The notes under the pieces were generated by a model. That model was not told where the DNA came from and did not search any database. It saw only the letters and a program-made list of their open reading frames with translations. DNA of 58,368 bases from a virus (lineage: Duplodnaviria; Caudoviricetes), in IMG/VR virus record IMGVR_UViG_3300049259_000040, positions 1 through 58,368 of that record; one strand, 5' to 3'. The position numbers and the translations under genes are program-made. Numbering within the stretch: the first letter of the stretch is position 1; each line of letters opens with the position of its first letter. Positions 1 through 58,368 of this stretch are shown here, in pieces.

Positions 1-8
1 GGGAAACA

Positions 9-305
9 ATGGCAGACACGATTACGGTCAGCTTGATCGACGCAGACGCTTGGGAAGACGTATCGCCGCGGCAGTTCAAGGCGATCGGCGAGCGCTTCCT
101 GCACGAACGTCAACGGCGAATCGAGGAGCTCTTGAGGCTCCAGCCAAATCTGACGAAGCCACCGAGGCAAGACGACGAGGACAAGGCCGAGGAGAAGCGC
201 GGGCGCGGTCGTCCACCTGGCTCCAAGACGCAGGACGTCGACTACGACAAGCTGCACGCGCAACGTCTCGAGCAGATGGCGCAAGCGAATGGGAGCGCGC
301 AATGA
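9..305 (+). CDS. Small protein with AT-hook DNA-binding motif
   Basis: KRGRGRPPGSK motif; preceded across the circular junction by GAACGGGGAAAC. Confidence 0.7.
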   Translation: MADTITVSLIDADAWEDVSPRQFKAIGERFLHERQRRIEELLRLQPNLTKPPRQDDEDKAEEKRGRGRPPGSKTQDVDYDKLHAQRLEQMAQANGSAQ

Positions 306-556
306 GCAACGCTCTCCGCAACATGACAACGCCGCGTCATCCGTTCGTGATGACTCAGGCGCAGCTCTACCACGAGCGCATCCTCACCTGGATCGGGCGG
401 CAGGAAGCGCCGGTATCGCTGCTCACCATATCGACGAAGACCGGCGTCTCTCAGAAGATGACGCGCAGGACGCTGATGGCTCTCGTCGAAGAGCAGCGAA
501 TCTCGGTCGTCGGACGCAACGCGAGTGGCAAGATGTACAAGATTCGCAGTATGTAA
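302..556 (+). CDS. Winged-helix HTH DNA-binding protein (IclR-like)
   Basis: SLLTISTKTGVSQKMTRRTLMALVEE...GKMYKI pattern; ATGA overlap with upstream ORF. Confidence 0.65.
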   Translation: MSNALRNMTTPRHPFVMTQAQLYHERILTWIGRQEAPVSLLTISTKTGVSQKMTRRTLMALVEEQRISVVGRNASGKMYKIRSM

Positions 557-667
557 GTGCCCCCGCCGCTCCCGCAAGCTCCGCTCCGGGGGCCGGCGGC
601 ATAACACGGGAAGGGGAGGTCGGTTGAGTTTGTCGCCGACCACCCTTCTCGTTCCGACCATCGATCG

Positions 668-1219
668 TTGGAAGCTGCTCACGAGATTGACGCCTTCGCC
701 CGACGCGCACGCTGGAGTTTCCCACTTTGTTTTCTCCAGTACGCGCGCGGTTCTCGTGAGCAGCTTCGACCGATTCGCTGGAAATACTCGGGAAATACAC
801 GCATGGACGACGTCAGAAATGCATGGGCAGCGCTGTCTATTTTCCACGACCTTTTCCACCTGCCGTGGGCGCTACTCGCGAGCAAATACCCGAGCAGCGC
901 GCCGACGTGGGTGGCGATGAGCTGGATGCTGTGGTGCGCGCTGTGGACGTGGGTCGCGTCGGTGGTCTTTGCCGGCCTGCGCGCGCAACGACGTTGGCTC
1001 CAGTCGTTCGGGAAGCTGGGCATGCGCTCGATGTACGTGCGCATGCCTGACGGGCAATACCTGCATCCGAGGCACGACGTCGTGGGAAAGTTAGCGCGCG
1101 TGCCGGGCCACTACGAGAGCGACCCGCCTCGCCTCGAGTGGATTCCCTGCCCGCCGCCCGACCACAAGCCCGCGATCAACAAGGCGCGAGTGAAGGCGAC
1201 GCCGAAGACCGCTTCATAG
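668..1219 (+). CDS. Hypothetical membrane protein (start uncertain)
   Basis: Trp-rich hydrophobic segment WVAMSWMLWCALWTWVASVVFAGL. Confidence 0.5.
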   Translation: MEAAHEIDAFARRARWSFPLCFLQYARGSREQLRPIRWKYSGNTRMDDVRNAWAALSIFHDLFHLPWALLASKYPSSAPTWVAMSWMLWCALWTWVASVVFAGLRAQRRWLQSFGKLGMRSMYVRMPDGQYLHPRHDVVGKLARVPGHYESDPPRLEWIPCPPPDHKPAINKARVKATPKTAS

Positions 1220-3903
1220 CTTTGCGCCAATCGCACGGAGGAAGTCATTGTACTCGGCCGCCGTCATCGCCTGGCGTTGCTCGATCGGCGTGCCATCCAC
1301 TGTTGCTTTCAACGGGTCGTAGCGGGTGTCGATGTACTGGTACGGGATGTTGGCCAAGTTCGTCGTGTCCAGCATTCGCTGCATGGCCTCTTGCTGCTGG
1401 CGCGCGCGCACGGTCGGGTCGTACACGGTGACGCTGCTCCCATACTTCATGAACACCGCCCCGATGGGAAGCTCGGGCTTTGGCGGAACTGGCAGCGGCT
1501 TGGGTTGACGCGCCAGCTTCTCGGCGTGCTTGCGCCTTCGACGACGAGACCACCAAAGCCGAGCGCATCGGTACGCTAGGTATGCGCGATCAACGGTCTC
1601 GTCGCTGATCACGGCTCGTCCCTCAGCGCCAGCTCGACCGCGTTCGCCGATGCCGCGAGAATGCTAGCAAGCTCTTGCTGTCCTGCTGCGCTGCAACGAC
1701 CTGCGGTACGACGCAGGTTTTCGACCTCTACCTCGACGCGCTCGATTTTGGTCTGAAGTTCACGCAGGTCGGGATCGCGTTCGCACTTCTTCCGCAGATA
1801 TTCTCTGCGACTTGCTTTTTTCCATTCATCTGGCGTGATCGACTCGATGGTTTCCACGCTAACCCCAGTCTGCGCGGACAGCATCTCGTACAGCTTTCGA
1901 CGAACTGCAGCGTCTTGCTCCTCTCTGCTGGTCATGAATGCTCCTCGGCGTAGCCCTTGAAGTTGTCGATGAGCGCGGCGCGCTGCGTGACTAGCTCGGC
2001 GTTCTCCATCTCGAGCTCGCGGATGCGCTGGGTCAGAAGTTTGCAATGGACGACGATGGCGCGAATGGCAAACGTGCAGTCTGGGCAATCTGGATAGCCA
2101 TCGTGAGCACGCGAGTACCTCAACGTGCCGGCGTCCATCGCGGCAATCATGTCGTCCCAGGTGTTCACGAGCTTTGTCATCGCGTCCTCTCCACCTCAGG
2201 CGCCAACGCATCGATCAATGCGATCGCTTTGGCGACAATCTTGCGGCTCTCCTGCGCAAACCTCTGTGCGTGTAACTTGCGACACGGAGCGCACAATCCA
2301 GATGCGTGCCCAGTGCGTATGTGCCAGCACGACGCGCACCAGGTCTTCTCAGTCGTCATCGCGTCTTCTCCAGCTCGCGCAGGGCGATTACCGCAGCGTA
2401 CAGCTGCGCATTGAACAGCGTGGCACCTGGCGAGCGAATCGCTGCGCCGGACGGGTCTGCCAGGTACGCATCGCACACGCGGGCCTTCGCTTCGAGCAGA
2501 AGCACGCTCCTCGCTGTTGTCGACAGTTCGTGCAGCCGTTTGTCGACGCAGTAGGTGTCGACAGCTTCGAGCAGCTTGGCGCGCTCGCGGGCAGCGCCAG
2601 TCGGCGAGCGCAGCATCTTGTATTCGTGCACGGCGGCGAAGAGCTTGTTGGCGGCGTCGGTCATTTTACGCCCCACAACCGAACGGCCTTGCGCTCGTCC
2701 GCTCGACCAGCCTGGTACGCCTCGGCGATGAGCTCCGAGACGTAGGCATCGACGGCACTTGCTCGAGGCCCGCGCCCGTGCCCGGTGTGGATGGCGACGA
2801 ATGCCCCGTCATCGACCCATGCGCTGATCAGCTCCCAGAACTTCGCTTTATGCTCTTCGGTCATGGCTCGATCCCCATCTCCAGGTTCTGGCCGTGGCGC
2901 TTGTTGTCGAGCCAGCGCTCTTCGGTCTCTGTAGTGTTGAGCATGGACATCAACTCGCCCCACTCGGACGGGTAACCCTCGGCGCCGAGGCTCCACTGAT
3001 AGACGTTGTCCAGCAGCTCGATTTGTCGCTCAGTCATCGTGTCGTCCCTTCTCGTGTCGTTTCACATTGGCCTGTGAAGCCTCGTCGCGGCATGTCTGCC
3101 CGCACGTAGGGCAGCGCGGATACTCGGCTGGACGCCCACGCGTCGAGCCTTTGGCCAGCGCCTTGCTCACGTGCTGCACCCAGCAGGGCGATGGCAGCCT
3201 ACCCTCACGCTCGGCCCTCACGGCGTCCAGTTCGGTGAGGCGTTTGGCCGTGGCCTGACGCCAGGCCAGCTGTTCCTCGGGCGTCAGCGAGGCGTACGCA
3301 GCCTTGGCAGCGCGCTTGCGGATGTCGTCAGCGCGTGTCAAGACGCGTCACCGTCTGGCTTGTAGCAACGCACTAGTTCGTCGACTGTTGCCGCTCGGCC
3401 GTAGGCTTTCGCAAGCTCGTCCTGCAAGTTGTAGAGCGGCGTCATATTGCTTTCTGGATGGAAGCCCAAGACCACTGACGCCTCGTAGGCGGGCCGGCGG
3501 TAATCCCGCATCCAGTCGTCCTGCGCGCTTAGAATGTCCATCAGGTGCTGCCCGCGCTCATGCATCTCCCGGATGTCTGGCCTGTGCTCTGGGACGCTCT
3601 TTTGCGAGCACTCGCTCATCAGCCACGCAAGCGCTGTCGCTACTCTTCCGGTCATGTCGTCACCTGCTCGATCTCCAGCAGCTCGTCTATTGCCGACAGC
3701 TGTGCACTGATGTCGCCGCGCATCCCGCTGTCACGCAAAACCGACCAGGCCTTGCGCACTTTTAGCAACGTCCACAGCGCGTCTTCGGCCGTAGCGCACG
3801 CGTCCTTCACGTCGGGAATATTGCTGTGCTTTGCGGCTATTCGCAGATGCACGATTGCTTCTTCGAATGCGCTTACCGTGTCGCGTCGTGCTTTGTCGGT
3901 CAT
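1214..3903 (-). other. Leftward operon of ten small translationally coupled hypothetical genes: 3652-3903, 3338-3655, 3030-3341, 2861-3037, 2661-2864, 2356-2664, 2177-2359, 1932-2180, 1609-1935, 1214-1612
   Basis: Successive ATGA/GTGA stop-start overlaps; several CxxC motifs; promoter at 3940-3971. Confidence 0.75.
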
Positions 3904-3939
3904 GGTGTCTTCCCTTTCGTGTCGTTCGCTGTCGAGTCG

Positions 3940-3971
3940 TTTATGCGCTGGGTCGTGACGGGTGTCAACAC
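3940..3971 (-). promoter_or_regulatory. Sigma70-type promoter GTGTTGACA-N17-CATAAA
   Basis: Minus strand TTGACA cccgtcacgacccagcg CATAAA upstream of the ATG at 3903. Confidence 0.65.
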
Positions 3972-4018
3972 GAGTTTTGTGGAAAAGAGGTTGAGTGGTG
4001 TTGTGCTAGGTTACGGCC

Positions 4019-4381
4019 ATGAGCTACTCCGACCTTGACCCAAAGACGCAGCACGACATCGACCTGCTCGATAAGCACATCAACCTGGGCGAGCCGAGCA
4101 CGGGCGCGATGCGTCATGCGTGGCTGCGCGTCCGCTCGCTCGCCGAGAAGTCCGCCGAGGTGCTCGAGGTAGACGATGCCGCCGCGAAGATTGTGGCCGC
4201 TCGCTCTGCCCTCTTCGACCTCTGGTACCTGCGCCGCGACCCGATCGCCGAAGGCTGCGCGCCCGAGCCCGACTGGGATTACGTGTTCCGCCTCTGCATC
4301 CACACCATCAGTCACGCGATTGGCGACGACCAGTACGGCGCCATCCCGGCCTTGCCGCCGACTGCCGATGACGACATGTAA
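4019..4381 (+). CDS. Hypothetical protein, moron-like gene on the opposite strand to its neighbours
   Basis: 120-aa ORF with good codon pattern; TGC-TAGGTT 6 nt before ATG suggests a leaderless extended -10 promoter. Confidence 0.65.
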   Translation: MSYSDLDPKTQHDIDLLDKHINLGEPSTGAMRHAWLRVRSLAEKSAEVLEVDDAAAKIVAARSALFDLWYLRRDPIAEGCAPEPDWDYVFRLCIHTISHAIGDDQYGAIPALPPTADDDM

Positions 4382-4408
4382 CCTTGGCAGTCGTGAAAGC
4401 GTCCGGCC

Positions 4409-4642
4409 TCACGGGGCCAGGGCGAGTGCGAGTGTCTCCAGGTACGTGTCGACCGCTCGTTGAGCTGTCCGTGCACGCCGAGCTTCCAGTGCGATCAGCG
4501 CGCGCTCCGAGCGGTAAGCGCTGCCCATGAACGCACGGAACATCGCGGCTGCGGTGAGTGGGTACGTCTCGCTCCTGGCGATCGATGCCTGCAAGCGTAG
4601 GCACAAGACGCTGCTCTCGATGGCGTGCTCGAGGTGCGTCAT
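4409..4642 (-). CDS. Hypothetical protein (MTHLEHAIESS...)
   Basis: ATGA overlap with 4639-4815. Confidence 0.6.
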   Translation of the reverse strand: MTHLEHAIESSVLCLRLQASIARSETYPLTAAAMFRAFMGSAYRSERALIALEARRARTAQRAVDTYLETLALALAP

Positions 4643-4815
4643 TGCGTCTCCAGCCAGTAGCGAGCGTTGGCGTCGCAGTCCTCGGCAGCAGCCTCGATGC
4701 GATCCGCTTCGAGCGGGTAGCCCTCGCCGCGACGCTTTGCAGCCTCGCTCTTGAGGCGTGCGCTCTCCCGTTGCTCCACACGCGCTAGCAGTTCTCGACC
4801 TTGTTTTGATGTCAT
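4639..4815 (-). CDS. 58-aa hypothetical protein (MTSKQGRELL...RYWLETQ), not in the ORF track
   Basis: ATG 3 nt after GAACGGGGAAAC; directly downstream of the hammerhead ribozyme. Confidence 0.7.
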   Translation of the reverse strand: MTSKQGRELLARVEQRESARLKSEAAKRRGEGYPLEADRIEAAAEDCDANARYWLETQ

Positions 4816-4832
4816 CGTGTTTCCCCGTTCGT

Positions 4833-4883
4833 GGTCTCATCAGTGCAGGCGTCACCTGCAGACGGGCTAGGCCCGTTTCGACC
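4833..4883 (-). ncRNA. Type II hammerhead ribozyme
   Basis: Minus strand GGUC-GAAAC-GGGC-CUA-GCCC-GUC/-UGCAGG-UGACG-CCUGCA-CUGAUGA-GACC: full core (CUGAUGA, GAAA, GUC) and three perfect stems. Confidence 0.92.
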
Positions 4884-4898
4884 TGTCAGGTTGACGAT

Positions 4899-5114
4899 TC
4901 AACCTGTCCAATGCGGACCGTGGTCACGTTCTTCGTCGAGCCAGGGGTCTTTGTTGGCCATGAGATCTTCGATCGCTTTCGCAGATTCGCACACGTCGCG
5001 AATGAACCAGCCGCGATCTCGTCCGTGCCTACCGCTCTGGTCCCAGGGTAGCCACAGTGCGTTGTCGAGCAACGCCTGCTTGTGTAGATTGAAGAGATAT
5101 TCGCGTCGGGTCAT
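4899..5114 (-). CDS. Hypothetical protein (MTRREYLF...)
   Basis: GGAGG RBS; stop codon lies in the 8-bp hairpin 4887-4906 just before the hammerhead. Confidence 0.65.
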   Translation of the reverse strand: MTRREYLFNLHKQALLDNALWLPWDQSGRHGRDRGWFIRDVCESAKAIEDLMANKDPWLDEERDHGPHWTG

Positions 5115-5234
5115 TCGTCCTCCGTCGTGCTGACGACAGATATGTAGCGCCGTGCTTTGCTGACTGCAACATCTTTTCGTCGAAAAGCGTGTTGAGCACA
5201 TTCAACGTGGCTCAATCTCTTTTTGTAGTAATGC

Positions 5235-5265
5235 GTGTTGACATGTCTCCGGCGCGGTGCATAAC
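5235..5265 (+). promoter_or_regulatory. Promoter GTGTTGACA-N16-CATAAC
   Basis: TTGACA at 5238-5243, upstream of the TGT-like gene. Confidence 0.6.
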
Positions 5266-5298
5266 TAGAGCACTCGACGCGAAAGAAGGGTTAGAGAT

Positions 5299-6126
5299 GT
5301 GCAGACGTTCTATCTCGGCGCTCATCGATACAACTGGGCATGCGACGGGCTGACCGACCAGTCGCTGTTCATCTCTGACCGCACGTTGCGTCGTCGTGTG
5401 ACTCCGTTCGCGCCGGCAGTTACGCGATGGGCGCTAGATAGCGGCGGCTTCACCGAGCTCTCGCAGAACCGATTGTGGACGGTTTCGCCTGCCGAGTACG
5501 CGCAACGTGTACGGCGCTACCAGCGCGAGCTTGGACTGATGGACTTCGCGGCGCAGCAAGACTGGATGTGCGAACCCGAGATGCTTGCGCACAATGGCCT
5601 ATCGGTCGTGACCCATCAGTCGTGGACGATCACCAACTACCTTGAGCTCCGCGAGCTCGCGCCGGAGGTGCCGTGGGCACCGACGGTGCAGGGGTGGAGC
5701 CTTGGTGACTACTGGCGCCACGTTGAGGAGTGGTACCGACGAGGTGTTGAGCTGCACGCGCTGCCTGTTGTCTGCGTGGGGTCGGTGTGCCGCCGAGAGA
5801 ATCCGGCTTCGGCCGCTAACATCTTGTCTTCGCTCGCGGCTGATGGACTCTCGCTCCATGCGTTCGGGGTCAAAGCTGAAGTGCTGGCGTTATGCCATGA
5901 GCAGATTCAGAGTTCTGACTCGATGGCCTGGTCAACGCACATGCGAGCCGAGCGTAATGCCGCAAAGAAAGCCGGGTTGCCGTACAAGCACCTCGACCCG
6001 AACAGCCTCACGTGCGGTCTGCAGTGGGTGGATAAGACAATCAATCGCGCCCGCGGCATCGGGCAGGTTGAGACGGATTGCCAAGACGAAACGGGTCAGC
6101 TTGAGATGTTCGAGGCTGCGTGCTGA
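5299..6126 (+). CDS. TGT-superfamily (queuine tRNA-ribosyltransferase-like, DpdA-type) transglycosylase
   Basis: WALDSGGF, DWMCEP, PTVQGW, VGSVCRR, LHAFGVK and SSDSMAWS motifs. Confidence 0.8.
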   Translation: MQTFYLGAHRYNWACDGLTDQSLFISDRTLRRRVTPFAPAVTRWALDSGGFTELSQNRLWTVSPAEYAQRVRRYQRELGLMDFAAQQDWMCEPEMLAHNGLSVVTHQSWTITNYLELRELAPEVPWAPTVQGWSLGDYWRHVEEWYRRGVELHALPVVCVGSVCRRENPASAANILSSLAADGLSLHAFGVKAEVLALCHEQIQSSDSMAWSTHMRAERNAAKKAGLPYKHLDPNSLTCGLQWVDKTINRARGIGQVETDCQDETGQLEMFEAAC

Positions 6127-6163
6127 GTGCTGCTAGGGGCACACGGCTGCGTCACAATCATTC

Positions 6164-6631
6164 ATGGCAACGCAGCCGCCACCACCTCCGCCAAGACGCC
6201 CGCGAGTCGTCACGCTGCAGCCGGGAGCAGCATCACGCGCGGAGGCGAGGCTAGCCGCTCAGATGGCTGGAAAGGCGCCTCCCGTGTACGGCCGCGCGCC
6301 TACGCTCATGACGCCCGCAGAGCTCAAGGCGAGGCGAGAGCGACTAGCGACCAACCCGCTCGCGCCCAGTCCAAGCCCTAGCCCGCTATCCACAAACACG
6401 ACCACGACCAGCGCCACCCACCTCACGCAGCGCACGACGCTGCAAGGCTTGGGGGCTACGGGGGCTGCTACGACGTCGCCGAGCCCAACAGCGACCGAGC
6501 GGGTGACATGGTGGCGTCGTAGGGCGTACCTGCCCGTCGAGCTGTACATCGCGATCTTGACGCTGGTGATCTCGGCGGTGAACCTGGGCGCCATCGTTTG
6601 GCTGGTGATGCGAATGCGAGCGATGCAGTGA
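6164..6631 (+). CDS. Pro/Thr-rich protein with C-terminal transmembrane helix
   Basis: LYIAILTLVISAVNLGAIVWLV. Confidence 0.6.
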   Translation: MATQPPPPPPRRPRVVTLQPGAASRAEARLAAQMAGKAPPVYGRAPTLMTPAELKARRERLATNPLAPSPSPSPLSTNTTTTSATHLTQRTTLQGLGATGAATTSPSPTATERVTWWRRRAYLPVELYIAILTLVISAVNLGAIVWLVMRMRAMQ

Positions 6632-7011
6632 AAGAGCCAGTTGTGACCTATCAGCCTGTTCGCTTCGGGCTTTCGAAAGCTCAGCGCAAGGAAGCCAAGC
6701 GGCGAGCGAATGACCGGGCGATGCTCGCGGCTGGATTGCGACCGCCGACGCGGAACGCACCGCCGCCACCAGCGTCGATCACGCTAGCGACGGTGATTAG
6801 GCCAGCACCGCAGGCACCACGAGACTGGCCAGAGCTCGCAGAGTTCGAGGCAGCAGTCGACTCTATGCTTGATGCCAAAGACCTCTCCGGCTTCGACAAG
6901 CTCTGCAGAACGTACGCTGACGCGTTCTTAGGGCGAAAGTCCCGACGCGGCGACCGACAGGGCGCGTCGTCTCCGGCTAAGCCTCGCGTGCTCGAGGACT
7001 GGGAATGCTGA
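6628..7011 (+). CDS. Hypothetical protein
   Basis: GTGA overlap with the upstream gene. Confidence 0.55.
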   Translation: MKEPVVTYQPVRFGLSKAQRKEAKRRANDRAMLAAGLRPPTRNAPPPPASITLATVIRPAPQAPRDWPELAEFEAAVDSMLDAKDLSGFDKLCRTYADAFLGRKSRRGDRQGASSPAKPRVLEDWEC

Positions 7012-7450
7012 CTACCGAAAGCACTCGCCTCGCGAGCCGCGGGACGGCAAGCGAGCACGGCTGTCCAATCCTCATAGACCTCTCTGCGTCGTGGCAGTCG
7101 ATCCGGAAGGTGGTGCCCATGCTCCACGGGGGTAGAACAGACTACCCAGTCAGTGCTTGGTAGGGCCTGCCGCTTACGCCGTCGTTCTGCTAGCTCCAGC
7201 AGTACTTGGCTGTTCGCGGCCCTTGACCCTGCCGGTGTTCGTACACGCTCACATGGCGTCCACGGTACTCGGCGATCTCCATCCGCGGCGGGTGTTCCCA
7301 AGGGTCTGTCTATCTGGACCCTCGCGAGCTATCCGAGGCTCGCCACCACTCACCCAGCTTACATGGCCGTAGCCAGCGGTAATCCCAACGGACAGGGACG
7401 GTGAGCTGCACAGGGAGCGAGGGCACACGCCTCTTCTCGCTCACTATCTA
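7012..7450 (-). ncRNA. Candidate large structured non-coding RNA (~440 nt)
   Basis: No credible ORF; more than 10 stems; cUACGg tetraloop on the minus strand; upstream TTGCCT-N17-CATAAG promoter; loop-strand complementarities. Confidence 0.65.
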
Positions 7451-7455
7451 GTCCG

Positions 7456-7484
7456 CTTATGAAGCAGCCGTCAGCAGCAGGCAA
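7456..7484 (-). promoter_or_regulatory. Promoter TTGCCT-N17-CATAAG driving the candidate ncRNA
   Basis: Matches the TTG-N16/17-CATAA pattern of the other phage promoters. Confidence 0.5.
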
Positions 7485-7567
7485 GAACTTTCGGACGTGA
7501 CATTAGTCACACAATAACCAGTGCATTAGCTTAAAGTTAATTAGTGCCAACTGTCACAACATCATGA

Positions 7568-7598
7568 GTGTTGACAGTGCATCTATACGTGTCATCTC
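7568..7598 (+). promoter_or_regulatory. Rightward promoter GTGTTGACA-N16-CATCTC with upstream AT-rich tract
   Basis: TTGACA at 7571; AT-rich 7500-7560; followed by hairpin GCCCCGACC/GGTCGGGGC (7644-7702). Confidence 0.5.
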
Positions 7599-7737
7599 TC
7601 GCTCGCCGTCATGTGCGACTGACCCTCGAACGTGTCTGACTCGAAGCCCCGACCAGCCCAGCAACGCGCGTCTCGCAGTCACGCAGCGGGTGAGGTCGGG
7701 GCCTTCCCTTTCCGATTTTGGTGGCTAGACACAAGAC

Positions 7738-7983
7738 TTGCTGTACGCTTCGCGAGCAGTGAGGCGTAAAAGCCAACGCGTGCGCCTGGCAGATGACGAA
7801 CAGATGAGGCTGAGACAACTCGCCGCGAAGATCGGTCTCGCTCCACTGGCAGAGCGCGCTCGGGTGTCTCGACTGGTGATCGGCTCAGCGATGGACGGCT
7901 TGCCGCTGTTCCCTGAGTCGGCACGACGCATCCGCGCGTACCTGTCAGCGCTCGAGGCGCCACATCCATCCGAGGTGGACTGA
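7738..7983 (+). CDS. HTH DNA-binding protein (start uncertain)
   Basis: GLAPLAERARVSRLVIGSAMDG HTH-like pattern. Confidence 0.55.
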   Translation: MLYASRAVRRKSQRVRLADDEQMRLRQLAAKIGLAPLAERARVSRLVIGSAMDGLPLFPESARRIRAYLSALEAPHPSEVD

Positions 7984-8288
7984 TGACTACTGTTGATGAA
8001 GCTAAGGCAGCGATCGCGGACTTTACGGACCGGCCCGGAAGCGGTTACGGATGTCCGGGGTGTATAGAGGTTTCGTACCGAGAATCGTATGTGATGGACC
8101 CGCCGCCTTCGCAGGCCACTGGGTGGCATCACCAGCCGGACCGAGCTGGCTGGATCAAAAAGTGTCCAGCTACTCTAGCCGAACGTCCGTACGCATGGAT
8201 TGCGGAGATTCAGCCGGAAAAGCTCGCTGAGTTTATGACGGCTCATCAGGATCCATTTGCGCTTGATGAACTCAAGGAACTGCTGTGA
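7983..8288 (+). CDS. Hypothetical protein with CxxC
   Basis: Coupled ORF. Confidence 0.6.
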   Translation: MTTVDEAKAAIADFTDRPGSGYGCPGCIEVSYRESYVMDPPPSQATGWHHQPDRAGWIKKCPATLAERPYAWIAEIQPEKLAEFMTAHQDPFALDELKELL

Positions 8289-8575
8289 CCACCCGCGTCT
8301 TCACCGTGCTTCTCTTCCTGGCTCTCACCGGCTGCGAGTCGTGCGACAAGCCTGTCGAGCCACCGCATTGCGAGCCGCCAACGCCTCCACCTTGGGTGAC
8401 AGACGACGCTGGCGATGACGCAGGCACACCGGAGCACCGCGAGCTCATCGAGCTTCTCAGGCAGCGTCCCGTGCGTACTGGGCACCAGTGCGACCGCAGG
8501 CGCGACCCGGCGTGCAAGGCAGCCAGCCGCTCGCAGCGGCGTCACAGCGGCGTGCGCAGGGTGGTCGGCTGCTGA
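8285..8575 (+). CDS. Putative lipoprotein
   Basis: Signal peptide plus LALTGC lipobox; DDAGDDAG repeat. Confidence 0.55.
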   Translation: MTTRVFTVLLFLALTGCESCDKPVEPPHCEPPTPPPWVTDDAGDDAGTPEHRELIELLRQRPVRTGHQCDRRRDPACKAASRSQRRHSGVRRVVGC

Positions 8576-8727
8576 TGACCATCCGCCAGCAGCTCGTGGT
8601 GTTTAGCGTCGGCCTGACGCTGCTAGCAGTCGCGAGCGCGCTGGCGTCACTTCAGCATTGCGTGCTGGACGTGGTGCCGATTCACGACTCGACGTTCGAT
8701 GACAGTGATGCGGGGAGCGAGACATGA
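8575..8727 (+). CDS. Small membrane or secreted peptide
   Basis: Hydrophobic N-terminus, acidic DSDAG tail; coupled starts and stops. Confidence 0.5.
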   Translation: MTIRQQLVVFSVGLTLLAVASALASLQHCVLDVVPIHDSTFDDSDAGSET

Positions 8728-9029
8728 CAGCGAAATGGCTACCAGCCGGCATGAACGCAGGCAGCGTGAGCACGTACAACGATGTGATGCGCTTGGTTAC
8801 GCCTAGCGCACTGCCGGAGACTCCAGAGTGGCTGCGGCGATTGGAGGCCAACGAAGACTTTCAGGAGTTCTTGCGAACGCTGCGCGGCACTCCACCCGAG
8901 TTTTTGAATGCCATGTCAGTGGTAAAAGTTTTCACTAACTTCGCCATGGCGGCCGTGCATTTCGGAGCGCTCGTTGATTCTGCCCGTCACGTGATCGAAG
9001 CCAATAGCCGAGAACGAGGCAAAGCATGA
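8724..9029 (+). CDS. Hypothetical protein
   Basis: Coupled ORF. Confidence 0.6.
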   Translation: MTAKWLPAGMNAGSVSTYNDVMRLVTPSALPETPEWLRRLEANEDFQEFLRTLRGTPPEFLNAMSVVKVFTNFAMAAVHFGALVDSARHVIEANSRERGKA

Positions 9030-9781
9030 CTGACAAGTGCGAGTGCGAGCTGTGCCGGCGTCGTGAGTTGCATCCGGAGTTGACGCCGACGTCTGTCGAT
9101 CGCGTGGACGGCGCGCGCGGCAAGCCGGTTGTCCGATGCACGAAATGCGATTGGGCGATTATCGGCGGCGTTGGATACGGGGTCGACGGTCACTGCTACG
9201 AGTGCACGGAGAAGCAGATCGAGGAGTTCACCGAGTTCGCTGCCGACGGCATGTCGCTGGACGACTCTGAGCTCTCGGCGAAGTCGTGGGAGGGGCCGGC
9301 GTTCTCCGACAAGTGGGCGCGTATGGCGCTCGACGCAATCGGCGACAAATGGCTGACTTACGTTGCTCCCGAAGCTCTCGCTCCGAGCGATTATGCCCAG
9401 CGCGCGTTCGACAACACGACCAACCTGGAGATGATCGATCCAGCGACTAAGGCTGAATGGAAGCGGCGCCTGGCTGAGTCTGCAGAGCTCGTCCCCGCCG
9501 ACGACCACGAGACGCACGAGCGTGTGCACGCCGAGACGCGCGATCGTCTTGGACTGCCACCGCAGTACGCTACCGCCAAAGCGCGGGAGGAGCGTTTGCG
9601 TGCACTCGGGTTCGAGGAACCGACTGACGAGCAACGCGCGCGCGGCATGTTCGGCGCTGGGCTGCCGAAGTACGCAACTAGCGAACTGGCGCCCGTCGAC
9701 TGCCGAGCGTGCGGCCGCGTGCTGGGAAGCCCCGAAGAGTTCATGGCGCATGAGTGCGCAGCGGAGACGAATGATGCCTAA
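9026..9781 (+). CDS. Multi-zinc-finger protein
   Basis: CxCxxC, CxxC...HCxxC and CxxC...HxC motifs. Confidence 0.65.
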   Translation: MTDKCECELCRRRELHPELTPTSVDRVDGARGKPVVRCTKCDWAIIGGVGYGVDGHCYECTEKQIEEFTEFAADGMSLDDSELSAKSWEGPAFSDKWARMALDAIGDKWLTYVAPEALAPSDYAQRAFDNTTNLEMIDPATKAEWKRRLAESAELVPADDHETHERVHAETRDRLGLPPQYATAKAREERLRALGFEEPTDEQRARGMFGAGLPKYATSELAPVDCRACGRVLGSPEEFMAHECAAETNDA

Positions 9782-10214
9782 GACCAAGCCCAAGTTGCCC
9801 ACCATGCCCACGAAGCCGAGCAAGCCTTCCAAGCCCAAAGCGCCGCTGTTCGGCAGCAAGAAGAAGGGCGTCGCCTGTGCTGCGCTCGCGATGAGCCTGA
9901 CGGGCTGCGCCGCAACGCAGGCGTATGTCGCGCAGCATCCCGACCAAGCCGAGATCATCAACGCCGTCGCGCAGGGCGTGCAGTGTGCCGACCCGCTCGT
10001 CGCGTCAGCCATCAACGGTGCCAGCTGGCAATCGCTCACCGCGGGCGCGCTCTCGTGCGTCATCAGCTTGGTCGACGGCGGCAAGCTCAAGCCCGAGCTG
10101 CAGACTGTCGCCGAGTCGGCTGCGTACGATCACTTGCAGCGCGCGCGTGACCGCGTCGTCACCAGCAAGGCTGTCTGCGCAGCTCTTAGCTTCGACCCGA
10201 AGCCGGCGAACTGA
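9771..10214 (+). CDS. Putative lipoprotein with Lys/Pro-rich N-region
   Basis: KPKLPTMPTKPSKPSKPK followed by ALAMSLTGC lipobox. Confidence 0.6.
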   Translation: MMPKTKPKLPTMPTKPSKPSKPKAPLFGSKKKGVACAALAMSLTGCAATQAYVAQHPDQAEIINAVAQGVQCADPLVASAINGASWQSLTAGALSCVISLVDGGKLKPELQTVAESAAYDHLQRARDRVVTSKAVCAALSFDPKPAN

Positions 10215-10215
10215 C

Positions 10216-12028
10216 ATGACCTGGCTCGTCAGCTTGTTCTGTCGCGTGTTCGCTCACCACGGCGCCGGCAAGACGTGGGTGACGACGTACGAGCACAGCG
10301 ACAACGAAGGCGCTGACCCGGACGTGCTCTACCCTCGTCGCACGCTCGTGTGCGAGCGCTGCCAGGACGTGATCGAGAGCGCTATCTACGACTTGCCGGA
10401 GGATGCGTGACAGCATCAGGCTGCGCTGCCAACTCAGACTTCGACCCGCACGCGTTCACCAATACGTGCGCTGACTGCGGCGATCTCTACTCGAATCTCG
10501 TGCGCCCGCCAGAAGGCGTGAAGTTCGGATCGTTGTTTGCCGATGAGGACGAGGGCGGAGACTTTGCGGTCATCTGCCTTCCGTGTCTTAAGCTCCGGAG
10601 AGCGAGCAAGAGATGACCAAGAAAGAGCAGGAACTCGACGTGTTCGTCCGCTCGATCCTCCTGGCGTGGATCGACCACAACTCGAACTGGAACGACCGGG
10701 TGGTGTCTCGCGATATTCTGAACTCCTGCGCCCGCCAGTTCTTCGGCGAAGCGGACTACGAGATGCACGTCGAGCGTGTCAGGCGCCGATGTCGCGAGCA
10801 GGACAAGGCGCGTGCGGAGGGCAGGCTATGACCTACGCGCTCGCTGCAGCGGAGGATGCGTGATGCGCTTGCGAATCAACGCGACGCCGTCGTTATTCCT
10901 CAGCGCCATGGATGTGCGCGTGTACCGAGATCCGTACGAAGAAGGCGACGCGATTTGCATGCTGAGCCTGGCTTTGCAAGCCCAGCCGAGCATGTATACA
11001 GCGATCTGCGCTGAGCTTGAGAAGGCGGTCAACGACGTCTTGGCACTTCACATGGATGACAACGATTGATGCCGACCTACGCGCTCGCTGCAGCCCTTCT
11101 GCTCGTCGCGTGCGGCTGGCCTCGCAGCCAGTACGACCACACGTTGATCGGCCACCACGGGGCGCCAGGCGTGACCGTGGTGAGCATCTGCGAGCCGCCG
11201 TGCTGCGAGTCGGAGTTCGACGCTGGCGTTGCGACCGAGTTCCCGGAGAGTTGTTGGCAATGAATCGGACAGCTGCAACCAGGTTCCAGCTCGGCGGACG
11301 GCTCACGGTGAGCCGGTCCGGTGCTCTGTTTTGCCGAGCGAACTTGGTTGGAGCCGTTCGGCATTGAGGCCAGCTCATGAAAGACGACGAAGCCATCGCG
11401 CACATCAACGAGCACATGAACAAGAGCCCGGCGCGGCTGAACGTACAGCTTGCATGGCGGCACCTGCTCGTGCGTCTCGCGTGGCTTGGCGAGCTCGAAG
11501 CGGCATGGATTCAAGAGATGCATGCCAGCGAGGAGGCAACGAAGCCATGAGCCTTGTGACTATCATGGTCAGCCCGCTCTGGCGTGCGCAGATCGAAGCT
11601 GGCTCGACCGAGGTCGCTTCGATGCAGATGCGTGGCTACAAGGTCACGTACAACCCGTACGTGCCTGCGTATGCTCCGCTCGGTCGACAGCCGATGTGGA
11701 AGCGTGTCGCCCGCGCGTTGCGACTCATGAAACCGGCCAAGCGTCAGCCGCAGGTGTTCGTGCTGCCCGAGGAGGTGACGCTATGAGCCTTGCAAACAAA
11801 GGGCGCGACGACAGCGCCATCGACCTCGCGTACGACCCCGAGGAGCGCGTGTACGTGTGCGCCAAGTGCAGCCTGAGCGGTGACGTTGACGCGCGTCTGC
11901 CGCATCCGCAAGCAGCGCTCGAACACGTCGCGATGCACATGGTGAGCGGCGATAGCGTGCCCGAGTACGTGGGTCAGACGCTCCAGGGTGATGATGAAGT
12001 TTGGCAGTACCGGAAGGTCGAGGAGTAG
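10216..12028 (+). other. Run of small coupled hypothetical genes: 10216-10410, 10407-10616, 10613-10831, 10863-11069, 11069-11263 (lipobox LVACG), 11377-11550, 11547-11786, 11783-12028
   Basis: ATGA/GTGA overlaps, GGAGG RBSs, CxxC motifs. Confidence 0.65.
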
Positions 12029-12031
12029 ACG

Positions 12032-12838
12032 ATGGCCAATGGATTTTCGCTTCACGTCGGGCTCAATAGCGTAGACGCGCGCCACTACGGTGGATGGGAC
12101 GGCGCTCTGTACGGCTGCGAGAACGACGCCAACGACATGGCGACCGTGGCAGCTGATGCAGGCTTCGCGCGCCAAGTCATCCTGCTGACGAAAGACGCGA
12201 CCGCTGCGCACGTGCTCGCGACGCTGCGAAGCTACTGCCAGATTGCGAAGCCTGGGGACACGGTGCTGTTCACCAACAGCTCGCACGGTGGCCAGCTGCC
12301 CGACGAGAACGGCGACGAAGCCGACCACGCCGACGAGACGATTTGCACTTACGACCGGGAGGTCTGTGACGACGAGCTCGCGGCCGTGTGGTCGCTCGCG
12401 AAGCCCGGCGTCCGCATCCTGACTGTCAGCGATAGCTGTCACAGCGGCACAGTCGTGCGGCTGATGCCGACTCCCGGCAACCTGATGCGCGAGTCTCGCG
12501 AGATGCACCCAGCTGTCGCCCGCGCGACGTACGAGCAGAACCGCGACGTGTACGATCCCATCCTGCGTGACCCCGGACTGCGCGAGTACCGCGGCCAGAT
12601 TCAAGCGTATGTGCTTCATTTAGGCGCGTGCGCTGACAATCAGACCAGCTTCGATGGCAGCGTGAACGGTCTGTTCACCGAGAAGCTGCTCGCCGTGCTC
12701 AAGAAAGAGCCCAAGTCGTACGGTGACTTGGTTGCGCGCGTGCGGCGCTTGATGCCGTCCGACCAGACGCCCGAATACCGCTACGCAGGCCCGCGCTGCC
12801 CAGCGTTCGAGGCGAGCAAGCCGTTCAGCATCACATGA
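12032..12838 (+). CDS. Caspase-family (peptidase C14) metacaspase
   Basis: LYGCENDA, SSHGGQ (catalytic His), DETIC.YD, SDSCHSG (catalytic Cys), NGLFT, DQTP. Confidence 0.9.
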   Translation: MANGFSLHVGLNSVDARHYGGWDGALYGCENDANDMATVAADAGFARQVILLTKDATAAHVLATLRSYCQIAKPGDTVLFTNSSHGGQLPDENGDEADHADETICTYDREVCDDELAAVWSLAKPGVRILTVSDSCHSGTVVRLMPTPGNLMRESREMHPAVARATYEQNRDVYDPILRDPGLREYRGQIQAYVLHLGACADNQTSFDGSVNGLFTEKLLAVLKKEPKSYGDLVARVRRLMPSDQTPEYRYAGPRCPAFEASKPFSIT

Positions 12839-13113
12839 CAACTCCCAACAACGTCAAAGTCTACTGGTCAAAGTTCCAAAAGTCTGGGCTGGCGTGGCGC
12901 GTGGTTGTCAGGCAGCCAGATGGCTCCGACACGCTTCTGGAGATTCGCTCGCCGAAAGATAGCGACCTCAACGTTCACACGCAGTGGCTGAGCGACCAAG
13001 TGCTAGAGCGCGTCTCCGGAACGCTAGCCAGCATGGACCAAGCAACATGCGCGTTGGACAGCGAGTGGCCGCCCGAATACCTGCCACTGAAAGAGGTCGC
13101 CGACAAACCATGA
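12835..13113 (+). CDS. Hypothetical protein
   Basis: Coupled ORF. Confidence 0.55.
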   Translation: MTTPNNVKVYWSKFQKSGLAWRVVVRQPDGSDTLLEIRSPKDSDLNVHTQWLSDQVLERVSGTLASMDQATCALDSEWPPEYLPLKEVADKP

Positions 13114-13394
13114 CCAAGAAGCAATCGGTCAAAGAGCGCTTGGCGGAGTACATCGAGCCGCATCTCAAGCCAATGGTCACCGTGGTTGCGACCGTGGCCT
13201 ATCAGCCCGGGCGCGGCGCGATGGCGCAGATATCCGCAGCGGCGCTGCTCATCAAGACGGCGATCGAGTGCGACGAGAAGTCGGTCGAACTCACCGAGGA
13301 GCAACAGACGCGCGTCACGAGAGCGGTCGACATGCTCGAGCTAGAGCGCGAGTACCAAGAGCGCCGCGAGCGCGGTGAGTACGGCGTGTCCTGA
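13110..13394 (+). CDS. Possible terminase small subunit
   Basis: 94-aa helical protein directly upstream of and coupled to TerL; positional inference only. Confidence 0.4.
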   Translation: MTKKQSVKERLAEYIEPHLKPMVTVVATVAYQPGRGAMAQISAAALLIKTAIECDEKSVELTEEQQTRVTRAVDMLELEREYQERRERGEYGVS

Positions 13395-15199
13395 TGGAAG
13401 TTGTCGCCGCCAAGTCGCTGAGTAACAAGGAGGTCGTCGACGCCTTTTGGCACGGCGGCAACCTCAAGTTCCTCATGCACGACGGGCAGAGGCGCTGCCG
13501 CGACCAGATTCACGCTTGGCGAGCCATCGACCAGAACTCGGACACGCACAGTCTAATCGCTGGCAGCATGCCGCGCGTCTTCTGCGTCGCGAAAGCCGGC
13601 CGCTTCGGCGGGACAACGCTGTTGCTCTGGATCATGGCAGAGCTGCAAGTGTGGTTTGCCGAAAAGCACAAGCGCCCGATGTTTCTGCGCTTCACCTCGG
13701 CTTGGCAGAAGTCCATCGACGAGATTATCGGCGCGATCGTCCCGCAGTGCTTCGAGACGGCACCGCCCGAGTGCAGGCCTCAATACTTCGGCAAGCGCGG
13801 CACCAAGCCCGCTGGCCTGTACTTCCCAGTCTACGGGCCGATGAACGGCGGCAGCATCGCGCTCGCTGGTCTCGACATGAACCCGGACGCGACGCGCGGT
13901 CAGGCAAGCGATGGCGACGTCGTGTCCGAAGCGGCGTTCGTCAAGAAGCTCGATTACACCCTGCGCTCGGTCCTCTATCGCCAGTACCAGGGACGACCTT
14001 GGGCTCGCGCGTTCATCGAGAGCAGCGCGCCGAAGGACCTGCACACCGACTGGGAGCGCATCTACGTCCCTGACTGCAAGATGCGTGGCGCGTACTTCTC
14101 CGCGACGATCGAGGACAACTCGCGGCTGTCTCGCGCCGAGAAGGACGCGTTCATCTCGGCGGCCGGTGGCCGTGGCAATGCCAACTGCGAGCGCGAGTAT
14201 TTCAACGTCATCAGCGGCGACCCGCAGAAGCGGGTGTTTCCAGAGTTCGAGCCCGCGCAGTTCGTGCGCGACATGCCGCGACCCAAGCACGCCTACGCGC
14301 TCGCTGGCTTCGATCCCGGCTTTCGGCACCTATTCGGCGCGCTGTGGGCCTACTACGACTTCGAGCGCGCAACGATCGTGGTGCAGGACAGTTGGGCAGG
14401 CTCGAACGCCTCGACCGCCAAGGTGGCGTGCATCACAGCCGCTCGCGAGTACAGCCTCTACGGCGCGCTGCCTCCGATGTCGCTGTCGTTCATCCCTCTC
14501 GAACGCGACGACAATCGGCTCGGCTGGCGAGACTACCTGCGCGGCGATCGGTGTGAGGAGCTGGCTGACGACTTGTTCGAGCTGTCGACTATGGCGCCGA
14601 TCGATCGCCCCGACTACGAGCACCGGCCGGGTAAGTTCGTGCGCTTCGATCGGCCTGGACAATGGACGTACTACGACAACGTGTCGCGTCACGAGTTCAT
14701 GCCGAACCCCGAGACGCGCGTTGCCGACGTCGACCTGAAGCTCATCGCTGACATGCGTGAGACGTTCGGGTTCGACTTCCAGACGACGACCAAGGAAACG
14801 TTGCGCGGCATGGTGAACAACGCGCGTGCGTGGTTCTCGCAAGGTCGCATCGTGTTCTTGCCAGACTGCGGTCCGGTGATCGACCACGTGCACGCGGCGC
14901 AATGGGCCGATGACGGCAAGAAGCTCGACGAGCACAGCGTCTATGGTCACTACGACCTTGCGGCTGCGCTGACCTACGCTATCCGCTACTTCGCGCTGAT
15001 CGAGAACCTGAACCCGATGCCGCCAGTGGGCGTGATCGAGTCTCGCGATCGTCCCGGCGCAGTCGTCGAGCGCATGCCGTGGCAAACGACGCTCCCGCAC
15101 GAACTCGAAGTAGACCGACGCATCGAAGCCTTTGAGGCTGAACTCGCCGCCGAGCGCGGCAGGATGCGCGACCCCGTGAGAATGAGGCCATTCAAGTGA
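13394..15199 (+). CDS. terL: Terminase large subunit
   Basis: Walker A-like KAGRFGGTT, TRG...VVSEAAF Walker B, EREY, nuclease GFDPGF and YDLAAALTYA. Confidence 0.9.
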   Translation: MEVVAAKSLSNKEVVDAFWHGGNLKFLMHDGQRRCRDQIHAWRAIDQNSDTHSLIAGSMPRVFCVAKAGRFGGTTLLLWIMAELQVWFAEKHKRPMFLRFTSAWQKSIDEIIGAIVPQCFETAPPECRPQYFGKRGTKPAGLYFPVYGPMNGGSIALAGLDMNPDATRGQASDGDVVSEAAFVKKLDYTLRSVLYRQYQGRPWARAFIESSAPKDLHTDWERIYVPDCKMRGAYFSATIEDNSRLSRAEKDAFISAAGGRGNANCEREYFNVISGDPQKRVFPEFEPAQFVRDMPRPKHAYALAGFDPGFRHLFGALWAYYDFERATIVVQDSWAGSNASTAKVACITAAREYSLYGALPPMSLSFIPLERDDNRLGWRDYLRGDRCEELADDLFELSTMAPIDRPDYEHRPGKFVRFDRPGQWTYYDNVSRHEFMPNPETRVADVDLKLIADMRETFGFDFQTTTKETLRGMVNNARAWFSQGRIVFLPDCGPVIDHVHAAQWADDGKKLDEHSVYGHYDLAAALTYAIRYFALIENLNPMPPVGVIESRDRPGAVVERMPWQTTLPHELEVDRRIEAFEAELAAERGRMRDPVRMRPFK

Positions 15200-15517
15200 G
15201 CGCTGAAGAGAAGAACGAACTTGTGTACGGCGAGTGGAGCAACGCGCAGTTGCTCGCTGCTGTGATTACGCGCCTGTCGCACCAGGGGCCGAGCTACGAG
15301 AATGCGCAAGCCGCTGTTCATATCCGCACCGCGCTCCTGTGGATGGGAACGCCGAAGGAGAAGCTGCCATGATTAGCCGATCAAACGCGCTTCTCAATCT
15401 GCTAATCGCCCTGACGATGTTTGTATCAGGCTACCTGGTTGGCAGACAGACCATGGGCATGGCTGCCGTATCCTACTGTGGGTCCTGCGGACGCGAAGCG
15501 TTCAGGTCGGTGTGGCC

Positions 15518-15865
15518 ATGATCATCATCTCGATCATGTGCGCGACGCTGTTTGCTCTCGGGCTGCTCGCGTTCTTCTTCGACTGGTCGAAGCTGCGCCA
15601 GCCGAAGCCGCACGACGACTTCGCGCGCCGTATGTCTCAGGTGGAGTTCGACACGAAGCAATCGCTCTCGGAGATGCGCGCGACGATCGACACGTTACGA
15701 CGCGACATGCTCGGCCACGCCGACGACGCGCGACGAGCGGCGCTGCGTGTGACGAACGAGTTGGAAGACAAGCGCGTGTACTTCGACATGGCACTACAGC
15801 GGGCGGATAACGAGCGCTCGAAGACGATGCAAGACGCGGCCGACATGATGAGCCGCAGGAGATAG
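15518..15865 (+). CDS. Membrane-anchored coiled-coil protein
   Basis: N-terminal TM helix followed by heptad pattern. Confidence 0.55.
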   Translation: MIIISIMCATLFALGLLAFFFDWSKLRQPKPHDDFARRMSQVEFDTKQSLSEMRATIDTLRRDMLGHADDARRAALRVTNELEDKRVYFDMALQRADNERSKTMQDAADMMSRRR

Positions 15866-15869
15866 CGAG

Positions 15870-16268
15870 ATGACTAATGACCAGGTATGGGCACTGTTCG
15901 AGCGTATGCAGGGCGAGATCGCCCGAGAGATTCGAAACCTACTGGGCGAGCCGCCCTATGATCAAAAGCTATTCGACGACGCGCAGCGCACGCGGCGCGT
16001 CGAATCGCTGAAGATTGTAGCGGCTGACCCCAGGAGCGAAGCAGAGCGTCATGAGGCGTGGCGTGAGCAGCATGTCGCGCTTGGCTGGACGCAGGGGGCG
16101 GAGTTCAAGCCGGAGATCAAGCAGCACACCAATCTAGTGCCGTTCGATCAACTTCCCGCGACCACGCAGAGCAAGGTCCGCATCTTCGACATCGTGGCGA
16201 AGTATGCGCAGGCAATCGTCCAAGACGAGGCTGAATACAAGACAGAGTATCCGTCGGAAGGACTTTGA
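15870..16268 (+). CDS. RyR-domain protein
   Basis: HEAW...GWTQG...KQHTNLVPFDQLP signature. Confidence 0.75.
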   Translation: MTNDQVWALFERMQGEIAREIRNLLGEPPYDQKLFDDAQRTRRVESLKIVAADPRSEAERHEAWREQHVALGWTQGAEFKPEIKQHTNLVPFDQLPATTQSKVRIFDIVAKYAQAIVQDEAEYKTEYPSEGL

Positions 16269-16645
16269 AAATGGAAGCCACACCCATCAAGCCTGAAGAG
16301 AAGTACGACGTGACGTTCTGGGACGGCAAAGCGCACGACCCGGAGATCAAGGAAGGCTCGCCCGAAGTTGTGCCCACCACGCCAGGCAGCAACGAACTGC
16401 CACGCGGCATCGTGGTCGGTTACGTCGGCAGCATCCTCGAAGGCGACGGCAACACCGTCCACCCCGGTGACGCGATCGTGAAGCTGTTCGTGAGCGGCCA
16501 GCTGGCAGCAGTCGTCGGCCTCGAGCGTCAGCGCGCGCTGACGTTGTTCGGCTTCGAGGAGCTGTCCGAAGACGAGGTCGAGGACGAAGATTCCGGCTTG
16601 CCGAAGCTGCCGGCGTCGAGTCTGACTAACAAAGAGGACGAGTGA
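16265..16645 (+). CDS. Hypothetical acidic protein
   Basis: Coupled ORF in packaging region. Confidence 0.6.
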   Translation: MKMEATPIKPEEKYDVTFWDGKAHDPEIKEGSPEVVPTTPGSNELPRGIVVGYVGSILEGDGNTVHPGDAIVKLFVSGQLAAVVGLERQRALTLFGFEELSEDEVEDEDSGLPKLPASSLTNKEDE

Positions 16646-17250
16646 GCATGGCCGCGCCCGACAAGACTCCCGAGCCAGCGAAGCTCCCAGCGGCATCGCC
16701 GTTCAAGTTCAAGATCGCCGAGATACCCGTCGACACGTTCGGCGGCATCGGCACGACGTCTGCCGAACTCGACGACCGCAACCCGCTCCAGGAGACGTAC
16801 TTCATCCACGTGCGCGACAAGTTCGAAGCAGCCGCCGCGAAGGAGTGGCTGTTCAAGAACGCACCCGAGGTGCCCTACGACAACCTTCGCGAGACGCTGC
16901 CTTTGGACAAGCTGACGCCTCGCAGTATCGTCATCCTGCTCGCCCGCAAGGGAACCATCATGCGTCCAGTCGAGCCTGCTCAGCCGGTCGAGGGGCGCAC
17001 GATGGAAGGTTTCCTCGCGCACAAGGATGTGCCTGTTGCGAAACTTGCCGAGCAGATGGCCGCGTACGGTCCGATCGAGGTCTCGCGCTTCTATCGCAAT
17101 CGCTCGCGGCTCTCTGGCGGCGGTCTGGACGTGAACGCGTTTCTCCACGAACTAGGGCTCCTCATTCACCCCTACACGTTCGGCTGGGTGGATGCGCCGA
17201 GTCGAGCCGACCAGCCTCCGGGCACGACCGTGTATCTCAAGCAAGTCTGA
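16642..17250 (+). CDS. Hypothetical protein
   Basis: 202-aa ORF with strong coding bias. Confidence 0.65.
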   Translation: MSMAAPDKTPEPAKLPAASPFKFKIAEIPVDTFGGIGTTSAELDDRNPLQETYFIHVRDKFEAAAAKEWLFKNAPEVPYDNLRETLPLDKLTPRSIVILLARKGTIMRPVEPAQPVEGRTMEGFLAHKDVPVAKLAEQMAAYGPIEVSRFYRNRSRLSGGGLDVNAFLHELGLLIHPYTFGWVDAPSRADQPPGTTVYLKQV

Positions 17251-17295
17251 AGTGACGCAACCTGAACCGAGCTTGCGGGGTAGTAGGCCGATGAG

Positions 17296-19665
17296 GTGGA
17301 CGGACAAGAAGTAGGACCGGAACAGCAGCAGGACGACGATCCGTTTGCGCCCGCCGTCGAGCCCGAGCCCAGTTACGTCAAAGAGAAGACGTATTGGGCC
17401 AAGTGGAAGGGCGACGACCTGATCGACGCGTTGAAGGAGAAAACGCGCGACTTCTACGAGGCTGCGCGACTTCAAGGCCTGCTCGATCGTTGGATTATCT
17501 CGTACGCGTTCCACCACGGCACGACGCCCGACGACTTGCGCGAGCTCGCGACGATGGTCGTCAACTTCACGGGCGCCGAGCTCGAGCGCGTGCGTTTCCA
17601 CATCAACTTGAACCGCAGCTACAACCGGCACAGCGCGATCATGGCGCTCGGCGAGAAGCCGGCGTTCAAGGCCAAGACGCTGAACAACGACCAGCGCAGC
17701 CTCGCGAAGGCTGAGCTGTCAGACAAGATCGTGAACGGCCTGTACGGTCGCTACTACGAGAAGTACGACGCGCCAGTGGCCGAGGGCGAAGGCTTCGCGG
17801 GCGCGTGCGGCACGCATACGAAGTGGGATTTCAAGAGCGGCGACGAGGTCACTGTCGACGCGCCGAGCAAGCGGCCTGTCATCGACCCGAACACTGGGCA
17901 GCCGGCGACTGACGGCCAGGGCAATCAGCTCCTGACCGACATGACTGACGAGCAAGGCAATCCCGTCACGCATCCCGTGCAGACGGTGAGCGGCGCTCCG
18001 CAGGTGTCGGTGTTCTACCCATGGAACAAGGTCATCGAGACGCAGACGACGGCGAACGGCGACGACCTGTGGACCATCATTCGCGAGCCTGACAACAAGT
18101 GGAACGTCATCGCGCAGTTTGGCGAGGAGTACACCGACGACGTCTTGGCGCAGGAGCCTGGGTTCAACGACGAGTACAGCTTCTGGCGTCTCTTCAACCT
18201 GCAAGCACTCGAGAGTCGCAACAAAGACACGCTGATCGTCCAGCACTTCTATCACGCACGCTGCCCCGCGATGCCGGACGGCCGCTACGTCGTGTTCGTC
18301 GGCGACGTCATGTTGTGGGATGGGCCGTGCCCGACGAAAGAAGGCCTGCCCATCAGCGAGATGTGCTCGTCCAAGTGGGTCGAGACGGTGTTTCCGTTCG
18401 CCGACAGCTGGGACATCGTCTCGCTGTGCCAAGCGCTCAATCAGTGCACGAGCGATGAGCTGCAAAACCTGTCGCTGTTCGGTCGACAGACGACGTACGG
18501 ATGGAAAGGCAGCGGCGTCACCGGCAGCGGCCTGACTAAAGGCACGCACTACGACCTGCCGCCAGACAGTAAGCCGCCCGGCGCAGTGATGCTCGCGCAG
18601 ATGCCGCCGACGCAGGAGTTCAAGTCGTACGTGCTGCAGATGATGGACCGCATGATGGGCCAGAACGGCACCACGCGCGGTGAGCCCGACGCGAACGTGC
18701 GCTCTGGCGAGATGGCCGCGCTCCTCGACTCCATCAGCATTCGCTATCAGAGCTTTCGCCAGCAAGCGGCGCGCCGCTACCGCATTCGCAACGCGCAAAT
18801 CATCGTCGACATGATCGCTCGCTACGGCGAGACGCAGTTCCTGGTCGACATCGCCGGCGTCGAGGATCGCAGCTACGTCATGTCGTTCACGAAGGACGAC
18901 CTTCAGGGCGTGCAGCGCATCGACATGGATGTGGTCAGCCCGATGATGCAGACCGTCAGCGGACGGCTGCAATGGATGAAGGAGCTGCTCGCGATCCAGA
19001 ACCCGCAGGACCGCGCGGGTGCGTACGACTTCGTGGTCAACGGCGACCCCGACACGTTCTTGTTCCGCGATCGCTCTGGCCGCGAGCTGGTGCGCCGCGA
19101 GAACGAACGACTCATCACCGGGAGCGATGACGTTCAGCCATCGGTGACCGACAACCCGTTCATCCACGTCCCGATGCACCAAGCGGCGATCGACAGGCTG
19201 CTCAGCGCTGACGAGCCTGACATGGCAGCGGTCAACCGCGTGCGCATGCACATGCTGATGCATCAGTCGACGTACCTGATGGATGCGCAGCCGCTCATGT
19301 GCCAGCAGCTGGGCTTCCAGCCGCCACCGGCCATCGGCCCGACGCAGCAGCAGATGCAACAGGCGCAGTTCGATCCGAGCACGCCGATGGGCAACGCCGC
19401 CTGGCGCTTCCAACTGCAGGTGCAGGGTGGCGCTCCCATCGTTCCTCCCGTTGCGCCGCTCGCGCCCAATGGCGCCCAGCTGAACCAGGGCGCTCCTGGA
19501 CAGCCACCGCCGAACCAAGCAGCCGGCGCACCGACGTCGCTCGGAGCGCCCAGCGACCCGAGCTCGCCCGGCACTTCGGGCACGCCCCAAACCGATCACC
19601 CCGGCACGGGCACTCCCATGCCGCAACCGTCTCAGCCGCCGCCGCAAGCCGGCGCGCAAGCGTAG
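17296..19665 (+). CDS. Portal protein (P22-like, long Pro/Gln C-terminal tail)
   Basis: 789 aa after TerL; RG...VRSG...LL and DNPFIHV..H motifs typical of podoviral portals. Confidence 0.8.
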   Translation: MDGQEVGPEQQQDDDPFAPAVEPEPSYVKEKTYWAKWKGDDLIDALKEKTRDFYEAARLQGLLDRWIISYAFHHGTTPDDLRELATMVVNFTGAELERVRFHINLNRSYNRHSAIMALGEKPAFKAKTLNNDQRSLAKAELSDKIVNGLYGRYYEKYDAPVAEGEGFAGACGTHTKWDFKSGDEVTVDAPSKRPVIDPNTGQPATDGQGNQLLTDMTDEQGNPVTHPVQTVSGAPQVSVFYPWNKVIETQTTANGDDLWTIIREPDNKWNVIAQFGEEYTDDVLAQEPGFNDEYSFWRLFNLQALESRNKDTLIVQHFYHARCPAMPDGRYVVFVGDVMLWDGPCPTKEGLPISEMCSSKWVETVFPFADSWDIVSLCQALNQCTSDELQNLSLFGRQTTYGWKGSGVTGSGLTKGTHYDLPPDSKPPGAVMLAQMPPTQEFKSYVLQMMDRMMGQNGTTRGEPDANVRSGEMAALLDSISIRYQSFRQQAARRYRIRNAQIIVDMIARYGETQFLVDIAGVEDRSYVMSFTKDDLQGVQRIDMDVVSPMMQTVSGRLQWMKELLAIQNPQDRAGAYDFVVNGDPDTFLFRDRSGRELVRRENERLITGSDDVQPSVTDNPFIHVPMHQAAIDRLLSADEPDMAAVNRVRMHMLMHQSTYLMDAQPLMCQQLGFQPPPAIGPTQQQMQQAQFDPSTPMGNAAWRFQLQVQGGAPIVPPVAPLAPNGAQLNQGAPGQPPPNQAAGAPTSLGAPSDPSSPGTSGTPQTDHPGTGTPMPQPSQPPPQAGAQA

Positions 19666-19674
19666 GAGCCGACA

Positions 19675-21045
19675 GTGTCAGAAGGACCTTTCAGCGGAGG
19701 TGCCGAGGGCATCTCGATGTCAGTAGGCGAGGGCAGTGACGCCCCCGGCCAGAGCGAACAGCAGCCCGCACAAGACCAGGGGCAGCGTCAGCAAGAGCAG
19801 CGTGCGCCTCAGCGCCAGCGCGCTCCGCAGAAGCCGCAGCGAGCGTCTATCGGCGACTTTGGCCGGTACGCGGGCCAGCCCGAGACGTACACCGACGTCG
19901 ATGGCTCGCCCGAGGACCCGTCAGACCCGCTGTCAGGGCTGGTGGACCGATCGGTCCAGGGGCAGGCAGGCCAGGAGCTGGCGACCGTCGCGGACGAGCA
20001 GGAGGCCGTGCGCAAGCAGTCGGCGAAGGACGCGCGCGCCGCCAACGGCAAGCCCGAGCCGGAGTACGAGGCGACGCTCGTCGAAGATGACGCGCGCGTG
20101 CAGTCCGACCCGCGCTACGCCGAGTGGCAGAAGAAGGCTGAGCAGCTCGACGCCATCATGACGGGGCAGCTCGAGCATGACGATTACCTCGGCATGCTCA
20201 TCCCTCACGAGTTCGACGGCGGTCGGAAGGGAACCATCAGCGTCAAAGAGCTGAAGCGCGGCAACCTGCGCGAGGCCGACTATCACAAGAAGCTGCGCGA
20301 ACTGCACCAGCTGCGGCAGCGCTACGAGGTCGCCGAGCAGGGCCTGCACCAGTTCGTCGGCGCGATCGTCAGCGGTGAACCGAACCAGTTCTTCGCCGCG
20401 ATGAACATCGTCCCCGGCGCGATGGAGACGTTCAAGAAGTCGGCGCTCGTGTTCGGCTTCCAACTCGACGCCGAGAACCAGCTTGCGCCCGAGCTGCGTC
20501 AGGCGATGCAGGAGAAGCGCCAGCTTCAAGCGATCGCACAGCGTCAGCAGCTGGAGATTCAGAATCTGCAGCGCATGCAGCAACAGCAGGTGCAGCAGCA
20601 GCCCGGGCCCGACGCCGCGTTCCTCGAGCATCAGCTGCAGCAGTTCCTGCCGCTCGCCGCCAAGCGTCTTGCCGAGCGCGGCACGCCGTACGTGGACAGC
20701 CCGCTCGCGCAGAGGCTCGGCAAAGAGACGTGGGACGTGTTCATCCAGAACTTCAACGGCAGCGTGACGCTCGATGACGTGGTCGACGTGCTCGCGAGCA
20801 TCCAGCAGCAGGTCGCTGACTACATCGCGAGCGGGTACGTCCAGCATGTTCCGGAGGCGTCGAGACAGCTTCCCCCGGTCGGCCGCACTGCACCAGCACC
20901 TTCGGGAGCGCTCGCTCAGCGCGCCGGCGCACCCAACTACGCCGGCAGCGTGAACCAGGCGCCGCGCGGCAGCGGAGCGTCGAACGGTCGCCCGCCCGAG
21001 CGCATGCGCATCGGTGACATCGCTCAAATCAACAGGATGCGCTGA
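19675..21045 (+). CDS. Capsid scaffolding protein
   Basis: Disordered acidic N-terminus; SVKELKRGNLREADYHKK scaffold motif; coiled coil; between portal and MCP. Confidence 0.75.
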   Translation: MSEGPFSGGAEGISMSVGEGSDAPGQSEQQPAQDQGQRQQEQRAPQRQRAPQKPQRASIGDFGRYAGQPETYTDVDGSPEDPSDPLSGLVDRSVQGQAGQELATVADEQEAVRKQSAKDARAANGKPEPEYEATLVEDDARVQSDPRYAEWQKKAEQLDAIMTGQLEHDDYLGMLIPHEFDGGRKGTISVKELKRGNLREADYHKKLRELHQLRQRYEVAEQGLHQFVGAIVSGEPNQFFAAMNIVPGAMETFKKSALVFGFQLDAENQLAPELRQAMQEKRQLQAIAQRQQLEIQNLQRMQQQQVQQQPGPDAAFLEHQLQQFLPLAAKRLAERGTPYVDSPLAQRLGKETWDVFIQNFNGSVTLDDVVDVLASIQQQVADYIASGYVQHVPEASRQLPPVGRTAPAPSGALAQRAGAPNYAGSVNQAPRGSGASNGRPPERMRIGDIAQINRMR

Positions 21046-21470
21046 TGTCGTCGGATGACTTCGACCCAACACGCACGCCGCCAGCGCCCGAGCCCGTCAC
21101 GCCGATACGTGAGCGGCCTATCAGCCGACAACAGGCGAAGTGGATAGAGAACAGGACGCGCGGCGCAGTCGACGCGATGATCGGCTCGACCGAGCGGCGG
21201 CAGAAGCTCGCCGACGAGGCCATCGCTGAGCGCGAGGCCAAGAACTTGGAGCTTCAGCGCAAATGCCTGGACTACGAGTTCATCAACCTGCGCCTGCGCA
21301 TAGTCCTCGAGGCGTGCGCGCGCCGTCTTGGCGGACGCGTCGTGTTCGACCGTGAAGAGATTTTGAAGCAGTGCGCGAGAGGTCGCGTAGTGGTGGATGA
21401 AGAGAGTGACAGAATCACGTTGGCGCTTCTTCCAGAGTTAGAAATCGCCACATCTGACACTGAGTGTTGA
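21045..21470 (+). CDS. Hypothetical coiled-coil protein
   Basis: Coupled to the scaffold gene. Confidence 0.55.
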   Translation: MSSDDFDPTRTPPAPEPVTPIRERPISRQQAKWIENRTRGAVDAMIGSTERRQKLADEAIAEREAKNLELQRKCLDYEFINLRLRIVLEACARRLGGRVVFDREEILKQCARGRVVVDEESDRITLALLPELEIATSDTEC

Positions 21471-21503
21471 CTTCGTTGCCACTACATAACAAATCTGTCT
21501 TAG

Positions 21504-21704
21504 CCCGGGACTGCGCGTTAGCTACCCCGCAACACACGCAGTCAGGGTGTCCAAACCCAAACTGACACTGATACCTGAAGCGACGGACTGACAAAGACCA
21601 AACGCTCGCACTCGACGGACGCCAAGCACGCTCACTGAGCACTTAGGCCAGCCGTCATCCAGTACGCGAGATAGTAGTCGGCGCAGCACACCTCGGCGGA
21701 CGGG
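21504..21704 (+). ncRNA. Structured 5' leader of the major capsid gene (candidate cis-regulatory RNA)
   Basis: GACTGCG/CGCAGTC, GGTGTC/GACACT and a nested six-helix arm 21586-21679; GAGTGTTGACT promoter-like site at 21462. Confidence 0.5.
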
Positions 21705-21737
21705 ACCAACCCTGTTTTCCAATCATGAGGTGATGCA

Positions 21738-23084
21738 ATGGCGTCATTGGCTAACGTCAATGGTCTTTTCAAGCAACGTTACGGCCGCTGGATCGAGCCG
21801 CTTCCCGACGAGCACACGCTCGCGGACTTCGGCGACTTCATCCCGGCAGAGGCGCGTCCCGGCCTCGGCTACAACTTCCCGATCCTGAGTGCGATCGAGC
21901 ACGGTCAAACGGCCGACATCTCGGGCACTGCGTTCGCGCTGAACAGCGCGATCGACTCGAACGTGAAGAACGCGAACTTGGATGGCTCGACCATCATGTT
22001 GCGCGCGTCGATCCCGTACGACGTCATCTACAAGTCGTTGAACGGCACCGGCCAAGGCAACCAAGGCGGCGCGTTCAAGACCGCATTGGACCAAGCGGTC
22101 CAGGCGATGCTGATGGGCGCTGGGCTCTACCGCGAGCTCGCTCTCGCGTACGGCCCCGGCAGCAGCACGACGCTCGGCAGTAACATCGGCGTCGTCAACA
22201 GCATCACTGCTGGGACGAACGTCTCGGCGAACCTGACGATCTCGCTCACGCAGTCTTCGTGGATTCCAGGTCTCTGGATTCTCGCGCAGAACATGCTGAT
22301 CGACCTGTTCAACGCAGCCGGCACCACGCTGCAGTCGAACGGGCTGAAGGTCGTGGGCCGACCGGACCCGTCGAAGGCTCAGATCACCATCATCGCGACC
22401 GCTGCGACGACCACGGGCGGCACGTTCGTCCCTGTGGCTGGCAACGTGATCGTTCCGTACGGCTGGTTCAACAAGTCGTGCGTCGGCCTCGAAGCCATCT
22501 ACAACAACACCGGCACGCTGTTCGGTATCGACGCTTCCACGGTCGCTCCGTGGCGCGCGAACGTGTTCAGCGCCGGCAACGCTGCCCTGACTCGCGCGAA
22601 GATCATGTCTTACTGCGCGATCATCTCCATCAACGGCACGAAGAACGGAGGCAGCCTGTTCGTCAGTGCGCCGACGTTCGCCGCGCTCGCTGAGGAGTTC
22701 AACTCGGTGATGACGCCGTCAGCTTCGGGCATCGCCAGCGTCACCACATACGACGGCAACAACAACAAGCGTAGCAAGGAAATCGGCTCGTCCGAGCTTG
22801 CCTACGTGACCGCCGCTGGCGTGGTGAAAGTCGTCGTCTATCAGTACATGAAGCAAGGCGAAGCCTTCTTCATCGCGAACGACAACTTCCGCCGCGTGGG
22901 TTCGACCGACCTCACGATGCGTCCGATCGGCGGCGGCGCGGAAGCGTTCTTCCTGCAAGCGCCGAACAACGCGGGTGCTGAGATTCGTATCTACAGCAAC
23001 CAGGCTCCAGTGTTCGAGATGCCCTACCGGAACTTCCTGGTGAACAGCGTCGTCAACACCGGCTACGACGTGCCGCCCGTCTGA
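21738..23084 (+). CDS. Major capsid protein (HK97 fold, with insertion domain)
   Basis: 448 aa, GAGGTG RBS, position after scaffold, GL..I...GTLFGID...PWRAN motif. Confidence 0.85.
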   Translation: MASLANVNGLFKQRYGRWIEPLPDEHTLADFGDFIPAEARPGLGYNFPILSAIEHGQTADISGTAFALNSAIDSNVKNANLDGSTIMLRASIPYDVIYKSLNGTGQGNQGGAFKTALDQAVQAMLMGAGLYRELALAYGPGSSTTLGSNIGVVNSITAGTNVSANLTISLTQSSWIPGLWILAQNMLIDLFNAAGTTLQSNGLKVVGRPDPSKAQITIIATAATTTGGTFVPVAGNVIVPYGWFNKSCVGLEAIYNNTGTLFGIDASTVAPWRANVFSAGNAALTRAKIMSYCAIISINGTKNGGSLFVSAPTFAALAEEFNSVMTPSASGIASVTTYDGNNNKRSKEIGSSELAYVTAAGVVKVVVYQYMKQGEAFFIANDNFRRVGSTDLTMRPIGGGAEAFFLQAPNNAGAEIRIYSNQAPVFEMPYRNFLVNSVVNTGYDVPPV

Positions 23085-23098
23085 TGTGAGCTGAGGCA

Positions 23099-23123
23099 GC
23101 GGGCGGTCATGGTGGCCGCCCGC
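23099..23123 (+). terminator. Strong hairpin after the MCP gene (terminator or stabiliser)
   Basis: GCGGGCGGTCA-TGG-TGGCCGCCCGC. Confidence 0.5.
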
Positions 23124-23152
23124 GTCTCGCCCCGACTCTCATTGGAGGAATC

Positions 23153-23698
23153 ATGGCAATCGTCGTTCAAGACTGCCCACTCGAAAGCTTCAAGGTTTTG
23201 CCCGGCGTATCCCCGCCGACCCCGTTTCTCGAATACACCCAGACCGGCGTTCTCGCGACACAGTTCCCGTTCACGACTCTCGTCTTCCCTGACAGCGTCT
23301 TGAGCGGCGGATTCTGGATGGTGTCGACTGGCGTTGTCGGCGCTACACCGGCGATCTCGATTGCGATCGACTGGTACTTGGCCAGCGGCGCAACCACAGC
23401 ATTGAATGTGCGCTTTGGCGCCGCCATTGGCGTCGTCGGGTCAACCGCAGCTGGCATTTTCAACGTTCCGTCGAAGGCGCTAGCCACTGCCGTGATGTCG
23501 ACAACCGCTGCGCCTTCTACGGCGTTCGGTTCGGTGCGCACTGCCATCGCTGGAGGCACTGACGGCGGCACTCTCGCTGCCGCGAACGGGCCGTTCACGA
23601 TCGCGATCAAGGTGTTCCGCGATGGCACTGACGCGCTCGATACGGCGGTCGGCGACGTCAAGGTCCGCAAAATCACCGTCCTTTACCAAGACACATGA
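23153..23698 (+). CDS. Virion beta-sandwich protein (decoration-like), paralog of 36042-36548
   Basis: Follows MCP; shares IDWY/VDFY, AAI and K(V/I)FRD...DT..D motifs. Confidence 0.6.
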   Translation: MAIVVQDCPLESFKVLPGVSPPTPFLEYTQTGVLATQFPFTTLVFPDSVLSGGFWMVSTGVVGATPAISIAIDWYLASGATTALNVRFGAAIGVVGSTAAGIFNVPSKALATAVMSTTAAPSTAFGSVRTAIAGGTDGGTLAAANGPFTIAIKVFRDGTDALDTAVGDVKVRKITVLYQDT

Positions 23699-23706
23699 GT
23701 TTCCGG

Positions 23707-23749
23707 GCCAGCGCGGTCTGGTTGGCTCCGCCGCGCTGGCTTCTGGTTT
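23707..23749 (+). terminator. Rho-independent terminator
   Basis: 10-bp stem GCCAGCGCGG/CCGCGCTGGC followed by TTCTGGTTT. Confidence 0.6.
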
Positions 23750-23763
23750 GAAAGGTTTTGCGA

Positions 23764-24474
23764 ATGCCGATGTTCGATCCTTCAATGTTACAGGGCCTGG
23801 CCCAACAGCTCGCCGCTCGCGGCGGCGGACAGGGCGAGGGCGGCGGCGTTCCTGGTGCCGGCGCACCTGAAGGCGGCATGCCGGCAGGGAACACCGGCGT
23901 CGTCCCTCCGTGGCTCGCGCAGATTCGCGGTGGCAACCCGTTGGGTGGACTGCCACCAGGCGCAGCGCAGGGCGGCGGCGGATTCAACCCGCTCGCGGCA
24001 CTGCAAGCACGCTTCGGCGGCATGGGCGGTCATGGACATGGTCACGGTGGCTTCCAGCTGCCTCCGTGGCTGGCTGCGATGCGCGGTCAGGGTGGACAGG
24101 GCGGCACGCCCATCGTCCCGCAAGGTGGCGGGCAAGGCGCAGGCATGCAGGTCCCGCAGAGTGGTGGCATGAGCGCTGGACTCTGGAACCCGGCGCAGTG
24201 GGGCGCAGGCAATCCCAACGCTCAGGCGATCGCTCAGCGCGTGATGCCAGTGGCCGGCGCGAGCCCGCAAGCAGCTCCGCAGACTCCAGCAGCAGCTCCG
24301 GCGCAGACGCAAGCTCGTGCGTGGGACCCATCGTCATGGGGCGCTGGCAAGCCGGACGCTCAAGCGCTGATGCATCAGAACATGGCGACTGACGGTGGCG
24401 AAGAGGGCGTCGTCCAAGGCGCCAAACAGCCCACGGTCGCTGGCGCCAGTCAGCGCGTCAGGCGGTCGTACTGA
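23764..24474 (+). CDS. Gly/Gln/Pro-rich low-complexity virion-region protein
   Basis: Repeated PPWLA..RG and W(N/D)P..WGAG.P.AQA motifs. Confidence 0.6.
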   Translation: MPMFDPSMLQGLAQQLAARGGGQGEGGGVPGAGAPEGGMPAGNTGVVPPWLAQIRGGNPLGGLPPGAAQGGGGFNPLAALQARFGGMGGHGHGHGGFQLPPWLAAMRGQGGQGGTPIVPQGGGQGAGMQVPQSGGMSAGLWNPAQWGAGNPNAQAIAQRVMPVAGASPQAAPQTPAAAPAQTQARAWDPSSWGAGKPDAQALMHQNMATDGGEEGVVQGAKQPTVAGASQRVRRSY

Positions 24475-25007
24475 TGGCGTTTCCCATTCTCGCGCTCGCG
24501 TCGATTGCGGCTGACCTGATGTCCAAGAAGGACGAGGACAACCGCTGGAAGACTGCGAACCTCGGACAGATCGAACAGTCACGCCTCGGCGACTTCAAGC
24601 AGATCGTCCAGGGCGGACGCGCGACGCACGAGTACGGACAGCTTGCTCGGCCGACTGGCAGCAGCGGGCTTGGCGGCGCGCTGCAAGCGCTGGGTTCGCT
24701 CGCAGGTGCATTCGGTGGCGGCTCCGAGAGCGAGACGCCGTCGACCAACCTCGAGAAGCCAGACTTGCTCAAGAACTACGACCCCGAGGCTGACGCCAAG
24801 TACAAGGGCGGCCTCTCGCTATTCAACGAGGACGCTGGCAGCGGCGTTCCCAAGGACATCAGTGCGGCGACCGAGAAGCCGCTCGTCATCGGCGCGATCG
24901 ATGTCTCGCCCGGCAAGCTCACCGATAACCCAGACGACGTGAGCGACAGCCTGACCAAGTCTGTCATCAAGCGCAGCACTCCGAGGTTTGGCGGCTCGTT
25001 CTTCTGA
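24474..25007 (+). CDS. Putative internal virion protein
   Basis: MAFPILALA N-terminus and Gly-rich segment. Confidence 0.55.
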   Translation: MAFPILALASIAADLMSKKDEDNRWKTANLGQIEQSRLGDFKQIVQGGRATHEYGQLARPTGSSGLGGALQALGSLAGAFGGGSESETPSTNLEKPDLLKNYDPEADAKYKGGLSLFNEDAGSGVPKDISAATEKPLVIGAIDVSPGKLTDNPDDVSDSLTKSVIKRSTPRFGGSFF

Positions 25008-25020
25008 GAGGCGGTAGCGC

Positions 25021-25980
25021 TTGAACACGACGGAGCTGATAGCGATCGTTCGCCGCAACTGCATGCTCGAGGATGGAGCGGTTGACTACACGGACACGGT
25101 CATCCTGCGCGAACTCACCGACGCGTTGACGACCAAGTTCGAGCGCTACGTGTTGGACGCGAAGGCGAACTACTGGATCCACAACTTCGACATCGCGCTG
25201 ACCAGCGGGCAGGACTCGTATCGTCTGCCCACGCGTGCGATCGGCGTGAGCAAGGTCGAACTCGCGGGACCTTCGCCGGCTGCGACCGGCTGGGCTCGCT
25301 TGCCGCAGGTGAGCGAAAACAACATCAACTACTTCCAGAGCCCGATCCAGTCGATCGACCAGCCGCAACGCTGGCTCCTGCGCGGCGATAGCGTCGTGCT
25401 CGACCCGTGCCCAGCGAGCGGCTTCAACCTGCGTATCTGGTACTACGTGAAGCCAAGTCGGCTCACACCAGTTCAGGCCATCGGCAACATCTCAGCCGTT
25501 GTTCTCGGTCCGACGCCGCAGATTCAGTACGATTCCGTGCCGCTCGGATACAACTCGGCCGGTAGTAGCTTTGCGCTCACCACGTCGACGCCTATCGACG
25601 TGCTCTCAACTGGCTCGTGGCACGAGCTGAAGCTGGTCAACCAGCTCGCTGCCAGCGTTGGTGGCGCGTCGATGAACTTCCCGGTTGGCACCGACCTGTC
25701 TGACGTGCAGGTCGGTGACCTCGTTCGCGGCGGCGACAACACCGAGTTCCCTCAGATTCCCGAGGACTATCACCGCACGCTTGCTGACATCGCGAGCGTC
25801 AAGATCCTCATTCAGCGCGACTTTCAGAACAAGGCGCTCGGCTACGCGCAGGACGCCAACGCCGACATTCAGCGGTTCGCGAACATGATCTCCCAGCGCG
25901 TGCAGGAGGAGTCGTTCACGCACCGCGCCACGCTACCGTCGCTCCAGCTTGGGCGTTACTGGGGAGGCTACGGGCGCTGA
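25021..25980 (+). CDS. Head-tail adaptor / tail tubular protein A
   Basis: MNTTELI..VR, Y.LP, P.P, YY.KP and P.IPEDYH..L...A motifs. Confidence 0.75.
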   Translation: MNTTELIAIVRRNCMLEDGAVDYTDTVILRELTDALTTKFERYVLDAKANYWIHNFDIALTSGQDSYRLPTRAIGVSKVELAGPSPAATGWARLPQVSENNINYFQSPIQSIDQPQRWLLRGDSVVLDPCPASGFNLRIWYYVKPSRLTPVQAIGNISAVVLGPTPQIQYDSVPLGYNSAGSSFALTTSTPIDVLSTGSWHELKLVNQLAASVGGASMNFPVGTDLSDVQVGDLVRGGDNTEFPQIPEDYHRTLADIASVKILIQRDFQNKALGYAQDANADIQRFANMISQRVQEESFTHRATLPSLQLGRYWGGYGR

Positions 25981-28598
25981 TGCAGCAGCTGTTTCTAGCG
26001 TCGCTGGGCATCATCACCGAGCCCAACAAGATCGCGTCGACGCAGCCCGGCTCGTTGACTGAACTGTCATATCCGCTCGTGTGTCGCTCGCCCGGCGTAG
26101 TGGAAGCGGCGCCGAACTGGACGACGGCGCTCACCGTCTCGACGCTCAACCGTAGCTACGTCTTCAGCGTCGACAAATATGTGTTGGTTGTTTCGAATCG
26201 TTCTTCCGACAACCTATGGTTCGTCCGGTGGTTCGACACGAGCACCAATACTGTTTCATTCAACATTCAGATGACTGGGCCCCTCGGCACACCCGACACG
26301 ATGGACCCTTTCGGTCGATTCGGCGCGGTAACGGTGCGGGACCGAACCATCCTGTTGGCCAGCAATAGCCCACTAGTCTTCGACTATATCAATCCGGCAA
26401 CAACTGCGCAGGCGTTTATGCGCATGCCGGGATTGCAGACACCGAACATCAGTTCCGTGTCAGAGGCAGACCCTGGCACTGGGTCTGCGCTCGAAAACAA
26501 CAAGCACACATCTCTCACGGCGGTTATACGCCGAATCTTTTCTGACGGGTACGAACTGTTCAGCGCTCCGTCAGGGGCGTCGTGGTTCTCGGAGATTGCT
26601 CTTGTCTCCGGTCTGACCAACATGCAGGTCACTGTGAACTTCGACGGATCGCAAGCTGTCGTTGGAGACGTCGTCGAGATTTACCGTACCAAATCTCAGG
26701 CATACACCGGATCGACCGGGACAAACGTCGGTGGTGACTATTTCTTGTCTATGTCGGTGACTCTGACGGCTACAGACATCACCAACGAGTTTGTCTCCAT
26801 CGTCGATAAGATCCCTGACAGTTCTCTCGGCGAGGCTCTCTACACCAACACTGGTGTGTCAGGCGGCAACGCTATGGCGCTCAATCCGCCGAGCGCCAAG
26901 AGCATCGCTTACTACCGCGGACACACGTTCTACAACAACTACACGCAGGGCAGCGTTTGGAACCTGCGCGTTGGCTCGTTCTGGGGAACCATGGGCACTT
27001 CCGCGAGCGGTGTCCCGGCCGGGCCAAGGAAATCTGGCATAGGGCAGCGGGCCGCGGTCGGTACATCAGCGCTGGGTAGCCCTACCATCACCGGAGTCTC
27101 AGCCGGCGATATCGCTGGGATTGTCATCGGCCAATTCTACCTGAGCCCAAACTTCCTGAATAGCGCACGCGTAACCGCTGTAGGAGCCACAACGATCACC
27201 CTGAGCTCCAACGCAACGATCGCGGGTAGCGCAAACCACTTCATTTATGATGTTGTAGAAATAACGTACAGCGGGTCTACGGTGTTGTACAACATGTCGT
27301 CGCTTCCCCTCTTCTACAACTCGCTGGCAGGGCTCACCGTAAACTACGGGAAGTTTTCATTCACTGGCCTGGGCATCATCCTGTCAACTCCGTACGGGAG
27401 CGGCAGTTTGCAGCCGATCCCCGCAGAAGACATTTCTGTGTTTCTGCGTTACCTCGACGGGGCCACGTCCAACAGTTCGTTTAGCGTCCGAGCTACCAAC
27501 GGGTGGAACTACGTTCCGCAACTTCCACGCATCGAGCTTGGTGAGACAGCTCGGACGTTTGCGTCAACCACGACAAAGAACGGCGTCGCCTGGTCGGAGA
27601 AAGACGAGCCGGAATATTTCTGCGGCACCAACGTAGACAACGTCGGCGGTGGCGAGGTTTTGGCGGTCGCTGCTACGCGCGATGCGCTCTGGTATTTCTG
27701 CACTGACGGTGTGTTCCGTTGGTCAGGCACAGGCGGCTCGGTCGCCGATGGCTACGACTGGCGTCTAGACCCGATCGACAAGACGTTCGTGATCGCTGGT
27801 CCGCAGGCATATTGCGTGCTGCGCGACCACGTCTACGCGTACGGCAATCGCGGATTCATTCGGATCGACTCGGCCGGCAATGTCACCGAGATAAGCGCTG
27901 GACGCTGTGATGACGTCATGCCCGGCCGCACGTGGATTGGACTGGCATATACCGGCAATGCTGCGCTGCAGCAGCTGGACGGTCCAAACGGCTACTACCT
28001 GGTAGCTGACGACAAGAATAACGAGGTTATACTGAAGAAGAAGGATCTCGACTTCACTGGTTTCATCTGGATTTACAACGCTCACCAAGACTGCGTTACG
28101 CGAGACGCTCCAAACTCCATCGGAGGATTGTCGCCGGATCATGGAGTCTGGAACGAGTCCGCTGCCAAGATTTACCACGCGTGCACGGACACCGGGACGA
28201 ACGTGCTGACGATTCGCGCCAATAGCGGCGTCGTGGCGACTGGCAGCACGTACACGTTTCAACCTGCCGTTACGGATGATCCATTTACGATGCGTCAGTT
28301 TCAGCGCGTCGAAGTCGTGTTCGACGTCGCGTCTAATCCGCAAAACGTCTCGGTCACGTGTCGCTTCAACGACAACACGTCTCTCGACCAGACGCGCTTC
28401 TTCCCTAGCGCCAGCACGTCCTCTAGTGGGCCGAGTGTCAACAACCGCCTATCGTTCATCGTCCCGCGCAACGCACCGGCCGTCGCCAACACGATCAAGA
28501 TCACTCTCGTCGTAGGAGGCAGTAGCCTGGCGTACATCCGCCTGCTCGGCGTCGCGCTCAAGTACAGCACTCCCACTGAGCAACGGAAGGCGCGCTGA
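25980..28598 (+). CDS. Tail nozzle / tubular protein B (beta-propeller)
   Basis: 872 aa after the adaptor; NPP.AK.IAYYRGHTFY, VAWSE..EPEYF and RD.L..F..DG motifs. Confidence 0.75.
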   Translation: MQQLFLASLGIITEPNKIASTQPGSLTELSYPLVCRSPGVVEAAPNWTTALTVSTLNRSYVFSVDKYVLVVSNRSSDNLWFVRWFDTSTNTVSFNIQMTGPLGTPDTMDPFGRFGAVTVRDRTILLASNSPLVFDYINPATTAQAFMRMPGLQTPNISSVSEADPGTGSALENNKHTSLTAVIRRIFSDGYELFSAPSGASWFSEIALVSGLTNMQVTVNFDGSQAVVGDVVEIYRTKSQAYTGSTGTNVGGDYFLSMSVTLTATDITNEFVSIVDKIPDSSLGEALYTNTGVSGGNAMALNPPSAKSIAYYRGHTFYNNYTQGSVWNLRVGSFWGTMGTSASGVPAGPRKSGIGQRAAVGTSALGSPTITGVSAGDIAGIVIGQFYLSPNFLNSARVTAVGATTITLSSNATIAGSANHFIYDVVEITYSGSTVLYNMSSLPLFYNSLAGLTVNYGKFSFTGLGIILSTPYGSGSLQPIPAEDISVFLRYLDGATSNSSFSVRATNGWNYVPQLPRIELGETARTFASTTTKNGVAWSEKDEPEYFCGTNVDNVGGGEVLAVAATRDALWYFCTDGVFRWSGTGGSVADGYDWRLDPIDKTFVIAGPQAYCVLRDHVYAYGNRGFIRIDSAGNVTEISAGRCDDVMPGRTWIGLAYTGNAALQQLDGPNGYYLVADDKNNEVILKKKDLDFTGFIWIYNAHQDCVTRDAPNSIGGLSPDHGVWNESAAKIYHACTDTGTNVLTIRANSGVVATGSTYTFQPAVTDDPFTMRQFQRVEVVFDVASNPQNVSVTCRFNDNTSLDQTRFFPSASTSSSGPSVNNRLSFIVPRNAPAVANTIKITLVVGGSSLAYIRLLGVALKYSTPTEQRKAR

Positions 28599-28975
28599 TG
28601 CCCGGCATTCGCAACCGCGTCAAGAGCATCCGCAACGCAACCTGGGGCAATGGCGGCAAGGACGGCGCTGCATCCGCTCGTGACGTCGGTGAGTCCATCC
28701 GCGACATCGATCGCGCGTGGCGCACCAACCTGACGCTGAACCGCATCGACTTGTCGCAGGCGTACACGCCGCCCATCGCCATCAGTTCGCCGTTCGTCCC
28801 TGCCGCGCTCATCGTCGGCAAGGTGCAGGTGACGCGCGACATCACGTTCGTGCCCGGCGTCTCCGCTGACTGGTCGTACGTCGGTGGCGAGATTCGCATC
28901 TCGAAGCTCTCGAACTCGGCGGGCGAGCTCGTCGTCGGCACGTCGTACGACATCACGATCGTGGTGATTGGATAG
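28598..28975 (+). CDS. Small virion protein
   Basis: Coupled; beta-rich. Confidence 0.55.
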   Translation: MPGIRNRVKSIRNATWGNGGKDGAASARDVGESIRDIDRAWRTNLTLNRIDLSQAYTPPIAISSPFVPAALIVGKVQVTRDITFVPGVSADWSYVGGEIRISKLSNSAGELVVGTSYDITIVVIG

Positions 28976-28978
28976 GTT

Positions 28979-30982
28979 ATGCCAACCCAAGACAACGGCT
29001 TCGGCGACTACTGGCAGAGCGCATTCGGACCCGGCGCAATCGCTCCCGGCCCCGTCGTGCAGGCGCCGACAGCTGCGTACCTGGCAGGAGGAGGAAACCA
29101 AGCCAGCGCCTACAACGGTGGCATGCCGTTGTCTCCCGAGGAGCAGGGGTTTCAGTCGCTGCTGAACGGGTACAACAACCAGCAGTCGACGATTGCCCAG
29201 AACCGACAGCAGCTCGACCTACTCGGGCGACTCGGTCAGAACACGACCAACATCGACCAGGACGCCATGAACGGCATCATGGGTCAGATTGGTTGGCAGG
29301 ACACCCAGAACGTCAACTTCGGCAACCAGTCGCAGGGGCTCGTCAACCAGCTTCAGGGCTACACGAACGATGCCAACTCCTACGACTGGGGAAACCTCGG
29401 CAACTATCAGTCACAGCTAGGTGCGATCAACGCCAGCAACAACTCCTACATGGGCGGTTATACCGCCCAGTACAACCAGCTGATAAACCCGATGTCATCG
29501 GGCGTGTCATGGGCCGGCGACCTGACATCGCAAGCAGCGCAGGCGTATGCCGACCCGCAGGCCATCGCGGCTCAGTACGCGGCGCAGGCGCAGCTCGCAG
29601 CCATCGGCAACGGTTCGCTCGATGTGTCGCTCTCGGGAAACCAGGGCTACCAGGGTCTGTTGAACTACGCCAACGGCGGCAACAAGGTCGACCCGATGTC
29701 GATCGTCGGCATGAACCAGCTGCAAGGCGTGGCGAATGGCTCGCTTGACCTGCATCCAGGCGACATCGACCCGCAGGCGTACGCAGCGCTCACCGATGCG
29801 CGCGACAAGTACAAAGGCTTGACGACGCCCGAGGTCACCGACGCTGAGCGGCTCATCTGGGAGCAGGCTCGACTCAACCAAGAGCAAACCGACCGCGCGA
29901 ATCGCACCGCGGTCAACTCGCAGCTGCGTCAGCGCGGACTGTCGGGGGCGGGACAGCAGATTGCCGGCAGCGCGCTGGCGTCGCAGACCAACAGCGAGAA
30001 CGCACTTCTTACCAGCCTCTCCGCGAACTCGAACGCGGTGCAGCGCGCAATGGCAGCCCTCGGCGGCTACGCCGACGTGTCGTCGCAGATGAATAATCAA
30101 GCGAACGCGCTCGGCTCGCAGAATCAGGGCACGCGTCTGGGCGCGCTCAACAACCTCACCGGCATAGGCGCTCAGATTGAGAACGCGAACGCGAACCGGC
30201 AGCTGTCAGCGACTGGGCAAGCGGCGGGCTTGTACGAGAGCAACGCGCAGAGCAACAACAACCGGCGCGCTGACGGTACGTACCAGGCCGGCCAACTCGC
30301 TTCCAACATGCGGTCGCAGAGCTTCAACGAATCCTACAGCCGCGGCCAGGCAGCTGACGCAACGGCGCAGTTCAACCGCGTGCAGTCGATCGGCGTCGAC
30401 GAGTACAACGGGCAGTTCGCCATGGCGGACGCGAACCGCCGAGCCAATCTCGCACAGAGCTACGCGCAGACCGGCATCCAGACGAACCAAATCAACGCTG
30501 GCAATGACCTGAACATGTTCAACGCGGGCGCTGCGACGAACGCAACCACGTTCGGGCGCAATCAGGGCGTGCTGCAAGCGCAGGACACCACGAACTCTCG
30601 CATCAACCAGCTGGCCCAACAGCAGACGAACGCGCGTCTGCAGGCCGGCTACGGCCAGATCGGCCTGAACGATGCGGCGTTCGGGCGCAACTCCAACCAG
30701 ATCGGCGCGGGCATGGGCCTGAATCAGCAATCGGCCGACGCGTACACCGGCTTGCAGCAAGGCATGGGCGGACTAGCGCTCAGCAGCAGCCAAGCGGCGG
30801 CGGCGAAGGCACAGGCGCAAGACGACAACGCCGGCGGCCCTGACTGGGGCAGCGGCGCAAAGGGGCTAGGCGTTGGCGCTGGAACGGGCGCTCTGATCGG
30901 CTCAGCTATCCCCGGCGTCGGCACTGCGATCGGCGCGGGCGTCGGCGCAGTAGCCGGCGGCCTGTACGGACTGTTCGCCTAG
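28979..30982 (+). CDS. Internal virion / DNA ejection protein, Q/N/A-rich with C-terminal glycine zipper
   Basis: L.QRGLSG.G motif; GAGTGALIGSAIPGVGTAIGAGVGAVAGG tail. Confidence 0.7.
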   Translation: MPTQDNGFGDYWQSAFGPGAIAPGPVVQAPTAAYLAGGGNQASAYNGGMPLSPEEQGFQSLLNGYNNQQSTIAQNRQQLDLLGRLGQNTTNIDQDAMNGIMGQIGWQDTQNVNFGNQSQGLVNQLQGYTNDANSYDWGNLGNYQSQLGAINASNNSYMGGYTAQYNQLINPMSSGVSWAGDLTSQAAQAYADPQAIAAQYAAQAQLAAIGNGSLDVSLSGNQGYQGLLNYANGGNKVDPMSIVGMNQLQGVANGSLDLHPGDIDPQAYAALTDARDKYKGLTTPEVTDAERLIWEQARLNQEQTDRANRTAVNSQLRQRGLSGAGQQIAGSALASQTNSENALLTSLSANSNAVQRAMAALGGYADVSSQMNNQANALGSQNQGTRLGALNNLTGIGAQIENANANRQLSATGQAAGLYESNAQSNNNRRADGTYQAGQLASNMRSQSFNESYSRGQAADATAQFNRVQSIGVDEYNGQFAMADANRRANLAQSYAQTGIQTNQINAGNDLNMFNAGAATNATTFGRNQGVLQAQDTTNSRINQLAQQQTNARLQAGYGQIGLNDAAFGRNSNQIGAGMGLNQQSADAYTGLQQGMGGLALSSSQAAAAKAQAQDDNAGGPDWGSGAKGLGVGAGTGALIGSAIPGVGTAIGAGVGAVAGGLYGLFA

Positions 30983-30990
30983 GAAACACC

Positions 30991-33111
30991 ATGTCGAACC
31001 CATTCGATCAAGACAACCAAGAAGACCAAGACCCCGAGGCGGTGCGCGGTCTCATCGCTGCGGCGCGCGCGTCGGGCGACTTCAACATGGACCTGTCGCA
31101 GGACCCCGAGGTGCTTGGCGCCAACGCGTTCTCGCGCATGCGTTCGCAGATGCTCGACCAGGGCAAGACCGACGCGCCCGTACAGCACTTCGTCGACCCG
31201 CGCAACGAGATGTCGCCGGAGCAGTTCCTGTCAGCCGCGCAGGGTCGTGACGATGTCGACCCGAACATGACGATGTCGCCCGAGCAGTTCTCGGAAGCGG
31301 CAGCCATCCGCGGCCTCAAGAGCCTCGCACCTGCGCCTGTACTACCCAGAGACCAAGGCCGGCCCGTCGACATGGACCTCATGCGCGACCCGGCCGCGCT
31401 CCGCGGCATCGCGCCGGATGAAGCGAAGGCGCGCCTAGACCAGCAGCTGCAGCTTTTGCCCGAGCGTGAAGCGTCCATGCGCCCGCAGGGGACGCCGCCG
31501 ACGCCTGACGTGAAGGCAACCACACCCCCGCCTGCCGACGCCACGGACGAGCGTCCAGCGTCGCAAGCGAGCGTGGTCTCGCCCGACACGCGAGTTCGCT
31601 TGCCTGGCAGCGAGGACAAGGGCGCGATGCCCAGCCTTCAGCTGCGCGCCGAGAGCAAAGAGCCGCCCGCGATGCGCGGCTACACGCCCGACGCCATCCG
31701 CGGCCTGACCGGGCGCTCCTCGCGGCAAACTGACGAAGGGCCGGACGTGAACCCGTTGGCCGTGCTCGCCGCTGCGCTCGACCGCAACCCCGGACGCGCG
31801 CTCGCCGAGGTGATGAGTGTCGCCGGGCAGCAAAAGCAGGCGTGGCAGGCGAATCGCCAGAAGCAGGCGCAGCAAGACATCGAGAACGAGCAGAAGGCCG
31901 GATTGAACGCCGCGCAGATCGAGCACCTGCGCACTACCGGCAAAACGGCCGGCGACTGGGAAGCCGACAAGAGCGCACGGGACTGGGAGCGTATCCGACT
32001 GGCCGGCGATGCCGAGGGACGTCGCGGCCAGGTCACCGACCGCACGCTGAACCCGGAGAACGCGGCGCAGCAGGCTCTCGTCAAAGGCATCGTCGCTCGC
32101 AGCGGCGGGCGCATTAGCGAATCCGACTTGGCCGGCATGGACGACAAGGCGCTCGGTCGCTTTGCGCACGCCATGAACTTGCAGCTGGACAGCGCGAACA
32201 CGCCGCAGAAGGCAGCGGATGCGGCGACGGTCGCCACGTCGACGACGAACGCCGAGCAGGCAGCGCTCATCGCGAACGCGCCAGCGCTTGGTGCTGCTCG
32301 CGGCGTCGGAGCTGCTGCCGCCAATGAGACCACACGAGCTGGCGAAGTGAAGACTGCAGCGGACACATCGGCCGCGCGCGAAGTCGGCGCTGACAAGGGA
32401 CGGCGCGAAGTTACGCTCGGCAAGACGCCCGCGCTCTCCGAGGTCGACAACCCAGACCGCTACGCCTCGCTGACTCCTACTGAACTCGCAGACGCTAACA
32501 AAGCAGCGTCTGCAAAGGCCGTGTTCGACGACCAGATGGGCATTTTGAAGCGTGTGCGGGCTGATGTCGGACACGCGCAAGTGATGCCTAGCGGCGCAAA
32601 GTCGGAATACGACGCAGCGGCCAAGCTCGCGATCGGACAGCTGCCGTCGCTCACCGGCACAGGCGTTATCAACGAAAACGAGCGCATCAACTTCGAGAAG
32701 ATGATCATCCAGTCGGGCTTGACGCTCGGCGATATCGTCAACCTCGGCGGCCAGGGCGACGTCGTACTGGACCAGCTCGGAGGCTCTCAAAGATCGGTCG
32801 ACAGCGCATACACGACCAAGCTCAAGGGCTACGGGTTGCGACCCGTAGCCCAGACCAAAAGCCAGAATCGCGCGCAAGAGCTTCAAGCTCTGCTCCAGCA
32901 GCAGCCAGCGCCGCAAGGCCAGGGTGGCGGCTTCGATGTTCCTGGTCAGCTACCGCCGATGGCAGGACGGCCACCTCCGATGCCGGCTGACGCAGCGCGC
33001 GCGCCGCAGGGTGGCACCGTTCAGATGCGCTCGCCTAGTGGCAAAGTCGGGCCGGTTCCAGCCGCTGCGGTCGACAAGCTGACGCAGCGTGGATGGGAGT
33101 TGGTGCAGTAA
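30991..33111 (+). CDS. Internal virion / ejection protein
   Basis: 706 aa, Ala-rich; GTGVINENER motif; duplicated MSPEQF..AA; VQMRSPSGK tail. Confidence 0.65.
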   Translation: MSNPFDQDNQEDQDPEAVRGLIAAARASGDFNMDLSQDPEVLGANAFSRMRSQMLDQGKTDAPVQHFVDPRNEMSPEQFLSAAQGRDDVDPNMTMSPEQFSEAAAIRGLKSLAPAPVLPRDQGRPVDMDLMRDPAALRGIAPDEAKARLDQQLQLLPEREASMRPQGTPPTPDVKATTPPPADATDERPASQASVVSPDTRVRLPGSEDKGAMPSLQLRAESKEPPAMRGYTPDAIRGLTGRSSRQTDEGPDVNPLAVLAAALDRNPGRALAEVMSVAGQQKQAWQANRQKQAQQDIENEQKAGLNAAQIEHLRTTGKTAGDWEADKSARDWERIRLAGDAEGRRGQVTDRTLNPENAAQQALVKGIVARSGGRISESDLAGMDDKALGRFAHAMNLQLDSANTPQKAADAATVATSTTNAEQAALIANAPALGAARGVGAAAANETTRAGEVKTAADTSAAREVGADKGRREVTLGKTPALSEVDNPDRYASLTPTELADANKAASAKAVFDDQMGILKRVRADVGHAQVMPSGAKSEYDAAAKLAIGQLPSLTGTGVINENERINFEKMIIQSGLTLGDIVNLGGQGDVVLDQLGGSQRSVDSAYTTKLKGYGLRPVAQTKSQNRAQELQALLQQQPAPQGQGGGFDVPGQLPPMAGRPPPMPADAARAPQGGTVQMRSPSGKVGPVPAAAVDKLTQRGWELVQ

Positions 33112-34964
33112 TGCCGTCGTTCGACGAAGAGCTGCAGGCAGCGCTCGCGGGCGACGGTGGCAAAGGCGGCTCGTCATTCGACGACGAACTCAAAGGCGCG
33201 CTCACGGACCCGTCGCAGGGCGGTCGCGTGCCGCCCGAGCAGCAGCAACCGTCCGACCCATCACCGCGCGTCGTCGACAACCCTCAGGCGAGCGTGCGCG
33301 CTGGCATTCCCGAGCAGGGCCCGCCGCCGGCACAGAACCAGCAGATCGAGCCGCAGTCGAAGGACTGGCTCACCGGAGCGATCACCGCGCTCGCCAACGG
33401 GTACCGAGCGATCGGCGGTACGTTCGCGGATGACGGGGTGAACCCATCGCAACCCGCAATAGACGCGGCGCCTGCCTACAACGCGCGCATGCAGGATGTT
33501 GCGGATCATCCCTGGAAGACCGCAGCGCGCGTAGTGTCGTCTCTGGCTGCTCCTGTCGTGAGCGGCATGGGCGGAGCGATTCCGCAGGCGGCATCGGCCG
33601 CGCTCGAGACGTACGGCGACACGGGTGACGCGCAGAAGGCTGGCATGAGTGGTCTCGCTGGCGGCGTCGTGGCCAAAGGCGCCGAGCTCGGCGGTCGTGC
33701 GGTCTCAGCGCTCGCGCGCGAGTTCCAGGAGTCGGGCCTCAAGAATCGCCTCTCCGCTGCCGGCCTCGACTTCGACAAGCTCGCAGCCGAGAAGGGACCG
33801 CAGGCAGCGCTCCAAGTCGCGCGCGACATCGAGGAGCAGGGCCTGCACAAGGGCAAGGGCGTGATGGGCTGGGCACCGCAGCCGGCGCAGACGTACGCCG
33901 ACAACGCAGCCGCTGCGAATGCCGAGGGACTGGCCGGAATGAAGAGTGCCGAGGAGGGCCTCGCCGCGCTGCCGAACCCGCCGCGCGTGAACCTCGATCC
34001 CATCCAGCAGAAGTTGCGCGCGAGCGCTGGCCAGAACGCTCGCATGATCGACCCGGCGGGCGCACAGGACGCGAGTTTCCGCGCCGACATGGCGGACCGT
34101 ATGCAGCAGTACGGCGGCAACGACTGGCAGAACGCGCTCGATAACCGGCGCTACCTGGACAGCAACATCAACTGGGGCTCTCGCGGCGGCTACGAAGGTG
34201 CAGGCATGCAGGAGCAGGCTCGCCGCGACGTGGCGAACCCACTGCGCGAGGAAATCAGCAGCGCGCTCGATCGCGGCATGGCGAACAACGTCGACTCCAA
34301 CGCGACGCAGTTCGCACCCAGCGTTCCCCGCGAGCTCGGACAGGGCTGGCAGAACGCGCGCGACCAGTTCGCTCTTGGTGCGCAGGTCGAGCCCGCAGCG
34401 CGCCAGCTGGCAACGCAGCAGCAGGGTGCTGGGTTCCTGTCTCCTGCGGGCTTGGCAGGCGGTGCAGCGGCGCTAGGCGGCATGTACACGGGCCACCCGG
34501 TCGCGGGCTTGGCGGCGGGCCTCGGAACGCAGCTGGCACGGAATCGCGGCTCGAGCGCGATGGCTGGCTCGCTCGAGGGCGCGAGCTCGGCGCTCGGCAC
34601 GATGGGCGAGGGCGCGTCGTGGCTCTCGAACAACGCTGGCATTCCCGCTGCAGCAGCTGGCGGCGGCGACATCGCGCAGTCGCTCTTGAACCGCGGGCAG
34701 CGGCAGGCGCCGATGCAGACGTCGGGCGGCAGCCAGGGCATGGAGAACAGTCGTGGCGACATTACCTCGCAACAGGTTGAGTCCATCTTGCACGACGAGA
34801 ATCGCGCGAAAGCGTTGCAGCCGTGGGCGACGGAGCTTGCGGCTAACAATGCCGCCAAGGATGACAGCGCGTTCGCTGCGAACATCGAGAAGCTGCAGCG
34901 CAAGGACCAGAAGTTCCGAGAGCGCGTCAAGATGCTGCTCGGACAGAACGTTGGAGGACAGTAA
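33111..34964 (+). CDS. Internal virion / ejection protein
   Basis: SFDEEL repeat at N-terminus; Gly/Ala hydrophobic hairpin GGAAALGG.YTGHPVAGLAAGLG. Confidence 0.65.
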   Translation: MPSFDEELQAALAGDGGKGGSSFDDELKGALTDPSQGGRVPPEQQQPSDPSPRVVDNPQASVRAGIPEQGPPPAQNQQIEPQSKDWLTGAITALANGYRAIGGTFADDGVNPSQPAIDAAPAYNARMQDVADHPWKTAARVVSSLAAPVVSGMGGAIPQAASAALETYGDTGDAQKAGMSGLAGGVVAKGAELGGRAVSALAREFQESGLKNRLSAAGLDFDKLAAEKGPQAALQVARDIEEQGLHKGKGVMGWAPQPAQTYADNAAAANAEGLAGMKSAEEGLAALPNPPRVNLDPIQQKLRASAGQNARMIDPAGAQDASFRADMADRMQQYGGNDWQNALDNRRYLDSNINWGSRGGYEGAGMQEQARRDVANPLREEISSALDRGMANNVDSNATQFAPSVPRELGQGWQNARDQFALGAQVEPAARQLATQQQGAGFLSPAGLAGGAAALGGMYTGHPVAGLAAGLGTQLARNRGSSAMAGSLEGASSALGTMGEGASWLSNNAGIPAAAAGGGDIAQSLLNRGQRQAPMQTSGGSQGMENSRGDITSQQVESILHDENRAKALQPWATELAANNAAKDDSAFAANIEKLQRKDQKFRERVKMLLGQNVGGQ

Positions 34965-35296
34965 TGCTGGGGGAGCCCGAGGCAATTGTGTGCTGCCCGC
35001 CTGCCGCGTCTGATGACGCAGCCGACCGCTCGCGCTCGCGGATATTCGCGTTCGGGGCTACCGCCAGCACGGTCGTGATCGATGTCGGCGCAGCGCAGTG
35101 CTGGATCACGGTCACGTGCGACCAAAGCGTGCTGATGCGCGCCTCATTTCTGAACTCGCTCGGTGACCCGATCACTGGTGATTGGCCAATCTGGCAATTC
35201 AGCTACCAACAGTTTTTCGTCAACGGCGACCGATTCGTGAAGTTCAAGGGTCTCGGAACGGCCGGCAATGTCTGGATCTACGTTTCCAATCGATGA
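34964..35296 (+). CDS. Small virion-associated beta protein
   Basis: Coupled; late operon. Confidence 0.5.
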   Translation: MLGEPEAIVCCPPAASDDAADRSRSRIFAFGATASTVVIDVGAAQCWITVTCDQSVLMRASFLNSLGDPITGDWPIWQFSYQQFFVNGDRFVKFKGLGTAGNVWIYVSNR

Positions 35297-35310
35297 TGGA
35301 GGTTTGAGTT

Positions 35311-35769
35311 ATGGCCACGGGATGGGGTCGACGTATTCGAGTCGACGTGTTCACGCGCGGTGCGACTAACCAATCGGCGACTGGTGCGCCGTCGACGTTT
35401 GCCGCTTCACTGCACACGGGAAATCCCGGCGACGACGGGCAAACTGTAAACGAGGTCAGTCAAACAACCTCGGGCTACGCTCGTCAGTCGCTCACATTCT
35501 CGGCGCCAACGGCGTTTGGCTCGTTGACCGTTGACACCGCGAGTGTCGGCGCGAACGCCGCGACCATCACTTTCGGACCGAGCGCAGGCGCAAGTGCTGC
35601 GTGGGGTGTCATTACGTACGTCGGTCTGTGGACCGCCACCGGAACAGCTCTCACGGAGTCCACGTACCTAGGCCGTGCGCTCGTCAGCGTGTCTCAGAAC
35701 GTAGCCGGCGCTGGAGTCACGCTCACGATCGCAACAGGCGGGCTCACCATGGGTTGCATCAGCGCATGA
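35311..35769 (+). CDS. Tail-fibre-associated protein
   Basis: SLHTGNPG...EVS...YARQ...ITF...WG.IT.VG.W.A motif common upstream of fibres. Confidence 0.7.
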   Translation: MATGWGRRIRVDVFTRGATNQSATGAPSTFAASLHTGNPGDDGQTVNEVSQTTSGYARQSLTFSAPTAFGSLTVDTASVGANAATITFGPSAGASAAWGVITYVGLWTATGTALTESTYLGRALVSVSQNVAGAGVTLTIATGGLTMGCISA

Positions 35770-36038
35770 TGATCGATGCTAGATTCACCGAGAACGAGAC
35801 GGGCATGGAAGTGCTCGTCTCGTGTCCGCTTCCCTGGGGTAACACCCCGAAGCAAGCACTCGTCAAGTTTCCTGACGGGAGCGTCTACAGCATCCCGGAC
35901 GCGGAGCTCGGCAAGCACTACACGTGCGTCTCGCCGCAGAGCATCGAGATACGTGCGTTCGGCGGCACTCCGTTCATGCGACCAACGGCGACGCAGCGAA
36001 AGCTCGACGAAAAGAAGCCGGAGCCCGGCATCGAGTAG
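35766..36038 (+). CDS. Hypothetical protein
   Basis: ATGA overlap. Confidence 0.55.
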   Translation: MMIDARFTENETGMEVLVSCPLPWGNTPKQALVKFPDGSVYSIPDAELGKHYTCVSPQSIEIRAFGGTPFMRPTATQRKLDEKKPEPGIE

Positions 36039-36041
36039 TCC

Positions 36042-36548
36042 ATGGGAACAACCAAACAGTGGCTTGATCCCGTAGGCGCCCACGTCTTCACGACGGTCAA
36101 CCCGCCCGAGTTCACGCAAGCAAACGGCACGAACTTCCCCGTCAATGGGTATGCGTTCGATGGTGCGGGCGCGGCCGTCGAGGCGATGTTCTTCGAGGTT
36201 CCAGTTGTCAACTACGGCAGCGGGAACCTGACTGTCCTGGTCGACTTCTACACGTCGGCGACGACCAATGCGACCGTGTGGCAAGCGGCTATCAGCGTCA
36301 CGACTCCCAGCGATGCTCAGTCGATGCTGACTGATGCGTTCGCCACGGCCAACGCTGCGAGTGCCGTCACGAGCAACTCCACCGCCAACGGCCCGCTACG
36401 AGCCACGATCACCGTCAGCAACCTAGACAGCATCGCAACCGATGACCGCATGACCGTGAAGATATTCCGTGACCCCGCGAACGCTGGCGATACCAACACA
36501 GCGGACGCGGTCTGTTTCGGCGTTTGGATCACGTGGTCGGATGTGTAA
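36042..36548 (+). CDS. Virion beta-sandwich protein, paralog of 23153-23698
   Basis: VKIFRDPANAGDTNTAD vs IKVFRDGTDALDTAVGD. Confidence 0.65.
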   Translation: MGTTKQWLDPVGAHVFTTVNPPEFTQANGTNFPVNGYAFDGAGAAVEAMFFEVPVVNYGSGNLTVLVDFYTSATTNATVWQAAISVTTPSDAQSMLTDAFATANAASAVTSNSTANGPLRATITVSNLDSIATDDRMTVKIFRDPANAGDTNTADAVCFGVWITWSDV

Positions 36549-36557
36549 GGAGAAAAC

Positions 36558-36770
36558 GTGTTGACTAAGTCCCAACTGCAGGCGCTGCTGTTTTCGATCG
36601 CTAACAGCAAGTTCCAGTCGCTCGTCGACTGGTACAACGCCGTCAACAACAACGACGCTACGCTCGCTGCGACCAAGAAGGCTGAGGTCAAAAAGTGGGA
36701 TGACCTGAGAGACATCGTGAACCAGGGCATCAATCAGCTCGATGTGATCGCTGCCACGCCAAGCTCGTAG
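36558..36770 (+). CDS. Small helical protein
   Basis: AGGAG RBS plus GTG start. Confidence 0.6.
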   Translation: MLTKSQLQALLFSIANSKFQSLVDWYNAVNNNDATLAATKKAEVKKWDDLRDIVNQGINQLDVIAATPSS

Positions 36771-36773
36771 TTC

Positions 36774-38783
36774 ATGGCGGTTACCCAGACTAGTTCCGGC
36801 ACAGCGAATGCCGCTCCATGGCTTGGACGCAATGGCAGTCTAAACAATACTGTCGATCTGCAGACGAGCACGTACTCGATAGCGTTTCGCATAAAATGGA
36901 GCGTCTCGGGAACCGCCACTGACTACACGACGCCGTACATGTCCATCGGGACAGGTACGGCGGTCAAAGGCTTCTTCACGCAGCGCCAAAACGGTGGCGC
37001 TGCCACAGCGCATATCGGCTATCGGTGGACCGGCTCGGCCGTAGCCGGAAGCATCTGTACGGCAACCGGCGGATATGGCTCCACGACTGCGTGGGTCCAC
37101 ATCTGTTACACGTACGATGGCACGACGATCCGCAGCTACATCGACGGTGTAGCGAGCGGCACTGCCGCGAGCACGTCGACTGGTCTCACGACAGGCAACG
37201 TCACTGTGCTAGGCATCGGCGGGCCGCTGTCAGGCGTCACGTCAGATGTCGTGATGTTCAAGCGGGCGTTGTCCGCGGCTCAGGTCACGCAGCTCGCGCG
37301 CGTGCGCTTCCCAGCATTCGCCCAGGGCAGTGCCGACGTCATCGGTTTCTGGCCGATGACGGACGACTCGTCGCTCACGAATGCCGGGCTCGACTATAGC
37401 GGAAGCGCCAACCACTGCACCCTGCAGGCCAGTGGAGCGGCCAATCCAGCGGTATCTGCGACCAGCGTTCCCTTCCCATACAATGGTCGCGGCAACACTC
37501 GCATCTTCCTGCCGACGTCGGTCGCGCTGGATCCAGTTGCGGGTACGACGAACGTCACGGGCGCAGCGACGTTGCTCGCGCCGCTTGCCGCCTCGGGCAC
37601 GACCAACGTCACCGGCTCGGCGACGTTGCAGGCGTTCCTTACCGCCGCCGGCACGACGCAGGTCAAGAACACCGGCGCGCCGTTCGATAAACTGTTCGCC
37701 TTCCTGGCCCCTGCCGGAACGACCAGCGTCACTGGCGCGGCCAGTTTCCTCGTAAGCGCGGCCGGCACGACCAACGTCACTGGCTCGTCGACGCTCACCG
37801 CGCCGCTGGCAGCTGCTGGCACGACCAACGTCACGGGTGCTGTTTCGGTGCTTGCACCGCTTACGGCTGCGGGCTCGACCCAGGTCACAGGCGCTGCGGC
37901 CCTCGGCGCGAATCTGAGCGCCACGGGCACGACGAACGTGACCGGGTCGGCAGCTGTACGTGCGCCGCTCGCCGCCGTCGGCACGACCAACGTTACGGGT
38001 GCCGCCGCCGCGCTGGCCGCTCTCACCGCCTCGGGAACGACCAACGTTACCGGCGCTGACGCCCTGGCGGCTCCGCTCGCTGCCGCCGGCACAACGAACG
38101 CTACCGGCGCTGCTGCCACTCTCGCCGCCCTAGCCGCGGCTGGCACAATCAACGTCACCGGGGCGGTCGCGCTCACCGTGTCGCTCACGGGCGCTGGCTC
38201 CACGCAGGTCACCGGCGCCGCCCAGCTGCCCGCGCTCCTGACGCCCAGCGGCCTCACGAACACGACCGGGGATGCCGCCCTCACGGGCGCTGCCCCGACA
38301 TGGGCGGGCTCCACGCAGGTGACGGGCGCCGCAGCTCTGCTTGCCCCGATTACCGCGGCAGGCAGCACCCAGGCGACCGGTGCGGTGGCGCTCGCGGCCC
38401 CGCTCGCGGGCTCGGGCACCACGAACACGAGTGGCGCGGCGACGCTGAGCGCGTTCCTCTCAGCGTCCGGCGTAACCAACGTCACCGGCGCGGCTGCCTT
38501 GAACGTGGCGCTGTCGGCAGCTGGTTCCGTGCAGGCGCGCGGCGATGTCTCGCTGGCAGCTCCGCTGCTTGCGATCGGCACGACCAACGTCAGCGGGACC
38601 GATGCGCTGATGGCGCAGCTCTCGGCGGCGGGCATGACGTCGTGCTTCGGCGCGTGCGTGATGACTGGCGGGACTCCTATCGGGCCGAGCGGGCCAGGTC
38701 AGGGGCCGGGCTTCTACAAGGGCAACATCAACCGGCGCAACATGTCGATCGCCGGCAGGCGCAGCACGCGCTTCGGCAGATAG
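36774..38783 (+). CDS. Fibre/receptor-binding protein: LamG (concanavalin A-like) domain plus about 21 18-aa repeats
   Basis: WVHI..TYDGT.IR.YIDG...DV..F.RALS LamG motif; AAGTTNVTGAAALLAPL repeats. Confidence 0.8.
   Translation: MAVTQTSSGTANAAPWLGRNGSLNNTVDLQTSTYSIAFRIKWSVSGTATDYTTPYMSIGTGTAVKGFFTQRQNGGAATAHIGYRWTGSAVAGSICTATGGYGSTTAWVHICYTYDGTTIRSYIDGVASGTAASTSTGLTTGNVTVLGIGGPLSGVTSDVVMFKRALSAAQVTQLARVRFPAFAQGSADVIGFWPMTDDSSLTNAGLDYSGSANHCTLQASGAANPAVSATSVPFPYNGRGNTRIFLPTSVALDPVAGTTNVTGAATLLAPLAASGTTNVTGSATLQAFLTAAGTTQVKNTGAPFDKLFAFLAPAGTTSVTGAASFLVSAAGTTNVTGSSTLTAPLAAAGTTNVTGAVSVLAPLTAAGSTQVTGAAALGANLSATGTTNVTGSAAVRAPLAAVGTTNVTGAAAALAALTASGTTNVTGADALAAPLAAAGTTNATGAAATLAALAAAGTINVTGAVALTVSLTGAGSTQVTGAAQLPALLTPSGLTNTTGDAALTGAAPTWAGSTQVTGAAALLAPITAAGSTQATGAVALAAPLAGSGTTNTSGAATLSAFLSASGVTNVTGAAALNVALSAAGSVQARGDVSLAAPLLAIGTTNVSGTDALMAQLSAAGMTSCFGACVMTGGTPIGPSGPGQGPGFYKGNINRRNMSIAGRRSTRFGR
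37540..38670 (+). repeat. Degenerate ~54-bp coding tandem repeat (about 21 units)
   Basis: Recurring GGCACGACCAACGTCAC(C/G)GG units. Confidence 0.85.
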
Positions 38784-38796
38784 AAAGCAGGACACA

Positions 38797-39213
38797 TTGG
38801 GATCCAGGCGCGAAAGCATCTACACGTTATCGACGCAGGCCACGCGCGTACTTGGTCCGGTGGACCTATACGAGTGCGGCGCGTTCACTTTCACCGTCCA
38901 GGTGAGCACGACGGGCACGCTGACGGGCACGTCCATCCAGCTGCGCGCGAGCAACATCGGCAGGGCCGACCCCGTCGCCAGTCCCGCGCCGTTCCTGGTT
39001 GGCAGCCAGGTGGCCTCAATCTCACCAGCTGTCACCGGCATTGCGGACGCCGACGCCAGCGGCAACATCGCACTGACGAACATCGCGAGCGGCACGTTCG
39101 AGCGGACGTACGCGATCGCAACGTTTCCGCGGCTAGTCTGGTTCGATGTTGTGTACGGCTCAGGAGGCGGCACGCCAACATTCTCCATCGCCGTTGGCGC
39201 TTGGTCGCGCTGA
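38797..39213 (+). CDS. Virion protein, tandem paralog A
   Basis: SRR..Y.LS, GP.D..E, R.SN.GR, PR..WFD..Y.SGGG and GAWS shared with the next gene. Confidence 0.7.
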   Translation: MGSRRESIYTLSTQATRVLGPVDLYECGAFTFTVQVSTTGTLTGTSIQLRASNIGRADPVASPAPFLVGSQVASISPAVTGIADADASGNIALTNIASGTFERTYAIATFPRLVWFDVVYGSGGGTPTFSIAVGAWSR

Positions 39214-39222
39214 GGTGATGCT

Positions 39223-39642
39223 ATGGCCTCACGTCGCGACCTCACGTACGTCCTGAGCATCAGCCCGAACACGAGCACGATCGTCGGCCCTATCGACTCG
39301 AGCGAGACCGAGACGTTCACGTTCTCGCTCCGCTACGCCATCACGGCCGGCACCGTCACCGACGCGACGATAACCGTCCGTGGCAGCAACTTTGGCCGAG
39401 GGGCCAGCGCGCCGCCGACCGTCGCCATCGCATCGCTTGTTACGCCCAACCCGCAGCCTGGATTCAGTATCAACGAGGGTGGCGGTGTAATCACCTGCAA
39501 CGCGAGCACGATTGGCGCCTACGAGCAGACCTGGGTGATCACGGGAACGGCGATGCCGCGCCACCTCTGGTTCGACTGGCAGTACAACTCGGGTGGCGGG
39601 CTAGTGACAGCCGACCTCGCGATTGGCGCATGGTCTTCCTGA
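39223..39642 (+). CDS. Virion protein, tandem paralog B
   Basis: Same motifs as 38797-39213. Confidence 0.7.
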   Translation: MASRRDLTYVLSISPNTSTIVGPIDSSETETFTFSLRYAITAGTVTDATITVRGSNFGRGASAPPTVAIASLVTPNPQPGFSINEGGGVITCNASTIGAYEQTWVITGTAMPRHLWFDWQYNSGGGLVTADLAIGAWSS

Positions 39643-39645
39643 CAG

Positions 39646-40104
39646 CTAGCGCGCCGGCTGATTGACCGGGTAGGGGTTGGGCAGCATGCTCGCGTCCACC
39701 GTTCGCACCGACTCCTCCTGCACTGCCGGCAGCGGGTAGAGCGGTGAGCGCACCGACTGCGGAGCGACGGCGGGCTCGGACGCGCGCGGCTGGGTGCCTT
39801 CGGGGTGTTGCCGACGCCACGCGCGGAACTCGTCCAGCTCACGCTCCTTCTCGAGCTCTGAGCGCACCTCGGACTTGGCGACCTTTGCGGCAACCCCGGC
39901 GCCGATCGCGCCCAGTATCGCGCCGAGAATTGCGCCTTCCAGGACGTACACGCCAACCCCGGTCTCTCCGCGCTCAGCTGCGGAGATTGCGCCCGCACTA
40001 CCTAGCGCCATGCCGCCGCCAATAGCAGCCAGCGTTCCGTATCCGGTCGCGCAGCCGGAAAGCAACGTGCAGCTTACAGCGGCAGAAATGAGAGTTCTGT
40101 TCAT
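39646..40104 (-). CDS. Moron-like lipoprotein with Gly-rich hydrophobic segments
   Basis: TLLSGC lipobox; opposite strand; ACGGGGAAAAG RBS variant. Confidence 0.65.
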   Translation of the reverse strand: MNRTLISAAVSCTLLSGCATGYGTLAAIGGGMALGSAGAISAAERGETGVGVYVLEGAILGAILGAIGAGVAAKVAKSEVRSELEKERELDEFRAWRRQHPEGTQPRASEPAVAPQSVRSPLYPLPAVQEESVRTVDASMLPNPYPVNQPAR

Positions 40105-40216
40105 CGTCTTTTCCCCGTCATTAGTGACGATATGCGGCGAGTGTTGCGGTTGACCCGGTCGGCATCATGATCAGTGCATGAGCGCGCAGTAACAAGCGCT
40201 CACAGGAGTCTTTGTT

Positions 40217-40510
40217 GTGGGCAAGCCTCTCGTTTCGACGGGCGCTTTGCGTGCTTTTGTGAAGGTGTTTGGCGGGGTGCTCGCAGCGGTTTCGGTCATC
40301 GCAGGGCTGCCTGTTGCACCTTGGGTCGCGAAAATCATCGGCATCGTTGGCGGCGCGCTAACGGGCTGGGCGACCACGAGCACATGGGACACGCCGAACG
40401 CTGAACTGCCGATGGAGTGGCAGTCGTCCCCTTTGGCGCCAGCCGTGCCGACGCCATCAGACCAGCCAATGACCAGCTCGGCGGTCGGCATGGACGACGT
40501 GAACCAGTGA
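40217..40510 (+). CDS. Possible holin (two TM helices)
   Basis: Two hydrophobic helices plus hydrophilic tail at the end of the late region. Confidence 0.5.
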   Translation: MGKPLVSTGALRAFVKVFGGVLAAVSVIAGLPVAPWVAKIIGIVGGALTGWATTSTWDTPNAELPMEWQSSPLAPAVPTPSDQPMTSSAVGMDDVNQ

Positions 40511-40707
40511 CGCACGAGCAGCTCGCCGAGCTCGCGGGGATGCTCGGTGAGCGGCTCGACATGGCAACGGCTGAGCTTCTCCAGTTCGTCCACAAGCAGA
40601 CCGGCAAAGAGCTGCAGGGCGAGGCGGTCGACCAGCTGCGCAGGCGTCTCGCTTGGCACCTAGCGTTGGCGGCGGCGGCTGTCGTCGACCAGACGTCACG
40701 ACGCTAG
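40507..40707 (+). CDS. Small hypothetical protein
   Basis: GTGA overlap. Confidence 0.5.
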   Translation: MTHEQLAELAGMLGERLDMATAELLQFVHKQTGKELQGEAVDQLRRRLAWHLALAAAAVVDQTSRR

Positions 40708-40717
40708 CTATTCCGCT

Positions 40718-40866
40718 GGACTGCCGGTGTGCGAATGTGGCAGAGACGTCGTGCCCGGCCGCCGCGGGGGTTGGACGTTTCCCCGTTCCCCCTGTCGACG
40801 GCCGGGCGTTCCTGCTTTGCGAGCGCCGTACTGGCCGCTAGCAGTCCCCGAGAGCAAGCGCCGGGG
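40718..40866 (+). ncRNA. Candidate sRNA whose apical hairpin displays GUUUCCCCGUUC (antisense to the shared RBS motif)
   Basis: GGACTGC/GCAGTCC, GCCCGGCCG/CGGCCGGGC, GCGGGGG/CCCCTGT and GGACG-TTTCCC-CGTTC; G-U pairs favour the plus strand. Confidence 0.5.
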
Positions 40867-40884
40867 GAGGTAGGCGTAGCACCG

Positions 40885-41256
40885 TCAGCGCTCCGCTTCT
40901 ACGGTCTTCGGTTCGTCTTTGAGGGCGGCTTCGAGGTCGATGGCGCAGTCATCGCAGTTGTCATCGTAGGTCTTGCGCCAGTAATCCGGCAGCGCCTCGA
41001 CGCGCGCGAGCATAGCCCGCAGCTCGACGATGCGCAGCTCGGCCGCTAGTTGCGCGTTGCTGAACAGGTCTCGCTCCTCGCGCAGCCGACGCACTTCATC
41101 GTCCATAACGACCAGCATCGACCCGAGGACGGTCAGTTCCTCGTTGCGCTGCCGCTCGCGAAGCCAGTCCGCGTGCTTCATCGCGGTCTCCGGCGTCATG
41201 TGCTCTGGACGACCACTGCGTAGACCCACGCCGCCTGTCCCATCGTCGACTGTCAT
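40885..41256 (-). CDS. Coiled-coil protein of the EVRRLR / LARVEALPD family
   Basis: GGAACGGGGAC RBS before ATG 41256; 24 bp identical to 46201-46224. Confidence 0.65.
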   Translation of the reverse strand: MTVDDGTGGVGLRSGRPEHMTPETAMKHADWLRERQRNEELTVLGSMLVVMDDEVRRLREERDLFSNAQLAAELRIVELRAMLARVEALPDYWRKTYDDNCDDCAIDLEAALKDEPKTVEAER

Positions 41257-41299
41257 CTCGTCCCCCGTTCCTTGCGTTTCCATTGGTCCTTTTCCTTGC

Positions 41300-41516
41300 A
41301 CATCCGTCGCACCTTCTGCGACCGCTTCAAAAATCACTTCTTTTCACGTATGGTCTGACCAGCATGACGTATTGTGTGGGCACGTCCGACTGAACGTCTG
41401 GCGGCCAGCGTCACCGATAAAACCTCAGTGTTTCCGCTGTCTCGCCGCGTTGTGCGCAGCTTTCCGACTGTCGCTTTCAACCCGTTCTACCGTCTTTCTG
41501 TCGCATAGTTGCGACA
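41300..41516. other. Probable attP region with arm-type inverted repeats
   Basis: GTCGCA-N5-TGCGAC (41306-41322) and TGTCGCA-N4-TGCGACA (41499-41516) flank non-coding DNA at the 3' end of int. Confidence 0.5.
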
Positions 41517-42532
41517 CCGCTCGATGCCTTCAGTCGCGGCAGCGCGTTCGCGGCTTCGTGCAGGTGGTCGCTTCGCTTCGAAACGTTGGCGTAAACAGAT
41601 TCGAGCATCTTCACGCTGTTGCCCATCATTTTGGCCAGCGTGAGGATCGGCACTCCAGCGCGTGCGAGTGCTGTGGCGTAGCTTCCGCGCAGGTCGTTGA
41701 CGCTGATGTCGTCGTCGAGCCCAGCGCGCTTTGCTGCCCGCTTCAACGTCTTGTCGATGTTCGGCTTGTGCTTCGGCGCGAACCCGCACCAGCCCGAAGC
41801 TCGTAGCGGCAGAAGTTCGGAGAACAGCTCGTCCGGGATCGGCACCCAGCGCTTCGAGCCTTTGGTCTTCGTGCCGTTCACGAAGACGTAGCGGCCTTCC
41901 CAATCCACCTCGGTGATCTTCCACGGCTCGCTCGCTCGCAAGCCGAGCTGCAGATACGCCTGGAAGTACAGCTTCAGGTGAGTCGGGATGGCGAGCAGCA
42001 GCGTGCGCTGGTCGTCAGCCTCGATCACACGTTGCGGCTTGTGCGTGATTTCGCCGAGGTCGGGGAACTTCGGCGGCGTCATTCCCACTGCCTTGAAAGC
42101 TTGCCCGAGGCAGTTCAGCTCTCGGTGCGTCGTCCATGCCGTCTTGGTCTTGCGGCTCTCGATGCAGAACGCTCGCACCGCGTCTTCGTCGATGTCGGCG
42201 AGCTGCTTGTCGGCGCCGAAGTGAACGACGAGTGTGGCGCTGCGATACATGATGTGGTCGTGCGTTGACTGCGACTTGCCGGCTAGCTCGGCCGCCGCGG
42301 AGAGCGCTTTGAGCGCTTGTTTGAGTGTTTTGCTTGGGCGCGCTGCAGCTTCGCCTCGAGTCGCGAAGCTACGTTCGATATCTCGCGCGATTCCTTCTGC
42401 GGTCTGTCGGGATTTTGCTGTGCCGTCGTCTCTGACGCCTGTCGACTTGGCGACTCGCCGCCGTTGGGTGCCATCCCAGAAGTGAACCCAGCATTGCCAG
42501 ACATCTGATTTTTGCCGTCTGAAGAGCTCCAT
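41477..42532 (-). CDS. int: Tyrosine recombinase / integrase
   Basis: LGLRASE (R), GTKT (K), NDLRGSYAT, MMGNS, VY (Y); N-terminal arm-binding domain. Confidence 0.9.
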   Translation of the reverse strand: MELFRRQKSDVWQCWVHFWDGTQRRRVAKSTGVRDDGTAKSRQTAEGIARDIERSFATRGEAAARPSKTLKQALKALSAAAELAGKSQSTHDHIMYRSATLVVHFGADKQLADIDEDAVRAFCIESRKTKTAWTTHRELNCLGQAFKAVGMTPPKFPDLGEITHKPQRVIEADDQRTLLLAIPTHLKLYFQAYLQLGLRASEPWKITEVDWEGRYVFVNGTKTKGSKRWVPIPDELFSELLPLRASGWCGFAPKHKPNIDKTLKRAAKRAGLDDDISVNDLRGSYATALARAGVPILTLAKMMGNSVKMLESVYANVSKRSDHLHEAANALPRLKASSGVATMRQKDGRTG

Positions 42533-42714
42533 GACTGACCCCTTTCAAGACGACGGACGTACTCCATCAGCCGGCGCTCCGAAACTCTCCAGCGATTGCC
42601 GACCAGCTGTGCGCCGCCCAGTGCGCGCATGACCGCGTATGCGTGGTCTCGACCGCACCCGAGCGCGCGCTGGACAGCGGCAGCGCCCACGAGGCGGGGT
42701 AGGTCACTAGCCAT
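42283..42714 (-). CDS. xis: Excisionase-like HTH protein; frame continues about 250 nt into int
   Basis: ALGCGRDHAYAVM...GNRWRVSERRLMEY; directly upstream of int. Confidence 0.7.
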   Translation of the reverse strand: MASDLPRLVGAAAVQRALGCGRDHAYAVMRALGGAQLVGNRWRVSERRLMEYVRRLERGQSWSSSDGKNQMSGNAGFTSGMAPNGGESPSRQASETTAQQNPDRPQKESREISNVASRLEAKLQRAQAKHSNKRSKRSPRRPS

Positions 42715-43187
42715 CACCACTCACCGCTAGCACCACCACCGCCGAAGTCTCCGCCGCCGCCAGAGAACGAATCCCCGGTGTCCGGCGTCGACGTGTCGGT
42801 GCTTAAAAACGCGTCAACGACAGCCTCTGCGACGTCCACAACAGCCTGCGCGAAGCTGCTGTCGTCGTAGCTCGTGCTCGACGTCTCGCCCTCGTAGCGT
42901 CGGTACGCGGGATCCTCGTTCATCGGCACGCCATACGCTGGCACCGGCGCCTCGACACGCTGCGCTTTCGACACAGGAGACAGAGCCGCGATCGCTGCCG
43001 CGTTGACCGTATTGCGATTCCGGTGCGTGTAATCGCAATACGCTTGCGGAAGGTCGCGCAGGTTCACGACCCAGGTCGATCCGACTTGCCATGCTGCGCT
43101 CGCGACTGTCGCCGTGAACTTCGGCTCTTTGCCGATGGTTGGGTGGTAGTAGACCTTGTCTCCGACCTTGACGTCTTGCTTATTCAT
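42714..43187 (-). CDS. Hypothetical protein, SH3/KOW-like N-terminus and Gly-rich FSGGGGDFGGGGASGEW tail
   Basis: VKVGDKVYY start; characteristic C-terminal tail. Confidence 0.65.
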   Translation of the reverse strand: MNKQDVKVGDKVYYHPTIGKEPKFTATVASAAWQVGSTWVVNLRDLPQAYCDYTHRNRNTVNAAAIAALSPVSKAQRVEAPVPAYGVPMNEDPAYRRYEGETSSTSYDDSSFAQAVVDVAEAVVDAFLSTDTSTPDTGDSFSGGGGDFGGGGASGEW

Positions 43188-43428
43188 CGATGCCTTCTCC
43201 CGTTGCTAGCTGTTGCGTGAACTGCTCTTCCATGAACTGCTCGTACTGACGCAGCTCGGTCTCCGACACCTCGATCTCGTGCTCTTGCAGCGCTGCCATG
43301 TACTCGCTCATCACAGCCGAGAGCGGCACAGGCTTCGTCTCCACCACTGCCGGCTTGCGGTACTGCTGGCGACCAGCGAAGCACACGTGAGAGCCGTGCA
43401 TCTCTTGGCGGCATTTGAAGCACTTCAT
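43180..43428 (-). CDS. Small zinc-finger protein
   Basis: CFKC...HVC. Confidence 0.6.
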   Translation of the reverse strand: MKCFKCRQEMHGSHVCFAGRQQYRKPAVVETKPVPLSAVMSEYMAALQEHEIEVSETELRQYEQFMEEQFTQQLATGEGIDE

Positions 43429-43775
43429 GGCTTGTCCTTCAACGTCGTCTCGATCATGACCGCCGCGGCTCTCAGCGCGGACGCCGTGGCCTGCGCGATG
43501 CGCATCTCAGCGGCTGGTCGTACGTCGACCAGCCAACCATCCGCCATCTCGCGGAGCGTCGCAGGCATCTCGTCCACACGCGCGAGCTTGGTTTTGAGTT
43601 CTGTAACGCATCGATCGTCGAACTCCAGCCACGCAGCGAATGCTTGGGCCTTGCCAACGTCGACCGCAGCATCCACCGCACCGCGCAATCGGCGCACTTC
43701 GCACGCCAGCGGGTCAATGCTCGACGCCTCGGCTAGCGCGCTCTCTACTTCGTCTCGTGATGGGATGTACGTCAT
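43425..43775 (-). CDS. MTYIPSRDEV-family protein, copy 1
   Basis: First 31 aa nearly identical to 45888-46379. Confidence 0.7.
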   Translation of the reverse strand: MTYIPSRDEVESALAEASSIDPLACEVRRLRGAVDAAVDVGKAQAFAAWLEFDDRCVTELKTKLARVDEMPATLREMADGWLVDVRPAAEMRIAQATASALRAAAVMIETTLKDKP

Positions 43776-43780
43776 GGCTG
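43690..43780. repeat. 91-bp direct repeat, copy 1 (copy 2 at 46294-46384; 3 mismatches)
   Basis: Direct comparison. Confidence 0.9.
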
Positions 43781-44071
43781 GTCTTCTCCGAGTTCTTGGC
43801 GCAACACGGCTAGCTCTAGGCGAGCTTTCATGCTCGCCTCGGCGAAGCGCTTGAGCGCTGACTCTATCGCTAGCAATTCGTCTTGCGTTGGCGGCTCAGA
43901 CTTCCAACGCATCTCTATGGACGAGATGCGCGGCACGGTCAGTCCAGTTGAACGCGCAAGCCACCCCATAGTGCACTCACGTCCGGCAGCGACGCGCAGT
44001 GCACGAAGGTGCCCTGCGATGATGGCTCGTTGCATCGGCAACGTCAGACTCGGCGCTTCCTCGAGCGTCAT
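43772..44071 (-). CDS. XRE-type HTH protein
   Basis: LRALR...TMGWLARSTGLTVPRISSIE. Confidence 0.7.
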   Translation of the reverse strand: MTLEEAPSLTLPMQRAIIAGHLRALRVAAGRECTMGWLARSTGLTVPRISSIEMRWKSEPPTQDELLAIESALKRFAEASMKARLELAVLRQELGEDQP

Positions 44072-44237
44072 GGCGTTTCTCCGTGCTCACTCATCGGACA
44101 ATCCCCATGCGGGATTCGACTCGTTCGGGTCATAGATCACCTCACCAGTTGATTGTGCGTACACAGTTCCGTCGCTCGTCCTGACCAGCCGTGTGTCGTG
44201 CTCGGCGTCGTACAGCGCCTGCAGCTGGGCTGCGATG

Positions 44238-45299
44238 TCAGGCGCTTTTCATCTGCGCTGGGTGCGTCTCCTCGAAGACTTCGAGCAGTGCTTTGCGGGC
44301 GTGCTTGATTGCTTCCTGGCACGCGTACCGCACAAACGATGCGTCACTCTTGTTTGGGTCTAGGCTGCCCATCCGCGCTTCACGGTCGTCGATGAGCATG
44401 TGCAGCACGTCGGCCGGCGCTTCCGCGATTGGCGTTCCCGACCATCGACCACCGCCGTACTCGAAGCTCTTTGGAATCTTCGAGTAGTCGGGCTGACGAC
44501 GCTTGGGCTCTTCCGGAGGCGCGACGTCCTTTGGCTGCGTTTGCGGCGCAGCTGCTGCCGCGGGCTGTGCCGATGGCTCGGTCGACGCCATCTCTGCGCC
44601 GCTCTCGTGGAAGTCTCTGACCGTCTTGGCGAAGTGGTCCAGCTCGTTGACGCTGACGTAGTCCTGCTTGATCGAGTGGATGCGCGACTTGGTCACGTTG
44701 TACGCGTGGTCTTCGAGCCGCAGCTCGCCGTACACGGTGAAGATGTACTCCATGCCCGCGCGCTGGATCGGCTTCATGCCCTTGCGCACCGGGACCTGGA
44801 CCTTCCTTCCGCCCGGCTTGGTCTGCTCCTCGAGCACGTACTCTTGATGCGACTGCAGCGTCACCACGATGTGTGAGCTGCACTGCGTGATGGCGTTCGT
44901 CAGCTTGTTCTGCAGCGGCGTCACCGCGCCCCAGCCATTGGTGAAGGCGTTGTTGCCCTTGAGCTTGTCGACGGTCTCCAGCGCGCCGCCTTCTCCAGCC
45001 CATGCGTGCGAAAGCGAGTCGATGACGATCACGTCGTACTTCTCGCGCTCCGCCAGTGCGATAGCGTCCAGGTAGTTCTGGATCGAGAAGTTGTCGAGGT
45101 TGAGCGTGTCGAAGTGCAGGTCGTTGAGTCCGGCGTACAGCGATGCGCTGCTGTTCTCCGTGTCGACGACTGCGATGCGCTGGCCGAGCGCCCGCGCTAT
45201 CTCCAGCGCCCATAAAGTCTTCCCGGAACCCGACGGACCGGCTAGGGCGATGCGCGCTTTGGTCTTGGTGCGCGTCGCCGGCTTGAATGCGAAGCCCAT
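44238..45299 (-). CDS. AAA ATPase, Sak4/AAA_24-like recombination protein
   Basis: GPSGSGKT Walker A, VDTE, VIVIDSLSHAW.G.GG. Confidence 0.85.
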   Translation of the reverse strand: MGFAFKPATRTKTKARIALAGPSGSGKTLWALEIARALGQRIAVVDTENSSASLYAGLNDLHFDTLNLDNFSIQNYLDAIALAEREKYDVIVIDSLSHAWAGEGGALETVDKLKGNNAFTNGWGAVTPLQNKLTNAITQCSSHIVVTLQSHQEYVLEEQTKPGGRKVQVPVRKGMKPIQRAGMEYIFTVYGELRLEDHAYNVTKSRIHSIKQDYVSVNELDHFAKTVRDFHESGAEMASTEPSAQPAAAAAPQTQPKDVAPPEEPKRRQPDYSKIPKSFEYGGGRWSGTPIAEAPADVLHMLIDDREARMGSLDPNKSDASFVRYACQEAIKHARKALLEVFEETHPAQMKSA

Positions 45300-45469
45300 C
45301 AGCGTGCCTCCTTGATGAGCTTCGCCTCGACGCGCGCGAGCTTCTTCTCTGCATCGCTAATGCAGTTGATTGTCGGCGTCTCAAGATGCTCAGTCCTCGT
45401 CCAGGCTGAAGGGCGTCGAGTCTTCCACCACGCCTTCGCGGCACGCAGTACGCGTTCCTCGTTCGTCAT
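45299..45469 (-). CDS. 56-aa hypothetical protein containing KLARVEA (not in the ORF track)
   Basis: Coupled to both neighbours. Confidence 0.55.
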   Translation of the reverse strand: MTNEERVLRAAKAWWKTRRPSAWTRTEHLETPTINCISDAEKKLARVEAKLIKEAR

Positions 45470-45891
45470 ATGGCCTCAGCCTTGTCAGCGACCTCGTTGG
45501 CCGCTGTGTTCGGCCGACGGATGCGCGGCTTGCCCTTGTCGCTGCGCTCGACACGCGGCTTGCGTACCTTCAACTTCGCTAGTTGCGCTTCGTCGAGCAT
45601 ACCGAGCGCGCGCTCCTCCGCAGCGAGCGCTGCCTTTTTGGCGGTCACCTCGGCGCGCAGACGCTTCTGGCAATCGAAAGCGAGCTCGCGGGCGAACTGC
45701 AAGCCCTCGGCGTCGAGGTCCTCGAACACGATCTCTAGGTTGTGGCGTTTCTCATCTGTCATCATGTCGTCTCCTTCATCGGCGCGGCACCAACGTGTGC
45801 CGTTCCAAAAGTCGTCACCGTCATCGCGGCCGTACATCGTCTCGTTCGCGTCAGCTGCCCAGTCGACGCTCAGGTGTTGGTCCGGCGTCAT
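45466..45891 (-). CDS. Coiled-coil protein with RSDKGKPR basic DNA-binding motif
   Basis: RKPRVERSDKGKPR. Confidence 0.6.
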   Translation of the reverse strand: MTPDQHLSVDWAADANETMYGRDDGDDFWNGTRWCRADEGDDMMTDEKRHNLEIVFEDLDAEGLQFARELAFDCQKRLRAEVTAKKAALAAEERALGMLDEAQLAKLKVRKPRVERSDKGKPRIRRPNTAANEVADKAEAI

Positions 45892-46379
45892 GGCTCGTCT
45901 TTCAGCGCTGGGCGTACGTATCGGCCGGCCGCGAGCGAGTTCGCACGTTCTTCCTCAAGCTCATCACGCAGCCGGCGCACTTCGGACTCAGCGTCCAGCG
46001 CGCGGACTTGGTACTTATCCGCCTCGTCGTGAGCGCGTTCCAGGCGTCTCGCGGCATCGTTCAGCGCGTCATTTAGTGCCCGGAGAGCCTCCTTGTGCTC
46101 GTCACGGGCTTTGATATCGCATGCGTCCCTCAACGCGGCTTCGAGTTGGAGCGCAGCGCCGGTCCAATCGTCGCCGATGATTCGCGCCTTCCATTTGTCA
46201 GGCAGCGCCTCGACGCGCGCGAGCTTGGTTTGCAGCTGATAGAGCTGCTCGTGCGTTTCTCCTGCGCGCTCTTCGCCGTCAAGCTGACGAAGCCGGCGCA
46301 CTTCGCACGCTAGCGGGTCAATGCTCGACGCCTTGGCAAGCGCGCTCTCTACTTCGTCTCGTGATGGGATGTACGTCAT
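45888..46379 (-). CDS. MTYIPSRDEV-family coiled-coil protein, copy 2
   Basis: Shares segments with 43425-43775 and 40885-41256. Confidence 0.7.
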   Translation of the reverse strand: MTYIPSRDEVESALAKASSIDPLACEVRRLRQLDGEERAGETHEQLYQLQTKLARVEALPDKWKARIIGDDWTGAALQLEAALRDACDIKARDEHKEALRALNDALNDAARRLERAHDEADKYQVRALDAESEVRRLRDELEEERANSLAAGRYVRPALKDEP

Positions 46380-46384
46380 GGCTG
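46294..46384. repeat. 91-bp direct repeat, copy 2
   Basis: Direct comparison with 43690-43780. Confidence 0.9.
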
Positions 46385-48640
46385 CACCTCGAAGTCTTCG
46401 CCGCAAATCTTGTTGAGTCGTTCGGGCGCGTAGCAGCTGGGATGCTCAAGATTGAGCGCCTTCAGTTGCTTGACGGTGCGCGTGGTCAGTCCGGCTTCGA
46501 ATGCTTGCGCGCATGGGAAGTCCCAGTGCCAGCACGACGCGCGCAAGCACTCGTCGCAAACCGTCACCTGGACGTCATCGGTGTACGGCTTGCTCATGGG
46601 TGCGCTCCTCCAAGTCCGCGGTGCATCACTCCGCACTCAGCGCAGTACGCCGTCGCGCGTTCCCAGTCGGCGCCGTCGATCACGACTTGCTGCGTGCGTA
46701 TCGTCTTCTTGTCGAGCTGGTGGAACAGCGAGTCGTCGATGTCGAGCAGCAGGCTGACCTTGATGCGCCAGCGCGGACGCTCGCACTTGCACGTGCCGCG
46801 GCTGGTGGCGGCAAGGCCGATCGGCTTCTTGCGCGCGCTCATGACTTTACCTCGCACTCACCGCTCAACAGCCGCCGGGCCGCGTTCGCTGCTTTGGCGC
46901 TTGTGCACGCTGCTAGGACCCGAATAGGTCGACTGTGCCTGCCGACGTATCGGTGCTCGAGCACGAAGAACTTCCCGCGCGTCTCAGGCTTCACGAAGCC
47001 ATCACGGTCGTAAAATGGCCCGCGATCAACGACGAGACGCGGCGGTTCCAGGTCGCTTTGGATGGTCATGGCTTCGGCTCCCAGCGCAGCAGCCACACCG
47101 CGACGATCTTCTGATCGCTATCGATGAGATCGATGTCGTCGTTTTCGAGGATGTCGATCGCCTGTGCTTCGCGCGTCTTGCGCCAGTCGGCGCCGGACGA
47201 TGTCGCGACATAGCTCTTGTCGCCCTGACGCGACTCGCGCCATTGACGCTCGCGGTCTGTAGAGGCGGCCAACTCGGCCTCCAGCTCCTTGATGCGTTGA
47301 AGCGACTCCGTGGCCTCAGCGCTGACCTCGTCGTACATCCTGGCGAGTTCTTCGAGGCGCTTCCCTTGCAACTCGATGATGTTCGCTTGGCGGGCGACCA
47401 GCGACCTCTCGGTGGCCAGTTCGGCTCTCCACTGCTCGATCGCGCGGGCCTTCTCGTCCAGCTCCGCCAGCGCCAGCTCGCGCGCTGCGTTCAGTCGTTT
47501 GCCTAATGTTCTTGTGCCCTCCAAGTCGGCACGTAGTTCGTCGCGCTCGCGCGTCAGCTCGGCGTTGTCCGCTCTGCAGGCTGACAGCGCGTCGTCGGTC
47601 TGCTGCAATGCCTGTTCTGCCACGAGCTTGCCAGCACGCGCGATGCTCACCTCGACGTGAGCCTCGTCGCGCTCGCGTTGCAGCCGCTCGATCGTGCCGT
47701 TCAGATCCGCGATGACGTTTCCCTGCAAGACGCACGTTTGCCGGTACGGGTCGTCGCTGAGCCCTGCGTGCGCTCGATTCATTGCCATCTGCCTTGCGTC
47801 GTCTTCGGTCGTCATGCTGCGCTCTCCTCTGCGTCTCGCTTGCCGAGCTCGCGGCTAATCTCGTCCTTCAGCTGTCGCAATTCTCGGCGCCGAATCCTGA
47901 CCGCCTCCCTGCGCTCCCTGATGCGTTGGAGCTCGTGCGCGATCTGAGTCTCCTCAAGCTTCGCGTACTGCCGCGCGCGCTCGATGGGGTCGATGATGAC
48001 GAAGTCGCGTCCGTTCGCGTCTGTGAGCACTATCTGTGCGCTCGTGATGTCTGCAAATCCCATGTTGTTTCCCCGTTCGTCGTGAGTTGTCAGGTCAGAT
48101 GACCGCGCGCCGTGCTTGGCGCATCGGCTCGTCGGCGCCGATGAAGTCCATCGTCAGGTCGGCCAGCGCCATGTCGCGCTCGCGCTCTGTGATGACGCGC
48201 TCTTCGTACATCTGCTGCAGTTCCTCGCGCTTCGCTTTGTACTCTTCGTAGTCCATGTCTCTCTCTCCTCACTCCGCCCAGCACGCGCTGATGCGTGGCA
48301 GGCCGTTGTGCTCCAATGCCTCGTCAAACCCTTCGCGCACGAAGGGCAGGGCTCTTGCTGTCGTCTCCTCGTTGCCAGGGATGAGCCAGATGAGATCGGC
48401 GTCGGTGACCACGTCGTAGCTGTCGTCTGCGAGCTCGCACGCGGCCCTCCATTGCTCGTAGGCGCGTTCGCCTAGCTCACGGGCCTTGCGCTGTTCGGCG
48501 AGCGTTAGAGGCGGTAGGATGCGAACGTGGGAAGAATGACTATGGAGAGGACCCGATGATTCGTGCACCGGGTCCTCTCCACTTCCCCGTCCATCACCTC
48601 TCGGTGCTCCTGTCGCGATGACGGCTGCTTGCGTTGTCAT
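46376..48640 (-). other. Leftward early genes: 46376-46597, 46594-46843, 46839-47069, 47066-47815 (long coiled coil), 47812-48063, 48269-48640
   Basis: ATGA coupling; GAACGGGGAAAC before 48063. Confidence 0.65.
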
Positions 48641-49449
48641 CGCTGAATCTCCTGCGCCCTCGCACTCGGTCGCTTTACCTTAGCCTCAGGTTTTAGGCGG
48701 CGCTGATATTCCATCGCGCACGTTCGGCACACGCGCGAGCCGTGGCGGCTTGGCCGAAAGTAAACGTTCTCTGGCGTGTACTCATGCCCGCGAGCGCAGT
48801 GCGTCTTCTTGGGTTTAGGCCAAGCGTTCTTCCGCCGAGCCGACTCTCGGCTTTTCGTCCGTAGGCACTCAGCACATCTGCGCCTGAGCTTGCCGCGGTC
48901 AGCGCGGAAAATTAGGTTGGATCCAAAGAACGGATGACCTTTCACGCAGTGCGTCCGCAGTGCCGGTCCGCTGTTCCTCGCGTTTTGCTGATGCGTGACA
49001 GCGCGAATGCACCTGAGCGCGACACAGTTCCTATTGCGGCACTCGTGGTCGAGTTCAAGCCCGGCAGGCACGGAACCGTTGGCCAGTTCCCACGCGACGT
49101 GGTGGGCGAACCGTAGGACGTTGTGAGGCTTCCCATTCTTCGAAAAACGGACGTTGCTGTATCCGACGGTGACGACTCCGTACCCAGCTTTGTGCTTTCT
49201 CTTTGATGTCCAAAACACACAGCCGTTCGGCTGTGGTGACGAGTAGCGATCGATTACTTTTCGTAGGTCGTCGTCGGAACGAAGTCTGACGCCAGGCTGA
49301 GTTCCGAACTTCCCAGGGCCACGTAGTGAGGACCAGTGCTCGCCCGGAGCAAGCAATCTCTTCTCGCGATTGAGGACCGAAACGTCGTCGTAAGGCATCT
49401 TCGGAGACCCCTTGTAGCTCGAACCCAACTGGGTTGCGACCCAATACAT
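48637..49449 (-). CDS. HNH homing-endonuclease-like protein with two C-terminal Zn-binding repeats
   Basis: GCVFW...GYG...AHHVAW...LDHECRNRNCV...VT..QN; THC.KGH/THC.RGH...R.C..C twice. Confidence 0.85.
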   Translation of the reverse strand: MYWVATQLGSSYKGSPKMPYDDVSVLNREKRLLAPGEHWSSLRGPGKFGTQPGVRLRSDDDLRKVIDRYSSPQPNGCVFWTSKRKHKAGYGVVTVGYSNVRFSKNGKPHNVLRFAHHVAWELANGSVPAGLELDHECRNRNCVALRCIRAVTHQQNARNSGPALRTHCVKGHPFFGSNLIFRADRGKLRRRCAECLRTKSRESARRKNAWPKPKKTHCARGHEYTPENVYFRPSRHGSRVCRTCAMEYQRRLKPEAKVKRPSARAQEIQR

Positions 49450-49775
49450 CTGTCACGGACGCATGGAGAGCGCAACCCATCTGTCAGGATTTATTCTGCC
49501 GAACTGGTTCGTTCGGAGCCCAGACGGGTCCTAAGGCAACAAAACCGCCACGTGTGGCTCATAGCCACTACTCTAGGCGGCACGTGTGGTTGCGTTACAC
49601 ACACGTTGCAAAAGCGTCGATCTCATACCTGTGGTCGTAAGCAAGGATGTCATCGTTTGCTCAGAGCTGAGGCAAAGAGGAGCTAATGCGTCATCTCTCC
49701 CTCAATGACGCTGAAACTCTGTGATGTGAAATCCGCTACGCCCCCGCGCGCGGTCTTCTAGTCTACGTGGCTAGG

Positions 49776-50216
49776 TTACCCACGATTTGCCGTGAAAGGG
49801 TGCCTCGTGAGCTCACGCACGGCTTGCGTGAGTGCGGCTACCTGACCTTTCAGTTCCTTCACTTCCTTGTCCCTCTCTTGTTCCCGGCGCTCCTTCCTCG
49901 CCGCATCCAAACTGAATACGTTGTGTATCAGGTCACCAACATCGACCGGCTCTTCGAGCTCCGAGAAGAAAAATTTCGGATCGATGTTTAAATGATCAAT
50001 CACGCCTTGAATGATCGAGTCGCCGATTCCCCGGCGTCCAGAGCTTTCGACGTTGGTCCATTTGCTGATGAAGCTCTCGTGGCACCCAATGGCGGTAGCT
50101 ATCTCGGACTGGCTCATCTTTTTCCGCCCGCGCTGCTCGTCTCCCCTTTGTAGGTAGATAAGTAGCTGGTTGAACCGGGATGCCGCCCTGGTGATTCGGG
50201 GTGGTGGAGGTGCCAT
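49776..50216 (-). CDS. CI-like repressor (XRE HTH)
   Basis: MSQSEIATAIGCHESFISKW; divergent from the Cro-like gene. Confidence 0.75.
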   Translation of the reverse strand: MAPPPPRITRAASRFNQLLIYLQRGDEQRGRKKMSQSEIATAIGCHESFISKWTNVESSGRRGIGDSIIQGVIDHLNIDPKFFFSELEEPVDVGDLIHNVFSLDAARKERREQERDKEVKELKGQVAALTQAVRELTRHPFTANRG

Positions 50217-50253
50217 ATGTCTCAGCTTCCCCCGAGACGACGTGCCAGTGGGC

Positions 50254-50281
50254 TTGACTTGAGGAACCCATTTGTCATGCT
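50254..50281 (+). promoter_or_regulatory. PR-like promoter TTGACT-N16-CATGCT
   Basis: Between cI and cro. Confidence 0.55.
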
Positions 50282-50314
50282 CTCGCTGTGCAGAGCCCAA
50301 CAACAACGGACGCC

Positions 50315-50542
50315 ATGGCGGAAGACCCGCACACCAGGCTTCGCGAACTGCGGATTGCAAACTCGCTGACGCAGGAGAAGGCGGCCGAGCGATTCGGCTG
50401 TGCCGCCTCCTACATCTCTAAGATCGAGAACAGGGAGCGCGTCCCCGGTCGACGTATCGCTAAGAGAATCGAGGTCGTCACAACGAAGCTCGGCGATCCG
50501 ATTCTCGTAGGTGACTGGGACGACGAAGATTTCGAGGACTGA
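50315..50542 (+). CDS. Cro-like XRE HTH regulator
   Basis: LRELR...LTQEKAAERFGCAASYISKIENRERVP. Confidence 0.85.
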   Translation: MAEDPHTRLRELRIANSLTQEKAAERFGCAASYISKIENRERVPGRRIAKRIEVVTTKLGDPILVGDWDDEDFED

Positions 50543-50888
50543 CCCATGCGCGTACTGTGCATCTCGCATGGACCACTGTTGTCGCCGACGCGCATAGCCG
50601 GGGCAAGCCCACGCATAGCGCAATCGCGTTGCAATACGTTGGCTTGGTCACTCTCGTACACAGCGAGCAATACGAAGATTGCGCACGTTGGAACGGCGCC
50701 CGGTAATCCCGGCCACCGTTCGAGCAGGCGCAACAGCATGTCCCCCCGTGCTCGCGCCCGTTCGCTGAGGTCGCCGCCGCTGTCTTAGCTCGCGTTACGA
50801 CGCGCTGAGCTTGGCGTCTGTCAGCGGCGGCGCCTCGGAGTAGTGTCCGCATTTGAGCATACAACTGTAATCATTGGAGAATACGCTG

Positions 50889-51083
50889 ATGGCAAAGCCA
50901 AAAGGGAGCACGGACGCAGCGCTCGCGTACGACGCGAAGAGGCAAGCGCAGAAGCGCGCTGCGTCGCGGTCGACTCGCGGGTGGACGCAGGAGCAGGAGA
51001 CGCCTGGCGAGCACGAGCGGCGCAAGCACGCCGAGCTTGAGGCGTACGGACAGCTGAGCATCTTCAACAGGACAGAGGTGTAG
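50889..51083 (+). CDS. Small basic hypothetical protein (cII position)
   Basis: GGAG RBS; between cro and the initiator. Confidence 0.55.
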   Translation: MAKPKGSTDAALAYDAKRQAQKRAASRSTRGWTQEQETPGEHERRKHAELEAYGQLSIFNRTEV

Positions 51084-51093
51084 CGGTGGCCAA

Positions 51094-51133
51094 GAAACGA
51101 AAAACCCCGCCAAGGGTGAAGACCTCGGCAGGG
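51094..51133 (-). terminator. Rho-independent terminator (minus strand)
   Basis: CCCTGCCGAGG-loop-CCTTGGCGGGG-TTTTTCGTTT. Confidence 0.7.
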
Positions 51134-51202
51134 CAAACAAACAATCGACCTATCCAAAAGCTAACACGCTCGACGCTGAGCGCAAGCGGCGAGGTTGGTT
51201 GA

Positions 51203-52135
51203 ATGGATTTCTCGAACGAGAGCTACGTGCGTCTTTACACGCGCGACACGACTACGTGGAAGCGACTCGAGTGGGACGGTCAGAACGTGCTCATGCAGAT
51301 CCTGCGAAAGCTGGATAGGGCGGGTGTTCTCGACCTGGAAGGCATGGACCCGATAGCTGCAGTTGTCATGCACACGGGTGGCCCGACGAAGACCATCGAA
51401 GTCGCATTGGGGCGTCTCGTGTCACTCGGCGTCGTTGTCATAGATGACGACCGACTCATCTTCCCAAAGTTCATCGAAGCGCAAGAAGCGAACAAGACCG
51501 ACAAGCAACGGCAGAAGGAATGCCGCGAGCGCCGCCGTTCTCTTCGAAACCATGACGTCGACAAGCTAGAAGAGTCACAAAACGTGACTAAATGTCACGC
51601 GAGTCACGCGCTCGGTCACACGGTCACAAACGCTGTCACACGCGTCACGCCGGATGTCACTCTTAACTCTGCAGGGCAGTGCAACGCCGAGCGTGTCTCT
51701 AACACTCCGTCACAAATCGTGACTCCCCCCGAAGGGCGGGCACGATTGAAGACCCCCAGCTTTGAAAGGCCGCCAGTCGGGGAGGCGCCTCCAGACCTGC
51801 CACCTCCCGAGCCTCTCCTCGTAGCTCGCATCCGCAAGGAGTACAGCGAGCGCTACCTGCAGAAGTACGCAGCTGCTGCGCCGTCCGACAACTGGGCGGA
51901 GCGGGAGCTTGAGAAGTGGTGCAACCAGTCGTCCGGCCCTCGCGGCTGCACTCCAGCCGAACTCGTCGTCAAGCTGCTTGATGGGTTGTTCGCGACGAAG
52001 AACGCGAACGTGATTCGTCTCAAGCACAAGCTTGGATGCGTCGTGAAGAACCCGCTCGAGTTCCTCGATGGCGTCGAGCCCGACGTCAGGGTCATGCCGT
52101 ACCACCTACGCGACCTCGATGCGGGGATGCGATGA
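51203..52135 (+). CDS. Replication initiator (replisome organiser)
   Basis: N-terminal wHTH-like domain, KQRQKECRERRR, internal VT repeats, upstream of dnaB. Confidence 0.75.
   Translation: MDFSNESYVRLYTRDTTTWKRLEWDGQNVLMQILRKLDRAGVLDLEGMDPIAAVVMHTGGPTKTIEVALGRLVSLGVVVIDDDRLIFPKFIEAQEANKTDKQRQKECRERRRSLRNHDVDKLEESQNVTKCHASHALGHTVTNAVTRVTPDVTLNSAGQCNAERVSNTPSQIVTPPEGRARLKTPSFERPPVGEAPPDLPPPEPLLVARIRKEYSERYLQKYAAAAPSDNWAERELEKWCNQSSGPRGCTPAELVVKLLDGLFATKNANVIRLKHKLGCVVKNPLEFLDGVEPDVRVMPYHLRDLDAGMR
51574..51723 (+). repeat. Replication-origin iterons (GTCAC)
   Basis: Eight direct GTCAC in 51574-51660 spaced mostly 8-12 bp; palindromes GTCACAAA(A/T)CGTGAC at 51574 and 51709. Confidence 0.7.
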
Positions 52136-53439
52136 AGAACGCCCAACCGTTCCCGAGTAACCTCCTGCTCGAACGCAAGGTCATCGAGGGACTGGTCAAC
52201 CTCGAGGCTGACTTCGCCGAAGCGCTGGAGCTCAGCGCTGACTGCTTCTACGACCGCACGCATCAGCGTGTGTTTGAGATCTGCAAAGCGCTGCAGTCGC
52301 AGAAGCGACCTGCAGACCAAGTGCTCGTGCTCGAGCAGCTCGGCGACGACCCGGATGCACGCCCCTTCGTAGCCTCTCTCGGCTTCCCACCGAGTCAGAA
52401 CCTGGGCGCTTGGTGCGAGCAGCTGCGAGCGTTGCGAACGTTGCGCAAGACCATCGAAGCCGGATTGCGACTTGCAGCTCTCGGCTTCGAGTCCGCCGAC
52501 GACCCGAGCGCCTACCTCGACCAAGCGTCGAAGATGTTCGCCGAGGCGCTGAACACTCGGTCGTGCAACGCCCAGATTCAGCCGATGGACTCGATCATGG
52601 GCGAGGTCATGGAGGACCTGCGCTCGAAAGAGGCCAACGCGGCTACGAGGATTCTCTCCACCGGCTTCTTTCAGCTCGACCATGCACTGGGTGGTCTGGA
52701 GCCTGGAAGGGTCTACGTGGTCGCTGGGCGCACCGGGATGGGCAAGTCCGCCCTCGCCAACCAGATAGCCATGCTTGTCTCATCCATGGGACATCGTGTG
52801 CTCGCTTTCAACCTAGAGATGACGCCGAAAGAGGTTGGTCGGCGTATGGTCTCGGTCGCTGCCGGCGTCGACGGTCGCGCTCTGAAGCGAGGCAAGCTCA
52901 GCGAACTCGAAGCCAAGCGAGCCACGCGTTCTGCTGAGAAGATTGCAGGCTTTCCGCTCGAGTATCCGCGCACGACGGACATCACGATCGAGGAGTTGCG
53001 GCGCACAGCGCGCTCGCGCATGTCGGACGGTTTGCGCTTGGTCGTTGTCGACTACCTGCAGCAAGTGAAGACGGCTGAGCATCTAGAGAGCCGCGAGCAA
53101 TCGGTCGCAGCGGTCAGCCGTGGGCTCAAGCAGATGGCGCTGGAGCTGGAGATTCCGGTCATAGCCGTCGCGCAGCTGAATCGCGACTCGGAGAAGCGCG
53201 CGTCGCAGAAGCCAGGTCTTGCTGACCTGCGCGAGTCGGGAGCGATCGAGAACGATGCCGACGTCGTCTGCCTTCTCTATAGGGACGAGTATTACAACCA
53301 GCAGACGAAGGAGCCTGGAACTTGCGACGTCATCGTTGCGAAGAATCGCGACGGTGAGACTGGCGTTAGCAAGATGCTGTTTGAGAAGCAGTTCACGCGC
53401 TTCAAGGACCGAATCACCTCGGAGGCGAGCCATGGATGA
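52132..53439 (+). CDS. dnaB: Replicative DNA helicase
   Basis: AGRTGMGKS, FNLEM, VVDYLQ, AQLNR, DLRESGAIENDAD, AKNRDG. Confidence 0.95.
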   Translation: MKNAQPFPSNLLLERKVIEGLVNLEADFAEALELSADCFYDRTHQRVFEICKALQSQKRPADQVLVLEQLGDDPDARPFVASLGFPPSQNLGAWCEQLRALRTLRKTIEAGLRLAALGFESADDPSAYLDQASKMFAEALNTRSCNAQIQPMDSIMGEVMEDLRSKEANAATRILSTGFFQLDHALGGLEPGRVYVVAGRTGMGKSALANQIAMLVSSMGHRVLAFNLEMTPKEVGRRMVSVAAGVDGRALKRGKLSELEAKRATRSAEKIAGFPLEYPRTTDITIEELRRTARSRMSDGLRLVVVDYLQQVKTAEHLESREQSVAAVSRGLKQMALELEIPVIAVAQLNRDSEKRASQKPGLADLRESGAIENDADVVCLLYRDEYYNQQTKEPGTCDVIVAKNRDGETGVSKMLFEKQFTRFKDRITSEASHG

Positions 53440-53887
53440 CTCCGAGTTCGATGCCATCAAGTCGCGAATCGAAGCTGCGGCGCTCGTCCTTCGCAAAAGA
53501 GGCTACGGGCATTTCGATCCGGGTGAGCTCGGCTCTCCTGTAGAGCTCGCTCCGGACGTTATCGAACGCCTGGAGAATAGGCTCGACGATGACGCGCGCG
53601 GATTCTGCGAGCGCATGATCGAGCCGCTCAAGATGAAGGAGCCGCGTCTTCGGTGCGAGCAGTGCCGCGTTGCAGACCTCGGTCTGTGCGACGTGTGCAG
53701 CGCCGCCTTTCATGATGCGCGGAAAGTGCCGATCGAGACGACGCTGCCGCTCGATCAGGAGCTGCTGTCGCAGAACGCCGAGCATCAAATGCGGGTCGAG
53801 GCCAGCGTCAAATATCTGGAGATACTGCGGGAGCACCAGGCACAGGAACAGCGTGAGCTGCGAGCTGCGCTCAAGAACAGAAAGTAA
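53432..53887 (+). CDS. Zinc-finger protein
   Basis: CEQC...LCDVC. Confidence 0.6.
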   Translation: MDDSEFDAIKSRIEAAALVLRKRGYGHFDPGELGSPVELAPDVIERLENRLDDDARGFCERMIEPLKMKEPRLRCEQCRVADLGLCDVCSAAFHDARKVPIETTLPLDQELLSQNAEHQMRVEASVKYLEILREHQAQEQRELRAALKNRK

Positions 53888-53898
53888 CGGGGAAAGAC

Positions 53899-54153
53899 AT
53901 GTCAGACCAAACGACGATGATGGAGCGGCTCATTGAAGCCGCGAAGGATAGGGCAGCGGACCTCGCTGCACTGGTGCTGTTCGAACTGGTAGGGCTGAAC
54001 GACCGCGTGCTGCGCAGGTACGGTCGGCTGACGATGACGCGCATCACGCGAGAGATGCAGCGGATCTCTCAGCAGCAGCAGTCGATGGCGTATGGCTGCC
54101 AGGACCCGGACTGCCCAGAGTGCAGGCAGCAGCGCCAGCTCGAGGTGAACTGA
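53899..54153 (+). CDS. Small protein with CxDPDCxxC
   Basis: AACGGGGAAAG RBS variant. Confidence 0.6.
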   Translation: MSDQTTMMERLIEAAKDRAADLAALVLFELVGLNDRVLRRYGRLTMTRITREMQRISQQQQSMAYGCQDPDCPECRQQRQLEVN

Positions 54154-54944
54154 TGGAGCCGACGAACCGCATGTCGGCAGCAGACGCCGCCAAGTTCCGC
54201 GCAAGCGTGCAGGGCGGTCAGCCTGCTGCGAAGAAAGCCAGCAAGCGCCCGAGGCCGCGAGGTGGCCACAAGACCGAGCGACTCATCGACCCGTCGCACG
54301 AATCGCGCGAAGGCGGCACGATTCAAATCATCGAAGTGCCCTGCTATCTCGCAGGCGCGAACGAACTGATCGGCTGGTACAAGAACAACCTCGACTGGCT
54401 CGCCGACAAGACGCGTCGCGAGGCGCGCACGAAGGTCATCGAGACGCTGCACCGGTTCCTGCCCGAGTGGTGCGTCGACCTCACGGCCAGCGAGCTCGCC
54501 AGCGGCAACGCTGCCAAGCTGCGCAGCCAGGTCAACTTCATCGTCCTGTCGCGCGTCAGTCCCGACGAGCTCGACGACGACAACGCGGAGTCAGCGCTGA
54601 AGGGCGTGCGTGACACCGTGACCTCGTGGCTCAAGTTCGGCGGCTTCACGATGGACGTGAAGGTCAAAGGCAAGAGCTACAAGCGCTGGATGATCCAAAA
54701 CGCGGAGGGCAAGGTCAGCGAGTTCGCGCTCTCTGGCATCGGCCACAACGACTCGGGTGTGTTCCACGCCGAGAACAACCCGCGAGGTGATCTGCAACTC
54801 GCGTACATGCAGACCATCAGACCAGCGACCAAGTACCGCCAGCGCACGCTCACCGAAATGCGTGCGGGCGTCATCGCGCAGAAGTATCAGCCAGGTCGCT
54901 ACGGCGTGCGGATCGAGCTGCACAAGCGATTGCCCACCGAGTGA
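54153..54944 (+). CDS. RusA-like Holliday junction resolvase with insertions
   Basis: LDDDNAESALKGVRD...GHNDS...VRIEL pattern downstream of dnaB. Confidence 0.55.
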   Translation: MEPTNRMSAADAAKFRASVQGGQPAAKKASKRPRPRGGHKTERLIDPSHESREGGTIQIIEVPCYLAGANELIGWYKNNLDWLADKTRREARTKVIETLHRFLPEWCVDLTASELASGNAAKLRSQVNFIVLSRVSPDELDDDNAESALKGVRDTVTSWLKFGGFTMDVKVKGKSYKRWMIQNAEGKVSEFALSGIGHNDSGVFHAENNPRGDLQLAYMQTIRPATKYRQRTLTEMRAGVIAQKYQPGRYGVRIELHKRLPTE

Positions 54945-55030
54945 CACAATCGACCTAACACCAACCAATAGCTATTGACTCAATGCCATGTACGACATCA
55001 AGATAACAAATCACGAACGGGGAAACGTTC

Positions 55031-55222
55031 ATGGATAAGACAGCTGAGGCACGTGCAGAGGGGTTAGACCTCGTTGACGACTTGCGCGCGCACATATTCC
55101 GCGCAGTGCGTCACGGTCTGAAGATCGATAGGTGGACGCTGGAAGCGCAACTGCGCGCGTCGTGCGACTTGCTCGCACTCGCCGGCCACATCGTCGATGC
55201 CGAACCGGAGAACGACCAATGA
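55031..55222 (+). CDS. Hypothetical protein
   Basis: Motif RBS; TTGACT promoter-like site at 54975. Confidence 0.65.
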   Translation: MDKTAEARAEGLDLVDDLRAHIFRAVRHGLKIDRWTLEAQLRASCDLLALAGHIVDAEPENDQ

Positions 55223-55427
55223 CGCTGCCGTCAGTCGATCTCGTGTGCGCAGTCTCCATGTTCATGCTCGGCATGGCCGTAGCGATGAAGTTCATCGAGT
55301 CGCTGCCGTGAAGCGCGTGCTGCGCTTGACGCGCCGCAACGTGGCCTTCTGGGGTTTGCTTGCGCTGCTCAGCGTGGCTGCTGGGTACTGCGCAACGCTG
55401 CATCTAACGATCTGGGCGGTGTCATGA
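55219..55427 (+). CDS. Small membrane protein
   Basis: C-terminal TM helix; ATGA coupling. Confidence 0.55.
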
Positions 55428-55639
55428 CGTACTTGATGAGCGAACTGAAATCGATGGGCGTGTCGGAACTCGGCATCAAGATGCGTGAGTTCCGGCGTCT
55501 GCGAAGGTTGCGCCAAATCGACTTGGCAAAGAACCTCGGGATATCGGTCGACATCGTCCGTAAGCTCGAAGTCGGTAAGAAGCATCCGGACGAGCAGATG
55601 CGTTCGAGCATAGAAGCGCAGCTGGAGTTGATTACGTAG
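55424..55639 (+). CDS. XRE HTH protein
   Basis: LRQIDLAKNLGISVDIVRKLEVGKKHP. Confidence 0.85.
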   Translation: MTYLMSELKSMGVSELGIKMREFRRLRRLRQIDLAKNLGISVDIVRKLEVGKKHPDEQMRSSIEAQLELIT

Positions 55640-55688
55640 CCGCGTGATGCGGCGCTAGAAGTAGAAGTTCAACGAACGGGGAAACAAC

Positions 55689-56045
55689 ATGTTGGGATTT
55701 TTGCTCGGATGGACAGCGCGAGGCGCTGCCGAAGACGTGGCCGATGAAGTTGCAGACGCTGTAGGCAAGGGCACGCGCGCTATAGACAAGGCTGGCCGTG
55801 CAGCGGCTGGCAAGATTGCCGAGGTCACGGGCTTGTCCTGCCCGAAGACGCTCGGGCCTCACTACTATCCGGAGTGGGATGAGAGCGTGAGTCCGCCGAC
55901 CAAGACGTGCCGCGATTGCGGGTACGTCGTGGAAATGACCGAGGGTAGCGCGACATGGAATCGCTACGTCGCTTCACACTCCGCTGACCCGGAGGAATAC
56001 GCTGAGCGCGACGAGCCGTCGCTCTTCACCAGGCTGTTCGGGTGA
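55689..56045 (+). CDS. Small protein with amphipathic termini and Zn ribbon
   Basis: MLGFLLGW... CRDCG ...SLFTRLFG. Confidence 0.7.
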   Translation: MLGFLLGWTARGAAEDVADEVADAVGKGTRAIDKAGRAAAGKIAEVTGLSCPKTLGPHYYPEWDESVSPPTKTCRDCGYVVEMTEGSATWNRYVASHSADPEEYAERDEPSLFTRLFG

Positions 56046-56048
56046 TGC

Positions 56049-56450
56049 ATGTCGCGTCAGCCACAGCTGGTCCGAGAGATCGAGACGCGCAAGCGCATCG
56101 AGGAGACGCACACGCACGAGCGCTTCTTCGAGCAGCCGCGCACGCGCATGGACGTCGGCGTTCACGTCCTGTTCGGCGCTGTCCGTGGGTTCGTTATGTT
56201 CATCGTCGCGACCACGCGCTACCTAGTCTTGCCGGTGGTTGGGTTCACCACGCGCTTCAGCTTGCTTATGGTCGCTGATGTTGCAGTGTTCACGACGGCT
56301 CGCGTGATGCTCAACTTGGAGCGCGCGGCCGACAAGAAGTGGCCATGGCAGCTGCGAATCCTCGACGAGTGGTCGGGTGGCGAGCTGCCAGAGTCGATCG
56401 AAGTAGAGGCGAGGCTGTTGCCCGCAGGAGAGAGCGACGATGACAACTGA
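56049..56450 (+). CDS. Putative membrane protein
   Basis: Hydrophobic central region; coupled to the hydrolase gene. Confidence 0.6.
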   Translation: MSRQPQLVREIETRKRIEETHTHERFFEQPRTRMDVGVHVLFGAVRGFVMFIVATTRYLVLPVVGFTTRFSLLMVADVAVFTTARVMLNLERAADKKWPWQLRILDEWSGGELPESIEVEARLLPAGESDDDN

Positions 56451-56895
56451 CAGAGTAGCGATCACGGAGGCGATTCCACTCTGGTATTCGATCGCGGCAG
56501 CAGAACTCGGCGTGCACGAGCTCGCTGGCGTGACGAACACCGCGCGCATTCTCGAGTACCACGCGACCACGACACTGCACGCGAACGACGATGAGACGTC
56601 CTGGTGCTCTTCATTTTGTAATTGGGCGCTGATGCGCGCTGGCATCCACGGCACGAACAGTGCTGCAGCGCGCTCATGGGCTACGTGGGGCGTTCCATTG
56701 CAGCTTCCGAAGCTCGGGTGCGTCGTGGTGCTCGAACGCCCAGAGGCGGGTCCTAGCGCTGGCCACGTTGGCTTTTTCGTGCGAGCGAGCGAGGACGGCA
56801 AGACGGTTCACCTGCTCGGCGGCAATCAAGCCGGGAAGGTGTGTGGAGCGGACTACCCAGCGGCGCGAGCGATCGCGTACCGCTGGCCGAAGTGA
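56440..56895 (+). CDS. TIGR02594-type NlpC/P60 (CHAP-like) peptidoglycan hydrolase, candidate endolysin
   Basis: ELGV.E, DDETSWCSSF.NW, SAAARSW..WG, GHVGF, LGGNQ, YRWP. Confidence 0.9.
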   Translation: MTTDRVAITEAIPLWYSIAAAELGVHELAGVTNTARILEYHATTTLHANDDETSWCSSFCNWALMRAGIHGTNSAAARSWATWGVPLQLPKLGCVVVLERPEAGPSAGHVGFFVRASEDGKTVHLLGGNQAGKVCGADYPAARAIAYRWPK

Positions 56896-56925
56896 CGTGA
56901 CTAACAACAAGGAACGGGGAAACGT

Positions 56926-56988
56926 ATGACGTTGATTCTAGCAATTGGGTTTCTGGTCTTCTTCGCTGGCGATGGAGACGACGAGTGA
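56926..56988 (+). CDS. 20-aa membrane micropeptide MTLILAIGFLVFFAGDGDDE
   Basis: ATG 2 nt after GAACGGGGAAAC; GTGA coupling to the next gene. Confidence 0.55.
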   Translation: MTLILAIGFLVFFAGDGDDE

Positions 56989-57170
56989 GCTTGAGCGCGA
57001 GCGAGAAGCTCGAGGTGTTGGGCGACATGGTGCACGGGCGCGAGCCTGGGTACATGCGGCGCGACTGGTCACTGACGAACGGGGGCATCGCCGACTCGAT
57101 GCAAGAGGCAACGAACTGCGACCCGAAGCACGGGCTCCTGTGGGAGCTGTTCTTCTGGTGGATGGAGTGA
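56985..57170 (+). CDS. Small protein with aromatic C-terminus
   Basis: Ends GLLWELFFWWME. Confidence 0.6.
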   Translation: MSLSASEKLEVLGDMVHGREPGYMRRDWSLTNGGIADSMQEATNCDPKHGLLWELFFWWME

Positions 57171-57172
57171 GT

Positions 57173-57358
57173 ATGGGCTGGTTGAGCAATCTGTTTGGTG
57201 ATGACGACGACCTGGCCGATCGCATCATCGCGTTGACCAGCCCCGAAGCGCGCGCTGCTGCGGTAGATCGCGCTCGCAATGATCGAGAAGACGACGAGAC
57301 CGACAGGACGGCGATCCGGCAGGTCAACGAGCTGCGCAGCGGCGCCAGGGTCAAGTAG
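57173..57358 (+). CDS. Small protein with N-terminal amphipathic helix
   Basis: MGWLSNLFGDDDD; GGAG RBS. Confidence 0.7.
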   Translation: MGWLSNLFGDDDDLADRIIALTSPEARAAAVDRARNDREDDETDRTAIRQVNELRSGARVK

Positions 57359-57389
57359 CGACACGTCAGTACGAACGGGGAAACAACAC

Positions 57390-57623
57390 ATGGGAATCTG
57401 GAACGCAATATTTGGTGGTGACGACGGCGAGATTGCATCGCTGCGTGGTCGAGTGGAGAAGCACGAAGAGATGTGCGGAGAATACGGCAAGGTCGGCGAG
57501 TACGCGGCGCTGCTGGCCAAAGGCATGCCTGGCGGGTCCGGTATGACGGCTTGGGAAGAGTCGCGCTTCTACAAGCTGCGCGACGAGATCGATCGGTGGA
57601 CGGCGAAAGGCTGCGGGCGCTGA
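57390..57623 (+). CDS. Small protein with N-terminal amphipathic helix
   Basis: MGIWNAIFGGDDGE; motif RBS. Confidence 0.7.
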   Translation: MGIWNAIFGGDDGEIASLRGRVEKHEEMCGEYGKVGEYAALLAKGMPGGSGMTAWEESRFYKLRDEIDRWTAKGCGR

Positions 57624-57624
57624 C

Positions 57625-57912
57625 ATGGCATTCGACATGAAGAGGGTCCGTCGGACATTGGGCACGATCGAGGAAATCAACGCCAACGACGCCGCTACAC
57701 AGGAAGACATCGACGTGATCACCGATCGGCTGAGCGTTCTCAACAGCGAGGCTGACGCGGAGATGCGCCGGCTGGCTGGTCGGCACGACATTGGCGATCC
57801 GCACGAGTTCGCGCTCAAGGTGAAGTCGGGCGAGTACAATCGCGGCAACGGGTACGGCAGTCGCGAGAACATGGATGAAGGCGGCGGGTTCTGGAGCTGG
57901 CTCTTCGGCTGA
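57625..57912 (+). CDS. Small protein with C-terminal amphipathic helix
   Basis: Ends EGGGFWSWLFG. Confidence 0.7.
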   Translation: MAFDMKRVRRTLGTIEEINANDAATQEDIDVITDRLSVLNSEADAEMRRLAGRHDIGDPHEFALKVKSGEYNRGNGYGSRENMDEGGGFWSWLFG

Positions 57913-57914
57913 GC

Positions 57915-58223
57915 ATGCCAGTCGAAGACATCAGGCAGTGCGCAACTTGCAATCGCTCTTACGTTGTCCCGACGCCACCAGCATTGCACTTCGGTCAGTG
58001 CGAGCGGCATCGGGCAGCGTTCCGACTCATGGGTCAGCAGACGCAAAGACGCGTGCACGGTTACTTGCAGCGACTCAGCAGGCGATATCCGGACGGCGTG
58101 TGGAAGCGGCTTCCTGGGTGGCAGTTCGTCGATGAGGCAAACAAGCGATCGTGCACGCTCGATCGACGCACGAAGAAGCTGTACTGGGACGACACGAGAG
58201 AAGTAGTGAGACTCAAGAAGTGA
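57915..58223 (+). CDS. Basic zinc-finger protein
   Basis: CATC...CERH. Confidence 0.6.
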   Translation: MPVEDIRQCATCNRSYVVPTPPALHFGQCERHRAAFRLMGQQTQRRVHGYLQRLSRRYPDGVWKRLPGWQFVDEANKRSCTLDRRTKKLYWDDTREVVRLKK

Positions 58224-58241
58224 CGCAGTCACTAGCGAACG

Positions 58242-58368
58242 GGGAAACAATGGCAGACACGATTACGGTCAGCTTGATCGACGCAGACGCTTGGGAAGAC
58301 GTATCGCCGCGGCAGTTCAAGGCGATCGGCGAGCGCTTCCTGCACGAACGTCAACGGCGAATCGAGGA
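58242..58368 (+). repeat. 127-bp exact terminal overlap with positions 1-127 (circular assembly k-mer overlap)
   Basis: 58242-58368 is identical to 1-127 and cuts through ORF 9..305. Confidence 0.95.

Follow-up and report, generated by a model that had tools for sequence, protein, structure and literature searches.

A hammerhead-like sequence in the spacer between two small genes of a phage raises the question of whether it is a working self-cleaving ribozyme and, if so, what cutting of the transcript would mean for the genes on either side. The locus lies in IMGVR_UViG_3300049259_000040, a complete uncultured dsDNA phage genome with direct terminal repeats and approximately 62% G+C; the term window is used here for this whole stretch of 58,368 bp. 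A major head protein, an integrase, a Sak4-like protein, an HNH endonuclease, and a DnaB-like helicase are encoded by the genome, together with an SU10-type adaptor and a CHAP domain protein. No near DNA relative of the phage was found among 50,697 phage records, and the major head protein gave a single distant match (23.5% identity) among deposited phages. Upstream of the structural genes, the plus strand also encodes a caspase-domain protein (12032-12838; Peptidase_C14, E 1.9e-22) and a RyR-domain protein (15870-16268; E 5.3e-07).

A complete type II hammerhead motif is present on the minus strand at 4883-4833, in the intergenic spacer between two small genes, and it reads as an earlier sequence-only reading had described it, with every core nucleotide, three helices, and a predicted cut at 4861/4860. 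Along that strand, the 5' strand of stem II (GGUC, 4880-4883, C11.1 at 4880) is followed by the core residues G12 A13 A14 (GAA, 4877-4879) and by the stem III hairpin (4862-4876), which has 6 bp from A15.1 (4876) to U16.1 (4862) and the loop CUA. The predicted scissile bond, placed by hammerhead numbering on the alignments, lies between C17 (4861) and N1.1, a U at 4860. The stem I hairpin (4844-4860) comprises 6 bp and a U.G pair with the loop (U)GAC(G), and it is followed by the core CUGAUGA (C3 to A9, 4837-4843) and the 3' strand of stem II (GACC, 4833-4836, G10.1 at 4836), after which an A stands at +1 (4832). The order stem II 5' strand, GAAA, hairpin III, C17, hairpin I, CUGAUGA, stem II 3' strand confirms the type II permutation, in which only stem II is open. 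When the element was aligned to the core columns of RF02276 and of the covariance model R2, which is described below, C3 U4 G5 A6 N7 G8 A9 and G12 A13 A14 were all in place, and the A15.1-U16.1 pair (A4876-U4862) was followed by C17 at 4861, that is, by H17 and not by G. The acceptance rule reported by Perreault et al. allows no mispair adjoining the core in stems I, II, and III (PMC3088659); the core-adjacent pairs of the window element are all standard, namely G10.1 (4836)-C11.1 (4880), U1.1 (4860)-A2.1 (4844), and A15.1-U16.1.

The upstream open reading frame, gene A (minus strand, 4899-5114), encodes 71 aa from an ATG at 5114, or 100 aa from an ATG at 5201, and ends at the TGA at 4901-4899, 15 nt before stem II. 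Codon usage supports it weakly, with a score of +4.4 for the 71-aa form, yet it is the best frame across 4935-5115. A UGACA pentamer lies directly 5' of stem II (minus strand, 4884-4888), and its UGA is out of frame with gene A. The 8-bp hairpin that had been reported over the upstream stop is present on the minus strand at 4906-4887, with the loop AUCG and with the stop codon of gene A in its 5' arm. Downstream, a Shine-Dalgarno-like GGGGA (minus strand, 4822-4826) begins 6 nt after the 3' end of the ribozyme, and its last G (4823) is 7 nt before the ATG of gene B (4815-4813), which starts 17 nt after the ribozyme. The description of the ribozyme as wired onto the ribosome-binding site of a 58-aa gene thus holds, and the arrangement is typical of the family described below. 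Gene B (minus strand, 4639-4815, 58 aa, codon-usage score +17.0) is an ORFan, and its protein matched only itself, from the same 58368-bp contig, in a collection of 5.8 billion proteins. Gene C (minus strand, 4409-4642, 77 aa, codon-usage score +18.6) has a start codon that overlaps the gene B stop (ATGA). No family was found for genes A, B, and C in PHROGs and Pfam.

The plus-strand ORFs between 4400 and 5300 all have negative codon-usage scores and genes A, B, and C have positive ones, so the minus strand is taken as the coding strand at the ribozyme. The ribozyme unit is a short three-ORF leftward block between two plus-strand genes, and its earlier designation as an early operon was not borne out. 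On one side, a DpdA gene (plus strand, 5299-6126; Pfam PF23859, E 4e-54) diverges from the unit across a lower-GC gap. The presence of this homologue suggests 7-deazaguanine modification of the phage DNA, as judged from protein family membership; no Que- or FolE-type families were found among the 64 ORFs, part of the total, that were scanned against Pfam. On the other side, a 120-aa ORF (plus strand, 4019-4381; codon score +47.8, GC3 0.86) converges on the unit. This ORF is strongly coding amid small minus-strand genes and has no Pfam family. No sigma-70-like promoter or intrinsic terminator was found in a scan of 3800-5500.

A relaxed type II descriptor (stems of at least 2, 3, and 3 bp) matched one site only in the window, and gave 3 matches in 200 first-order Markov randomisations of the whole window on both strands. 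Under the R2 model this site reached 70.6 bits (E about 3e-18), and nothing else in the window exceeded 10.7 bits. The descriptor counts and the R2 score together exclude a chance origin for practical purposes. No further hammerhead copies were found in the window, where the next best matches of the models were at or below 12 bits. At gathering thresholds, Rfam returned no ribozyme in the window, Twister included. The sequence-only reading had proposed a search with Rfam hammerhead models as a check, and the outcome was divided: RF02276 (Hammerhead_II) did match the site, with 25.5 bits (E 0.0034 in a 301-nt search and 1.5e-4 for the genome), and this score is below the gathering score of 37, which is the curated cut-off of one model and not a structural feature.

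When the isolated 59 nt were folded, both the MFE and the centroid structure were the hammerhead secondary structure (-23.4 kcal/mol, z -2.46). In a context of 136-146 nt, the MFE fold swaps stem II for pairings with the upstream coding sequence, which engage the CUGAUGA region and GACC and leave stems I and III in place. The centroid for the same context holds neither version of stem II, and the competing pairings are 4-6 nt long. Centroid folds leave the ribosome-binding site unpaired whether the RNA is uncut or cut; a switch that masks this site is therefore not indicated and was rejected for the window copy.

The flanking genes were of little help in finding relatives of the locus. The 58-aa, 71-aa, and DpdA proteins had no relatives in viral contigs, and searches of viral contigs and phage records with the flanking proteins found no related phage sharing the ribozyme locus. 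The DpdA protein search led to two metagenome loci (52% and 46% identity), neither of which has a hammerhead within 3 kb of DpdA. Because the flanking proteins found no related phage, viral contigs were searched with the conserved blocks of the ribozyme separated by variable spacers. The pattern was templated on the window element, with stems I and III, the loops, and the flanks left unspecified, and the core and stem II are consequently invariant by construction in the first set of relatives. At least 123 stretches in viral contigs matched this pattern; by a rough estimate, the number of chance matches expected there is well under one. After removal of duplicates at least 127 copies were available, and 128 listed copies, including that of the window, were used for the counts given below. 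The same pattern matched 25 stretches in 185,579 bacterial and archaeal genomes, taken as one genome per species, and these stretches were distributed over many phyla and located mostly on metagenome-assembled contigs. The viral collection is thus much richer in the GGUC/GACC subfamily than cellular genomes are.

The hallmarks of the subfamily are an open 4-bp stem II (GGUC/GACC), an A on either flank, a short loop I, and no pseudoknot. The A at -1 of stem II is present in 127/128 listed copies and the A at +1 in 110/128, neither of which was imposed by the search. A stem I of 6 bp topped by a U.G pair occurs in 100 of the 128, and its loop is usually 3 nt; among the matches listed, the G-C pair and then the U.G pair at the top of this stem were found in 104/120 and 95/120 aligned copies, respectively. 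Stem III has 5-7 bp in nearly all listed copies (126/128) and is mostly closed by a tetraloop. The window copy has all of these subfamily features, and its 3-nt loop III is the less common form (12/128 listed copies).

Covariation was assessed on two alignments. The first of these, A1, contained 120 of the 128 parsed copies, duplicate ribozyme sequences and copies without 6-nt flanks having been dropped. Across stems I and III of A1, 97.8% of cells pair, compared with 68.9% in column shuffles (0/500 as high), and sliding the partners lowers pairing to 30-46%. Double-change cells number 561 in this alignment versus 188 expected, and changes on both sides occur in 10 of 17 pairs. A model built from A1 gave 128 matches in 78 fetched loci, and 25 of these matches had been missed by the strict pattern. 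Among these extra matches are stem II variants that keep pairing (GGAC/GUCC, GGGC/GCCC, AGUC/GACU, and GACC/GGUC) and cores with N7 = C. Twelve of the 25 extra matches were added, and the window was excluded, to give a second alignment, A2, of 131 sequences; the remaining 13 were set aside for their long insertions or degenerate cores. Pairing in A2 is 98.5%, with both-side changes in 12/16 pairs; in stem II, 3/4 pairs have changed on both sides, each case resting on five or fewer sequences. R2 is the leave-one-out covariance model made from A2, and hence from 131 copies in other viral contigs. The covariation is to be read with the manner of sampling in mind, the relatives having been gathered by motif pattern and not by synteny.

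The low Rfam score of the window copy is shared by the subfamily. The RF02276 gathering score was reached by only 1 of 28 subfamily copies in 20 loci, with three more at 32.8-34.4 bits, and with 27/28 copies below the threshold, the score reflects a limit of the seed of the model and not of the copy. The lack of a pseudoknot is likewise general. Perreault et al. report that in most type II hammerheads loop I forms a pseudoknot of 4 bp or more with the 3' tail, and they note that there are many hammerheads without it; in the type II construct that they mutated, the pseudoknot was critical for fast cleavage (PMC3088659). In the window, the longest complement to loop I is only 3 nt downstream and 5 nt upstream, and no loop I/3'-tail pseudoknot of 4 bp or more was found. 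Loop I complements of at least 5 nt upstream were found in 8/128 listed copies, versus 11.9 ± 3.3 by permutation, and downstream in 7/128, versus 7.3 expected. In view of this lack of enrichment over permuted pairings, the 5-nt match between loop I and the upstream hairpin of the window is unremarkable. A kissing contact between loop I (UGACG) and the CGUCA of that hairpin (4896-4892) was rejected on the same grounds, such matches not being enriched in the subfamily. The tertiary contact may instead come from the A residues on either side of stem II together with the conserved top of stem I; the fit of the window to the subfamily consensus outside the search positions argues for a conserved alternative contact of this kind and for ongoing selection.

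The position of the window ribozyme relative to its ORFs was compared with that of the listed copies. In 95/128 of them, the longest upstream ORF has its stop codon at -1 to +4 nt from stem II, and in 113/128 a Shine-Dalgarno-like motif, scored with a liberal word list, precedes the next start. The distance from ribozyme to start has a median of 19 nt and quartiles of 17 and 27 nt in the 128 listed copies, and is 17 nt in the window. Placement between a stop codon and the next ribosome-binding site is accordingly the norm of the family. The hairpin that the sequence-only reading had described ahead of the ribozyme is by contrast not a family feature and was rejected as belonging to the element: in the window, the 32 nt preceding the ribozyme fold with -11.1 kcal/mol, whereas the 32 nt before 124 listed copies are no more structured than coding controls (mean fold energy -4.65 versus -5.40 and -4.59 kcal/mol).

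Some further features of the listed copies were observed. The UGACA before stem II in the window mimics the stop-codon-plus-CA that abuts the ribozyme in many of them. The sequence AUCAG stands directly after stem II in 20/128 listed copies (e.g. L015, L016, L036, L044, L054, L078, and L079); it is the complement of CUGAU in the core and could form an alternative hairpin that traps the core. Many of these copies have the stem I loops UAUCU or UUACU and are without a clear Shine-Dalgarno motif. On many contigs there are at least three hammerheads, at intervals of 220-400 nt and each bordering one small gene (e.g. L019, L034, L042/L043, L061, and L068/L069); the window has a single copy.

The reading that we consider probable is that the element is a functional type II hammerhead, placed in the spacer between small minus-strand genes, which constitutively cuts a short leftward transcript into separate messages. 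That the minus strand is transcribed, that the RNA is cut in vivo, and that stability or translation is affected at the window site are all inferences from motif and position. The leftward transcript would start in the lower-GC gap between gene A and DpdA, at about 5115-5298. Once RNA had been made past 4833, the three helices would fold and the RNA would cut itself after C17, between 4861 and 4860. The upstream product, carrying gene A, would have the GC-rich stem III hairpin at its 3' end, terminated by a 2',3'-cyclic phosphate, and the downstream product, carrying genes B and C, would have the stem I hairpin as its exact 5' end, with the first nucleotide bearing a 5'-hydroxyl and paired within that hairpin. 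The leader of the downstream product would be approximately 45 nt long, with the ribosome-binding site open. Stem II has 4 bp and is the only helix joining the products, so immediate separation would be expected and religation would not. Terminal hairpins at the 3' end slow 3' exonucleases, and 5'-monophosphate-dependent attack by RNase E is disfavoured on 5'-OH or paired ends. The likely outcome would be two messages with independent decay and translation. This uncoupling idea, which the sequence-only reading had also put forward, is a hypothesis already in print, where it is still called unresolved (PMC3088659; PMC6765202). Counted against the explanation as a whole are the sub-threshold Rfam score, the absent pseudoknot, and the MFE fold in context, as well as the failure to find a promoter or terminator or a syntenic relative and the weak coding support for gene A.

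Three rival readings were considered. An inactive relic or a chance look-alike is favoured by the absence of a loop I pseudoknot, the score below the Rfam threshold, and the single copy in the genome, and in the construct of Perreault et al. disruption of the tertiary contact lowered the cleavage rate by orders of magnitude (PMC3088659). Chance is nevertheless excluded for practical purposes by the descriptor and R2, no core position is mutated, and the subfamily consensus is matched at positions that the search did not specify (the flanking A residues and the top of stem I), which leaves this as the least probable reading. The ribozyme may also be conditional, its cleavage being tuned by translation of gene A or by the competing pairings; the proportion of transcript that is cut, and the expression of genes B and C along with it, would then follow ribosome traffic or physiological state. 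In the 95/128 listed copies in which the upstream stop abuts stem II, a terminating ribosome would, from the general size of the ribosome footprint, cover the 5' strand of that stem, and in the MFE fold for the wider context the CUGAUGA region and GACC are taken up by upstream coding sequence; regulated cleavage has been raised for phage hammerheads by Perreault et al. (PMC3088659). In the window, however, the stop is 15 nt ahead of stem II, so that a ribosome terminating there would hardly touch the ribozyme, the competing 4-6 nt pairings are absent from the centroid, and there is no aptamer-like extra domain at the ribozyme. Genome compaction alone can explain the tight spacing of stop and ribozyme in the family, and conditional cleavage is accordingly judged unlikely.

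A further reading gives the element its main significance as a boundary: a module of stop, cut, and ribosome-binding site would mark a portable cassette boundary that moves with the downstream gene, or its ends would serve as short homology for exchange, with RNA cutting secondary. The stop-like UGACA has been kept before stem II in the window though gene A ends 15 nt earlier, and a stop-like triplet has been kept in 20/33 listed copies whose longest upstream ORF ends elsewhere (background 37% at A|GG sites), a soft figure, since the ORF heuristic misassigns several stops. Gene B is an ORFan, and a contig often has two or three of the listed copies, placed beside single small genes. The conserved blocks, on the other hand, are just 9 and 11 nt long, the strong purifying selection on the catalytic core and on pairing points to an RNA function, and no phage relatives were found in which gain or loss at the locus could be seen. 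A cassette boundary is for these reasons regarded as very improbable, and the constitutive cutting of a leftward transcript is retained as the preferred reading.

By its appearance the window element is a genuine and canonical hammerhead; its class is known, and so is the kind of context in which it lies. A broader proposal, offered tentatively and with more doubt than confidence, is that the subfamily is a distinct type II subclass in which the pseudoknot has been replaced by a contact among the flanking A residues, the 4-bp stem II, and the U.G-closed 3-nt loop I, which lies largely below the Rfam gathering threshold, and which forms a portable stop/cut/ribosome-binding-site cassette with a vestigial UGACA in the window. 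If such a subclass were real, the density of hammerheads in phage genomes would have been underestimated. One simple pattern finds at least 123 viral ribozymes, most of which the Rfam threshold misses (27/28 tested), and annotation pipelines therefore probably under-call hammerheads. For the window itself, one reliable annotation is gained, that of a ribozyme within a block of ORFan genes for which the RNA end can be predicted precisely, at 4861/4860. As a single copy between ORFans, it makes the purpose of intercistronic phage ribozymes no easier to answer than the published examples do. A search of the literature on the function of phage intercistronic hammerheads found no dedicated paper beyond PMC3088659, PMC6765202, and PMC8782182. 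What adds modestly to that literature is the definition of a pseudoknot-free GGUC/GACC subfamily with conserved flanking A residues and its omission by the Rfam threshold, although the supplementary alignments of PMC3088659 (Dataset S1, Figures S4-S5) may already include it.

The arrangement of hammerheads between small phage genes has been known since 2011 (PMC3088659). The core and the permuted topology of the window element are shared with the type II hammerheads of bacteria, prophages, and metagenomes (PMC3088659; RF02276), and the context of small phage genes and the proposed cutting of messages to gene length are likewise as described for type II hammerheads in PMC3088659. The clustered hammerheads of an Agrobacterium prophage cleave in E. 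coli, and their proposed role is the processing of long phage transcripts (PMC3088659). Unlike most of the type II hammerheads described in that paper, the window copy and its subfamily are without a loop I/3'-tail pseudoknot; they also have a fixed 4-bp stem II between A residues. Loop I of the subfamily is just 3-5 nt long, in contrast to the longer stem-loop of the RF02276 consensus. In Desulfovibrio vulgaris, three of three predicted type II hammerheads near phage-like genes were reported to cleave in vivo, both cleavage fragments having been captured by cyPhyRNA-seq (PMC8782182). These reside on a bacterial chromosome and not in a free phage, and they resemble the window element in type and in their hypothetical or phage-like neighbours (PMC8782182).

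A published likeness in geometry is HHphage of the haloviruses HF1 and HF2, which is located 13 nt before the start codon of an early-region gene, compared with 17 nt in the window, and for which a mapped transcript 5' end lies within three nucleotides of the cleavage site (PMC3088659). As described there, HHphage differs in being a core variant, structurally analogous to the variant HHmeta, which needs very high Mg2+, in belonging to an archaeal virus, and in preceding the first gene of a transcript and not lying between two genes (PMC3088659). Twister and other self-cleaving ribozymes have gene associations in common with bacterial hammerheads, with an unrelated fold (PMC6765202). One listed contig has a Twister-P5 match (L027:341-397, plus strand; 35.7 bits versus a gathering score of 37.6) approximately 1.1 kb upstream of a subfamily hammerhead, which fits the known co-occurrence of self-cleaving ribozyme classes.

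The synthetic insulator RiboJ was derived from a plant satellite-RNA hammerhead to which a hairpin was added. It resembles the window element in being a self-cleaving ribozyme directly before a ribosome-binding site, and its cut leaves a defined 5' end (PMC6206723). It is engineered and used in E. coli (PMC6206723); the analogy is one of mechanism, RiboJ not being a relative. With RiboJ, transcript abundance was reported to rise about twofold and protein two- to tenfold (Clifton et al. 2018, PMC6206723), and by analogy with this effect on transcript and protein, the idea that cleavage at 4861/4860 would uncouple genes B and C from gene A is reasonable.

Follow-up and report, generated by a model that had tools for sequence, protein, structure and literature searches.

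The genome of soil phage IMGVR_UViG_3300049259_000040 carries a 12-nt tag, GAACGGGGAAAC, directly before the start codons of seven small genes, and an eighth exact copy, without a start codon, at the apex of a very stable intergenic hairpin. The feature is real and non-random; the reading that we favor is a terminator-type hairpin bearing a maintained inverted copy of the start-associated tag. The window analyzed here covers the entire virus record (58,368 bp, 62.6% G+C), which has a 127-bp terminal repeat and is the complete genome of a temperate phage from soil. It encodes a tyrosine integrase (41477–42532, minus strand), a DnaB-like helicase and a major head protein, the last by a distant match, and the large genes run rightward in a long block from ≈12 to 39.6 kb. 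No relatives of the phage were detected when the cultured-phage collection was searched by DNA and with two proteins.

The whole genome contained eight exact copies of the tag and none with a single mismatch, against a mean of 0.11 copies and a maximum of 1 in 100 dinucleotide shuffles; with up to three mismatches allowed, there were 69 matches against 42 expected. An ATG lies 1–5 nt downstream in 7/8 exact copies, opening small, orphan ORFs, found on both strands and 20, 58, 63, 77, 83, 98 and 118 aa long. By motif scan, the plus-strand copies were located at 55015–55026 (4 nt from the ATG that opens the 63-aa ORF), 55674–55685 (3 nt from that of the 118-aa ORF), 56912–56923 (2 nt, a hydrophobic 20-aa ORF), 57373–57384 (5 nt, the 77-aa ORF) and 58237–58248 (1 nt, the 98-aa ORF, which spans the terminal repeat), and the gene-linked minus-strand copies at 48067–48078 (3 nt, the 83-aa ORF) and 4819–4830 (3 nt, the 58-aa ORF). 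At the eighth copy, 40777–40788 on the minus strand, none of the start codons ATG, GTG and TTG occurs within 12 nt. The 8-nt core of the tag, CGGGGAAA, occurs 10 times and is followed by an ATG in 9/10 cases, the hairpin copy being the sole exception, because both degenerate copies of the tag also precede ATGs: TAACGGGGAAAG (53885–53896, plus strand, two mismatches) is separated by 2 nt from the ATG that opens an 84-aa ORF, and TGACGGGGAAAA (40109–40120, minus strand, three mismatches) by 4 nt from that of a 152-aa gene at 39646–40104. An earlier, sequence-only reading of this DNA had claimed that the only copy of the tag without a start codon is the one in the intergenic hairpin, and the counts agree with it (one of eight exact copies and one of ten core copies).

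All gene-linked tags lie on the coding strand, every copy points in the direction of local transcription, and most are preceded by the previous stop codon at 10–25 nt, an intra-operon placement. No copies were found at gene starts in the structural block (12–39.6 kb), and other genes of the phage use ordinary Shine–Dalgarno (SD) sequences (GGAGG, GAGGTGAT). The 110 nt upstream of the tag copies share no block that could be recognized by eye, a TTGACT-like element being present only at 55015. Pfam scans of five of the seven tagged ORFs (55031, 55689, 57390, 47812–48063 and 4639–4815) and of the ORF behind a degenerate tag (53899–54153) gave no family matches. Among the scanned tagged ORFs and ORF 53899–54153 there was one PHROG match, a weak one to a family without assigned function. 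The sequence-only reading took the tagged set to be early genes, but the tagged genes occupy both strands, in three or more transcription units, and include the lipoprotein-like neighbor of the hairpin, a distribution unlike that of a simple early regulon.

Folding of the plus strand of the multi-stem region at 40718–40866 reproduced exactly the stems and the UUUCCC hexaloop that had been named from the sequence. The region consists of a long-range closing stem (40719–40733/40827–40846), a small 3' hairpin (40847–40866) and a core hairpin (40752–40808, plus strand) with an outer stem of 10 bp, including a U·G pair, a middle stem of 8 bp and an apical stem of 5 bp (GGACG/CGUUC) topped by the hexaloop. 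The eighth tag is centered on the apex, where it contributes the loop together with the 5' half of the apical stem and the initial base of the 3' half. On the plus strand, 40777–40788 reads as the anti-tag GTTTCCCCGTTC (the complement of the apex 12-mer is also given as GUUUCCCCGUUC). The hexaloop (40778–40783, plus strand) is complementary to the GGGAAA of the tag and is a candidate seed, with a predicted unpaired probability of 0.98–1.0 and an opening cost of 0.02 kcal/mol. At -41.4 kcal/mol, the segment 40751–40810 has the lowest minimum free energy (MFE) of all 60-nt plus-strand windows in the genome, which average -17.6 kcal/mol with a standard deviation of 4.9. Compared with shuffles, the 149-nt region as a whole is modestly stable, with z = -2.15 on the plus strand and -1.90 on the minus strand. 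Rfam gave 0 matches at the gathering score over the window, the best on the hairpin being a microRNA model with E = 1.7, and no tRNA was found at the hairpin region.

The sequence-only reading also held that the G·U wobbles work only on the plus strand and so identify the transcribed strand. Three pairs (G57·U70, G49·U76 and U35·G91 in the numbering of the 40718–40866 fold) do form on the plus strand only, but the minus strand acquires a G·U of its own at plus-strand C45/A81, and its core hairpin has an MFE of -42.0 kcal/mol against -41.4 for the plus strand. With such near-equal folding on both strands, the wobbles fail to identify which strand is transcribed. In a minus-strand RNA, positions 2–12 of the tag would be partly exposed, with unpaired probabilities of 0.26–1.0. 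Two further roles for this DNA were considered and rejected. A 49-aa ORF beneath the hairpin on the minus strand (40708–40857) had a coding score of -0.115. As for an attP site, the gaps flanking the integrase contain no tRNA-like piece, and the hairpin arms are 31 nt apart, a spacing that exceeds that of core-type integrase sites and suggests that an attP role is unlikely.

The hairpin follows a short rightward cassette. Its first gene (40217–40510, plus strand) encodes a 97-aa protein with an AGGAG SD and, by our own reading, two hydrophobic segments; its product has a homologue, P0009, with 76% identity over 100% coverage. The second, a 66-aa gene (40507–40707, plus strand), has a GTG start that overlaps the preceding stop (GTGA), and the coding score changes frame at ≈40500, as predicted for a two-gene cassette. 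A competing minus-strand ORF (40171–40659) was excluded by the P0009 homology, the GTGA overlap and the switch in coding-score frame. Leftward of the cassette lies the 152-aa gene (39646–40104, minus strand), which is lipoprotein-like, with an LSGC signal by our own reading. On the other side of the hairpin, a conserved gene (40885–41199, minus strand), called at 104 aa in the protein collection and with seven metagenomic protein homologues, ends the leftward integrase operon. The hairpin thus lies 45 nt past the 40707 stop on the plus strand and 77 nt past the 40885 stop on the minus strand, which places it between converging units. Its position after both converging stops argues that it is primarily a terminator-type 3'-end structure.

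The tails are less typical of a terminator. On the plus strand, the tail GTTCCTGCTTTGCG (40809–40822) is moderately U-rich, weaker than a canonical U-tract; the 12-nt stretch GTTCCTGCTTTG contains 6 T. The minus-strand tail beyond the hairpin is U-poor. A terminator scan of 39500–42000 requiring at least 5 T in 8 made no call. The tails of other hairpins in this phage differ among themselves, that at 7646–7705 being T-rich and that at 23091–23150 having no T-rich tail. Overall, the hairpin is probably a transcript 3'-end or terminator element. A promoter scan of the same interval, 39500–42000, found no sigma-70-like sites, although the consensus may not suit the host. The free-standing sRNA gene of the sequence-only reading therefore loses its footing: with no promoter-like site, a candidate RNA would have to derive from the 40217–40707 mRNA, as its 3' end, or from late read-through.

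Relatives of the phage were sought in several collections. IMG/VR gave no matches when queried with a 150-aa ORF, the integrase and P0009, and the 17-mer ACGAACGGGGAAACAAC had seven single matches there, which is chance level. The major capsid protein had no match in the genome contig collection. Distant homologues of the 104-aa neighbor were found in two viral and ten metagenome loci. The tag never occurred more than once per locus in these 12 loci, and k-mer counts in two of them (L016 and L017) did not reveal an alternative RBS tag. When the regions downstream of the 104-aa homologues were folded, a comparable long hairpin was present only in L016/L019, a distant relative, where it directly follows the homologous gene; its tip is unrelated to any RBS tag, and it is uninformative on covariation between loop and tag. 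Closer relatives, ≈90% alike and spanning the hairpin, were present in soil DNA of a second study (X2 record 1, X3 record 10 and X5 record 25). Contigs of four soil DNA runs were compared over 39500–58368, and none of the 40 differences listed, out of 1,972 in the soil relatives, falls in 40718–40866.

The claim that the tip is the perfect complement of the tag on seven RBSs held at 12/12 positions, and models of the pairing suggest that the loop seed would be open to its targets. Opening all 12 apex nucleotides is predicted to cost 6.4 kcal/mol and the 12-bp duplex to yield -20.1 kcal/mol. With target opening costs of 1.2–5.3 kcal/mol, loop-nucleated pairing, computed for 6/7 targets as the seventh crosses the window end, comes to a predicted net -8.5 to -12.5 kcal/mol. 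The tag at 55015 can itself fold into a mini-hairpin, in which a GAACG/CGUUC stem closes a GGGAAA hexaloop that matches the hairpin tip exactly as a kissing partner. However, when the 71-nt hairpin RNA was cofolded with 65–77-nt targets as two molecules, ddG ranged from -2.0 to -10.0 for eight tagged sites and from -1.9 to -8.8 for 10 untagged RBSs, so that this check of the pairing fails to separate the two groups. The loop-restricted model favors tagged targets, unlike the full cofold, and the overlap in the latter implies that specificity would rest on the kinetics of loop access rather than on equilibrium. By these models, pairing between tip and tag is physically feasible.

If the tip is a regulator, it might act as follows. 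A very strong terminator-type hairpin would end the rightward cassette (40217–40707), facing the leftward integrase operon, and late read-through transcription would probably end at the hairpin too. Plus-strand RNAs ending there would carry a stable 3' hairpin with its UUUCCC loop unpaired. The loop could nucleate pairing with the GGGAAA of the tag, and the pairing could then invade the weak 5-bp apical stem until all 12 nt are engaged. The resulting duplex would cover the SD-like GGGG located 7–11 nt before the ATG, and ribosome entry would be blocked on the tagged small genes. The motif and its positions, the hairpin, its open loop and the pairing energies are established by the analysis; we infer plus-strand transcription across the hairpin, accumulation of the 3' fragment and its action in trans. 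The eighth copy is non-random, given eight exact copies where 0.11 are expected, and this speaks for an antisense role. Nevertheless, we hold only tentatively that the hairpin tip is a trans-acting antisense regulator of the tag, and put its chances somewhat below even.

A counterpart of this arrangement exists in mycobacteriophages. Passages of Pope et al. (2011; PMC3203893) describe the SAS of the cluster K phages, present in 11–19 copies, 3–7 bp before the starts, mostly ATG, of non-structural genes, and report that K1 phages have a lone reverse SAS away from gene starts. An analogous start motif is described in the Microbacterium cluster EF phages (PMC7302621), and the role of SAS is still called unknown in passages of PMC11373665 and PMC12699233. 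We examined the reverse copy. In Anaya, which has 16 forward SAS, the single reverse copy (59870–59882, one mismatch) lies in the 385-nt gap between gp96 and gp97, and the transcribed plus strand reads GCGCGG-CCTCCTATC-CCGCGC, so that the anti-SAS is in a hairpin loop. The 161-nt fold of this region has z = -3.99, and the gp96–gp97-type gap is conserved in 182 phage records. An inverted SAS with one or two mismatches, in the loop of a GCGCGG/CCGCGC stem, was present in all eight K1 phages examined (Anaya, Tiri, Apocalypse, Yunkel11, Peanam, Validus, SgtBeansprout and Adephagia); it is kept in these diverged phages though the flanks vary. In the analogue that is tractable in M. smegmatis, the loop reads GGCCTCCTATCCC. 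In Adephagia the same element lies in the gap between genes 92 and 93, where late transcription starts according to RNA-seq (PMC11373665).

Among 14 cluster K phages sampled, seven had an inverted SAS with one or two mismatches. In Amgine, Amohnition, Krueger, Shandong1 and Unicorn the loop is CU-rich and partly complementary to SAS, the Keshu loop is unrelated to SAS, and KiSi has no hairpin. With KiSi excluded, a consensus fold of the 13 remaining sequences had 67 pairs, compensatory changes being seen in 17, and the predicted duplex between loop and SAS had energies of -15.1 to -22.0 in 12/13 phages, compared with -8.6 to -11.8 for shuffled SAS; the exception was Keshu, at -9.5. There was no Rfam match for the cluster K leader RNA. 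The conserved loop, the compensatory pairs and the late start in the gap together imply that the K1 anti-SAS is a selected loop on a late-strand RNA, which thus follows the same logic as the antisense proposal. No anti-SAS or non-coding RNA is described for cluster K in the titles, abstracts and passages covered, and we claim that the hairpin-loop position of the reverse SAS is undescribed in these, although the sites may appear in Fig. S3 of PMC3203893 and in Supplementary Table 3 of PMC12699233.

The expectation that the loop would be conserved wherever the motif occurs did not survive this comparison. Amgine, Krueger, Shandong1, Keshu and KiSi have 17–18 forward SAS but lack a reverse one in the leader, and AnnaSerena, a Microbacterium phage, has 10 forward and 0 reverse copies. 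A two-mismatch reverse match elsewhere in Shandong1 and a one-mismatch 10-mer reverse match in AnnaSerena are both within control levels. The inverted partner is non-obligatory in other SAS systems, which counts against generality. The geometry of the antisense reading has support in the K1 phages, where a near-perfect inverted SAS likewise occupies a hairpin loop of the late-transcribed strand; the wobble argument for the plus strand fails, no promoter-like site was found in 39500–42000, and specificity is favored by the loop-restricted model but not by the full cofold.

Several other explanations account for parts of these data. RNA from the integrase operon would carry the sense strand of the tag, and the hairpin might be a decoy or processing site that presents the tag to whatever factor (protein, nuclease or RNA) recognizes the RBS tags; the factor would be titrated, or decay of the int mRNA would be coupled to it in a form of retroregulation, for which lambda sib is a precedent. 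Consistent with this, the tag copy is in sense orientation to the nearest upstream operon, whose stop is 77 nt away, the hairpin folds as well on the minus strand (-42.0 against -41.4 kcal/mol), and the GGGAAA region is largely unpaired in the minus-strand RNA. Conservation of the tag beyond that of an SD also suggests a dedicated factor, an idea raised for SAS in passages of Pope et al. (2011). However, no candidate RNA-binding protein was found, the minus-strand tail past the hairpin is U-poor, and the K1 inverted copy lies in a region where the reported transcription is solely rightward (PMC11373665), so that the RNA there holds the antisense form and not the sense form. We regard a decoy as unlikely. 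The hairpin might instead be an ordinary bidirectional terminator with a relic at its tip, functionless at present, which would be either what remains of the RBS of a leftward gene since lost or a scar left by recombination at tag sequences. Its site between the convergent units and its extreme stability would suffice for a terminator, the GTC directly after the tag is one base from GTG and, by our own reading, opens a 22-codon frame, and the long hairpin of the distant relative L016/L019 has a tip unrelated to RBS tags. A relic would be expected to decay, yet the copy is identical at 12/12 positions in a genome with no one-mismatch copies, the tag is exactly centered on the apex with flanks shaped for pairing, and the analogous inverted SAS is conserved in eight diverged K1 phages despite changes in the flanks. 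On balance, a relic has a small share of the probability.

A DNA operator, with the 12-mer bound by a phage protein and the eighth site stopping transcription that leaves the int operon leftward toward the end of the rightward genes, would fit an asymmetric, exact 12-mer that is oriented with transcription and sits in short intergenic gaps, but the spacing of 1–5 nt to the ATG in all seven gene-linked copies and the GGGG at the SD position point to translation, and a site in duplex DNA needs no hairpin apex; we consider this explanation improbable. The complementarity and the accessible loop would also fit an independent sRNA gene with its own promoter within 40708–40752. With only 45 nt between the upstream stop and the hairpin, and no promoter-like site found, such a gene is very improbable.

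The preferred reading, a terminator-type hairpin with a maintained inverted tag, bears on a wider question. Since 2011, SAS-type motifs have been recorded across hundreds of actinobacteriophage genomes, and passages of the published descriptions leave their function unexplained (PMC3203893, PMC12699233, PMC7302621 and PMC11373665). The same kind of tag is now seen in a phage without detectable cultured relatives, where the sole copy that is not at an RBS is displayed, inverted, in the loop of the strongest plus-strand hairpin. Together, the soil phage and the K1 reverse SAS give a concrete tag/anti-tag hypothesis that is testable in Adephagia or Anaya in M. smegmatis. In its general form, SAS tags would be half of a two-part translational switch, in which an inverted copy on a transcript of another stage silences the whole tagged set; the carrier of the anti-tag would be the late-operon leader in K1 and the 3' terminator hairpin in the soil phage, and the arrangement would have originated independently in unrelated phages. 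This generalization is speculative and probably does not hold, but a two-part switch, if true, would supply a mechanism for SAS, unexplained since 2011. If the antisense role is wrong, the eighth copy still marks how tags spread.

Several known elements resemble parts of the soil phage hairpin. Like intrinsic terminators between convergent operons, it has a GC-rich perfect stem and a U-containing plus-strand tail; it differs in a stem of 23 pairs in three tiers, a weak U-tract and a loop region that is a copy of a 12-nt repeated motif. The 3' hairpins of S. aureus RNAIII, and RsaE, have UCCC-type loops that pair with the G-rich RBSs of several mRNAs, and a C-rich regulatory loop may belong to the terminator hairpin itself. 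They share with the soil phage an unpaired, pyrimidine-rich loop on a stable hairpin, but the soil phage loop matches a dedicated tag at 12/12 positions rather than a generic SD, and its separate transcript is only hypothetical. The c4 RNA of P1 and P7 and the CI RNA of P4 are phage antisense RNAs, processed from a longer transcript, that act on RBSs. In both cases a short phage RNA element is complementary to ribosome-binding regions; c4 and CI act on one or two neighboring targets in cis-linked immunity circuits, whereas here there would be 7–9 dispersed targets. Small RNAs derived from 3' UTRs share the terminator of the mRNA and usually have their seed upstream of it, whereas the candidate seed of the soil phage is in the terminator loop.

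The closest likeness is to SAS. Both are asymmetric motifs of 12–13 nt in near-exact copies (about 10–19 for SAS), placed a few nucleotides before starts with a preference for ATG; both are oriented with transcription, belong to small non-structural genes and are conserved beyond the needs of an SD; and both the soil phage and K1 have one reverse copy without a gene start. The tag GAACGGGGAAAC is unrelated in sequence to the cluster K and EF motifs GGGATAGGAGCCC and GGGAAAGGACCCC, its core being a weak GGGG where SAS has AGGAG, and the extended SAS, with 17-bp inverted repeats or a promoter upstream of a subset, was not seen by eye at the soil phage tags. The inverted copies also differ in position, that of the soil phage being in a 3' terminator hairpin and that of K1 in the 5' leader of the late operon. 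The stoperators of cluster A phages are likewise asymmetric 13-mers in many copies oriented with transcription, as described in passages of PMC3203893 and PMC4351075, and Pope et al. (2011; PMC3203893) contrast SAS with them. Stoperators act on DNA, as duplex sites bound by the repressor, and are free of start codons, whereas the tag is locked 1–5 nt from an ATG. As the tag fits the positional definition of SAS without sequence homology, it is an independent analogue of SAS rather than a homologue.

Several sites carry the tag or tag-like sequences, the tag being the 12-mer that serves as ribosome-binding site (RBS) for small ORFs of the phage. At 55015–55030 (+), the tag copy is followed by GTTC, and the mRNA can form a GAACG-GGGAAA-CGUUC mini-hairpin there, the loop of which is the exact complement of the 40778–40783 loop of the intergenic hairpin. 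It is also the only tag with a long non-coding stretch upstream, including a TTGACT-like element (54975–54980). At 41259–41270 (−), GAACGGGGGACG stands 3 nt ahead of an in-frame ATG (≈41256). This ATG is a possible alternative start of the hairpin-adjoining gene, which would then have a tag-like RBS and encode 123 aa, versus 104 aa in the protein collection. A 152-aa gene at 39646–40104 (−), which has a lipoprotein-like signal (LSGC) and resembles a moron or a gene for lysogenic conversion, uses a degenerate tag copy, TGACGGGGAAAA, as its RBS. This leftward gene is wedged among rightward genes, close to the end of the structural block.

Within that block, the 152-aa protein encoded at 35311–35769 (+) gave one of very few family matches, to Pfam PF23140 (podophage GP4 fibre I protein gp80; E = 3e-15); in PHROG, most of the phage's large structural proteins had no match. 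The terminators of the phage are heterogeneous, since the strong gene-end hairpin at 23091–23150 (+), directly after the major head gene, lacks a T-tail, whereas that at 7646–7705 (+) has a T-rich one. Soil sequencing runs of a separate study yielded contigs that matched the phage at 80–99%, yet whole segments were swapped or skipped (42714–43181, 43429–44098 and 57347–57909, among others); at 42714–43181, 466 nt were exchanged for 348 other letters. These replacements indicate that the close relatives form a mosaic population.

Among cluster K mycobacteriophages, which carry start-associated sequences (SAS) a few nt upstream of start codons, we found a conserved, mostly unannotated element of ≈280 nt in Anaya (59682–60066; L048:683–1067), Adephagia (58447–58878; L062:1048–1479) and further phages of the cluster (loci L049–L061). 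It is flanked by a terminator upstream and by the late operon's first gene downstream. The element contains a TAGACT that is invariant and forms two hairpins; compensatory changes affect 17 of the 67 pairs of the fold. A search of Rfam with the element returned zero matches. In K1 phages, the near-perfect inverted SAS forms the loop of hairpin 2; in phages of the K5/K6 type, this loop is rich in C and U. The element could be a regulatory RNA of the late leader, perhaps antitermination-like, or an anti-SAS. In the 43.5-kb IMG/VR record of a distant relative (L017:1767–2025), 7–8 copies of TGTCGCCAGTT(G), direct and inverted, are packed inside 260 bp, and an AAACGGGGAAAC stands in their midst immediately ahead of an ATG; this repeat cluster resembles operators or iterons.
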